NCBI GenBank assembly: GCA_010909165.1
Contig: VJWM01000108.1
Location: 930,001 to 994,000 of the forward strand
Length of the DNA stretch: 64,000 bases
From: Anthoceros angustus
Lineage: Eukaryota; Plantae; Anthocerotophyta
Direction of reading: 5' to 3'
Shown: in pieces, positions 1 to 64,000 of the stretch
Layout of the letters: each line of letters begins with the position of its first letter
Position numbering within the stretch: the first letter of the stretch is position 1
Translations under genes and position numbers: made by a program
Notes under the pieces: generated by a model
Seen by the model: the letters and a program-made list of their open reading frames with translations, nothing else
Told to the model about the DNA's origin: nothing
The model's database searches: none

Positions 1-3000
1 GAAGAGCGAGAATTGGTGGCACGCCACAAGGCCACGGAGAGAAGGTTGGCGCAAGACTTCAAGCCTAACGTGTGTGCAGAGTGTGTTACCAACAAGGAAG
101 AGTGTTCAAGGTGAAATTTGAAGCTCTCAAATTGAGAGTAATTTCCTTCCTTGGAGGGAAGGACGCCACCATGCCTCGAGTGGAAAGGCAAGGGAAGGAG
201 CCACAAAGGCTCTCTCGCGAGGAGGAAAGGAAAAGAAGGTGGAGCCGCCAGAGGGGTGAGGTGATGCCTCAATTCACTGGTCACAGCTCAACCCCAGATT
301 TGGTTGATTTTCGGCAGAGGAGGAGAACATCCAACTGGGATGGGTGTATGGCCGCCAATGGGCCTACACCAATTTGGAATTGATTGAGGAGTGTTACATC
401 AACCTCCATCAATCGGAAGCGCCTGCCGCACTAAGAGAATGCTGATCCGCCGGATTCAAGTATTCGGCAGTGTATGGAAGACCGAGGAGGAGAGCTCGAA
501 TTGCTCTCTCGAAAGGTCGAATGGAGGAAGAGGACTCTCCGACATCCCGCAGAGTTCCTCGACATGATGGATGGAGGAGTGAAAGCCCACGCCAAGAATG
601 GCTGGAAGACCGAGAGCATCAAGGAGTCAAGTGGAGGCTCTTCGCAAAGATTGTGCTGGGGTTGGTAAATTACCAACGCACTTTATTTCAAAGACCAACT
701 TCCTCCAATTTTTGTGGAAGATTTCCATGGGAGCCAAGCCGATTGGGGACTATCATGTATGAGGCCTACATCCACCATCGAGAGAAGCTCCTCAAGCCAA
801 ATTCGTGGATGAGGAAGGGCCAAGGCTCGCTACCTTAGCACCTATTTGGTGCATTTATGGGAAACCGAGGACTTCTCACAAGCAAGGAGCTTGAAGATGC
901 ATGGCATCCCTTTGAGGTCATCCACCTCCACCGAGGTTGGAAAGGCCTTTGCCTTTGCATCAGGAAGACGGTGGGAGGTCGACTCCACAAGCATGCTAGA
1001 AGCAAGAGGAGAAGATGCGAGGCAACAAGGTTGCCGGAGTGGGAATCCTTTCCCCACAGAGCAAGGAGAGAAGGTGAACCGCCGAGAAGGCCGAATGGTG
1101 GTCTATGAGAGAAGGACCACAGGAGGGGTGATGCCCCAGAGTGGGGAGTCCCCACCATCTCCTTTGTGCCTACGAGAGAGGCACCCCACGACTACCCTGT
1201 AGGGAGGCGCCACCCAAGGGGTGGGCAGCATCAGGTAGGCGCCACCACCATGGTAGGTAGGCACTACCACGGGGAGCACCACCAGTAGGCGGTGCACCCC
1301 ACGCGCCAGCACCAGCTGGAAGGGAAGGAGAAGCAGAGCGCGAGCGGCGCCGAGGCCACCATCTCCGCTACCGGGTGGGAGAGCGGATGGAGCGACAAGG
1401 AAGGGACCCGCCGATGGCCCGAAGGTGGAGAGCTGGAAATTTCAAAGAAGAAGAGAGGGGTGGAATTAGGACCCCTAGGAGAATTGCCGGGAGCTTGTGA
1501 AGCACTCACCGTGGATTTGAAGGGGCTAGGGACCTAGCAGCCTCCTTGTGGGCATGCCAAGAGGAAGTGAAATCTCAAGACATGGCCGGAAGGAAAAGGC
1601 AAGGGAAGGAGCCGCCAGCAAGGCCTCGCGAGGAGGAAAGGAAAAGAAGGTGGAGCCGCGCCAGTGAGGGGTGAGGTGATGCCTCAATTCACTTGCTTTG
1701 CAGCTCAACCCCGAGATTTGGTTGATTTTCGGGCGGAGGAGGAGAACATCCAACTAGGATGGGTGTATGGCCGCCAATGGGCCTACACCAATTTGGAATT
1801 GATTGAGGAGTGTTACATCAACCTCCATCAATCGGAAGCGCCTGCCGCACTACCGGAGAGGAATGCGAACGATCCCGCTTGGACCCAAGTATTCGGCAGT
1901 GTATGGAAGACCGGAGGAAGAGAGCTCGAATTGCTCTCGAAAGGTCGGAGGAAGAGGACAGCCTCGACATCCCGCAGGAGTTCCTTGACATGATGGATGG
2001 AGGAGTGAAAGCCCACGCCAAGAATGGCTGGAAGACCGAGAGCATCAAGGAGTCAAGTGGAGGCTCTTCGCAAAGATTGTGCGGTAAATTACCAACGCAC
2101 TTTATTTCAAAGACCAACTTCCTCCAATTTTTGTGGAAGATTTCCATGGGAGCCAAGCCGATTGGGGACTATCATGTATGAGGCCTACATCCACCATCGA
2201 GAAGCTCCTCAAGCCAAATTGGATGAGGAAGGGCCAAGGCCCGCTACCTTAGCACCTATTTGGTGCATTTATGGGAAACCGAGGACTTCACAAGCAAGGA
2301 GCTTGAAGATGCATGGCATCCCTTTGAGGTCATCCACCTCCAGAGGTTGGAAAGGCCTTTACCTTTGCATTGGAAGACGGTGGGAGGTCGACCTCCACAA
2401 GCATGCTAGAAGCAAGAGGAGAAGATGCGAGGCAACAAGGTTGCCGAGTGGGAATCTTTCCCCACAGTGAGCAAGCAAGGGAGAGGAGAACCGCCGAGGA
2501 AGGCCGAATGGTGGTCTATGAGAGAAGGACCAGGAGGGGTGACCGAGAGTGGGGAGTCCCCACCATCTCCTTTGTGCCTACGAGAGAGGCACCCCTGATC
2601 ACCCAGGGGAGGCGCCCACCCAAGGGGTGGGCATCATGCAGGGCGCCCCCACCATGGTAGGTAGGCACTACCACGGGGAGCCACCGCTGTAGGCGTGCAC
2701 CCCACGCCAGAAGACCAGCGGTGGAAGGGAAGGAGAACGCGAGGCGCCGCGAGCGGCGCCGAGGCCACCATCTCCCGCGCTGGGTGGGAGAGCGGATGGA
2801 GCGACAGTGAAGGGACCCGCGCCGCCGCGCGATGGCCCGAAGGCAGGAGAGCTGGAAATTTCCAGCAAGAAGACAGGAGGGGTGGAATTAGGACCCCTAG
2901 GAGAATTGCTGGGAGCTTGTGAAGCACTCAGCCGCGTGGATTTGAAGGGGGCTAGGGACCTAGCAGCCTCCTTGTGGGCATGCCAAGAGGAAGTGAAATC

Positions 3001-6000
3001 TCAAGACATGGCCGGAAGAAAGGCAGGGACCAAATGGCAATTGGAGCCATGGAGTCCGATGAAAAGGCAGCCAAATTGGAAAAGGTCAGGAGAAGCTCCA
3101 ACGACCTCATAGAACAGCGCACGGAGAAAGCCCTGAGGGAAGTTGTCTGTCAAGAAAGAGCCATTCGGCAACAACCCAAAAGGATTCTTGGAGGCAAAAG
3201 GCGGAAGAGCATTTTGCCCAATTAGAGCAAGAAAGGAAAAGCAAGGCCGAGGCACTAGGAAAGGAGAAGCGTGCAACGAAGTGGCCGCATGAGCAGTGAT
3301 GGCTACTCAAGCTATCAAAATCCGGGATATGGGAGAGGAGCAAGGCCGAGAAGGCCGAATGGTGGTCTATGAGAGAAGGACCACAGGAGGGGTGTGAGTG
3401 GGGAGTCCCCACCATCTCCTTTGTGCCTACGAGAGAGGCACCCAGACTACCTGGAGGCGCCCAAGGGGTGGGCGGACTACCGTGGTAGGCAGTCAGCCTA
3501 CCATGGTAGGTAGGCAGACTACCACGGGGAGCAGCCTCCGCAGTGGCGGGCACCCCTCGCCGCGCAGCCTCTGGCGGGGAAGGGAAGGAGAAGAACGCGA
3601 GGTGCCGCGAGCGGCGCCGAGGCCACCATCTCCGCTTGGGTGGGAGGCGGATGGAGCGCGAGTGAAGGGACCAGCGCCGCCGATGGCCCGAAGTGTGGAG
3701 AGCTGGAAATTTCCAGCAAGAAGAGAGGGGTGGAATTAGGACCCCTAGGAGAATTCTGGGGAGCTTGTGAAGCACTCGGCGTGGATTTGAAGGGGCTAGG
3801 GACCTAGCAGCCTCCTTGTGGGCATGCCAAGAGGTGAAATCTCAAGACATGGCCGGAAGAAAGGCAGGGACCAAATGGCAATTGGAGGCCATGGAGTCCG
3901 ATGAAAAGGCAGCCAAATTGGAAAAGGTCAGGAGAAGCTCCAACGACCTCATGGTACGCGGAGAAAGCCCTGAGGGAAGTTGTCGTCAAGAAAGAGCCAT
4001 TCGGCAACAACCCAAAAGGATTCTTGGAGGCAAAAGGCGGAAGAGCATTTTGCCCAATTAGAGCAAGAAAGGAAAAGCAAGGAGGCACTAGGAAAGGAGA
4101 AGCGAGCAACTCGGTGGCCGCACATGAGCAGTGATGGCTACTCAAGCTATCAAAATCCGGATATGGGAGAGGAGTTGAGAAGGACCCGGTACAATTTGGA
4201 AGAGGAGCGCGAGCGAGAAGCACAAGACCGTGAGTCGGAGCGCGAAAGATGCTTGGCAAGCGAGAGGAAGGGGCTTGCCCAAGAATTAGCGACTGGAACA
4301 AAGGAGGTCTGGAGGAGGAGAGCTCGAATTGCTCTCCTCGAAAGGTCGAATGGAGGAAGAGGACAGCCTCGACATCCCGCAGGAGTTCCTTGACATGATG
4401 GATGGAGGAAGGCCCACGCCAAGAATGGTCGGAAGACCGAGAGCATCAAGGAGTCAAGTGGAGGCTCTTCGCAAAGATTGTGCTGTTGGTAAATTACCAA
4501 CGCACTTCTTATTTCAAAGACCAACTTCCTCCAATTTTTGTGGAAGATTTCCATGGGAGCCAAGCCGATTGGGGACTATCATGTATGAGGCCTACATCCA
4601 CCATCGAGAGAAGCTCCTCAAGCCAAATTGTGGATGAGGAAGGCCAAGGCCTGCTACTTAGCACCTATTTGGTGCATTTGGGAAACCGAGGGACTTCACA
4701 AGCAAGGAGCTTGAAGATGCATGGCATCCCTTTGAGGTCATCCACCTCCACCGAGGTTGGAAAGGCCTTTACCTTTGCATTGCGAAGACGGTGGGAGGTC
4801 GACTCCACAAGCATGCTAGAAGCAAGAGGAGAAGATGCGAGGCAACAAGGTTGCCGAGTGGGAATCTTTCCCCACAGAGCAAGGGAGAGAGCAAGAAGGC
4901 CGAGGAAGGCCGAATGGTGGTCTATGAGAGAAGGACCAGAGGGGTGATGCCCGAGTGGGGAGTCCCCACCATCTCCTTTGTGCCTACGAGAGAGGCACCT
5001 GACTACCCTGAGGGAGGCGCCCACCCAAGGGGTGGGCAGCCATCAGAGGCCACCCCACCATGGTAGGTAGGCACTACCAGGGGAGTACCGCTAGGGTGCA
5101 CCCCACGCCAAAACAGCCTCTGGCGGGGAAGGGAAGGAGAAGCAACGCGAGGTGCCGCGAGCGGCGCCGAGGCCACCATCTCCGCGCTGGGGAGAGCGGA
5201 TGGAGCGACGGAAGGGACCACACCGCTGATGGCCCGGGTGGAGAGCTGGAAATTTCCAGCAAGAAGAAGAGGTGGAATTAGGACCCCTAGGAGAATTGCT
5301 GAGCTTGTGAAGCACTCACCGTGGATTTGAAGGGGCTAGGGACCCAGCAGCCTCCTTGTGGGCATGCCAAGAGGAAGTGAAATCTCAAGACATGGCCGGA
5401 AGAAAGGCAGGGACCAAATGGCAATTGGAGCCATGGAGTCCGATGAAAAGGCAGCCAAATTGGAAAAGGTCAGGAGAAGCTCCAACGACCTCATAGAACA
5501 GCGCACGGAGAAAGCCCTGAGGGAAGTTGTCTGTCAAGAAAGAGCCATTCGGCAACAACCCAAAAGGATTCTTGGAGGCAAAAGGCGGAAGAGCATTTTG
5601 CCCAATTAGAGCAAGAAGGAAAAGCAAGGCCGAGGCACTAGGAAAGGAGAAGCGTCCAAAGAAGTGGCCGCATGAGCAGTGATGGCTACTCAAGCTATCA
5701 AAATCCGGGATAAGGGAGAGGAGCAAGAACCGCCGAGGAAGGCAATGGTGGTCTATGAGAGAAGGACCAGGAGGGGTGATGCCCGAGTGGGGAGTCCCCA
5801 CCATCTCCTTTGTGCCTACGAGAGAGGCACCCCGGCTGACCCGAGGGGAGGCGCCCACCCAAGGGTCAGGTAGCCACCACCACCATGGTAGGTAGGCACT
5901 ACCAGGGGAGCCACCGCAGGGGTCACCCCACGCCAGCTACCAGGTGGAAGGAAGGAGAAGAACGCGAGGTGCCGCGAGCGGCGCCGAGGCCACCATCTCC

Positions 6001-9000
6001 GCTACCGGGTGGGAGAGCGGATGGAGCGAGGTGAAGGGACCAAGGCCGATGGCCCGGGTGGAGAGCTGGAAATTTCAAAGAAGAAGAGAGGGGTGGAATT
6101 AGGACCCCTAGGAGAATTGCCGAGCTTGTGAAGCACTCAGTGGTGGATTTGAAGGGGCTAGGGACCTAGCAGCCTCCTTGTGGGCATGCCAAGAGGAAGT
6201 GAAATCTCAAGACATGGCCGGAAGAAAGGCAGGGACCAAATGGCAATTGGAGCCATGGAGTCCGATGAAAAGGCAGCCAAATTGGAAAAGGTGGAGAAGC
6301 TCCACGACCTCATAGAACAGCGCGCTGAGAAGGTCGAGGGAAGTTGTCACAAGTCAAGAAAGAGCCATTCGGCAACAACCCAAAAGGATTCTTGGAGGCA
6401 AAAGGCGGAAGAGCATTTTGCCCAATTAGAGCAAGAAGGAAAAGCAAGGCCGAGGCACTAGGAAAGGAGAAGCACCAAAGAAGTACGCATGAGCAGTGTG
6501 ATGGCTACTCAAGCTATCAAAATCCGGATATGGGAGAGGAGTTGAGAAGGACCCGACAATTTGGAAGAGGAGCGCGAGCGAGAAGCACAAGACTGTGAGT
6601 CGGAGCGCGAAAGATGCTTGGCAAGCGAGAGGAAGGGGCTTGCCCAAGAATTAGCGACTGGAACAAAGGAGGTCTGGAGGAGGAGCCACAAGAAGGTGGT
6701 GCATGAATGCCGGTAGTGAGGAAGCGCGATTTTGGGCATTATGCCCTTCGTGCAAAATTGGCCAGCCAAATAAAGGAAGTGAGGGAGGAGAATGTAACCT
6801 CCATGAAGGTGGGAGAATTGACCACCTCAAGAGATGCCTACAAGGTAGGTGCGAGGATGGAGAGTGGCCCACGAGATTGATGATCTCCAAATGCAGATCA
6901 CAACTTGGGGCTCACCTCCACAACAGATCTTGAAGGCCAACAACGAAGTCTTACTTGGCCAAGGAGGACATTGGGTCCTCATGATGATGACAGGAGCCGC
7001 AACAAGTGCAAGAGGCCTCCGATTTTGATGAGGCCATCGAAATGGACTCCGAGGAACTGAGGAGTCGAGGTGAAGGAGCCACCGCGACACCGTGATCGGG
7101 AGACGGCGCGAGAGCAAGGAGGGGCCCCCAGGGGTCACCCTACCAGACCACCACCACGTAGTCCGCTGACACCGCGGGGACAACCACCACGCCGGTAGTC
7201 CGCTGATCACCGAGGCAGCCCGCGGCACGTTGTTGGGAGTTGGGACGCGGCCCAATCAAGATGGAAAAGGCCGGGCAGAAGATACCACCTAAGGAGCCTG
7301 GGTGGTGGGAGAGACAACCCCACCGGAGGAAACTAAGGACGGGTCCGACCCGCCGAGGAAGGAAGGGTGAGGAATCTTATCCCACGTAAGGGAGGAACCG
7401 GACCCGAGGAGGAGTCCAACGCAAAAGGGCCCGAGAGATTAGGCAAAATCCGCATGGTGGGCGATGGGGATGAAGGGTGCTCTATGATAGGTATGGACAA
7501 CCAAAAGGCAAGAGCAATGAAGATCCCGACCCAAGAAACCCTCACCGAGCGGAGAAGAAGGAAGGAGTTAGGGGCCGACTACCACGATGGTAGGTCACCA
7601 CCTTTAGTCCGACCACCGTAGGGTGCGAAAATGATCGCGACGAGGCGAGAGATGGAGGAAGGGCGCAGGTGCGCGCGGGAAGCGCGATTGCGGAGGGCCA
7701 GGAATCGCCGCCCATGGAGATGGAGGAAGGGCAAGATTGTACTTGCCCCACACATTAGGAAGCGACAAAGGCCGGGAAGGGGCAAGAGCAAAAGGAGGGC
7801 GAGGGAGCCAATCCACCACGGACACGTCACCACCCCAAATGGTGAAGACTAGATATGGTCAAGGGACCAGCGCGTGGAAAGCGAGCTGGAAATTTCCAGC
7901 AAGAAGACAGGAGGGTGGAATTAGGACCCCTAGGAGAATTCTGGGAGCTTGTGAAGCACTCACCGTGGATTTGAAGGGGCTAGGGACCTAGCAGCCTCCT
8001 TGTGGGCATGCCAAGAGGAAGTGAAATCTCAAGACATGGCGGAAGAAAGGCAGGACTAAGTGGCAATTGGAAGCCATGGAGTCGATGAAAAGGCAGCCAA
8101 ATTGGAAAAGGTCAGGAGAAGCTCGTAGCGACCTCATAGAACAAGCGACGGAGAAAGCGGAGGGAAGTTGTCAAGTCAAGAAAGAGCCATTCGGGCAACA
8201 ACCCAAAAGGATTCTTGGAGGCAAAAGGCGGAAGAGCATTTTGCCCAACTGGAGCAAGAAGGAAAAGCAAGGCTGAGGCACTAGGAAAGGAGAAGCAGGC
8301 AACTCAGCAAGTGGCCGCACATGAGCAGGTGATGGCTACTCAAGCTATCAAAATCCGGGATATGGGAGAGGAGTTGAGAAGGACCCGGTACAATTTGGAA
8401 GAGGAGCGCGCGGAGCGAGAAGCACAAGACCAGGGCGGAGGCCGAGGAATTGGCAAGCGGAGAAAGAGGGGCTTGCCATTAGAACTGGAACAAAGGAGGT
8501 CTCGAGGAGGCGCCACAAGAAGGTGGTGCATAGAATCGGTAGTGAGGAAGCGGCGATTTTGGGCGACTATGCCCTTCGTGCAAAATTGGCCAGCCATAAA
8601 GGAAGTGAGGGAGGAGAATGTAACCTCCATGTGAAGGTGGGAGAATTGCAAGAGATGCCTACAAGGTAGGTGCGAGGATGGAGTGGCCCACGGAGATTGA
8701 TGATCTCCAAATGCAATATCACAACTTGGGGCTCACCTCCAGATCTTGAAGGCCAACAACGAAGTCTTACGGTTGGCCAAAGGAGGACATTGGGTCCTCA
8801 TGATGATGATGAAGGAGCCGCAACAAGTGCAGCCAGAGGCCTCCGATTTTGATGAGGCCATCGAAATGGACTCCGAGGAACTGAGGAGTCGAGGTGAAGG
8901 AGCCACCGCGACACCGTGATCGGGAGACGGCGCGAGAGCAAGGAGGGGCCCCCAGGGGTCACCCTACCAGACCACCACCACGTAGTCCGCTGACACCGCG

Positions 9001-9700
9001 GGGACAACCACCACGCCGGTAGTCCGCTGATCACCGAGGCAGCCCGCGGCACGTTGTTGGGAGTTGGGACGCGGCCCAATCAAGATGGAAAGGCCGGGCA
9101 GAAGATACCACCTAAGGAGCCTGGGTGGTGGGAGAGACAACCCCACCGGAGGAAACTAAGGACGGGTCCGACCCGCCGAGGAAGGAAGGGTGAGGAATCT
9201 TATCCCACGTAAGGGAGGAACCGGACCCGAGGAGGAGTCCAACGCAAAAGGGCCCGAGAGATTAGGCAAAATCCGCATGGTGGGCGATGGGGATGAAGGG
9301 TGCTCTATGATAGGTATGGACAACCAAAAGGCAAGAGCAATGAAGATCCCGACCCAAGAAACCCTCACCGAGCGGAGAAAGAAGGAAGGAGTTAGGGGCC
9401 GACTACCACGATGGTAGGTCACCACCTTTAGTCCGACCACCGTAGGGTGCGAAAATGATCGCGACGAGGCGAGAGATGGAGGAAGGCGCCTAGGTGCGCG
9501 CGGGAAGCGCGATTGCGGAGGGCCAGGAATCGCCGCCCATGGAGATGGAGGAAGGGCAAGATTGTACTTGCCCCACACATTAGGAAGCGACAAAGGCCGG
9601 GAAGGGGCAAGAGCAAAAGGAGGGCGAGGGAGCCAATCCACCACGGACACGTCACCACCCCAAATGGTGAAGACTAGATATGGTCAAGGGACCATAAATG
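1..9700 (+). mobile_element. Scrambled tandem duplications of an LTR-retrotransposon 3' internal region with a decayed accessory ORF (coiled-coil plus Cys-rich segment)
   Basis: The marker gggcatgccaagagg recurs at ~1550, 2976, 3821, 5361, 6182 and 8003 with irregular spacing. 6330-7870 is largely repeated at 8060-9690. Recurring peptides include AEEHFAQLEQ..ATQAIKIRDMGEELRRTRYNLEEERERE and a C-x2-C..CPSC..CKRC cluster. The block lies directly upstream of a PPT and LTR. No RT or integrase motif was seen. Confidence 0.5.
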
Positions 9701-9702
9701 CT

Positions 9703-9722
9703 AGGTAGAAGAATAGGAAGGA
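9703..9722 (+). other. Polypurine tract (PPT) abutting the LTR
   Basis: aggtagaagaataggaagga lies immediately before TGTGA. Confidence 0.55.
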
Positions 9723-10748
9723 TGTGATGTAATCGACATCCTTCGAGGATAGACTTAGGTGAAGTTGCTAGAATAGAATTTACCAAGGACATAATAGACT
9801 TAGGTGCCGACATTAAATGTCAAGGTAGGAAATAATAGAATTGGAAAAGGTGACCGCAGAGGGTCACCCAAGGGAGGTTGTATGTGGAAGGCCTCCTATA
9901 AGAGGAGGAGGATTTCACAAAGTAAAGTATCATGTCTTGCGCCCACGCCACCTCGAGTCCTTTGCCATTACAGAGGAATTTCGTCAGGAGCCAACACATT
10001 CTGTAGAGAGGAAGTCGCGGTGGTCGGAGTGCTTGGTGGAGGACTTGCTCGCAAGTGCCTAAACGAGTTGCTCCCTTGTGAATGGTTGCCGTGAAATTGC
10101 TTTGCTTTGGGTGTGTGGCAAATGCCTGAGAACTCTCGGCTTGAGGGTAGACTACAGGAAAGACTGGAGGTTCTCGCCGTGTCAAACTCATAGCAACCGC
10201 CCAAGGAAGAACTTGCTGGTGGAGGCGACCTGTGTGCCAGCCGTAAGGGCGAGTCGAAACCAAGAAGCCCGAATCGAGGTTAGACTAGGAGGAAGAGGAT
10301 GAGGAGATGAGAAGATGAGTAGAGGATTAGAGGTGTAGGTGTTAGTGGAAGGCCACGTGCAGAGCCTAAGGGACGAATCCCAAATCAAGTAAACGAGCGC
10401 CCCGAGTGGAGAAGAGTAGTCTTAGAAGTAGGGACGAATCATGTGTGAACTGGGGTCCCCGCCCGTGGTAGGCTCTTTCACCGAGGCTGACCCGCAATTG
10501 TGTTGTGTCGCTAGGTCAAGTTTGGTCTTAGAAGTAGGGACGAAATCGCTGTGAACTGGGGTCCCCGGCGCCTGGTAGGCCTTTGTCACGAGGCTGACCC
10601 GCAATTGTTTTGTGTGTGGGTCGAGGTTGGCGATTTTCGAGCGGTGCAAGTGGTGCAGCCGTGAGAGGGAGAGTAGGGCGCCTTGCTTGTTGAGAAGGCC
10701 GAGAGTGTGCAGTAGCGATTGGTGACCACAAGGCCTCGAACTTTCACA
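9723..10748 (+). mobile_element. Probable 3' LTR (~1026 bp)
   Basis: Begins TGTGA and ends TCACA (5 bp inverted termini) and is preceded by a PPT. It contains a TATA-like cctcctATAAGaggagg palindrome (9892-9908) and an internal ~80-105 bp direct duplication (~10422 and ~10529). There is no second LTR in the window to confirm the boundaries. Confidence 0.55.
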
Positions 10749-10854
10749 CAAGTCTCATGGGACGAAACCCAACGACGGGCGACAATGGGATAAGTGTACG
10801 CTTATAGTGGGAGGACCCGGGAGTGCCCCGATTCTCCCTACCACACCGCAGACC

Positions 10855-13800
10855 GTAGCCTTGATATTACAAATATAGTATTTTAGCACCATAGGCACTT
10901 ACGGAAAACGTGCTTGGTATGCCCTCGAACGCTTCACATGGGACACATGCAATTCTCATCACATGGATACCACCTCTTCACACACGAGTAACTGGGACGA
11001 TGGCATTCTTGTCACCTACTCCTAGGGTAATTACATAAACCTTCTTTTCATAATCACCCGGTGGGAGCAGGCGGTTGTAGAACCCCAAATTGTTTCCAAT
11101 AGGCTTGGCACCACCACCTTCTCACACGTAGGCCAAGGTGTGTTTACAGATGGCACCTACACAAAACAAATCATACATCAAAGTTAGGCACATGCTTTTC
11201 AACCACATTAGAGAAAGAAGATAATCGCCTTAATACACTCAAGGAAATCAACCGCCTATGTTACCTTTTTCTTTTTATCACCATTTTCTCCAACAATATT
11301 ACCAAGCCCACACATTCCACATCATGTCATTAGATAAGGTCGACCCTTCGTGGACACGCCACCGACTGAACCATTCATCGACTATCCGGTTTGCCTCATA
11401 GCGGATGAATCGAACGCGTCATGCATATCGATCCAACAACTTTTGTGTGCAGGTGCAAAAAGACATGAACTCGATATAGGCATCTTCACGAAAGTGGCAA
11501 CACTGGTGACCAAGGGGCACGGCCGCAGGTGTGAGGCGCCGCCCAACAGCGTGGCCGATGCACACTTGCAGCACGCTCTCAAGCATGTAGGCACGCCCTC
11601 AAGGATGCACGCGCGTCCACACACGATGCATGTGCGCCTTTTCACATTGAGTTTGGCTGCTTTCTTCATGCCATTCCATGGTTGCGATCTCGACAGGATT
11701 GCCTTTTGATGACAAGCCCTACACACGACATCAACAAAGAACATCTCGGATAGCAGCAACATTTTGGCGTCGTAGCTTTGACCCACGAGGCACTCAAGCA
11801 CGAGGAAAAGCGGTTCATAAGTTCATTGTGCTTATCTCGCTTCTTTGGTCGCCTCCTTTGAAAAGGATCTAGAAGCTCTTACCACGCCGAGTGACTTGTG
11901 GAGTGAAGCGGGATCTTGATTGACGCCACGCGATTCCGCTGATCGGATAATGAGGATCGGAGTGGCACGAGGAAATCGTTGAGCTTTGCCCTCGAGTAGA
12001 TGAGTCCAACGGGCGGTGGTGTTATTGAGATCCTCCTCGGATCACACATTAGCGTGGACCGTCAAAGTCTTGGGTTTTAGCATCTTGCAATATGTGTCAT
12101 TGATGATACAGGATGTACCCTCTACACTAGTACAAAAATCATGGCTCGAAACCATGAAGAGAATCAAGGACTTGCTCAAAGGATCTTATGCATTGATTAT
12201 AATAATAGAAAGTACATAATATTTGTGTGAAGTAGGTGTGTTATAGGTTGTTGTAACCAAAATAACCAATTAAGTAACTAATTAAATTACTTCTAGTCCT
12301 AAAAATTAAATAATTTTAATTTCTAAAATATCAATATCATTCAACACCAAATCTGCAGACTTGGTATACTAAACAATGTGGCGGTCCGGCCGTCTGCGAG
12401 CATTCTCCCATCATTACGTGAGCCAACTACTAGGGACTACAACATTATGAAATAGGAATCTACTCAATAATTTTTTTGTCATCGGGTTCAGCTCGACACT
12501 TGTGACATAAAGCCAACTTCCGTGTGCAATGATAATGAAGAATGCTTTGATAGGTTGAAGTTGGTATGGGTGGCTTACTCGATAAATTGAAGCAATCTCT
12601 TGAACAACTCTACATTGCAAGGAATATATCTCGTGTGCCCTTTTGAAGAAAGCCAAACTCACCTCCGTATAGTCTAATAAGGGCTGAACAAGGCATGGTT
12701 GAGCTCGTCAATGAAAGAGGAAACCTAATCCTTTCATCCCCACCTCCACAACTATGTACCCTTTCATAGGCTTCTTGCTTTCTTTTCCATTGCTATCCTC
12801 ATCACATGCATTACTTCTAAGACCCAGAACGGCTTTAGAAAGTTCATGGAGCTTTGTTTTGATTTCATTTTGAACTATCAATTTGGTTCTTGCAAGAACA
12901 AGTGCTATTTTTTTGCAAGAACTGTATACTCACTTTATATGATATATCGTCTTCCTACCATGATATACATATATATAGCATATTATCTCAAGTGAGGAAT
13001 CACTCTTATGGTAGTCTTTCATACTAAGACATGCATGTATAGCATACTATCTTAGAAGTGTAACTACTTTTATGATAGTCTTTTCCACCAAGACATACAT
13101 ATATAGCATACAAATATCTCCTTGGATCTTGACCTCACGTGATCTACCAAAATAGAAGGAAAATAAAATAAGAAATAAATAATGTTAATTCTAGAATTTA
13201 AAGGATACCTTATGAATTGGGCCTTAATATGTCAAATATTTCAGCACTCTCACCCACTATTTCACCACTCTCACTCACTATGAAGTAGGGATGAAAATTA
13301 GCTACCTAAAGAGCCAAACCATGAGCCTAACTCCCACTAAGCAGGAAACTAGGTGCTTAAGAACATACTCCAACCTTAAGTTCATAAAGAAATGAATTAA
13401 GCTAGAGGAAAACATTTCCAAAAATATGTTTTAAATACAAGGAAAACATGAATACGGAAATGCCTAGATAGCTCAATATGAGTATCCCGGAATATCAATT
13501 GCTTAAAATAAACGGAATAATGTCGGATGGCCCATCTACCAACCGAAAACGGTGCATAGGGAAACTGTTGCAATCCATCTATGATAGGTGTTACTGGCTG
13601 ATGCAAGCGTGGCCATGGCGCCTTGCAAATCGACCACGAGAGCACCTATATTGCGAGGCACCGGCCTGGCTTACTCTACACACCTCGGCGGTGGCGGCAA
13701 TGGCGGCCTCCTCCACCCACCTTGCCCGCACTCCGTGTAGCCTTGATATTACAAATATAGTATTTTTAGCACCATAGGCACTTACGGAAAACGTGCTTGG

Positions 13801-16800
13801 TATGCCTCGCCTTCACATGGGACACATGCAATTCTCATCACATGGATACCAGCCTCTTCACACACGTAGTAATGGGACGATGGCATTCTTGTCACCTACT
13901 CCTAGGGTAATTACATAAACCTTCTTTTCATAATCACCCGGTGGGAGCAGGCCGGTTGTAGAACCCCAAATTGTTTCCAATAGGCTTGGCTCACCACCTT
14001 CTCACACGTAGGCCAAGGTGTGTTCTGAGTATCGGCTACACAAAACGCATCATACATCGTTAGGCACATGCTTTTCAACCACATTAGAGAAAGAAGATAA
14101 TCGCCTTAATACACTCAAGGAAATCAAATCACTATGTTACCTTTTTCTTTTTATCACCATTTTCTCCAACAATATTACCAAGCCCACACATTCCACATCA
14201 TGTCATTAGATAAGGTCGGACCCTTCGTGGACACGCCACCGACTGAACCATTCATCACCTATCGGTTTTGCCTCATAGCCGGATGAATCGAGCGTCATGC
14301 ATATCGATCCAACAACTTTTGTGTGCGGCGGTGCAAAAAGACATGAACTCGATATAGGCATCTTCACGAAAGTGGCAACACTGGTGACCAAGGGCACGGC
14401 CGCAAGGTGTGAGGCGCGCCGCCCAACAGCGGCGTCGATGCACACTTGCGCACGCTCAAGCATGTAGGCACGCCCTCAAGGATGCACGCGTCCACACACG
14501 TATGCATGTGCGCCTTTTCACATTGAGTTTGGCTGCCGTTTCTTCATGCCATTCCATGGTTGCGCATCTACAGGGATTGCCTTTTGGATGAAGCCCTACA
14601 CACGACATCAACAGCAGCAACATCTCGGATAGCAGCAACATTTTGGCGTCAGTAGCTTTGACCCACGGAGGCACTCAAGCACGAGGAGCAGTTCATAAGT
14701 TCATTGTGCTTATCTCGCTTCTTTGGTCGTCTCCGTTTTGAAAAGGATCTAGAAGCTCTTACCACGCCGAGTGACTTGTGGAGTGAAGCGGGATCTTGAT
14801 TGGCGCCACGCGATTCCGTTGAGGATAATGAGGATCGGAGTGGCGGTGCGTGAAATCGTTGAGCTTTGCCCTCGCGATCGGGAGTAGATGAGTCGAGCAG
14901 GCGGTGGTGTTATTGAGATCCTCCTCGGATCACACATTAGCGTGGACCGCGTCAAAGTCTTGGGTTTTAGCATCTTGCAATATGTGTCATTGATGATACG
15001 GGATGTACCCTCTACACTAGTACAAAAATCATGGCTCGAAACCATGAAGAGAATCAAGGACTTGCTCAAAGGATCTTATGCATTGATTATAATAATAGAA
15101 AGTACATAATATTTGTGTGAAGTAGGTGTGTTATAGGTTGTTGTAACCAAATAACCAATTAAGTAACTAATTAAATTACTTCTAGTCCTAAAAATTAAAT
15201 AATTTTAATTTCTAAAATATCAATATCATTCAACACCAAATCTGCAGACTTGGTATACTAAACAATGTGGCGGTCTGGCGTCTGCGATTTTCGAGCATTC
15301 TCCCATCATTCGTGAGCCAACTACTAGGGACTACAACATTATGAAATAGGAATCTACTCAATAATTTTTTTGTCATCGGGTTCAGCTCCGACACTTGTGA
15401 CATAAAGCCAACTTCCGTGTGCAATGATAATGAAGAATGCTTTGATAGGTTGAAGTTGGTATGGGTGGCTTACTCGATAAATTGAAGCAATCTCTTGAAC
15501 AACTCTACATTGCAAGGAATATGCAAGTTGCCTTTTGAAGAAAGCCAAACTCAGCCTCATATAGTCTAATAAGGGCTGAACAAGGCATGGTTGAGCTCGT
15601 CCAATGAAAGAGGAAACCTAATCCTTTCATCCCCACCTCCACAACTATGTACCCTTTCATAGGCTTCTTGCTTTCTTTTCCATTGCTATCCTCATCACAT
15701 GCATTACTTCTAAGACCCAGAACGGCTTTAGAAAGTTCATGGAGCTTTGTTTTGATTTCATTTTGAACTATCAATTTGGTTCAAAGAACAAGTGCTATTT
15801 TTTTGCAAGAACTGTATACTCACTTTATATGATATATCGTCTTTTCCTACCATGATATACATATATATAGCATATTATCTCAAGTGAGGAATCACTCTTT
15901 ATGGTAGTCTTTCATACTAAGACATGCATGTATAGCATACTATCTTAGAAGTGTAACTACTTTTTATGATAGTCTTTTCCACCAAGACATACATATATAG
16001 CATACAAATATCTCCTTGGATCTTGACCTCACGTGATCTACCAAAATAGAAGGAAAATAAAATAAGAAATAAATAATGTTAATTCTAGAATTTAAAGGAT
16101 ACCTTATGAATTGGGCCTTAATATGTCAAATATTTCAGCACTCTCACCCACTATTTCACCACTCTCACTCACTATGAAGTAGGGATGAAAATTAGCTACC
16201 TAAAGAGCCAAACGCAGAGCCTAACTCCCACTAAACAGAAACTAGGTGCTTAAGAACATACTCCAACCTTAAGTTCATAAAGAAATGAATTAAGCTAGAG
16301 GAAAACATTTCCAAAAATATGTTTTTAAATACAAGGAAAACATGAATACGGAAATGCCTAGATAGCTCAATATGAGTATCCTGGAATATCAATTGCTTAA
16401 AATAAGCGGAATAATGTCGGATGGCCCATCTACCAACCGAAAACGGGTGCATAGGGAAACCTGCAATCCATCTATGATAGGTGTTGGCTGGTGATGCAAG
16501 CGTGGCCATGGCGCCTTGCAAATCGACCACGAGAGCACCTATATTGCGGAGGCAGGCTCTCGGTACTCTACACACCTCGGCGGTGGCGGCAATGGCGGCC
16601 TCCCTCCACCCACCTTGCACTCCGTGTAGCCTTGATATTACAAATATAGTATTTTTAGCACCATAGGCACTTACGGAAAACGTGCTTGGTATGCCCTCAA
16701 ACGCTTCACATGGGACACATGCAATTCTCATCACATGGATACCACCTCTTCACACACGTAGCAACTGGGACGATGGCATTCTTGTCACCTACTCCTAGGG

Positions 16801-19800
16801 TAATTACATAAACCTTCTTTTCATAATCACCCGGTGGGAGCAGGGTTGTAGAACCCCAAATTGTTTCCAATAGGCTTGGCACCACCTTCTCACACGTAGG
16901 CCAAGGTGTGTTCGAGCATCCTACACAAAACGACATCATACATCGTTAGGCACATGCTTTTCAACCACATTAGAGAAAGAAGATAATCGCTTTAATACAC
17001 TCAAGGAAATCAAATCGCCTTAATACACTCAAGGGAAATCAAATCGCCTATGTTACCTTTTCTTTTTATCACCATTTTCTCCAACAATATTACCAAGCCC
17101 ACACATTCCACATCATGTCATTAGATAAGGTCGGACCCTTCGTGGACACGCCACCGACTGAACCATTCATCGACTATCCGGTTTTGCCTCATAGCCGATG
17201 AATCGAGCGTCATGCATATCGATCCAACAACTTTTGTGTGCAGCAGCAAAAAAGACATGAACTCGATATAGGCATCTTCACGAAAGTGGCAACATCGGTG
17301 ACCAAGGGGCACGGCCGCAGGTGTGAGGCGCGCCGGTTCCAGCGTGCGTCGATGCACACTTGCGAGCACGCCTCAAGCATGTAGGCACGCCCTCAAGGAT
17401 GCACGCGTCCACACGATGCATGTGCGCCTTTTCACATTGAGTTTGGCTGCCGCTTTCTTCATGCCATTCCATGGTTGCGACATCTCGGGAGGATTGCCTT
17501 TTGGACCAAGCCCTACACACGACATCAACAAAGAACATCTCCGGATAGCAGCAACATTTTGGCGTCAGAAGCTTTGACCCACGGAGGCACTCAAGCACGA
17601 GGAAAGTTCATAAGTTCATTGTGCTTATCTCGCTTCTTTGGTCGTCTCCGCTTTGAAAAGGATCTAGAAGCTCTTACCACGCCGAGTGACTTGTGGAGTG
17701 AAGCGGGATCTTGATTGACGCTACGCGATTCGCTGATCGGATAATGAGGATCGGAGTGGCGGTGCACGAAATCGTTGAGCTTTGCCTCGCGACGGTCCGA
17801 GTAGATGAGTCGACGGGCGGTGGTGTTATTGAGATCCTCCTCGGATCACACATTAGCGTGGACCGGCGTCAAAGTCTTGGGTTTTAGCATCTTGCAATAT
17901 GTGTCATTGATGATACAGGATGTACCCTCTACACTAGTACAAAAATCATGGCTCGAAACCATGAAGAGAATCAAGGACTTGCTCAAAGGATCTTATGCAT
18001 TGATTATAATAATAGAAAGTACATAATATTTGTGTGAAGTAGGTGTGTTATAGGTTGTTGTAACCAAATAACCAATTAAGTAACTAATTAAATTACTTCT
18101 AGTCCTAAAAATTAAATAATTTTAATTTCTAAAATATCAATATCATTCAACACCAAATCTGCAGACTTGGTATACTAAACAATGTGGCGGTCGGCGTCTG
18201 CGATTTTCAGAGCATTCTCCCATCATTACGTGAGCCAACTACTAGGGACTACAACATTATGAAATAGGAATCTACTCAATAATTTTTTTGTCATCGGGTT
18301 CAGCTCCGACACTTGTGACATAAAGCCAACTTCCGTGTGCAATGATAATGAAGAATGCTTTGATAGGTTGAAGTTGGTATGGGTGGCTTACTCGATAAAT
18401 TGAAGCAATCTCTTGAACAACTCTACATTGCAAGGAATATGTTGCCTTTTGAAGAAAGCCAAACTCAGCCTCAGATAGTCTAATAAGGGCTGAACAAGGC
18501 ATGGTTGAGCTCGTCCAATGAAAGAGGAAACCTAATCCTTTCATCCCCACCTCCACAACTATGTACCCTTTCATAGGCTTCTTGCTTTCTTTTCCATTGC
18601 TATCCTCATCACATGCATTACTTCTAAGACCCAGCAACGGCTTTAGAAAGTTCATGGAGCTTTGTTTTGATTTCATTTTGAACTATCAATTTGCCGTAAG
18701 AACAAGTGCTATTTTTTTGCAAGAACGTATACTCACTTTATATGATATATCGTCTTTTCCTACCATGATATACATATATATAGCATATTATCTCAAGTGA
18801 GGAATCACTCTTTATGGTAGTCTTTCATACTAAGACATGCATGTATAGCATACTATCTTAGAAGTGTAACTACTTTTTATGATAGTCTTTTCCACCAAGA
18901 CATACATATATAGCATACAAATATCTCCTTGGATCTTGACCTCACGTGATCTACCAAAATAGAAGGAAAATAAAATAAGAAATAAATAATGTTAATTCTA
19001 GAATTTAAAGGATACCTTATGAATTGGGCCTTAATATGTCAAATATTTCAGCACTCTCACCCACTATTTCACCACTCTCACTCACTATGAAGTAGGGATG
19101 AAAATTAGCTACCTAAAGAGCCAAACGCAGAGCCTAACTCCCACTAAGCAGAAACTAGGTGCTTAAGAACATACTCCAACCTTAAGTTCATAAAGAAATG
19201 AATTAAGCTAGAGGAAAACATTTCCAAAAATATGTTTTTAAATACAAGGAAAACATGAATACGGAAATGCCTAGATAGCTCAATATGAGTATCCCGGAAT
19301 ATCAATTGCTTAAAATAAACGGAATAATGTCGGATGGCCCATCTACCAACCGAAACGGGTGCATAGGGAAACCTGTTGCAATCCATCTATGATAGGTGTT
19401 GGCTGGCTGATGCAAGCGTGGCCATGGCGCCTTGCAAATCGACCACGAGAGCACCTATATTGCGAGGCACGGCGGCTCGGTACTCTACACACCTCGGCGG
19501 TGGCGGCAATGGCGGCCTCCTCCACCCACCTTGCCCGCACTCGTGTAGCCTTGATATTACAAATATAGTATTTTTAGCACCATAGGCACTTACGGAAAAC
19601 GTGCTTGGTATGCCTCAAACGCTTCACATGGGACACATGCAATTCTCATCACATGGATACCCTTCACACACGTAGTAATGGGACGATGGCATTCTTGTCA
19701 CCTACTCCTAGGGTAATTACATAAACCTTCTTTTCATAATCACCCGGTGGAGGGCTGTGTAGAACCCCAAATTGTTTCCAATAGGCTTGGCATCACCACC

Positions 19801-22800
19801 TTCTCACACGTAGGCCAAGGTGTGTTTACGAGCATCGCTACACAAAACGATCATACATCGAGTTAGGTACATGCTTTTCAACCACATTAGAGAAAGAAGA
19901 TAATCGCTTAATACACTCAAGGGAAATCAAATCACTATGTTACCTTTTTCTTTTTATCACCATTTTCTCCAACAATATTACCAAGCCCACACATTCCACA
20001 TCATGTCATTAGATAAGGTCGGACCCTTCGTGGACACGCCACACCGACTGAACCATTCATCACCTATCCGCTTTGCCTCATAGCGATGAATCGAGCGTCA
20101 TGCATATCGATCCAACAACTTTTGTGTGCAGCGGTGTGCAAAAAGACATGAACTCGATATAGGCATCTTCACGAAAGTGGCAACACTGGTGACCAAGGGG
20201 CACGGCCGCAAGGTGTGAGGCGCGCCGCCCAACAGGTGCGCCGATGCACACTTGCAGCACGCCTCAAGCATGTAGGCACGCCCTCAAGGATGCACGCGTC
20301 CACACACGGATGCATGTGCGCCTTTTCACATTGAGTTTGGCTGCCGTTTCTTCATGCCATTCCATGGTTGCGGCATCTCCGGACAGGATTGCCTTTTGGG
20401 CGAAGCCCTACACACGACATCAACAGAACATCTACGGATAGCAGCAACATTTTGGCGTCAGAAGCTTTGACCCACGGAGGCACTCAAGCACGAGGAAAAG
20501 CGGTTCATAAGTTCATTGTGCTTATCTCGCTTCTTTGGTCGTCCGTTTTGAAAAGGATCTAGAAGCTCTTACCACGCCGAGTGACTTGTGGAGTGAAGCA
20601 GATCTTGATTGACGCTACGATTGATCGGATAATGAGGATCGAGTGGTGCGAGGAAATCGTTGAGCTTTGCCCTCGCGGTCCGAGTAGATGAGTCGAGCAG
20701 GTGGTGTTATTGAGATCCTCCTCGGATCACACATTAGCGTGGACCGCGTCAAAGTCTTGGGTTTTAGCATCTTGCAATATGTGTCATTGATGATACAGGA
20801 TGTACCCTCTACACTAGTACAAAAATCATGGCTCAAACCATGAAGAGAATCAAGGACTTGCTCAAAGGATCTTATGCATTGATTATAATAATAGAAAGTA
20901 CATAATATTTGTGTGAAGTAGGTGTGTTATAGGTTGTTGTAACCAAATAACCAATTAAGTAACTAATTAAATTACTTCTAGTCCTAAAATTAAATAATTT
21001 TAATTTCTAAAAATATCAATATCATTCAACACCAAATCTGCAGACTTGGTATACTAAACAATGTGGCGGTCCGGGTCATGATTTTCGAGCATTCTCCCAT
21101 CATTACGTGAGCCAACTACTAGGGACTACAACATTATGAAATAGGAATCTACTCAATAATTTTTTTGTCATCGGGTTCAGCTCCGACACTTGTGACATAA
21201 AGCCAACTTCCGTGTGCAATGATAATGAAGAATGCTTTGATAGGTTGAAGTTGGTATGGGTGGCTTACTCTCGATAAATTGAAGCAATCTCTTGAACAAC
21301 TCTACATTGCAAGGAATATATCTCGTTGCCTTTTGAAGAAAGCCAAACTCAGCCTCCGTATAGTCTAATAAGGGCTGAACAAGGCATGGTTGAGCTCGTC
21401 CAATGAAAGAGGAAACCTAATCCTTTCATCCCCACCTCCACAACTATGTACCCTTTCATAGGCTTCTTGCTTTCTTTTCCATTGCTATCCTCATCACATG
21501 CATTACTTCTAAGACCCAGAACGGCTTTAGAAAGTTCATGGAGCTTTGTTTTGATTTCATTTTGAACTATCAATTTGGTTCTTTGCAAGAACAAGTGCTA
21601 TTTTTTGCAAGAATCAGATACTCACTTTATATGATATATCGTCTTTTCCTACCATGATATACATATATATAGCATATTATCTCAAGTGAGGAATCACTCT
21701 TTATGGTAGTCTTTCATACTAAGACATGCATGTATAGCATACTATCTTAGAAGTGTAACTACTTTTTATGATAGTCTTTTCCACCAAGACATACATATAT
21801 AGCATACAAATATCTCCTTGGATCTTGACCTCACGTGATCTACCAAAATAGAAGGAAAATAAAATAAGAAATAAATAATGTTAATTCTAGAATTTAAAGG
21901 ATACCTTATGAATTGGGCCTTAATATGTCAAATATTTCAGCACTCTCACCCACTATTTCACCACTCTCACTCACTATGAAGTAGGGATGAAAATTAGCTA
22001 CCTAAAGAGCCAAGCAGAGCCTAACTCCCACTAAAGGAAACTAGGTGCTTAAGAACATACTCCAACCTTAAGTTCATAAAGAAATGAATTAAGCTAGAGG
22101 AAAACATTTCCAAAAATATGTTTTTAAATACAAGGAAAACATGAATACGGAAATGCCTAGATAGCTCAATATGAGTATCCCGGAATATCAATTGCTTAAA
22201 ATAAACGGAATAATGTCGGATGGCCCATCTACCAACCGAAAACGGTGCATAGGGAAACTGTTGCAATCCATCTATGATAGGTGTTGGCTGGCTGATGCAA
22301 GCGTGGCCATGGCGCCTTGCAAATCGACCACGAGCACCTATATTGTGAGGCACAGGCCTCGGTACTCTACACACCTCGGCGGTATGCAATGGCGGCCTCC
22401 CTCCACCCACCTTGCCCGCACTCGTAGCCTTGATATTACAAATATAGTATTTTTAGCACCATAGGCACTTACGGAAAACGTGCTTGGTATGCCTCAAACG
22501 CTTCACATGGGACACATGCAATTCTCATCACATGGATACCACCTCTTCACACACGTAGCAATGGGACGATGGCATTCTTGTCACCTACTCCTAGGGTAAT
22601 TACATAAACCTTCTTTTCATAATCACCCGGTGGGAGGGCCGGTTGTAGAACCCCAAATTGTTTCCAATAGGCTTGGCGCCACCACCTTCTCACACGTAGG
22701 CCAAGGTGTGTGAGCATCGCTACAAAACGCACTCATACATCAGTTAGGCACATGCTTTTCAACCACATTAGAGAAAGAAGATAATCGCCTTAATACACTC

Positions 22801-25800
22801 AAGGGAAATCAAATCGCCTATGTTACCTTTTTCTTTTTATCACCATTTTCTCCAACAATATTACCAAGCCCACACATTCCACATCATGTCATTAGATAAG
22901 GTCGACCCTTCGTGGACACGCCACCGACCGAACCATTCATCACTATCGGTTTTGCCTCATAGCCGGATGAATCGAACGTCATGCATATCGATCCAACAAC
23001 TTTGTGTGCAGGTGTGCAAAAAGACATGAACTCGATATAGGCATCTTCACGAAAGTGGCAACACGGTGACCAAGGGGCACGGCCGCAAGGTGTGAGGCGC
23101 GCCGCCAACAGCGCGTCGATGCACACTTGCAGCACGCTCTCAAGCATGTAGGCACGCCTCAAGGATGCACGCGCGTCACACACGGATGCATGTGCGCCTT
23201 TTCACATTGAGTTTGGCTGCCGCTTTCTTCATGCCATTCCATGGTTGCGCATCTCGGATGATTGCCTTTTGGATGAAGCCCTACACGCATCAACAGCAAA
23301 GCAACATCTCGGATAGCAGCAACATTTTGGCGTCAGAGCTTTGACCCACGGAGGCACTCAAGCACGAGGGTTCATAAGTTCATTGTGCTTATCTCGCTTC
23401 TTTGGTCGCCTCCGTTTGAAAAGGATCTAGAAGCTCTTACCACGCCGAGTGACTTGTGGAGTGAAGCGGGATCTTGATTGACGCTTCGATTCCGTTGATC
23501 GGATAATGAGGATCGGAGTGGCGGCAATGGCGGCCTCCTCCACCCACCTTGCACTCGTAGCCTTGATATTACAAATATAGTATTTTTAGCACCATAGGCA
23601 CTTACGGAAAACGTGCTTGGTATGCCTCGAACGCTTCACATGGGACACATGCAATTCTCATCACATGGATACCGCCTCTTCACACACGTAGCAACTGGGA
23701 CGATGGCATTCTTGTCACCTACTCCTAGGGTAATTACATAAACCTTCTTTTCATAATCACCCGGTGGGAGGGCCGGGTTGTAGAACCCCAAATTGTTTCC
23801 AATAGGCTTGGCAATACCACCTTCTCACACGTAGGCCAAGGTGTGTTTACAAAGAGCATCGGCTACACAAAGCATAAATATACATCGTTAGGCACATGCT
23901 TTTCAACCACATTAGAGAAAGAAGATAATCGCCTTAATACACTCAAGGGAAATCAAATCGCCTATGTTACCTTTTTCTTTTTATCACCATTTTCTCCAAC
24001 AATATTACCAAGCCCACATTCCACATCATGTCATTAGATAAGGTCGACCCTTCGTGGACACGCCACCGACCGAACCATTCATCGACTATCCGTTTGCCTC
24101 ATAGCCGATGAATCGAACGTCATGCATATCGATCCAACAACTTTGTGTGCAGAAAAAGACATGAACTCGATATAGGCATCTTCACGAAAGTGGCAACACT
24201 GACCAAGGGGCACGGCCGCAGGTGTGAGGCGCGCCTTTCCTAACAGCGTAAGGTCCGATGCACACTTGCACGCCTCAAGCATGTAGGCACGCCTCAAGGA
24301 TGCACGCGTCCACACGATGCATGTGCGCCTTTTCACATTGAGTTTGGCTGCTTTCTTCATGCCATTCCATGGTTGCGCATCTCGGACAGATTGCCTTTTG
24401 GATGAAGCCCTACACACGACATCAACAAAGCAACATCTCGGATAGCAACATTTTGGCGTCAGCTTTGACCCACGGAGGCACTCAAGCACGAGGAAAAGTT
24501 CATAAGTTCATTGTGCTTATCTCGCTTTGGTCGCCTCCGCTTTGAAAAGGATCTAGAAGCTCTTACCACGCCGAGTGACTTGTGGAGTGAAGGATCTTGA
24601 TTGACGCCACGCGATTCCGTTGATCGGATAATGAGGATCGGAGTGGCGCACGAGGAAATCGTTGAGCTTTGCCCTCGCGACCGGTAGATGAGTCCAACGG
24701 GCGGTGGTGTTATTGAGATCCTCCTCGGATCACACATTAGCGTGGACGCGTCAAAGTCTTGGGTTTTAGCATCTTGCAATATGTGTCATTGATGATACAG
24801 GATGTACCCTCTACACTAGTACAAAAATCATGGCTCGAAACCATGAAGAGAATCAAGGACTTGCTCAAGGATCTTATGCATTGATTATAATAATAGAAAG
24901 TACATAATATTTGTGTGAAGTAGGTGTGTTATAGGTTGTTGTAACCAAAATAACCAATTAAGTAACTAATTAAATTACTTCTAGTCCTAAAAATTAAATA
25001 ATTTTAATTTCTAAAAATATCAATATCATTCAACACCAAATCTGCAGACTTGGTATACTAAACAATGTGGCGGTCCGGCCGTCATGATTTTCGAGCATTC
25101 TCCCATCATTACGTGAGCCAACTACTAGGGACTACAACATTATGAAATAGGAATCTACTCAATAATTTTTTGTCATCGGGTTCAGCTCGACACTTGTGAC
25201 ATAAAGCCAACTTCCGTGTGCAATGATAATGAAGAATGCTTTGATAGGTTGAAGTTGGTATGGGTGGCTTACTCGATAAATTGAAGCAATCTCTTGAACA
25301 ACTCTACATTGCAAGGAATATGCAAGTTGCCTTTTGAAGAAAGCCAAACTCAGCCTCCGTATAGTCTAATAAGGGCTGAATAAGGCATGGTTGAGCTCGT
25401 CCAATGAAAGAGGAAACCTAATCCTTTCATCCCCACCTCCACAACTATGTACCCTTTCATAGGCTTCTTGCTTTCTTTTCCATTGCTATCCTCATCACAT
25501 GCATTACTTCTAAGACCAGAACGGCTTTAGAAAGTTCATGGAGCTTTGTTTTGATTTCATTTTGAACTATCAATTTGGTTGCAAGAACAAGTGCTATTTT
25601 TTGCAAGAACCGTATACTCACTTTATATGATATATCGTCTTTTCCTACCATGATATACATATATATAGCATATTATCTCAAGTGAGGAATCACTCTTTAT
25701 GGTAGTCTTTCATACTAAGACATGCATGTATAGCATACTATCTTAGAAGTGTAACTACTTTTTATGATAGTCTTTTCCACCAAGACATACATATATAGCA

Positions 25801-28800
25801 TACAAATATCTCCTTGGATCTTGACCTCACGTGATCTACCAAAATAGAAGGAAAATAAAATAAGAAATAAATAATGTTAATTCTAGAATTTAAAGGATAC
25901 CTTATGAATTGGGCCTTAATATGTCAAATATTTCAGCACTCTCACCCACTATTTCACCACTCTCACTCACTATGAAGTAGGGATGAAAATTAGCTACCTA
26001 AAGAGCCAAGCAGAGCCTAACTCCCACTAAACAGAAACTAGGTGCTTAAGAACATACTCCAACCTTAAGTTCATAAAGAAATGAATTAAGCTAGAGGAAA
26101 ACATTTCCAAAAATATGTTTTAAATACAAGGAAAACATGAATACGGAAATGCCTAGATAGCTCAATATGAGTATCTGGAATATCAATTGCTTAAAATAAG
26201 CGGAATAATGTCGGATGGCCCATCTACCAACCAAAACGGTGCATAGGGAAACTGTTGCAATCCATCTATGATAGGTGTTGGCTGATGCAAGCGTGGCCAT
26301 GGCGCCTTGCAAATCGACCACGAGCACCTATATTGCGAGGAGGCACGGCGGCTCTTACTACACACCTCGGCGGTGGCGGCAATGGCGGCCTCCTCCACCC
26401 ACCTTGCCTCGTGACCCGTAGCCTTGATATTACAAATATAGTATTTTTAGCACCATAGGCACTTACGGAAAACGTGCTTGGTATGCCTCGAACGCTTCAC
26501 ATGGGACACATGCAATTCTCATCACATGGATACCTCTTCACACACGTAGCAACTGGGACGATGGCATTCTTGTCACCTACTCCTAGGGTAATTACATAAA
26601 CCTTCTTTCATAATCACCCGGTGGGAGGTTGTAGAACCCCAAATTGTTTCCAATAGGCTTGGCTCACCACCTTCTCACACGTAGGCCAAGGTGTGTTTAC
26701 TGAGTATCACTACACAAAACGATCATACATCGAGTTAGGCACATGCTTTTCAACCACATTAGAGAAAGAAGATAATCGCCTTAATACACTCAAGGGAAAT
26801 CAAATCGCCTATGTTACCTTTTTCTTTTTTATCACCATTTTCTCCAACAATATTACCAAGCCCACACATTCCACATCATGTCATTAGATAAGGTCAGACC
26901 CTTCGTGGACACACCACCTGACCTGAACCATTCATCAGCTATCCAGTTTTGCCTCATAGCCAGATGAATCGAACGTCATGCATATCGATCCAACAACTTT
27001 TGTGTGCAGCAAAAAAAGACATGAACTCGATATAGGCATCTTCACGAAAGTGGCAACACGGTGACCAAGGGCACGGCGGCCTTGTACTCTACACACCTCG
27101 GCGGTGGCGGCAATGGCGGCCTCCTCCACCCACCTTGCCTCGCACCCGTAGCCTTGATATTACAAATATAGTATTTTTAGCACCATAGGCACTTACGGAA
27201 AACGTGCTTGGTATGCCCTCGAACGCTTCACATGGGACACATGCAATTCTCATCACATGGATACCTCTTCACACACGTAGCAACTGGGACGATGGCATTC
27301 TTGTCACCTACTCCTAGGGTAATTACATAAACCTTCTTTCATAATCACCCGGTGGGAAGCAGGGGTTGTAGAACCCCAAATTGTTTCCAATAGGCTTGGC
27401 TCACCACCTTCTCACACGTAGGCCAAGGTGTGTTTACTGAGTATCACTACACAAAACGATCATACATCGTTAGGCACATGCTTTTCAACCACATTAGAGA
27501 AAGAAGATAATCGCCTTAATACACTCAAGGGAAATCAAATCGCCTATGTTACCTTTTTCTTTTTATCACCATTTTCTCCAACAATATTACCAAGCCCACA
27601 TTCCACATCATGTCATTAGATAAGGTCGACCCTTCGTGGACACCACCGACCGAACCATTCATCGCTATCCGGTTTTGCCTCATAGCCGATGAATCGAGCG
27701 TCATGCATATCGATCCAACAACTTTTGTGTGCGGTGTGCAAAAAGACATGAACTCGATATAGGCATCTTCACGAAAGTGGCAACACGGTGACCAAGGGCA
27801 CGGCCGCAGGTGTGAGGCGCGCCGTTCCAACAGCGTGCGTCGATGCACACTGCACGCCTCAAGCATGTAGGCACGCCCTCAAGGATGCACGCGTCCACAC
27901 ACGGATGCATGTGCGCCTTTTCACATTGAGTTTGGCTGCCGTTTCTTCATGCCATTCCATGGTTGCGGCATCTCGACAGGATTGCCTTTTGGATGAAGCC
28001 CTACACACGACATCAGCAGCAACATCTCCGGATAGCAGCAACATTTTGGCGTCAGAGCTTTGACCCACGGAGGCACTCAAGCACGAGGAAAAGCAGTTCA
28101 TAAGTTCATTGTGCTTATCTCGCTTCTTTGGTCGTCTCCGTTTGAAAAGGATCTAGAAGCTCTTACCACGCCGAGTGACTTGTGGAGTGAAGCAGATCTT
28201 GATTGACGCCACGCGATTCCGTTGGATCGGATAATGAGGATCGGAGTGGCGGTGCACGCCTCAAGGGAAATCGTTGAGCTTTGCCCTCGCGAAAGTCCGA
28301 GTAGATGAGTCGAGCAGGCGGTGGTGTTATTGAGATCCTCCCTCGGATCACACATTAGCGTGGACCGCGTCAAAGTCTTGGGTTTTAGCATCTTGCAATA
28401 TGTGTCATTGATGATACAGGATGTACCCTCTACACTAGTACAAAAATCATGGCTCGAAACCATGAAGAGAATCAAGGACTTGCTCAAAGGATCTTATGCA
28501 TTGATTATAATAATAGAAAGTACATAATATTTGTGTGAAGTAGGTGTGTTATAGGTTGTTGTAACCAAATAACCAATTAAGTAACTAATTAAATTACTTC
28601 TAGTCCTAAAAATTAAATAATTTTAATTTCTAAAATATCAATATCATTCAACACCAAATCTGCAGACTTGGTATACTAAACAATGTGGCGGTCCGGCGTC
28701 TGCGATTTTCGAGCATTCTCCCATCATTACGTGAGCCAACTACTAGGGACTACAACATTATGAAATAGGAATCTACTCAATAATTTTTTTGTCATCGGGT

Positions 28801-31800
28801 TCAGCTCCGACACTTGTGACATAAAGCCAACTTCCGTGTGCAATGATAATGAAGAATGCTTTGATAGGTTGAAGTTGGTATGGGTGGCTTACTCGATAAA
28901 TTGAAGCAATCTCTTGAACAACTCTACATTGCAAGGAATATGCAAGTTGCCTTTTGAAGAAAGCCAAACTCAGCCTCCGATAGTCTAATAAGGGCTGAAC
29001 AAGGCATGGTTGAGCTCGTCCAATGAAAGAGGAAACCTAATCCTTTCATCCCCACCTCCACAACTATGTACCCTTTCATAGGCTTCTTGCTTTCTTTTCC
29101 ATTGCTATCCTCATCACATGCATTACTTCTAAGACCCAAAGAACGGCTTTAGAAAGTTCATGGAGCTTTGTTTTGATTTCATTTTGAACTATCAATTTGG
29201 TTCTTTGCAAGAACAAGTGCTATTTTTTTGCAAGAACTGTATACTCACTTTATATGATATATCGCCTTTCCTACCATGATATACATATATATAGCATATT
29301 ATCTCAAGTGAGGAATCACTCTTTATGGTAGTCTTTCATACTAAGACATGCATGTATAGCATACTATCTTAGAAGTGTAACTACTTTTTATGATAGTCTT
29401 TTCCACCAAGACATACATATATAGCATACAAATATCTCCTTGGATCTTGACCTCACGTGATCTACCAAAATAGAAGGAAAATAAAATAAGAAATAAATAA
29501 TGTTAATTCTAGAATTTAAAGGATACCTTATGAATTGGGCCTTAATATGTCAAATATTTCAGCACTCTCACCCACTATTTCACCACTCTCACTCACTATG
29601 AAGTAGGGATGAAAATTAGCTACCTAAAGAGCCAAACGAGCCTAACTCCCACTAAGAAACTAGGTGCTTAAGAACATACTCCAACCTTAAGTTCATAAAG
29701 AAATGAATTAAGCTAGAGGAAAACATTTCCAAAAATATGTTTTTAAATACAAGGAAAACATGAATACGGAAATGCCTAGATAGCTCAATATGAGTATCCC
29801 GGAATATCAATTGCTTAAAATAAGCGGAATAATGTCGGATGGCCCATCTACCAACCGAAAACGGTGCATAGGGAAACTGTTGCAATCCATCTATGATAGG
29901 TGTTGGCTGGCTGATGCAAGCGTGGCCATGGCGCCTTGCAAATCGACCACGAGAGCACCTATATTGCAGGAGGCACGGCGGCTCGGTACTCTACACACCT
30001 CGGCGGTGGCGGCAATGGCGGCCTCCCTCCACCCACCTTGCACGTGTGTAGCCTTGATATTACAAATATAGTATTTTTAGCACCATAGGCACTTACGGAA
30101 AACGTGCTTGGTATGCCTCAAACGCTTCACATGGGACACATGCAATTCTCATCACATGGATACCTCTTCACACACGTAGCAACTGGGACGATGGCATTCT
30201 TGTCACCTACTCCTAGGGTAATTACATAAACCTTCTTTCATAATCACCCGGTGGGAGCAGCGGTTGTAGAACCCCAAATTGTTTCCAATAGGCTTGGCGT
30301 CACCACCTTCTCACACGTAGGCCAAGGTGTGTTTACTGAGCATCGCCTACACAAAACGATCATACATCGTTAGGCACATGCTTTTCAACCACATTAGAGA
30401 AAGAAGATAATCGCCTTAATACACTCAAGGAAATCAAATCGCCTATGTTACCTTTTTCTTTTTATCACCATTTTCTCCAACAATATTACCAAGCCCACAC
30501 ATTCCACATCATGTCATTAGATAAGGTCGGACCCTTCGTGGACACGCCACCGACCGAACCATTCATCGCCTATCCGGTTTTGCCTCATAGCCGATGAATC
30601 GAACGTCATGCATATCGATCCAACAACTTTTGTGTGCGGTGTGCAAAAAAGACATGAACTCGATATAGGCATCTTCACGAAAGTGGCAACACGGTGACCA
30701 AGGGGCACGGCCGCAAGGTGTGAGGCGCGCCGGTTCCAAGCGGCCGATGCACACTTGCACGCCTCAAGCATGTAGGCACGCCCTCAAGGATGCACGCGTC
30801 CACACGTATGCATGTGCGCCTTTTCACATTGAGTTTGGCTGCCGTTTCTTCATGCCATTCCATGGTTGCGATCTCTCGACAGGATTGCCTTTTGGATGAA
30901 GCCCTACACACGACATCAGCAGCAACATCTCTCGGATAGCAGCAACATTTTGGCGTCAGAAGCTTTGACCCACGGAGGCACTCAAGCACGAGGAAAAGGT
31001 TCATAAGTTCATTGTGCTTATCTCGCTTCTTTGGTCGCCTGCTTTGAAAAGGATCTAGAAGCTCTTACCACGCCGAGTGACTTGTGGAGTGAAGCGGGAT
31101 CTTGATTGACGCCACGCGATTCCGTTGGATAATGAGGATCGGAGTGGCGGCACGAGGAAATCGTTGAGCTTTGCCCTCGCGAAGTCCGAGTAGATGAGTC
31201 GAGCAGGCGGTGGTGTTATTGAGATCCTCCTCGGATCACACATTAGCGTGGACCGCGTCAAAGTCTTGGGTTTTAGCATCTTGCAATATGTGTCATTGAT
31301 GATACAGGATGTACCTCTACACTAGTACAAAAATCATGGCTCAAACCATGAAGAGAATCAAGGACTTGCTCAAAGGATCTTATGCATTGATTATAATAAT
31401 AGAAAGTACATAATATTTGTGTGAAGTAGGTGTGTTATAGGTTGTTGTAACCAAATAACCAATTAAGTAACTAATTAAATTACTTCTAGTCCTAAAAATT
31501 AAATAATTTTAATTTCTAAAAATATCAATATCATTCAACACCAAATCTGCAGACTTGGTATACTAAACAATGTGGCGGTCGCGTCTGCGATTTTCGAGCA
31601 TTCTCCCATCATTACGTGAGCCAACTACTAGGGACTACAACATTATGAAATAGGAATCTACTCAATAATTTTTTTGTCATCGGGTTCAGCTCCGACACTT
31701 GTGACATAAAGCCAACTTCCGTGTGCAATGATAATGAAGAATGCTTTGATAGGTTGAAGTTGGTATGGGTGGCTTACTCTGATAAATTGAAGCAATCTCT

Positions 31801-34800
31801 TGAACAACTCTACATTGCAAGGAATATGCAAGTTGCCTTTTGAAGAAAGCCAAACTCAGCCTCCGTATAGTCTAATAAGGGCTGAACAAGGCATGGTTGA
31901 GCTCGTCAATGAAAGAGGAAACCTAATCCTTTCATCCCCACCTCCACAACTATGTACCCTTTCATAGGCTTCTTGCTTTCTTTTCCATTGCTATCCTCAT
32001 CACATGCATTACTTCTAAGACCCAGAACGGCTTTAGAAAGTTCATGGAGCTTTGTTTTGATTTCATTTTGAACTATCAATTTGGTTCTTTGCAAGAACAA
32101 GTGCTATTTTTTTGCAAGAATCAGATACTCACTTTATATGATATATCGTCTTTTCCTACCATGATATACATATATATAGCATATTATCTCAAGTGAGGAA
32201 TCACTCTTTATGGTAGTCTTTCATACTAAGACATGCATGTATAGCATACTATCTTAGAAGTGTAACTACTTTTTATGATAGTCTTTTCCACCAAGACATA
32301 CATATATAGCATACAAATATCTCCTTGGATCTTGACCTCACGTGATCTACCAAAATAGAAGGAAAATAAAATAAGAAATAAATAATGTTAATTCTAGAAT
32401 TTAAAGGATACCTTATGAATTGGGCCTTAATATGTCAAATATTTCAGCACTCTCACCCACTATTTCACCACTCTCACTCACTATGAAGTAGGGATGAAAA
32501 TTAGCTACCTAAAGAGCCAAACGCAGAGCCTAACTCCCACTAAACAGGAAACTAGGTGCTTAAGAACATACTCCAACCTTAAGTTCATAAAGAAATGAAT
32601 TAAGCTAGAGGAAAACATTTCCAAAAATATGTTTTAAATACAAGGAAAACATGAATACGGAAATGCCTAGATAGCTCAATATGAGTATCCCGGAATATCA
32701 ATTGCTTAAAATAAGCGGAATAATGTCGGATGGCCCATCTACCAACCGAAAACGGGTGCATAGGAAACTGTTGCAATCCATCTATGATAGGTGTTGGCTG
32801 GCTGATGCAAGCGTGGCCATGGCGCCTGCAAATCGACCACGAGAGCACCTATATTGCGGGAGGCACGGCGGCTCTATCACACACCTCGGCTGGTGCAATG
32901 GCGGCCTCCCTCCACCCACCTTGCACTCCGTAGCCTTGATATTACAAATATAGTATTTTTAGCACCATAGGCACTTACGGAAAACGTGCTTGGTATGCCC
33001 TCGAACGCTTCACATGGGACACATGCAATTCTCATCACATGGATACCTCTTCACACACGTAGCAACTGGGACGATGGCATTCTTGTCACCTACTCCTAGG
33101 GTAATTACATAAACCTTCTTTCATAATCACCGGTGGGAGCAGGCCGGTTGTAGAACCCCAAATTGTTTCCAATAGGCTTGGCTCACCACCTTCTCACACG
33201 TAGGCCAAGGTGTGTTTACTGAGCATCGCCTACACAAAACGATCATACATCGTTAGGCACATGCTTTTCAACCACATTAGAGAAAGAAGATAATCGCCTT
33301 AATACACTCAAGGGAAATCAAATCGCCTATGTTACCTTTTTCTTTTTATCACCATTTTCTCCAACAATATTACCAAGCCCACACATTCCACATCATGTCA
33401 TTAGATAAGGTCGACCCTTCGTGGACACGCCACCGACCGAACCATTCATCGCCTATCCGCTTTGCCTCATAGCCGATGAATCGAACGTCATGCATATCGA
33501 TCCAACAACTTTTGTGTGCGAGCAGCAAAAAGACATGAACTCGATATAGGCATCTTCACGAAGTGGCAACACTGGTGACCAAGGGCACGGCCGCAAGGTG
33601 TGAGGCGCGCTTGCCCAGCAGCGGCCGATGCACACTTGCGCACGCCTCAAGCATGTAGGCACGCCCTCAAGGATGCACGCGCCCACACAGATGCATGTGC
33701 GCCTTTTCACATTGAGTTTGGCTGCTTTCTTCATGCCATTCCATGGTTGCGGCATCTCCGACAGATTGCCTTTTGGAAGCCCTACACACGACATCAACAG
33801 CAACATCTACGGATAGCAGCAACATTTTGGCGTCAGAGCTTTGACCCACGGAGGCACTCAAGCACGAGGAAAGCGGTTCATAAGTTCATTGTGCTTATCT
33901 CGCTTCTTTGGTCGCTCCGTTTGAAAAGGATCTAGAAGCTCTTACCACGCCGAGTGACTTGTGGAGTGAAGCGGGATCTTGATTGACGCCACGCGATTCC
34001 GCTGATCGGATAATGAGGATCGGAGTGGCGGCACGAGGAAATCGTTGAGCTTTGCCCTCGCGGTCCGAGTAGATGAGTCGAGCAGGCGGTGGTGTTATTG
34101 AGATCCTCCCTCGGATCACACATTAGCGTGGACCGCGTCAAAGTCTTGGGTTTTAGCATCTTGCAATATGTGTCATTGATGATACAGGATGTACCCTCTA
34201 CACTAGTACAAAAATCATGGCTCAAACCATGAAGAGAATCAAGGACTTGCTCAAAGGATCTTATGCATTGATTATAATAATAGAAAGTACATAATATTTG
34301 TGTGAAGTAGGTGTGTTATAGGTTGTTGTAACCAAATAACCAATTAAGTAACTAATTAAATTACTTCTAGTCCTAAAATTAAATAATTTTAATTTCTAAA
34401 ATATCAATATCATTCAACACCAACTGCAGACTTGGTATACTAAACAATGTGGCGGTCCGTGGTCTGCGATTTTCGAGCATTCTCCCATCATTACGTGAGC
34501 CAACTACTAGGGACTACAACATTATGAAATAGGAATCTACTCAATAATTTTTTTGTCATCGGGTTCAGCTCCGACACTTGTGACATAAAGCCAACTTCCG
34601 TGTGCAATGATAATGAAGAATGCTTTGATAGGTTGAAGTTGGTATGGGTGGCTTACTCACGATAAATTGAAGCAATCTCTTGAACAACTCTACATTGCAA
34701 GGAATATGAAAGTTGCCTTTTGAAGAAAGCCAAACTCAGCCTCAGATAGTCTAATAAGGGCTGAACAAGGCATGGTTGAGCTCGTCCAATGAAAGAGGAA

Positions 34801-36890
34801 ACCTAATCCTTTCATCCCCACCTCCACAACTATGTACCCTTTCATAGGCTTCTTGCTTTCTTTTCCATTGCTATCCTCATCACATGCATTACTTCTAAGA
34901 CCCAACGGCTTTAGAAAGTTCATGGAGCTTTGTTTTGATTTCATTTTGAACTATCAATTTGGTTTGCAAGAACAAGTGCTATTTTTTGCAAGAACTGTAT
35001 ACTCACTTTATATGATATATCGTCTTTTCCTACCATGATATACATATATATAGCATATTATCTCAAGTGAGGAATCACTCTTTATGGTAGTCTTTCATAC
35101 TAAGACATGCATGTATAGCATACTATCTTAGAAGTGTAACTACTTTTTATGATAGTCTTTTCCACCAAGACATACATATATAGCATACAAATATCTCCTT
35201 GGATCTTGACCTCACGTGATCTACCAAAATAGAAGGAAAATAAAATAAGAAATAAATAATGTTAATTCTAGAATTTAAAGGATACCTTATGAATTGGGCC
35301 TTAATATGTCAAATATTTCAGCACTCTCACCCACTATTTCACCACTCTCACTCACTATGAAGTAGGGATGAAAATTAGCTACCTAAAGAGCCAAACGACA
35401 GAGCCTAACTCCCACTAAACAGAAACTAGGTGCTTAAGAACATACTCCAACCTTAAGTTCATAAAGAAATGAATTAAGCTAGAGGAAAACATTTCCAAAA
35501 ATATGTTTTAAATACAAGGAAAACATGAATACGGAAATGCCTAGATAGCTCAATATGAGTATCCCGGAATATCAATTGCTTAAAATAAACGGAATAATGT
35601 CGGATGGCCCATCTACCAACCGAAAACGGGTGCATAGGGAAACTGTTGCAATCCATCTATGATAGGTGTTGGCTGGCTGATGCAAGCGTGGCCATGGCGC
35701 CTGCAAATCGACCACGAGAGCACCTATATTGCGAGGCACGGCGGCTCTCGGTACTCTACACACCTCGGCGCGGTGGCGGCAATGGCGGCCTCCCTCCACC
35801 CACCTTGCACTCCGTGTAGCCTTGATATTACAAATATAGTATTTTAGCACCATAGGCACTTACGGAAAACGTGCTTGGTATGCCCTCAAACGCTTCACAT
35901 GGGACACATGCAATTCTCATCACATGGATACCAGCCTCTTCACACACGTAGCAACTGGGACGATGGCATTCTTGTCACCTACTCCTAGGGAAATCACATA
36001 AACCTTCTTTCATAATCACCCGGTGGGAGCAGCTGTGGTTGTAGAACCCCAAATTGTTTCCAATAGGCTTGGCCACCACCTTCTCACACGTAGGCCAAGG
36101 TGTGTTTACGAGCATCGGCTACACAAAACGATCATACATCGTTAGGCACATGCTTTTCAACCACATTAGAGAAAGAAGATAATCGCCTTAATACACTCAA
36201 GGGAAATCAAATCGCCTATGTTACCTTTTTCTTTTTATCACCATTTTCTCCAACAATATTACCAAGCCCACACATTCCACATCATGTCATTAGATAAGGT
36301 CGACCCTTCGTGGACACGCCACCGACCGAACCATTCATCGCCTATCCGGTTTGCCTCATAACCGATGAATCGAACGAGCGTCATGCATATCGATCCAACA
36401 ACTTTTGTGTGCAGGTGTGCAAAAAAGACATGAACTCGATATAGGCATCTTCACGAAAGTGGCAACACTGGTGACCAAGGGGCACGGCCGCAGGTGTGAG
36501 GCGCGCCCAACAGCGGCCGATGCACACTTGCGAGCACGCTCTCAAGCATGTAGGCACGCCTCAAGGATGCACGCGCCCACATGTATGTGCGCCTTTTCAC
36601 ATTGAGTTTGGCTGCTTTTCATGCCATTCCATGGTTGCGGCATCTCCGACAGGATTGCCTTTTGACGGCCCTACACACGACATCAGCAGCAACATCTCGG
36701 ATAGCGAACATTTTGGCGTCATTTTGACCCACGAGGCACTCAAGCACGAGGAAAAGTTCATAAGTTCATTGTGCTTATCTCGCTTCTTTGGTCGCCTCCG
36801 CTTTGAAAAGGATCTAGAAGCTCTTACCACGCCGAGTGACTTGTGGAGTGAAGCAGATCTTGATTGACGCCACGCGATTCCGTTGATGGA
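10855..36890. repeat. Tandem array (macrosatellite) of a ~2.9 kb unit
   Basis: The marker gtagccttgatattac occurs at ~10855, 13737, 16626, 19545, 22424, 23557, 26418, 27148, 30048, 32930 and 35816. Periods are ~2860-2920 bp except for two truncated units (~1133 and ~730 bp). Confidence 0.95.
12940..13120. repeat. Three degenerate ~60 bp subrepeats inside each 2.9 kb unit (first-unit coordinates)
   Basis: The motif gtcttt(t)c(c)a..aagaca.a.at.tatagcata occurs three times per unit. Confidence 0.7.
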
Positions 36891-36954
36891 TAATGGGTTC
36901 GCCAAGAACCGTCAAGATGCCCTCAAATCTTGACATATTTCCCGATGGACTCTC

Positions 36955-37345
36955 AACACCGATCCTGCATGAACAAGACCCATCTAGGAACCGATGCACT
37001 GATGCGCGAATCCCTCACCACAATCTCTCGATTCTCAAGCCGTGACATGATTTTGGTGCCACTGCCGCAGCCATTGCACATGCGCAGTTCTGGTCACTAC
37101 CAAAGTTGTGCCATCCGTGTGCTCACCACTACACGACAAGGCGTTTCTGCATGCCCATACAACGCATCCTCCTTCTCGCCGACAAAGCCCTCAAGACTAA
37201 TTGCTTTGTGGCACATGGCCTCCTGCATCCTTCAACCCGAGTGCATACTTGTTAGCGTTCTCAAAATTGTCGCCTCTTCTCCCCTCATGAACTCGTGCAC
37301 CTGCTTCACTTCAATGCATGCCTTTGCAAGCTTCTTCACAAAGAC
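36955..37345 (-). pseudogene. DYW:KP deaminase-domain fragment, DRH-like type (copy 1, frameshifted)
   Basis: The minus strand reads KKLAKACIE..VHEF..EKEDALYGHAE..NxRMCNGCxSGTKIMSRLENREIVVRD..HRFLDGSCSC across several indels. No upstream PPR array is attached. Confidence 0.75.
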
Positions 37346-37699
37346 TGCTTTCTTCATGCCATTCCATGGTTGCGGCATCTCCGGGCAGATTGCCTTTTGA
37401 CGGCCCTACACACGACATCAGCAGCAACATCTCCGGATAGCAGCAACATTTTGGCGTCAGCCTTGACCACGGAGGCACTCAAGCACGAGGAAAAGCGGTT
37501 CATAAGTTCATTGTGCTTATCTCGCTTCTTTGGTCGTCTCCGCTTTGAAAAGGATCTAGAAGCTCTTACCACGCCGAGTGACTTGTGGAGTGAAGCAGGA
37601 TCTTGATTGACGCTACGCGATTCCGTTGACTGGATAATGGGTTCGCCAGCAGCTGTCGAAGATGCCCTCAAATCTTCTGACATATTTCCCGATGGACTC

Positions 37700-38095
37700 T
37701 CAACACCGATCCCTGCATGAACAAGACCCATCTAGGAACCGATGCACTCGATGCGAATCCCTCACCACAATCTCTCGATTCTCAAGCCGTGACATGATTT
37801 TGGTTACTCGCCGATCATTGCACATGCGCAGTTCTCGGTCACTACCAAAGTTGTGCCATCCGTGTGCTAGACCATACGACAAGGCCTCGCATCCTCCTTC
37901 TCCACCTTTAGACAAAGCCCTCAAGACTAATTCTGTTTGTGGCACATGGCCTCCTGCATCCTTCAACCCGGAGTGCATACTTGTTAGCGTTCTCAAAATT
38001 GTCAGCCCTCTTCTCCCCTACTGTGAACTCGTGCACCTCGTTCTTCACTTCAATGCATGCCTTTGCAAGCTTCTTCACAGCACCTGCTGCCTTTC
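37700..38095 (-). pseudogene. DYW:KP deaminase-domain fragment, DRH-like type ending DRC* (copy 2; HAE segment deleted)
   Basis: Reads RKAAGAVKKLAKACIEVK..GGHVPQTELVL..KIMSRLENREIVVRDSHRVHRFLDGSCSCRDRC*. The segment encoding LYGHAE that is present in copy 1 is missing. Confidence 0.75.
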
Positions 38096-38459
38096 TATGT
38101 ATCGTGGTGTGGAAGGAACGTAGAGACTTTACATTAAAAAAGCCTCAGGAAATCCCATCTACCTCGAGACAGTGACAAAGCAAAAGTCGTACGAGACTTG
38201 CACACGATGCTTTGCATAATTGAAGTGAGTAGAAATACAAACAAGACTGTCTTATGTCTTTCACGAAACGTCGCTAAAACCCTTTGCCTAATTTAGTGGG
38301 CTAGAGTTGCACTCTTTCACACTCCCACTCAGCTCTAGGCTCACTAAGGTTGCTTAAAGGACTCCTAAGTGACTTGACGATTGGATCTAATTCAGATTAG
38401 CTTCATCCACTCTCGCCACTTGGAAGCTCCCACTTAAGCTTGGAAAGTACTATTTTGTC

Positions 38460-38530
38460 GTTGACTTGGTGTAGTGGTTAGTTCTTCCATGCGAAAGATG
38501 GAGGTCGTGGGTTCGAATCCCGTTGGCGCG
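38460..38530 (+). promoter_or_regulatory. tRNA-derived segment with Pol III A box and B box (not a functional tRNA)
   Basis: A box TGGTGTAGTGG at 38467-38477. An anticodon-like hairpin TCCAT-gcgaaag-ATGGA follows, then a T arm GTGGG-TTCGAAT-CCCGT with B box GGTTCGAATCC at 38510-38520. The acceptor and D stems do not pair. Confidence 0.7.
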
Positions 38531-39037
38531 TTCTTCTGTGTTTTGCGAAAGGATGAAAGATAATAATAGGGTGTCAGGTCCAATCCTCGTCGCAGGCCAG
38601 TGTAATAGCCTACAGTGTCCACCTTACTGCCATACCTCTTTAAACTCAAGTGCAGTCTTCATTCTTATTCTCCAGATGTTATACTTAGTTCCGTTGGTTG
38701 GCGCGTTCTTCTGTGTTTTGCGAAAGGATGAAAGATAATAATAGGGTGTCGTCCAATCCTTGTCGCAGTGTAATAGCCATGTGTCCACCTTACTGCCATA
38801 CCTCTTTAAACTCAAGTGCAGTCTTCATTCTTATTCTCCAGATGTTATACTTAGTTCCGTTGGTTGGCGCGTTCTTCTGTGTTTTGCGAAAGGATGAAAG
38901 ATAATAATAGGGTGTCAGGTCCAATCCTTGTCGCAGGCCGGTGTAATAGCCTACAGTGTCCACCTTACTGCCATACCTCTTTAAACTCAAGTGCAGTCTT
39001 CATTCTTATTCTCCAGATGTTATACTTAGTTCCGTTG
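38522..39037. repeat. Three tandem copies of a ~175 bp unit
   Basis: gttggcgcgttcttctgtg...cttagttccgttg starts at ~38522, 38697 and 38863; the middle copy is ~9 bp shorter. Confidence 0.95.
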
Positions 39038-39809
39038 AATCGATCTCTAATCGACTCGATATGTTGTGTTAGTAGCCATTGCGAAGAAGTGTGTTAATAC
39101 CACCTTACTGTTGTGCGTGGGTGGGTTGAATTATGATTCTCACAAAGACCGGCCACAAGAACAACCTTCTAGGTATTTTAAGCTTCACATGAAGCCAATT
39201 CACCACCAATGACGTGACCTTCTCCGGGTGTGTCTTGTGGCTCCAAACGATGCTTAAGTTTTACCGCTTGAGTTTTCGTGGTGGAGGCGTCGGCTTCCAA
39301 CATTTAGGGTTTCCTCCCTCGGTTCGCAGCTCTCAAGCATAGAGATTACAAGATCAATCCTTTCATTGATCTCATTGAAACAATGAACCATTACTCTGGG
39401 ATTGATGTAAGGAGGCGCATCTCCTTGCCTGGGCAAGGTAAGGCCGTGTTGTTCCCGTGCTGCAATTTGGTTGTTAGGATTCTCCCAATGCGCATAATCG
39501 CCTTCTTTCACTAAGAATTTCAGAGACCCGCCCCGCCTGCTCCCTAGCACGGGGTACCCAATTTCGATGGGTAGTGACCCTCCCTTGATCACGCTGTGAA
39601 GGCACCCAATTCCTGTGAGAATTGTTATGGAATTGTTCCCTTGGCACCTGTGAAATGGGAGGGGCCACGCACCGTGCGCCTCTCCGTCTCCTATGCATTT
39701 TTTAAGTCAATTGGAGAAGCAGACAGCGCGCACGCGATGCGCAGCATCATAGGCATTGGCAGATCACGCATCCATAGATCATGGACATTCAGAGCCCATA
39801 CATCTGCCT

Positions 39810-39821
39810 GCTCTGATACCA
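39810..39821 (-). other. Primer binding site complementary to tRNA-iMet
   Basis: gctctgatacca is the reverse complement of TGGTATCAGAGC and is directly adjacent to the LTR. Confidence 0.9.
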
Positions 39822-40172
39822 AGTGACAAAGCAAAAGTCGTACGAGACTTGCACACGATGCTTTGCATAATTGAAGTGAGTAGAAATACAAACAAGACTG
39901 TCTTATGTCTTTCACGAAACGTCGCTAAAACCCTTTGCCTAATTTAGTGGGCTAGAGTTGCACTCTTTCACAGAGACGGAGGGAACAACCCTTTGGAGGA
40001 CACCAGGCCAAGGGGACTAGCCCGCCAGTCCCCGCGATCACCCATCCTGAAATTACCTACTGCTGCGAGGATGTCTCGGACCCCGTGATCGCCCATCCTG
40101 AGATCACCTTCTGCTCCGAGAATCACATGCAATCACAGCCACTGAGTATCAGTAGTTGCATAGTCAGTCTCC

Positions 40173-40395
40173 TTGGTCGGTCAGGTTATCTGGATGAGGC
40201 CCTCATGTACGAATGTGGCCGTGGGCTCGAAAGCTTTGCTGAGTGCTTGCAATAGCCACGGTGATGTAAAGCGTGGGCATCGATGCTTTGACCATCTTGT
40301 AGAGCTGGAACCAGAAAATTCAAGTGCGTATGTGTTGTTGGGTAGCATCTATGCTAAAGCAGGCTGGTGGGATGCTGTTGGTACAATAGAAAGAC
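40173..40395 (+). pseudogene. Isolated PPR S2/E1-E2 fragment
   Basis: Reads ALLSACNSHGDVKRGHRCFDHLVELEPENSSAYVLLGSIYAKAGWWDAVGTIE, preceded by LGRSGYLDEA in another frame. Confidence 0.8.
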
Positions 40396-40566
40396 AGAGT
40401 CTAGTTTTCTCCTGTCCCACTTCGTTTGAGCCTGTGCAGAATGATGGCCGAGCCATCCTTTTTTAAACATCCCTCGTTCCTTCATGGACTCCAGGATGCG
40501 GTGACTTGGGCTGCCATAAAAGAAGGGGTATTCCAAGCATAGCCTGGGGCAGAAGGTCCCCCCTCT

Positions 40567-42290
40567 CTGTGTTTCTGTGCAAGAAGAGGGCATTTGTGTG
40601 CAGCGGCGAGTGTGTGATATTCGTGTACCCGCCGCAATATGCAAGTGTGGCCGCTTCGCATCTTGGGAGGCAGCTAGCTACATGCAGTATGCAGTCATGT
40701 GGGTCTAGTGACGAAATGGCCGAAGGGTATCAACAGACAACACTGGATCACTTCCACGGAGGATCCCTCCAATGCACAAGCCTGGTGAATCTTCTGGGTC
40801 GAGCTGCAGAACTTGATGAGGCACTAGCTTTCATAACATCAAAGCCAAATTGCCTGATGCTGCCGTTTGGCACACCCTGTTGGCTGCTTGTCGAAAGTAG
40901 GGCACGGCACAAACCTTCGTCTTACAGCGGCCTCCTTCTTTTGGACCAATTTCCGACTACCACACGCAACAGTTCACCTTCCAGGGACTGCATAGGTTTT
41001 CTTCACTCTCACGGTCGACCCTTGCAACTGCAACAACCAGCTGCAAATCGATGCACACGGTACCCATCCCTTACGACAATGTCTCTCTTTTCAACCCTTG
41101 ACATGATCTCCGTGGAATTGTGGCAGTCACTGCACATGCGTAGATTCTTGGTTACCACCAGAGGTGTGCCACTCGGAGTGTTCAAGAGACCAAACGCCAG
41201 AGCTAGCTTCTCAGCATGCCCGCAAAGCGCATCTTCCTTTTCCTTCTCACCAAGTGGCTTCAACACCAACTTCGTGTCAGGCACATGGCCCCCTTCCTGC
41301 TTCAGACGTGCACTCATACTCTCCACCTTGAGCGCAAGATCATCTCTGTTTTCCCCCACCACAAATGTATGTACCTGCTTCTTCACCTCAATGCTCGACA
41401 CTGCAGGTTTCTTGTTCGCTCCAGCTACCATTCTCTGTGTTTCTGTGCAAGAAGAGGGCATTTGTGTGCAGCGGCGAGTGTGTGATATTCGTGTACCCGC
41501 CGCAATATGCTGCTTCGCATCTTGGGAGGCAGCTAGCTACATGCAGTATGCAGTCATGTGGGTCTAGTGACGAAATGGCCGAAGGGTATCAACAGACAAC
41601 ACTGGATCACTTCCACGGAGGATCCCTCCAATGCACAAGCCTGGTGAATCTTCTGGGTCGAGCTGCAGAACTTGATGAGGCACTAGCTTTCATAACATCA
41701 AAGCCAAATTGCCTGATGCTGCCGTTTGGCACACCCTGTTGGCTGCTTGTCGAAAGTAGGGCACGGCACAAACCTTCGTCTTACAGCGGCCTCCTTCTTT
41801 TGGACCAATTTCCTGACTACCACACGCAACAGTTCACCTTCCAGGGACTGCATAGGTTTTCTTCACTCTCACGGTCGACCCTTGCAACTGCAACAACCAG
41901 CTGCAAATCGATGCACACGGTACCCATCCCTTACGACAATGTCTCTTTTCAACCCTTGACATGATCTCCGTGGAACTGTGGCAGTCACTGCACATGCGTA
42001 GATTCTTGGTTACCACCAGAGGTGTGCCACTGGAGTGTTCAAGAGACCAAACGCCAGAGCTAGCTTCTCAGCATGCCCGCAAAGCGCATCTTCCTTTTCC
42101 TTCTCACCAAGTGGCTTCAACACCAACTTTGTGTGAGGTACATGGCCCCTTCCTGCTTCAGACGTGCACTCATACTCTCCACCTTGAGCGCAAGATCATC
42201 TCTGTTTTCCCCCACCACAAATGTATGTACCTGCTTCTTCACCTCAATGCTCGACACTGCAGGTTTCTTGTTCGCTCCAGCTACCATTCT
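40567..42290. repeat. ~870 bp tandem duplication covering the DYW domain and 3' flank of PPR gene 1
   Basis: 40567-41434 is repeated at 41435-42290; the marker tctgtgtttctgtgcaagaagaggg occurs at both starts. Confidence 0.9.
41009..41431 (-). CDS. Stand-alone intact DYW:KP (GRP-type) domain ORF created by the duplication
   Basis: Reads MVAGANKKPAVSSIEV..CGHAEKLALAFGL..LRMCSDCH..HRFAAGCCSCKGRP* with no frameshift. Expression is unknown. Confidence 0.55.
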   Translation of the reverse strand: MVAGANKKPAVSSIEVKKQVHTFVVGENRDDLALKVESMSARLKQEGGHVPDTKLVLKPLGEKEKEDALCGHAEKLALAFGLLNTPSGTPLVVTKNLRMCSDCHNSTEIMSRVEKRDIVVRDGYRVHRFAAGCCSCKGRP

Positions 42291-44162
42291 CTGCGCTTCA
42301 ATCTTCTCTGCATCGTTCCACCTACCTGCATCTGCATAGGCATTGGCCATGAGCACATATGGCGATGCACTCTGAGGTTCCAGTTTCACCAGACTTTCAA
42401 AACAACGCGTCGCCCTCTCTATATCCCCGTGACTCTTGCAGGCATTCAGCAAGGACGTCAACCCCACAACATTGCTTTGGTCCTCACATGATAATAGAAT
42501 CTTCTCCGCCCCATCTAAATGGCCTGCACGCCCAAGAAGATCAATCATGCAACTGTAATGCTCAATAGTAGGTTTGATGCCATGATCGTCCATGGAGTTG
42601 AAGTGCTTGAGGCCCTCATGCACCAGCCCCTCATGACTGCAAGCTGCTAAGAGGCAAGTAAAAGTAGTATCGTCAGGCCGAATACCGGCGACTAACATCT
42701 CTTCAAAACAAGCTCTTGCGGTGTGACCTCTATCACAAGTACCATACCCAGCTATCAAAGCATTCCATGTCACCACATTCTTGGTGGACAAGCTGTCAAA
42801 AACCTGGCGTGCAACTTCCAGCTCGCCACATTTTGCATACAAGTCCACCAGGCAGGTTCCTAACACAACGTTATCTAGCAGTCCTCTTTCGACAATCTGT
42901 GAGTGCAGCTGCCTGCCCTTCTGTAAGGCACCAGTGGTTGCACAGGCCTTCAGAAGGCAAGCGAAAGTAACATCGTCAGCCACAAAGAGGCCCTCTTGCA
43001 CCATTTGTCCATACAAAACAAGCGCCTCTTGGCCGAGTCCTTGCTGAGCATACCCAGCTATCAGGGCATTCCATGTCACCACATCCTTTGTGGCCAAACT
43101 GTCAAAAACCTGGCGTGCATCTTTCACTTCGCCACATTTGGCATACATGTCCACCAGGCAGTTTCCAACAAACATGTCGGGAGGAATGCCACTCTGCAAC
43201 ACATCACAGTGCACTTTTCTGCCAGATTCCAAGTCGGCAGCAAATGCACAAGCTTGAAGGGAAGCTACAAAGACGTGGGCAGTCGCCTTCACTCCTGACC
43301 TCCGCATCTCATGGTACAGTTGTACGGCCTGTTCAGGTTTCCCATGCTGAGTGTATGCGGAGATCATGGAAAACCACATGAAGGCATCTGGTCTGCCCAC
43401 CCTGGTGAACACGTCCATGGCCTCCTGCAGCCTACCTCCAGATGCATACATGCGCAGGATATGGTTCCCCAAGTATGAATCCCACTCGTACCCAAGTTTA
43501 ACAATGAGCTCATGAACACGTCGTCCCACTACCAGATCCTTCTTAGCTGCACACTGTTTTAGCACAGTGTAAATCAGAGACTGAGAAATAGCAAACTCAG
43601 TCTGCGCCAGAAATTCCAGGGCTCCAACGGCCTCAGAAAGCTTCCCCTGCTGACATAATGCGATCACAGTCACAGCCGTCACGGCGCCCATTTTCGATGC
43701 TGCATGCGTGCCAGGTTCAGGATTATCCGGAGAGATCGACTTGGAAGGAGAAACACCTTGACCCATCACAATATCCAAAGAAACGAGCTGCTCATCAACC
43801 CAAGCTGGCTTGAGCATGCTGTTCAACCACAGGACTTCCCCGGACACCTTGTGCCGGAAGTCAGGCGAACGGGAGCTCTTCTTATCTTTTCTGTTGTCCC
43901 ACCACATGGTAGGGTCCAGAAAAAATCGTTCCCACAAGTGCTCCTGCTCCTGGAGACGACCATCACTGGAGAATCCCTCCCCACCCACAAGTTTTCTCGG
44001 AAGTGGAAGTGCTGGGCTCCTGACACTGCTGCACCTGGAGGATTGGTTGTTTGCCACTGGGTGACTCCCTTGAGTGAGATGAGCGGGAGCTCCTCGTAGA
44101 ATCCCTGGAGAGACACCAATTTGCTGGGTCCAAAACGGGTCTGGTTGCCAGACTGTGACCAT
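41869..44162 (-). CDS. PPR gene 1: PDF motif + 11 PLS-class PPR motifs + E1-E2 + DYW:KP(GRP); candidate organellar (U-to-C) RNA-editing factor
   Basis: Starts MVTVWQPDP and continues WWDNR..PDFRHK..LWL, L-S-(PLS)x2-P2-L2-S2, E1/E2, KKPAVSSIEV. Three small deletions in the DYW part (~42145, ~42030, ~41945), relative to the adjacent duplicate, break the frame. These may be sequencing errors. Confidence 0.88.
43788..43945 (-). other. OSB-type PDF motif (gene 1)
   Basis: HLWERFFLDPTMWWDNRKDKKSSRSPDFRHKVSGEVLWLNSMLKPAWVDEQL follows the recalled OSB pattern LW..FF.NP..WWDNR..K.NP..PDFKHK.TGEALWL....P.W. Confidence 0.8.
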
Positions 44163-44517
44163 CGTCCGGGGACCGCTGTGGGAAGACGGCACAAGGCACA
44201 ACAAACTATGCAGGATGCGTAGACATGCATGACCACACCACCGTGACGACGGTTTGTTGTTAGGTGCGCATGGCGTAGGACACCAAAACAAAATGGAACA
44301 GGGGTTGCCTAAGGTGGTTGTCAAATGGGTGTCATGACTTTGGACAAAAAGTTTAGAGGAAGCAAGCTCAACGAATTGTCCCCAGTTTACAAAAGCACCA
44401 GTGTCGTGATCCTAGATGCTAGTCTGGTCATTCCTCCCTCTAAGCTTGTGTTGGATGCCCTGCTTCATCCCTCTTCCATCGGAGGGTTTTGGTCATGAAC
44501 GGATCGGCATTGACAGG

Positions 44518-44595
44518 TTTCACGGATCTATAGACTTTTCACGGATCCATCAGAGGCCTTTTAACGGATCCATCAGGTTTCGCGGATCCATCAGA
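44518..44595. repeat. Four degenerate ~20 bp repeats (tttcacggatccatcag) upstream of gene 1
   Basis: Four consecutive cggatc(c/t)at cores are visible. Confidence 0.7.
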
Positions 44596-45055
44596 TGCCT
44601 GCCCTTCCCTTCCCTTCCCTTCCGGAACTTCAAGTCCAGGGAGGCAAGCCACTCAGAGGTTCCATGGCAATGGTGCAGGCGGAGCAGTTCCGTGCTGCTG
44701 CGGGAAAATGTTCCGCTCTTCCACTCGCGCAAGTGCAAGAGCGCAGATCCGGAATGACAAGGGAGCGGCAAGGGCAGCAGGCTCCGATTTTTCCAGGATC
44801 CTCAGACCGGTGGGCGATACACCGGACAAAAGGATAGCGTCGTTCCAGCTTGCAATCACATGTACGGGAGGAGACTCATTCGATTCTCATGAACTATCTG
44901 CGTTGTGACAGGAGTGCATCAGTGTTTGCGATCGTGTCCATGTCTCAGTTTGGACAGGGATGGCGAGCACATGAATGGCCAGCACATTCACCTCCGAGGA
45001 AAAAAGGAACGTTCCTGGCGTAGATACTTCACAACTAGCTACTTCTTCATTATTC

Positions 45056-48000
45056 TCACGGTCGGCCATTACAACTGCAACAACCATTTGCGAATCGATG
45101 AACACGGTACCCATCCCTTACAACAATGTCTCTCTTTTCAAGCCTTGACATGATCTCCGTGGAACTGTGGCAATCACTGCACATGCGTAAATTCTTCGTT
45201 ACCACCAGAGGTGTGCCACTCGGAGTGTTCAAGAGACCAAACGCCAGAGCCAGCTTCTCAGCATGCCCACAAAGCGCATCTTCCTTTTCCTTCTCACCCA
45301 GCGGCTTCAACACCAACTTTGTGTGAGGTACGTGGCCTCCTTCCTCCTTCAGACGGGCATTCGTGCTCTCTACCTTGAGAGCAATATCTTCTCTCCTTTC
45401 TCCCACCAGAAATCTATGCACCTGCTTATTCACCTCAATGCTTGCCACTGCAGGTTTCTTGTTAGCCCCTGCTACCATTCTCTGTGCTTCAATCCTCTCT
45501 ACGTCGGTCCACCTACCTGCATCTGCGTAGGCATTGGCCATGAGCACATATGCAGGCGCCCATTGAGGGTCCAGTCTGACAAGGCTGTCAAAGCACCGCA
45601 TCGCCCTCTCCAGATCCCCGTGACTTTTGCAGGCATTCAGCAAGGACGTCAATCCCACAACATTGCTTTGGCCCTTGCAAGATAAGAGCATGTTCTCAGC
45701 CTCATCTAACAGGCCTGCACGCCCAAGAAGATCAATCATGCAATTGTAATGCTCCGTAGTAGGTTTGATCCCATGCTGTTCAGCGATGGACTCAAAGAGC
45801 TTACGACCCTCATCTACCAGTCCTCATGACTGCATGCTACTAAAAGGCAAGTAAAAGTAGCACCATCAGGCTGAATACCGGCAACTAACATCTCCTCAAA
45901 ACAAGCTAGTGCTCTGTGACCATCATCACAAGTACCATACCCAGATATCAGGGCAGTCCATGTCACCACATCCTTCGTTGCCAAGTTGTCAAAAACCTGG
46001 CGTGCATCTTCCATTTCACCACATTTTGCATACATGTCCACCAGGCAGTTGCCCAACACTACATCATCCAGCAGTCCTCTTTCAACAATCTGTGAGTGCA
46101 GCTGCTTGCCCTTCTGTAAAGCACAGGTGCTTGCACAGGCCTTCAGAAGGCAAGCAAAAGTAACATGGTCAGCCAAAATGAGGCCTTCTTGCTCCATTTG
46201 CCCATACAGAACAAGTGCGTCTTGGCTGAGTCCTTGCTCTACATACCCAGCTATCAGGGCGTTCCATGTCACCACATCCTTAGTGTCCACGCTGTCAAAA
46301 ACCTGGCGTGCATCTTCTAGTTCACCACATTTTGCATACATGTCCACCAGGCAGTTGCCCAACACTACATTATCCAGCAGTCCTCTTTCGACAATCTGTG
46401 AGTGCAACTGCCTGCCCTTCTGCAAGGCACCAGCGCTTGCACAGGCCTTCAGAAGGCAAGCAAAAGTAGCATGGTCAGCCACAATGAGGCCATCTTGCTC
46501 CATTTGTCCATACAGCATAAGCGCCTCTTGAACGAGTCCTTGCTGTCCATACCCAGCTATCAGGGCATTCCATGTCACCACATCCTTTGTGGCCAAGCTG
46601 TCAAAAACCTGGCGTGCATCTTCTAGTTCACCACATTTTGCATACATGTCCACCAGGCAGTTGCCCAACCCTACATTATCCACCAGTCCTCTTCCGACAA
46701 TCTGTGAGTGCAGCTGCATGCCCTTCTGTAAGGCACCAGTGCTTGCACAGGCCTTCAGAAGGCAAGCAAAAGTAACATGGTCAGCCAAAATGAGGCCCTC
46801 TTCCTCCATTTGTCCATACAGAACGAGCGCCTCTTTGCCGAGTCCTTGCTGTGCATATCCAGCTATCAGTGCATTCCATGTCACCACATCCTTTGTGGCC
46901 AAGCTGTCAAAAACCTGGTGTGCATCTTTCAGTTCGCCACATTTGGCATACATGTCCACTAGGCAGTTGCCCACCAGCAGGTCATGCAGCAGTCCTCTTT
47001 TGAGGATCTCTGAGTGCAGCTGCCTGCCCTGCCGTAAGGCACCAGTGCTTGCACAGGCCCTCAGAAGGCAAGCAAAAGTAACGCAGTCAGCCAAAATGAG
47101 GCCATCTTGCTCCATTTGTCCATACAGAAGAAGCGCCTCTTGGCCGAGCCCTTGCTTTGCATATCCAGATAACAGTGCATTCCACGTCACCACATCCTTC
47201 GTGGCCAAGCTTTCAAAAACCCTTCGAGCACATTCCAGTTCACCAAATTTTGCATACATGTCCACTAGGCAGTTAGCAACCAGTATGTTATCTAGCTGCC
47301 CTCGTTCTACGATCTGTGAGTGCAGATGCCTGCCCTTCTGTAAGGCACCTGTGCCTGCACAAGCTTTCAGAAGGCACGCAAAAGTAACATGGTCAGCCAC
47401 AATTAGACCCTCCTGCTCCATTCGTTCAAACACAACAAGCGCCTCTTGCCCAAGCCCTTGCTGTGCATACCCAGCAATCAGCGTCGTCCATGTCACCACG
47501 TCCTTTTTGCCCAAGCTTTCAAAAACCCCTCGTGCGCATTCGAGTTCACCACATTTTGCATACATGTCCACCAGGCAGTTGCCTACCAGTATGTCGTCGA
47601 GCTGCCCTCGTTTTACAATCTGTGAGTGCAGATGCCTGCCCTTCTGTAAAGCACCAGTGCTTGCACAGGCCTTGAGAAGGCAAGCAAAAGTAACTCGGTC
47701 ACCCACAATCAGGCCCTCCTGCTCCATTCGCTCGAACACAACAAGCGCCTCTTGCCCGAGACCTTGCTGTGCATACCCAGCAATCAGCGCAGTCCATGTC
47801 ACCACATCCTTTGTGGCCAAGCTTTCAAAAACCTGGCGTGCATCTCCCAGTGCTTTACACTTTACATACATGTCAACAAGGCAGTTTCCAACGAACAAGT
47901 CAGGAGGAATGCCACTCTGCAAAACATCACCGTGCACTTTTCTTCCTGATTCCAAGTCGGCGGCAAATGCACAAGCTTGAAGGGCAGCTACAAAGACGTG

Positions 48001-48885
48001 GCCATCCGCCTTCACTCCTGACCTACGCATCTCATGGTACAGTTGTATGGCCTCGATTGGTTTCCCGTGTTTAGCATGTGAAGAGATTATGGAGAACCAC
48101 ATGAAGACATTTGGTTTTCCCACCCTGTTGAACACATCCATGGCCGCCTGCAGCCTACCTCCAGATGCATACATGCGCAAGATATGGTTCCCCAAGTATG
48201 GATCCGACTCGTACCCAAGTTCGACAACGAGGTCATGAACTCGTTGCCCCATAATCAGATCCTTCTTAGCTGTACACAGTTTTAGCACAGTGTAAACCAG
48301 AGACTGAGAGATAGCAGAGTCTGTCTGCGCCAGAGATTCCAAGGCTCCAACGGCCTCAGAAAGCTTCCCCTGCTGACATAACGTGTGCACGGTTACAGTC
48401 GTTACGGCGCCCATTTCCGATCCTGCAAGCCTCCCACGTTTAGGATTATCCACAGAGCTCGACTTGGAAGGAGAGGCACGTTGACCCATCAGCATATCCA
48501 AAGAAACGAGTTGCTCATCAACCCAAGCTGGCTTGAGCGTGCTGTTTAACCACAGGACCTCGCTGGACCCCTTACGCCGGAAATCAGGCGCACGGGAACT
48601 CTTCTTATCTCGTCTGTCGTCCCACCACATGGTAGGCTCCAGAAAAAATTGTTGCCACAAGTGCTCCTGCACCTTGCGAGCACCATCGGTGGAAAATTCG
48701 CCCCCACCCACACAGTTTCTGGCAAGTGGAAGTGCTGGGCTCGATACACTGCTGCACCTGGAGGCTTGGTTGTTTGCCACGGGTAGACCCCCTAAGGTGA
48801 GGTGAGCGGGAGCTCCTCGTAGAACCCCTGGAAACACACCAATTTGTTGGGTCCAGACCGGATCCGGCTGCCACACTGTGGCCAT
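45056..48885 (-). CDS. PPR gene 2: PDF motif + 26 PLS-class PPR motifs + E1-E2 + DYW:KP(GRP); candidate organellar (U-to-C) RNA-editing factor
   Basis: A 1023 aa ORF (L-S-(PLS)x7-P2-L2) and a 227 aa ORF (S2-E1-E2-KKPAVASIEV..HAEKLA..CSDCH..CSCNGRP*) are joined by one apparent 1 bp frameshift near 45822 (HEDW instead of HEGLV). Confidence 0.92.
48510..48665 (-). other. OSB-type PDF motif (gene 2)
   Basis: HLWQQFFLEPTMWWDDRRDKKSSRAPDFRRKGSSEVLWLNSTLKPAWVDEQL. Confidence 0.78.
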
Positions 48886-49249
48886 AGTTCAGGGGGCGCT
48901 GTCGGAAGATGAGGCTAACAGCAAACAAGAAGAGCGCAGAGACTTTGTAGATATGCTGAGATGGGACGTCTCATCTGCAAACTACCTGTGTATGTATGGC
49001 AGGATGCCCAGGTACGTGCCTTGGATCGTGGATGACTAGCACCACTCTCAAGAGCTTTTTATCATCCCAGGTAAAAGAGACCAAAACAAAACACTTCAAA
49101 CAGGAGGGGCCACCACCAAGTGCGTTGGACCGTGCGTGTATGTCCAAGCAAGTTGTCGGTTGGAAAGGGGATGAAAAATGCGTTCCCAATCAACAGAATG
49201 CGTGACCTCAAACGACCACACTAGGATCAAACCCAAAATCTCTGGTTTC

Positions 49250-49860
49250 GTAGAACAGCGCCTTATGAGGTGGTTGGATTGTACGAGCAATCCAACCACC
49301 TCATCAAACGTTGGTTGATTGTCACTTGGACGTATTGCTACGGATGCCCGTATAGGACAATAAAAATTGCTACAGGATGGTGACAAACTACTCAGCAGCA
49401 CCAGTGATCACCTTGCCCTCTGAAGGTTTGAACTCTGCCTCCCTCGTTTGATCAACCAAGCTTTTCAACTTGTTGACATGTTGAACGGTGTCGCCCTCAG
49501 CCATCTTACACTACGAGTCAATTCTCCAATTTCATGAAGTTGGAGAATTGACTTTCCAGCATCATTTCGCTCACAATGCTCTTCTTCTCGTATGTTATGT
49601 AAAGAATTTTCCATGCATCCTGCGAAGAGACATACTCGCTCAATTGTGAGAGAAGGTCATCTGACACATTCAGGATAATATTAGCCAAGGCTTTCGTCTC
49701 TTTGTCTATACCCTTTTCAGAAGCGCCATCTGGAAGTCCATTTTTCACAAACTTCCACAACCCTTTGTCAATGAGAAAAGATTTTCGCTTCAACTTCCAT
49801 AATGTGAAGTTGCTGCCATCAGACTTCTCTACTTGACGCGTAGTCTCCATATGCATGCCT
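49250..49860 (-). pseudogene. Ty1/copia gag N-terminal relic (UBN2/Retrotran_gag_2-like)
   Basis: Reads EKSDGSNFTLWKLKRKSFLIDKGLWKFV..KALANIILNVSDD..SSQDAWKIL..YEKKS, then HVNKLKSLVDQ after a frameshift. Stops are present, and no LTR or PBS was seen. Confidence 0.8.
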
Positions 49861-50189
49861 TTGGCAGCCATGCGAAGACAAGACAAAAGTTCCTCGCACC
49901 AAAACTACTACCAAGCTTCATGAAATTGCAAACAAGCTTTCACAGACACTTAGTCTGCATAACTACAAACAATGCAATAGAAGACAAGTCATGCTATCAT
50001 CACCTTCTCTAAAGTCACATCACACTGCAGTTGCATCAGCTGAAATTTTGAGATAAAAAAAATCTCAGCATGGAACAGGTCTTGGCCTCACCTTGCAGCT
50101 TCCTCTTCTTTTTTTAAAATTTACCTTGAGTATTGAAAATTTAGCGATGAGTATTTATTAGTACTAAAATGTGCTTAAATTTAACGGTG

Positions 50190-51520
50190 AGTATAGACGG
50201 TGCTAAATTTTAATGAGTATAGACGGGTGCTAAATTTTAATGTTCGGCATTGGTGGCCCGATTGATAAGTAAATTTTACCTTAATATAACATAAATTATA
50301 ACAGTATAAACCCTATAAACATAAATATAAGTATAAACCCTATAAACATAAATATAACTAATAGTAAACTATTATATTATATAGTATAGCATAATATCAC
50401 GGAATACGTTTAGGAGTACTTGGTAAGGGGCAAGGGGTAGAAGTTATGTTGGAGTGCATGAGTAAGATCACGGAATACGTTTAGAAGTACTTGGTAAGGG
50501 GCAAGGGGTAGAAGTTATGTTGGAGTGCATGAGTAAGACCAAGGGTTAGAAGTTATGCTAGAGACCAAGGGGTAGAATGACGGCATGGTGTGTGTTAACA
50601 AGTAAAAACAATTGAAGCCCCAAAAACGGTGTAGTTATGAGGTTGGAGTGAGAGGTAAGAGTTGCAGTTCCATGTTACAATGATGTTGCAATTCTGCTAC
50701 GGGCAACATAAACAAATTTATACTTGTTAATAGAGGGGTGTAATGAAGAGGGGAGGGTGAGAGGAGAGAGACGGGGCTCCATGTTATTGTCATATTGCAA
50801 TTCTTGTGTGGGTAACATAAACAAATGATTGTTTACAGAGGGTTGTAATGAAGAGTGCAACGTGGGAGGAGAGAGAGGGGGCTCCATGTTACAATAATGT
50901 TGCAATTGCATGTGGAAATGATAAAAAAAGGGGTTGTGATAGAGGGGGTGTATTCATGAGGGTAAGGTGGGAGGAGAGAGAGATAGATTCTTGTTAAGAG
51001 TACTACGATTTGAGGAAATAAGTCACAAATTTAATACCAAGCCTCTAGAGCATGTTGCAATTTGGAGGTGTAACAAAAAATTGCAACATCGACTATAACA
51101 TAGTCAAGAATTTCTAGTAGGGGTCATCGTGTGAAGGGATTGTTGTTGCGAGTGTGAGGGTGTATATAGAAGCCGCAGTTTTGAGTGGCTAGGTTTGCCG
51201 TGGGCGGTGCTCAATGAGAAGACGGGTTGGTGGAGTAGTAGACTACGTTGGAACGTGTAAGGGAGCAATTTAGGGTCAATGGTTATTGGAAAGCGTTCGA
51301 TTATATACTGGGTTCAACACATAGTGGACGGTGGTGTTCTGTTATATAATGGGTTCAACACATATTATGTACCACCGGTGGTGTTCGGTTATATATTGGG
51401 TTCAACACAAATTGTGATCATTATTCCGTGACTCGTTATTTGGCGTGGTTGTAAGCAGGAGTGTGGTTTCTTATACTTGTGATTCGTAAAGTGTGCTTCT
51501 AGTAAAGTGTGCTTCTAGCA
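50190..51520. repeat. Patch of short tandem duplications
   Basis: A ~27 bp unit x2 (50303-50357), a ~71 bp unit x2 (~50396-50536), a degenerate ~110-120 bp unit x3 (~50660-51000), a ttatata.tgggttcaacac motif x3 (~51300-51410) and a 16 bp unit x2 (~51487-51518). Confidence 0.7.
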
Positions 51521-53448
51521 GAGTAGAGTGTGTAAGACGTACGTGCTTGCCATTCCCGTCTCTGTGTGGTCATCAGTTGTAGATTCAAGTGGCCATTCCA
51601 ATAAGTTAGTTTGTCGAAAGATTGTTTTAAGACTATACTTCAAGGTTGTTTAAGTAAGACTACATTTCAAGCTTGTTTTTGAAGGTAGTTAGTAGTTTTC
51701 CTTTTTTTGCAAATAGTGTGAATTTCTTCCTTTCATATGAAGCACATAAGGAGGCTTTATTGTGAGTTGATTTTATTCCTTTTCTCAATGGCTTTACAAA
51801 CCTAGGCTTCTTTATATAATATGAATTTTTATAATACATATTTTTCTTCCTATAATAGAACTCCTTTACAATTCATAATAACACAAATTTTTATCATTAC
51901 AATAGAATTGGTTTACCATGTAGACTTTCAACCTACAAAATAAATTTATATAATTTAAAGTTTAAATATAATAATAAAAATTTTACAACATAATTAGTTA
52001 TAACATAAAGCCTAAAACATATCATATTACCGCCAACATTTTAAAATTTCCAACCAATTTATGAAGGACCCTTACGGACTGCCGATTTCCCGAACTTGCA
52101 TCTGTTAGCTCAATAGTTCAGGTGGACAAACTCTCCTCTACTTCTACATGTACATAGAACAAACTTCGACCTGAACAAGCTTTGCCCTCAATGTTTAGAA
52201 TGATCTCCCTCACACCGTGCGATGGTCAAGAGGTAGAGCACCTTTCCTCGATTAGGAAGCATCTTTGATCTGATTGTTGAGCAAAAAATATGCCCACGTG
52301 GACAAATAGGGCTGAGCATCCTCACAAGAAATTGGCCAGATCTGCAGAGGCTAGCCATGTCAAAACATTTTTCAATCGATGAAATCCGACCTCAAAACTA
52401 ACCAGCAGTGGGCACTCAAGTCGTGCCCACCCATTACTTCAGTCCCATTACTTCAGTTGCGACCAGCAACTGGCCACTCCCCCAACCTGTCTAACCTACT
52501 GTCGCTCCTCGTGTGTGTGCAAGATGGAAAGCGCATGATCCCAAGGTAGTCTCACGTAATTTCATAGCATCTTTCAAAATCTTTCCTATTCATCGGGCCT
52601 ACAAGGCCATGAAGATGGCTGGTGGTTTCATCGGGCTGAGAAGGCGGGGTCGGCATTCGTGGGACCCCTAAGCTCTTGGCCCTTTACTGGGTTGTCCTCT
52701 CCATTCGACATAAATGAATTTTCCCATCTCTTCTTTTTAATAAAATCTCCATTGAACCCAAATCCAGACCAAAAAAATTCAATGGCCACGCAAGAAGGAC
52801 GAACGATTCAAAATGAGTCCAATTCGTCCTTATGGAGTTGAAAAGTGGAAGCAAGTTGGCAGGTGCAGGGTGTAGGCGGCAAACTTGATTCAGAAACTAC
52901 CACCGTATGGCAGGGACACCGGGAAATGGGAAATGGGAAATGGAGAGCACCGGTCTTGGGCGAGTGCCCGGATAATGGGACCCACTGCTTATTAGCTCTG
53001 GCGCCAAAGATCTACATGGCCAACTGGAATGCACTTCAAAACGCTACACTTGTCAAGGAGACAGTGCACTGATATTTGACCTGGTTCCAAGAATGCCCAC
53101 AAGGCCAGACTATGTATGTGCATATGAACATGCATATGTATACATATATGTACATGTGTCCATCCATAGTCTGCAGTCATAAGGGTCTAGTGAGAGAGGA
53201 CGGGAGTACTTTGAGGGTTTGCGCCGACAACACTCTTGACCTTCCATGGAGAACCACTGCACATATGTACGTGTTGGGTCTTCTGGGCCGAGCAGCAGAA
53301 CTTGATGAGTTACTAGCTTTCACAACATCAAAAAAGTTACCTGGGGCACAGCAGAGTCCTTTGTAGAATGGCGCCCATCTCCCATTAAAATGACTCCCAA
53401 CTCCCACATCAAACAGTTCACTTTCCACTGGCTAGTTCTTCTTCACTC

Positions 53449-56400
53449 TCACGGTCGACCCTTACAACTGCAACCACCAGCTGCGAATCGATGCACACGG
53501 TACCCATCCCTTACAACAATGTCTCTCTGTTCAACCCTGGACATGATCTCGGTCGAACTGTGGCAGTCACTGCACATGCGTAGATTCTTGGTTACAAGCA
53601 GAGGCGTGCCACTGGGAGTGTTTAAGAGACCAAACGCCAGAGCTAGCTTCTCAGCATGCCCGCAAAGTGCATCTTCCTTTTCCTTCTCACCCAGCGGCTT
53701 CAGCACCAACTTCGTGTGAGGTACGTGGCCCCCTTCCTGCTTCAGACGTGCACTCATACTCTCCACCTTGAGCGCAAGATCATCTCTGTTTTCTCCCACC
53801 ACAAATGTATGTACCTGCTGCTTCACCTCAATGGTCGCCACCGCAGGTTTCTTGTTAGCTCCTGCTACCTTTCTCTCTGTTTCCATCCTCTCTACATCGG
53901 TCCACCTACCTGCATCTGCATAGGCATTGGCCATGAGCACATAAGGCGATGCACCTGAGGTCCAGCTAACAATGCTTTCAAAACACCACATCGCCCTCTA
54001 TATCCCCGTGACTTTTGCAGGCATTCAACAAAGACGTCAACCCACAACATTACTTTGGCCCTCACATGATAACAGCATGTTCTCTGCCTCATCTAAATGG
54101 CCTGCACGCCCAAGAAGATCAATCATGCAATGTAATGCTCAATAGTAGGTTTGATGCCATGCTGTTCAGCCATGGAATCAAAAGTGCTTGCGACCCTCAT
54201 GGACCAGTCCTCATGACTGCATGCTAAAAGGCAAGTAAAAGTAGTATCATCAGGCTGAATACCAGCGACCAACATCTCTTCAAAACAAGCTACTGCGTTG
54301 TGACCTTTATCACAAGCACCATACGCAGCTATCAAAGCTGTCCATGTCACCACATCCTTTGTGCCCAAGCTTTCAAAAACCTGGCATGCATCTTCCAGCT
54401 CACCACACTTTGCATACATGTCCACCAGGCAGTTGCCCAACACTATGTTATCCAGCTGTCCTCTTTCGACAATCTGTGAGTGCAGCTGCCTGCCCTTCTG
54501 CAGGGCACCAGTGCTTGCACAGGCCTTCAGCAGGCAAGCAAAAGTAACATCATTAGCGACAGACCGACCCTCTTCCTCCATTTGCGCATAGAGAACAAGC
54601 GCCTCTTGGCCAAGTCCTTGCTGTGCATACCCAGCTATAAGGGCATTCCATGTCACCACATCCTTTGTGGCCAAGCTATCAAAAGCCTGGCGTCCTTCCT
54701 GCTTCAGACGTGCATCTTCCACCTTGAGCGCAATATCCTCTTTTCTCCCACCACAAATGTATGTACCTGCTGCTTCACCTCAATGGTCGCCACTGCAGGT
54801 TTCTTGTTAGCTCCTGCTACCTTCTCTGTGTTTCAATCCTGTCTACATCGGTCCACCTACCTGCATCTGCATAGGCATTGGCCATGAGCACATAAGGCGA
54901 TGCACTCTGAGGCTCAAGTCTAACCAGACTTGCAAAACAACGCGTCGCCCTCTCTACATCCCCATAACTTTTGCAGGCAGTCAGCAAAGATGTCAACCCA
55001 ACAACATTGCTTTGGCTCCCACATGATAACAGCATGTTCTCTGCCTCATCTAAATGGCCTGCACGCCCAAGAAGATCAATCATGCAACTGTAATGCTCAA
55101 TAGTAGGCTCAATGCCATGCTGTTCAGCCATGGAATCAAAATGCTTGCGACCTTCATGCACCAGCCCCTCATGACTGCAGGCTGCTAAAAGGCAAGTAAA
55201 AGTAGTATCATCAGGCTGAATACCAGCGACCAACATCTCTTCAAAACAAGCTACTGCGTTGTGACCTTCATCACAAGCACCATACCCAGATATCAGGGCT
55301 GTCCATGTCACCACATCCTTTGTGCCAAGCTGTCAAAAACCTGGCGTGCATCTTCCAGTTCACCACATTTTGCATACATGTCCACCAGGCAGTTGCCCAA
55401 CACTATGTTATCCAGCAGTCCTCTTCACAATCTGTGAGTGCAGCTGCCTGCCCTTCTGTAAGGCACCAGTGCTTGCACAGGCCTTCAGAAGGCAAGCAAA
55501 AGTAACATCATTAGCCAAAATGAGGCCCTCCTGCTCCATTTGTCCATACAGAACAAGCGCCTCCAAGTCCTTGCTGCATACCCAGCAATCAGGGCATTCC
55601 ATGTCACCACATCCTTTGTGGCCAAGCTGTCAAAAACCTGGCGTGCATCTTCCAGTTCACCACATTTTGCATACATGTCCACCAGGCAGTTGCCCACCAG
55701 TAAGTCATCCAGCAGTCCTCTTTGACAATCTGTGAGTGCAGCTGCCTGCCCTTCTGTAAGGCACCAGTGCTTGCACAGGCCTTCAGAAGGCAAGCAAAAG
55801 TAACATGGTCAGCCAAAATGAGGCCCTCCTCCATTTGTCCATACAGACAAGCGCCTCTCCGCCTTGCTGTGCATACCCAGCTATAAGGGCATTCCATGTC
55901 ACCACATCCTTTGTGGCCAAGCTATCAAAAGCCTGGTGTGCATCTTTCAGTTCGCCACATTTTGCATACATGTCAACTAGGCAGTTGCCCACCAGTAAGT
56001 CATGCAGCAGTCCTCTTTTGACAATCTGTGAGTGCAGCTGCCTGCCCTTCCGTAAGGCACCAGTACTTGCACAGGCTTTCAGAAGGCAAGCAAAAATAAC
56101 ACGGTCAGCCAAAATGAGGCCCTCTTCCTCCATTTGTCCATACAGTACAAGCGCCTCTCCGCCGCGTCCTTGCTGTATATACCCATCAATCAGGGCCGTC
56201 CATGTCACCACATCCTTTGTGGCCAAGTTGTCAAAGGCCTGGCGTGCATCTTCCAATTCGCCACATTTAGCATACATGTCAACCAGGCAGTTTCCGACAA
56301 ACAAGTCGGGAGGAATGCCACTCTGCAACATATCACAGTGCACTTTCCTGCCAGAGTCCAGGTCGGCAGCAAATGCACAAGCCTGAAGGGCAGCTACAAA

Positions 56401-57291
56401 GACATGACCATCCGCCTTCACTCCTGACCTCCGCATCTCATGGTACAGTTGTATGGCCTCATTAGGTTTCCCTTGCTTAGCGTATGCAGAGATAATGGAA
56501 AACCACATGAAGACGTTTGGTTTCCCCACCCTGGTGAACACATCCATGGCCTCCTGCAGCCTACCTCCAGATGCATACATGCGCAAGATATGGTTACCTA
56601 AGTATGTATCCGACTCGTACCCAAGTTTGACAGCGAGATCATGAACTCGTCGCCCAGCAACCAGATCCTTCTTAGCTGTACATAGTTTCAGCACAGTGTA
56701 AAACAGAGACTGAGAAATAGCAGAGTCTTCCTCCGCCAGAGATTCCAGGGCTCCAACGGCCTCAGGAAGATTCCCCTGCTGACATAGCGCGCTCACGGTC
56801 ACAGCCGTTACGACGACCATTTCCGATCCTGCAAGCCTGCCAGGTTCAGGCTTATCCAGAGAGCTCGACTTGGAAGGAGAGGGACCATGACTCATCTGCA
56901 TATCCAAAGACACGAGCTGCTCATCAACCCAAGCTGGCTTGAGCATGCTGTTTAACCACAGGACCTCTCTAGACCCCTTATGCCGGAAGTCAGGCGAACG
57001 GGGGCTCTTCTTATCTCGTCTGTTGTCCCACCACATGGTAGGCTCCAGAAAGAATCGTTGCCACAAGTGCTCTTGCTCCTGGCGACGACCATCGCTGGAA
57101 AACCCCTCCCCACCCACGCATTTTCTCGGAAGTGGAAGTGCTGGGCTCTCCTCTCTCCTGCACCTGGAGACTTGGTTGTTTGCCAGGGGAGGACTCCCTA
57201 AGGTGAGGTGAGCGGGAGCTCCTGGTAGAATCCCTGTACACCCACCAATTTTCTGGGTCCACAACGGATCCGGTTGCCATACAGTGGCCAT
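53449..57291 (-). CDS. PPR gene 3: PDF motif + ~17 PLS motifs + E1-E2 + DYW:KP(GRP), with a duplicated C-terminal block and many frameshifts (pseudogene or assembly error)
   Basis: Starts MATVWQPDP at 57291 and is open to ~55870, then frameshifted. P2-L2-S2-E1-E2 and the DYW start lie at ~55314-54690. The sequence then jumps back into an S motif, followed by P-L-S-P2-L2-S2-E1-E2 and a full DYW ending CSCKGRP* at 53449. Confidence 0.8.
56917..57072 (-). other. OSB-type PDF motif (gene 3)
   Basis: HLWQRFFLEPTMWWDNRRDKKSPRSPDFRHKGSREVLWLNSMLKPAWVDEQL. Confidence 0.8.
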
Positions 57292-57559
57292 CGCGCAGGG
57301 ACCTGTGTCTGGAGATGAGACGCACAACAATCTACGGCAGGTTGGCCGGGTATTGTGCATCACCCACCCGTGTGCACCCTGCACAACTCATGTCGGATGT
57401 AAACAACAAAAAATACGGCCATAAAAGAGCAATGGACTTTGGCGCTAGCTTTGCCCCGCTAGCCTTGGAGCCGCTTTCCATGTAGGTGTACCAAACCTTA
57501 ACAAACGTAGAAGTAGTAAAAATATATTGAATTTTAAAGATACTTACCGGCATTAAACG

Positions 57560-57639
57560 AAAGGTTCCGGTGGTGTATTTCTTCTTGGCTGACATCGCGA
57601 AAGGTTCCGGTGGTGTATTTCTTCTTGGCTGACATCGCG
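57560..57639. repeat. Perfect 40 bp tandem duplication
   Basis: aaaggttccggtggtgtatttcttcttggctgacatcgcg occurs twice in tandem. Confidence 0.95.
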
Positions 57640-58599
57640 GATGGCTAATGGTAAAGGGTGTTAGAGGCAGTTTTTATCCTTTATGTGCGATGAGGTCATT
57701 CATGAGTACAGGATGATTTGGTATTAATTAATAAAAATTAGTAAAAATTTAAAATCCAGAAATTACTATACTTAAAATACCGAATGTGTAAAAAATTATG
57801 AGTTTAAGATGCCGAAAATAAGGAAAAGGTAAGGAGCGCGCTAGCAGGGTTTGGAAGACCGAGTAGGCTTGATCGAGATCAGGATCGCTCGAGAACGGAC
57901 AGATCCCGATCTCGATCATGCCTCACTCGCAACAGACGCCTGTTGGACAGCTATGAGCCCATCCACGGCGTGTTGCACTACGAGGGCGAGGGCGAGAGCG
58001 AGTGCGAGGGCGAGGGCGAGGTTGCAGGAGGCAGCTAAGGTCGCAGGAGGCAACAATTGAGGCTGCAGCAGGTAACAGCCTCACGAGGTTGCTACGGGCA
58101 ACTGAGGTCCCTATCTAGATAGCTAGGGTCAGTTCCATAGGTAGCTAAGGTCAGTTCCCTATCTAGGTAGCTAGGGTCAGTCCTCTTCCTAGGTAGTTAG
58201 GGTCAATCCCCTACCTAGGTTGCTAGGGTTTCCCTGGTTAGGGTCAGCTCCCTAGCTAAAAGTCAAGGTCAGTCCCTAGGAACTTTAGTTAGTCTCATTC
58301 CCATGACTATCTACCAGGCTTTTAGTATTGTTCCAAAGATCTTATAGATGTTTATTCTTCCTAGCTGATTGTTTCATTCTAGCTTTGTTTTTGCTGCAGG
58401 TTGGTGCTGGTCAACTTGTTGAAGCTTTTGCTGTAGCCAAACATTTCTTCATCGCATCCACTACTTCAGATTAGTAGTCTTCATCATCTTCTTCTCTTTC
58501 AAATTCATGTCTTTCTTCTATGTCTTCAGTTATTCTAGAAAATAAGGATGTTGTCGTGTTTGCATTCATTGCCTCTATCTAAAAATTTGAGTTGAATGC

Positions 58600-59890
58600 T
58601 CTTAGAATACTTGTCTTCTCCCATCCGTGTCTGATCATGTCTTGAAATATGTGTCCATGCATTGAATAACCATTCACACACCTTGGGCTTCAAGATTTTG
58701 AGTTTGAGATTAACAGCTATTTTTTCTCCTTCCTTGAGTTGCTCTTGAATAGTAGTTGCTGTCCACTTGCAGAATTCTCACTTGAAAGAGTGCTTCAAAA
58801 GGCGCTAAAGGATTACATCATTAGGTTGCAACTTGCTAGTGCATCTAGCAGGAATGAAGATCACACATATCAAAGGGTAAGTACTTTTCAGCCAGTCTAG
58901 GAATTCCTTGCTTTTGTGAACACTCCAACAATTTGTAATCCAAATCATCTTCTGCCTTGTGGCCAACCTCAAGATTTCTAGCTGCCTTTCATAGTAGGGG
59001 ATCGAAATTTCCTTCATAAATGCCTTTAATGGCTCTAGCGTAGACCAATGAGTGCTAGCATATGTTAAATGAAATCCGCTTCTACATATAGCTTGGCATC
59101 ATCATGAGCTTTGGGGACCACGACCTACTTGTTGTTCCCATTGGAGTGGTAGGAAGTAACCTGCTGCGGATGAAGATACCATTGCTCTAATTTGCCTCTT
59201 GTCCTCTACCCCAAGCACCTTGATATCTTTTGTCCCTTTAACCTCCCATATGCGTTCTCCCTTTGTAGGAACCAAGTGGATTCTCGTTTGATCACTATTG
59301 ATAACTAGTTCCGGTGGAATATCATAAGCTCTTGAGAGGTAAGCTAATTTATATGCCATCATCCTTCCTTCATCTTCACAAGTCTCCGAGAGCTTAGAAG
59401 CTGCAGTTGTAGATCATGCTCATTAGGACCACGAGAGTTCTTTTTTCATGAACTTTCTTGTCCAATCAATGCTAACTTTGAAAGTTCTGTTTCCAATGAG
59501 TTAGATGCTCTAGCTTGAATTATGCCCCTCAGCATGGGTTGGACAAGAGGGGCATTGATTGGTTCCCCCTCATTCTTCAAGGTTCTCAAGAAATCACCAA
59601 GCTCCTTCCTTAGATCAGGTCTATCTTCCAAAGGTCCCATGTTGATAGTTGGGCCGGATACTGCAAATGTTTTTACCAACTGCAAGCTTGTACGCAGGCT
59701 TCAACTCCCATGTCTTCGAGTCAAACCAAGTGTACAATGATCCATGCGTTAACTTGGTATATGGATTGTCCATCCCGTGCTTTCAATGGGCAATCTTAAG
59801 ATAATGCTATGCATTAGCAAAATTCCTATGCTTCATAACACTTGCATCTATCGGAGACCATAAATGGTCTTGAAACCATTTAGTTTAAGG
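58600..59890 (-). mobile_element. Decayed pogo/Tc5-like transposase (CENP-B-type HTH + DDE_1-like)
   Basis: Fragments read ELGDFLRTLKNEGEPINAPLV, IPPELVINSDQTRIHLVP..GVEDKRQI..GYFLPLQ, CWSVHKSKEFLDWL..IFIPARCTSKLQPNDV and KPKVCEWLFNAW. Stops and frameshifts are present. TIRs were not found. Confidence 0.75.
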
Positions 59891-60559
59891 ACTCTTTCGT
59901 TTCTTGTGCGTATTGCTGCTGACATCCTCATCCTCTTGCTTGATCCTCTTCATTGGTAGAAGACTGCTTCACATGTTGTCTTGCGAGGTCTTCCACTTGG
60001 TCATTTCATAGGTGCTGGCTCTGATACTTTTTCATGTGAAGTCCCAGCCACACTTGTAGAAAGCAAGTGCACATCTCATGCAATTTCAGCATGCCCCTCC
60101 TTCTCTTAATTTTACAGAACATGGATGTTAGTAGAAATTATTTGTTTGTTGCTATGTTTGGGTGCTTGCAAGCAGACACTTTCCCAAATAAAAAAAGCCC
60201 AATGAAATCAGGTTGACCTTGTTTAAAACGTGCTTGTTTGAAAAGCTAGGGCTTCTTAGAAACTAGGGCTTGTTTGAAAAGCTAGAGGTCGCTTGGGAAA
60301 CTAGGATTTGTGTAGAAAATTAGAGCCTGTTTAAGGAAGGTCTATACATATTTCTTAGTCTATATAGATACATATGTATTCTAATAAATGCTGAAATTTG
60401 ATAATTTTGAAATTTTGAAAATATAAATAATTATTTTTAACCTTAATTTTTTTTCAGAAAATAATTATTTCGGCATTACCCTGTTGAACCACCCCTCGGA
60501 GTATAGTAGTCTGGGTGATCACTTTGTACTCCATGCTGGTTGTAATTAGAAGTTTTCTT

Positions 60560-62200
60560 CCATAGTTGCCGTAACAGCTCCCACTTAGATCTACACTGAT
60601 CTGGAGAAGCTTTGGTGCCATGCTTCACACAAGTAAGCTGCTAATACATCCCACCTAACATTTGAAGATTTCATCTTTTCTTTTACACTTTTAAATGCCT
60701 GCTTCTCCTCCTCGATTCTTACAGCAGCCTGTAACATAAGACGATTGTTGATCTTCCAAGACATTCGAGAAGGTGGATATGGAAGCAGTGGAGCATAGGT
60801 AGGAGGAGGTTTCCATGGGACAACACAAGGCAATGGAGACCTCCTTGCATGATGTTGCTAGGTGGAAGGAACGAAAAATTGTTCCAATTCAAAAGGAGGC
60901 TATTGGAATTAGGGACCAAGGGCTAAATGCCATGAGACTTTTGATTTCTCCGATTAGCTTGCTATCGTGACAGCCTCAATATAGAGATAGAAACGCACTT
61001 AGCATTGAGCATGTTAGGGCACAATAAGTGAGATGCATCATACTTTAATGAATTAATTAGGGTTTTGCATCATGCCCCTTTATCGATAACGGTTCATCTC
61101 TGCACCTACTCATTTTGACAAGACTCTTAATTGTCGTCTTTTCGTTAATCAAGTGGTTGTTTCTTTGAAAAACGTGTGTGATGATATCAAAGATAGATGT
61201 TGATCATGCTACCACAGACAAGCGCGACATCGTAACTCGTTGGAGAATGAGTACAAAAGGAGTCACCTTGCCCCGGTCTCACACGGAAAAGTGTTTAAAA
61301 CCAAAATAAATCTTCCATCGTCATAAATTCTCCCATGGCTATGAAGGCCAAGGAAAACATCCAATACAAAATCAGTGCTGTCCTTTCTGTCCGCGATGGC
61401 CCGAATGAGGCATCGCTCCATCATCGATATGGTTATGGGTGGTTGCCCACCACGGCAAGCCGAAAGGATTACATTAAGTAAGGATTCTTGTAGATCCATT
61501 TGGCACCGTAGAAGCGCACATGTCACGACACCCCCTTCAAACCCTACCCCTTGTCATCAACAACTGGAGTTAGAGGGAATCAATCATTCAAATGATTAGA
61601 AGCCACTCTAAGGAATTGGCAATTGAACAGGATTGATTCTTTGCTCGCCTGGAACTCAGAACTCGAAATATCGCGGTTGAGAGGCCTTGATGGCTTCTTC
61701 GATTTTGATCATGAGCCCAACATTCGGTCAAATTACATCTTCATTCCGGACTAAGCATACTTTCTTTCAGTTGCACCGGCTACTCCAGCTGGTCACGCTC
61801 CACTCGCTACTCCAGCTGGTCATGCTCCACTGGTGCCAACTATCCATGCTCCTCTACACTAACAATTTTGTTTTGGCCTTCCCCTTGGCCAAAACAAAAT
61901 TGGGAATCTCTTGTGCCACCAAAAGTGGAATCAACCGCTTTCAGTATATTTGGAATTGTTGTAGCCGCATCAAAAGCGGCTCTTATTGACACATCATATT
62001 GAAAGAGTGACAACTTGAATAGTACCTTGTATGGGTTAAGCATCGTCATAAAGTTTAGTATCTTGTACTCCATAATCTTGTGGCCACCATAGTGTATACA
62101 ATCTTCTAAGTTGTTAACTTCACAATGATGTTCAAAGTAAGACGGTTTACCTTGTTGAAAGAAATATGCCGATGGAATGTAGAAATAAATTCGAATTCCG
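60560..62200 (-). pseudogene. Unidentified protein-like coding relic or exons
   Basis: Protein-like segments lie at 61840-62160 (FEHHCEVNNLEDCIHYGGHKIMEYKIL..), 61263-61400 (FVLDVFLGLHSHGRIYDDGRFILVLNTFP) and 60591-60750 (LMLQAAVRIEEEKQAF..RWDVLAAYLCEAW). The family was not recognised. Confidence 0.3.
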
Positions 62201-63934
62201 GTTGTACGCTGCCGATAATTTGAGTTGGGACTCGTGGTTTCCTGGTTTCCTACACCTTTTCCAAGTGGTGTTTGCATATGGCGGTTCAAAGGACTTATCT
62301 TTGGATATGCGAGAGGCATGATAGCTTTAGCTGGTGGCACTGAGAAATGAATAGAAAACAAAAGTTGGGAATGAAGAGTAATGTCTGAAGAGTAGGCTCA
62401 GAAGCGATGCGTAGAATGGAAATATCCTGAAGCACCACTACAGTCTATGCCACTATAGTTATCTGAGGCACTATTACTGAACAATGCATGTTGGAGTGTG
62501 AAGTGGTGATAAGTAAGTTTGCATGGATCATGAGAGAACTATTTACACTTCATTGAAACAATCTTCAATGTTCGGATGGAAAGTAATGTTTAAAGGTTAA
62601 GCTTGCAACATGGAAATGAGAAATAAGTGTGCTAGGTGTATTACCTATGCCACTTTGGTTTTCTGAAGCACCACTACTGAACAGTCCATGTTGGAGTGTA
62701 AATTGGTGACGTGTAAGTTTGCATGCATCACGACGCACCTATTTACGTTTCGTCGAAACGGCAATCAAGTTAACAACTGCAACCTTCAAAGTTCAGATGG
62801 TAAGTAGTGTATGAAGATTAAGCTTCCAGGATGGAAATGGAAACTTAGTGTGATGAGTGTACTAGTATACATAAAATACTGAAACTTATTGAATACACCA
62901 CTTTAGTTATGTGGAGCACCGTTGTTGCCCACATCACTTTAGCTATCTAGAGCACCGTCACCGTTCATGTTCGCATTTATATTTCGTCGAAACATCATCA
63001 GAGTTTAGTCCGCAATCATGAGCTTTAACATGCCATTCTGCACATAAAAATCCAACCACATTAACAATTGCTCAGGTTGTTCAAGATGCTTGGGTTCTGG
63101 TCTTTATGACCTTCAAGAGAGACAAAAAGAAAGACTTCCGTCATCAAATGCCCTTGGAATGAGAGACTTCTATCAAAAACTCCTATAGGACACACAAGTT
63201 TAAGGCAAAAGTGGCACAACAAAATCTCCAGCTAACAATCTTCATGAATTCGACAAGCTTTAGTTTCAAAAACTTTGTTACCAAACACCATGGGAACGGG
63301 AAACTCGTCTCTTACCAAGAGTAAAAATGCAAAATAAAAACACCATCAAACTCTTTCAAACACAAGTAAACCAAACAGCGAAAAATTCAAGACGGCCAGT
63401 GACAAACACATTGTTTTGCCTAAAACACACTTGCCACTGGACTTTTAATCAAATTTCCTAATCTCGCCCGTAAAGAAACTACACACTTCCACATAACATC
63501 CTCTTCAACACAAACTAACTACGTATTCGTGCACCAAGAAAAACAACCTTGTAGCTCGGAGTGAAAACTTGGTAACGAGACAAGAATTATGCCCTCCATA
63601 AGGGCATAATTAATAAGATTACTAGTCTGATAAAGACTTGAACTTGAATTTGTTGTCATAACTAACAAATTCAGTCTGCATTACAAAAGCAAACGCCCTC
63701 AAACTCCTGATTTTTGCCTTCACTTTGAATGGGCTAATTTATATACTTGAAAATAAAGATTGATAAACTCCTAGATCCTTTAACTAGGAATAGATCAGTC
63801 AGATTTGAGGTTTCAGTTAGGTGTTTGATGCACAACGCATCGCACCACCTCTTGCGCCTGGACCCCTAGCCGCCTTTTAATTGATATCTCAGCCACGCCA
63901 CGCCACGCCATGCAAGGCAAGCGCACAAATAAAT

Positions 63935-64000
63935 ATGCAACAGGAAGGCATTGATCCAGCCAATTGCGTGACGTTTGTTTGCCTCCTTCGGTCTTGTGCT
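63935..64000 (+). pseudogene. PPR P/L junction fragment running off the window edge
   Basis: Reads MQQEGIDPANCVTFVCLLRSCA; the upstream frame is degenerate. Confidence 0.7.

Follow-up and report, generated by a model that had tools for sequence, protein, structure and literature searches.

The window analysed here, a 64,000-nucleotide stretch of the Anthoceros angustus genome, contains three related pentatricopeptide-type (PPR) genes, g1, g2, and g3 (Table 1). Translation and alignment reveal a conserved block on the minus strand of all three. The block starts at residue 74-75 counted from the Met (at 44162 in g1, 48885 in g2, and 57291 in g3), and the first PPR-like helix pair begins ~35 residues past its end. 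In all three genes the open frame runs unbroken from the Met through this block, named PDF below, into the PPRs. An initial annotation of the locus had placed the block ~70 residues past the Met and ahead of the first PPR, and translation and alignment agree; its coordinates for a 52-residue block are in frame for g3, and are off by 2 nt at the end in g1 and by 1 nt in g2. Pairwise identity among the three genes is 87-88% within the block and 75-77% across the N-terminal 165 residues. The N-termini as a whole are thus products of recent duplication, which makes conservation among the three copies, taken alone, weak evidence.

Table 1. Positions of the genes and gene parts within the window.
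Feature	Positions	Strand	Evidence
g1 PDF domain, 60 aa, EQEHLWERFFLDPTMWWDNRKDKKSSRSPDFRHK...PAWVDEQLVSLDI	43770..43949	-	translation, alignment; 140.7 bits (3-copy profile), 93.5 bits (92-sequence PDF profile)
g2 PDF domain, 60 aa	48493..48672	-	translation, alignment, matches with 3-copy and 92-sequence profiles; AlphaFold model
g3 PDF domain, 60 aa	56899..57078	-	translation, alignment, matches with 3-copy and 92-sequence profiles
g1 open frame from Met: presequence, PDF, linker, ~11-12 PLS PPR motifs, E1/E2; premature end LKQEGAMYLTQSWC-stop	42117..44162	-	ORF list, Pfam PPR/E_motif matches
g1 DYW:KP remnant, out of frame, terminal GRP-stop	41873..42149	-	three-frame translation, DNA alignment with paralogous DYW regions, tblastn frames
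g2 open frame from Met, 1023 aa: presequence, PDF, linker, ~25 PPR motifs; ends CSHEDW-stop	45814..48885	-	ORF list, Pfam, repeat analysis
g2 continuation, other frame: rest of L2, S2, E1, E2, DYW:KP (KKPAVA box, HAE, CSDCH, GRP-stop end)	45056..45823	-	Pfam DYW_deaminase 1.6e-33, E_motif 7.5e-13; frame map
g3 open frame from Met, ~500 aa: presequence, PDF, linker, PPR motifs, then frame lost	55783..57291	-	ORF list, Pfam, frame translation
g3 downstream pieces, several frames	53449..55782	-	Pfam on pieces, tblastn frame map, site comparison
Extra E2-DYW:KP fragment without N-terminal part, directly downstream of g1	41009..41548	-	tblastn with P0089 C-terminus, 56% identity; DNA alignment

Gene Structure and Frame Breaks

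The window genes match Pfam PPR families with E-values from 1e-39 to 1e-124, followed by E_motif at 1e-11 to 1e-14, and the DYW deaminase family PF14432 is matched in g2 (1.6e-33) and in the second piece of g3 (5.1e-33). The DYW domains contain KKPAV, GHAEK, CSDCH, and a terminal GRP-stop, that is, the HxE and CxxC zinc ligands, with a KP-type box replacing the PG box. They have in this the features of the GRP subgroup of DYW:KP, defined in PMC9478123. The GRP-subgroup PLS PPR-E-DYW:KP editing factors, described from hornworts and represented by the designer proteins KP2 and KP3 that edit U to C, likewise combine PLS triplets and E1/E2 with a deaminase domain that has the KKPA box, HAE, and CxxCH and ends C-terminally in GRP. 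In contrast to these factors, the window genes add a folded N-terminal PDF, and all three are frame-broken.

Gene g1: The open frame shares 52% identity along its entire length with an intact 753-aa homologue, P0089. Compared with the paralogs, the DYW region lacks 1, 1, and 2 nt at ~42149/50, ~42031/32, and ~41946/47, respectively, and an independent DNA run contains an exact 46-nt contig spanning the first of these deletions. The ~11 PPR motifs of the initial annotation (here ~11-12) fit the length of the gene.

Gene g2: The array includes a PLS-triplet tandem repeat of 306 bp in 6.4 copies, with which the ~26 PPRs counted earlier are consistent. A single 1-nt deletion before E1 at ~45821/22, at the junction CSHE/GLV, parts the main ORF from its continuation, and paralogous contigs have one additional base precisely at this site.

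Gene g3: This gene is a chimera, in which a PDF-PPR-E piece with several frame breaks (PPR-E1-E2 to ~54737) is followed by a second PPR-E-DYW piece. The second partial gene (PPR, E, DYW:KP, and GRP-stop end) lies at 54722-53449 on the minus strand. It has the 1-nt deletion of g2 at CSHE/GLV too, plus a compensating insertion 28 nt on. Since g3 joins two pieces, the earlier figure of ~17 PPRs does not describe a single array.

None of the three genes is intact (0/3); no uninterrupted PDF-PPR-E-DYW frame exists among them, so none of these local copies is able to make the full protein. Their earlier presentation as three working paralogs is accordingly not supported. The proposed PDF-PLS-PPR-E-DYW:KP layout survives in part: the PDF and the PPR array share an ORF and E plus DYW:KP (GRP) sequence follows, with the frame interrupted before or within the DYW. 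The intact homologue P0089 has the identical order of parts (presequence, PDF, linker, PPR) and a GRP end. In its full-length model, residues 1-74 and the linker (142-159) have pLDDT below 50, and the PDF and PPR parts are folded.

Assembly error was considered as the source of the frameshifts and rejected, because one deletion is common to g2 and to the second g3 piece and because an exact contig covers the first g1 deletion in another run. In the unique spacer 44117-45064, seven 1-nt gaps appear in one DNA run; they are read as noise of that run rather than as assembly error, since another run of the same sample matches the window exactly. When reads are mapped at 90% likeness, 7,000-25,000 paralog contigs pile onto the loci, many of them 90-99% identical, and at 99% likeness the coding parts are covered by short unitigs only.

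Identity of the N-Terminal Block

The profile built from the three copies matches 697 proteins at E of at most 1e-3 in hmmsearch, among them the named OSB proteins Populus OSB1 (1.3e-23), Euphorbia OSB3 (3.4e-22), and Anthurium OSB3 (6.2e-16). Non-PPR PDFs have 17 positions with a conservation of 80% or more, and g1-g3 retain every one of them, as do the PPR-linked PDFs of other species. Moreover, every invariant or nearly invariant column of a 92-sequence PDF alignment is present in g1-g3, including Pro-Asp-Phe and WWDNR/LWL/P.W. An AF2 model of the g2 block (48484-48681) reaches a pLDDT of 94.3. Foldseek of this model against AFDB Swiss-Prot gives the PDF regions of AtOSB1-4 as the only significant matches (TM 0.72-0.88, rmsd 0.8-1.3; best OSB1 183-244, TM 0.88, rmsd 1.2), and OSB-type proteins are also retrieved from the AFDB clusters. 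By profile matches and by modelled fold, the block in g1-g3 is identified as a genuine OSB-type PDF domain. The initial annotation had recognised it as such and had named a profile search against OSB proteins as the check; that search gives significant matches to OSB1/OSB3, with E-values to named OSBs of 1e-16 to 1e-23, and the fold match is to AtOSB1-4 only.

The likeness to the PDFs of AtOSB1-4 covers the length (~50-60 aa) and the signature W..FF.NP..WWDNR..K..P.PDF(K/R)HK...E.LWL....P.WV, and identity to the modelled AtOSB1 PDF is 43% at TM 0.88. The surroundings are different. In OSB proteins the PDF is C-terminal and comes after an OB-fold-like domain, whereas g1-g3 have a single PDF that is N-terminal to the PPR array. 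Upstream of it are just ~65-73 disordered residues, and PPR repeats follow downstream. The OB-fold-like part is thus absent, given that only ~65 disordered residues precede the PDF, and at the whole-protein level g1-g3 are not OSB proteins. A solved relative of the PDF block was not found by PDB sequence search, Foldseek on the PDB, or a wide VIA search (best Z 3.8), and these searches likewise gave no support to a dsRBD-like reading of the helix-strand-strand-strand-helix order. A word-index protein search with the window N-terminus gave no match in a collection without proteins of the source genome or close relatives, and an ESM Atlas feature search returned just sub-threshold phage clusters.

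Comparisons among the paralogs give dN/dS values of 0.19-0.52 (PDF), 0.26-0.49 (PPRs), and 0.9-2.3 (linker). These rates show that purifying selection acted in the past on the PDF but not on the linker.

PDF-PPR Proteins in Other Plants

The initial annotation had named a search for co-occurrence of PDF, PPR, and DYW as a check, and the profile matches place the fusion in ferns and lycophytes. Among the best 150 of the 697 profile matches, the portion inspected taxonomically and one that does not establish absence from seed plants, 11 proteins have an N-terminal PDF and PPRs; their sources are Adiantum, Ceratopteris, Pteridium (a transcriptome ORF), Selaginella, and Diphasiastrum. In Diphasiastrum, at least 62 annotated protein clusters have this layout. 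Its PDFs, in 1-3 copies, are present on PPR proteins with canonical PG-box/HxE/CxxCH/DYW ends of the C-to-U type, and also on PPR proteins without a DYW domain; the fern and Selaginella members are without DYW. The link between the PDF fusion and U-to-C chemistry that had been drawn earlier is therefore not supported. The fusion is not confined to the window locus or to U-to-C editors, and the PDF-PPR proteins of seed-free plants form an old, large family that includes C-to-U DYW and DYW-less members. Judged from the sequences compared, the PDF appears to accompany PLS-type PPR proteins of these plants in general, as an accessory, and not to be a DYW:KP feature.

The hypothetical proteins of Diphasiastrum complanatum, Selaginella moellendorffii, Adiantum capillus-veneris, and Ceratopteris richardii follow the order of the window genes, with 1-3 N-terminal PDFs leading into a PLS PPR array, to which E and DYW may or may not be added. 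Their DYW, where present, is canonical PG/DYW, in contrast to the KP/GRP type of the window, and their PDFs are 32-53% identical to the window copies. PDF copy number is 1-3 in PPR proteins and reaches 13 in other proteins. Merged gene models also occur among the profile matches, for example a Coptis kinesin and a Striga ICR2 protein, each with PDFs. The tree of 92 PDF domains lacks resolution; PPR-linked PDFs nevertheless group beyond chance (7 changes versus 13.3 when shuffled), a pattern compatible with one origin as well as with several. A literature search found no paper describing a PDF-PPR fusion, just as the initial annotation had known of no description of this architecture.

Possible Roles of the PDF Domain

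On balance, it is probable that the genes had a four-part design in which the PDF was an accessory clamp for single-stranded nucleic acid 5' of the PPR array, and that the copies were later disabled. Each gene would encode, in a single frame, a disordered presequence of ~65-73 aa, the PDF, a linker, and a PLS-class PPR array that leads into E1/E2 and a DYW:KP domain of GRP type. The PDF, ~60 aa long, is predicted to fold by itself (helix, three short strands, helix) and is homologous to the ssDNA-binding PDF motif of OSBs, and the Ser/Pro-rich, fast-evolving linker of ~35 aa may serve as a flexible tether. Nucleic-acid binding by PPR proteins runs 5'-3' along the protein sequence (PMC13041630). 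The N-terminus of the array hence faces the RNA 5' end, and a tethered PDF would act just 5' of the PPR footprint, presumably clamping the single-stranded transcript irrespective of sequence, which would raise the on-rate or affinity and hold the site unstructured. The PDF would be accessory and dispensable for catalysis. Such a role fits the designer GRP-type DYW:KP proteins, which edit U to C in E. coli without a PDF (PMC9478123); for this group, U-to-C activity is on record for designer consensus proteins alone. The window copies themselves are best seen as recent tandem duplicates that were disabled afterwards by frameshifts and a rearrangement, and since all three are broken, nothing at the locus shows present function.

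A possible though less probable role is that of a tether to DNA, in which the PDF keeps an OSB-like ssDNA preference and, within organellar nucleoids, ties the editor to R-loops, the non-template strand, or replication intermediates, making editing co-transcriptional. In AtOSB1 the PDF motif alone is sufficient for ssDNA binding (PMC6963530), and OSB1 and OSB2 are reported to prefer ssDNA over RNA (PMC4166229), which agrees with a DNA tether no less than with an RNA clamp. The PPR-linked PDFs keep all residues conserved in OSBs, and the flexible linker would permit the reach. However, PPR-DYW factors lacking such a domain, designer and native alike, edit free transcripts in E. coli.

It is improbable that the PDF is a protein-protein module for oligomerisation, or for docking to OSB or other PDF proteins, rather than for nucleic-acid binding. 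AtOSB2 is a tetramer, and the copy numbers in PPR proteins and elsewhere are like those of interaction repeats, but what has been published for the motif is binding to ssDNA, and its conserved Trp, Phe, Arg, and Lys are the kinds of residue that typically stack on bases and contact phosphates. Still less credible is the absence of any function in the mature protein, the block being cut off with the transit peptide or surviving as a decaying relic of a pseudogene family. Although g1-g3 are all pseudogene-like and the block lies inside the first 135 residues, the PDF is confidently folded in models, was under purifying selection where the adjacent linker was not, and has kept all key residues in the GRP-type plant, ferns, and lycophytes, where intact annotated proteins and a transcript exist. 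That the PDF comes from a neighbouring OSB gene and was fused to a PPR gene through misassembly or through merging of gene models, as in the Coptis and Striga matches, is hardly conceivable and already contradicted by three separate copies without a stop or frame change between PDF and PPRs, by an upstream space too small for an OB-fold, and by recurrence of the layout in 62 Diphasiastrum clusters, three fern genomes, Selaginella, and the Pteridium ORF.

Editing Helpers and Significance

The usual picture of a PLS-class PPR editing factor is a transit peptide, a PPR array, and an E/DYW tail, and the factors of seed plants depend on separate helpers such as the MORF proteins. MORF genes are present in seed plants only; in contrast, the PDF-PPR proteins placed taxonomically, among the best 150 of 697 matches, are all from seed-free plants. 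Fusions of RRM-PPR and RRM-DYW type have been reported (PMC13386178). By analogy, the PDF-PPR proteins may share with RRM-PPR fusions, ORRM, and MORF/RIP the general idea of an extra RNA-binding or helper module that aids a PPR editing factor, whereas the PDF domain is unrelated to any of these. A bolder proposal, which we regard as unlikely, is that the PDF is a built-in helper of PLS-type editors in MORF-less seed-free plants, which would couple both C-to-U and U-to-C editing co-transcriptionally to ssDNA at transcription bubbles or R-loops in nucleoids and, at the extreme, would allow action on ssDNA.

If a role in editing is true, a conserved N-terminal fold of the ssDNA-binding type on dozens to hundreds of editors of lycophytes, ferns, and the GRP-type plant would be an overlooked editing component of seed-free plants. 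The PDF-PPR fusion offers a handle on how single-polypeptide editors find and hold their sites, and raises the question of whether synthetic PPR base editors would be better with an added PDF. It also shows that the PDF domain is used more widely than in OSB proteins alone.

The N-terminal block as a PDF domain

The three minus-strand PPR genes g1, g2 and g3 carry the block EHLW..FFL(E/D)PTMWWD(N/D)R.DKKS.R.PDFR.K...EVLWLNS.LKPAWVDEQL in 3/3 translated and aligned ORFs, as the initial annotation had claimed; of the intervals that it gave for the block, one is in frame and two are shifted by 1-2 nt. Pfam has no model over the first ~200 residues of these ORFs; beyond these, it recognises PPR, E-motif and DYW-deaminase domains. 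The genes are 75-77% identical over the N-terminal 165 residues and 87-88% within the block, and are evidently recent duplicates; therefore, conservation of the block among the three says little alone.

Positions of the reading frames, blocks and partial copies
Feature	Position	Strand	Remarks
g1 continuous ORF	first in-frame Met 44162	-	681 residues (735 from upstream TTG), translation
g1 block	43770-43949	-	60 aa, in frame
g2 continuous ORF	first in-frame Met 48885	-	1023 residues, translation
g2 block	48493-48672	-	60 aa, in frame
g3 continuous ORF	first in-frame Met 57291	-	about 500 residues, translation
g3 block	56899-57078	-	60 aa, in frame
g3 second partial gene	54722-53449	-	after PPR-E piece; carries g2's deletion
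DYW:KP fragment	41009-41548	-	without N-terminal part
DYW:KP fragment	40154-40391	+	without N-terminal part
DYW:KP fragment	37004-38096	-	without N-terminal part

A profile of the three blocks gives 697 matches at E<=1e-3 and 207 at E<=1e-10 among 1.84 billion representative proteins. Most are 250-500-aa proteins with 1-5 copies at the C-terminal side, including Populus OSB1 (1.3e-23), Euphorbia OSB3 and Anthurium OSB3. Alignment of 92 such domains gives the consensus E.LWQ.FF.NP..WWDNR..K.NP..PDFKHK.TGEALWL.S...P.WV..QL..LD, and the g1-g3 copies keep all invariant and nearly invariant columns of this alignment. From it, AlphaFold2 predicts a small confident domain (pLDDT 94.3) with a helix (2-14), three strands (19-21, 34-36, 42-43) and a second helix (54-65). 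In AFDB Swiss-Prot, significant fold matches are confined to the PDF regions of Arabidopsis OSB1-4, the closest being OSB1 183-244 (TM 0.88, rmsd 1.2 Å, 43% identity); OSB-type proteins are also among the AFDB clusters matches, and no similar domain is found among solved structures. Because of the profile matches to OSBs, the kept columns and the OSB1-4 fold match, the block is, judged from sequence and model, a bona fide PDF domain, and its proposed match to the OSB motif holds. The predicted g1-g3 products are not OSB proteins, since the region upstream is too short for an OB-fold-like part and PPRs come after; OSB proteins have C-terminal PDF copies, whereas here the PDF is N-terminal.

Two AFDB clusters matches lack an OSB name, A0A7S2HFR7 and A0A3M1NXI7 (TM by query 0.82 and 0.65; identity 22% and 30%), and by the style of their accessions they seem to come from the transcriptome of a protist and a metagenome bin of bacterial origin; the PDF fold may thus occur outside land plants. 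In addition, two seed-plant proteins have PDF motifs beside unrelated domains, P0047 (Coptis chinensis kinesin, 1526 aa) and P0048 (Striga hermonthica ICR2, 1063 aa), and probably arose where the model of an OSB gene was merged with that of the gene beside it.

Selection and layout

Between g1-g3, with dS of 0.2-0.4, dN/dS is 0.19-0.52 in the PDF, 0.26-0.49 in the first PPRs, 0.33-0.67 in the presequence and 0.9-2.3 in the 34-residue linker, all from small counts. The PDF bears the signature of past purifying selection. In the full-length model of P0089, an intact 753-aa database homologue of g1, residues 1-74 and 142-159 are disordered, and the PDF and PPR superhelix are folded. In the modelled layout, the presequence is followed by a folded PDF, and a flexible tether joins this to the PPR array. 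Loss of the PDF together with the transit peptide is one of the less likely readings.

In the presequence-coding region, an alternative minus-strand frame (+2 relative to the genes; 57140-57262, 48773-48853, 44053-44133) reads 'DPENWWVYRDSTRSSRSPHLRES...', which weakly matches positions 14-52 of the PDF profile (11.4 bits; E 0.014 within the six-frame set), the three copies not being independent. It may be what is left of a first PDF copy after a frameshift, as relatives carry 1-3 PDFs.

PDF-PPR fusions in other plants

Among the best 150 of the 697 profile matches, 11 combine an N-terminal PDF with PPR repeats. They come from Adiantum, Ceratopteris, Pteridium (a transcriptome ORF), Selaginella, Diphasiastrum and three further assemblies, so that the suggested co-occurrence extends to ferns and lycophytes. 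P0089 is 52% identical to g1 end to end, has the same PDF and PPR number, and carries E1/E2 and a DYW:KP domain ending GRP. An assembly artefact joining PDF to PPRs is one of the less likely readings. With a PDF of Diphasiastrum as seed, a word search finds at least 62 protein clusters of this one species, all PPR proteins annotated as hypothetical, with 1-3 PDFs each. Where these have a DYW domain, it is of the canonical C-to-U type (PG box, HxE, CxxCH, terminal DYW), whereas g1-g3 have DYW:KP and GRP. Therefore, the PDF is not tied to U-to-C chemistry, contrary to the initial annotation. GRP-ending DYW:KP proteins are described as a hornwort subgroup in work on designer editors (PMC9478123), and by this feature the window is probably of hornwort origin.

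PDF-PPR proteins are already public as hypothetical proteins. In the full-text literature covered, which includes neither Gutmann et al. 2020 nor the original OSB paper, no description of the fusion was found, and the impression of an undescribed architecture stands within that scope. Neither of two surveys from 2026, one on OSB evolution and one on domain fusions of editing factors across the kingdom, mentions it, nor does a PPR review of 2024.

Decay of the three genes

None of g1, g2 and g3 can encode a full-length protein, and the view of them as working paralogs fails on frame breaks in all three. The g1 ORF terminates at 'LKQEGAMYLTQSWC*'. Its DYW region has lost 1, 1 and 2 nt relative to three paralogous DYW regions otherwise about 95% identical, and therefore runs on in other frames. 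The g2 ORF terminates at 'CSHEDW*' because a single G is missing at about 45821/22; E1-E2-DYW continues in another frame (Pfam DYW 1.6e-33; KKPAVA, HAE, CSDCH, GRP*). The g3 frame is lost past about 500 residues, its PPR-E piece running to near 54737.

Random assembly error was considered as the cause. However, a 1-nt deletion in the CSHE/GLV codons is common to g2 (45821-45837) and the g3 second piece (54208-54224), which argues against it, and so does a contig of a different DNA run that spans the first g1 deletion with an exact match. The g3 second piece has gained 1 nt at a point 28 nt further downstream, and this compensating insertion brings the frame back after a stretch of 10 garbled residues. 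At this locus, the fusion survives only as decayed copies.

Proposed role of the PDF

The identity, position, foldedness and conservation of the PDF are shown, as is past purifying selection on it; the domain would most likely serve as an accessory single-strand clamp just 5' of the site that the PPRs occupy. Along the protein sequence, PPR arrays contact nucleic acid in the 5'-to-3' direction (PMC13041630), and editing by moss PPR56 depends in part on RNA that lies upstream of its PPR footprint (PMC10482289). Designer GRP proteins without a PDF perform U-to-C editing in E. coli (PMC9478123). The main rival is that the PDF tethers the editing factor to ssDNA in nucleoids; OSB1/2 prefer ssDNA over dsDNA or RNA (PMC4166229). 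A protein-interaction module is less likely; the PDF motif of AtOSB1 alone is enough for ssDNA binding (PMC6963530).

Surrounding sequence and reads

The cluster around 36967-41548 is a graveyard of partial copies. A 306-bp unit, corresponding to one PLS triplet, recurs in tandem within the g2 PPR array (45936-47886; 6.4 copies, 87% identity), and this repetition also produces the long antisense ORF 46589-47980 as a by-product. Read contigs over the loci are otherwise mostly near-identical paralog contigs, in their thousands, with no bearing on expression of g1-g3; the family is very large and young.

In the unique g1-g2 spacer (44117-45064), seven 1-nt gaps appear in the contigs from one DNA run. 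A second run of the same sample, RNA by guessed label, has contigs that match the window exactly over 44027-44801; hence either DNA is present in that run or transcription covers the g1 5' region and the spacer. The stretch at 1-12000, with no ORF of at least 250 aa and no tandem repeats, has a purine-rich strand bias (GC 0.53-0.56, GC skew +0.14 to +0.19, AT skew +0.2 to +0.34).
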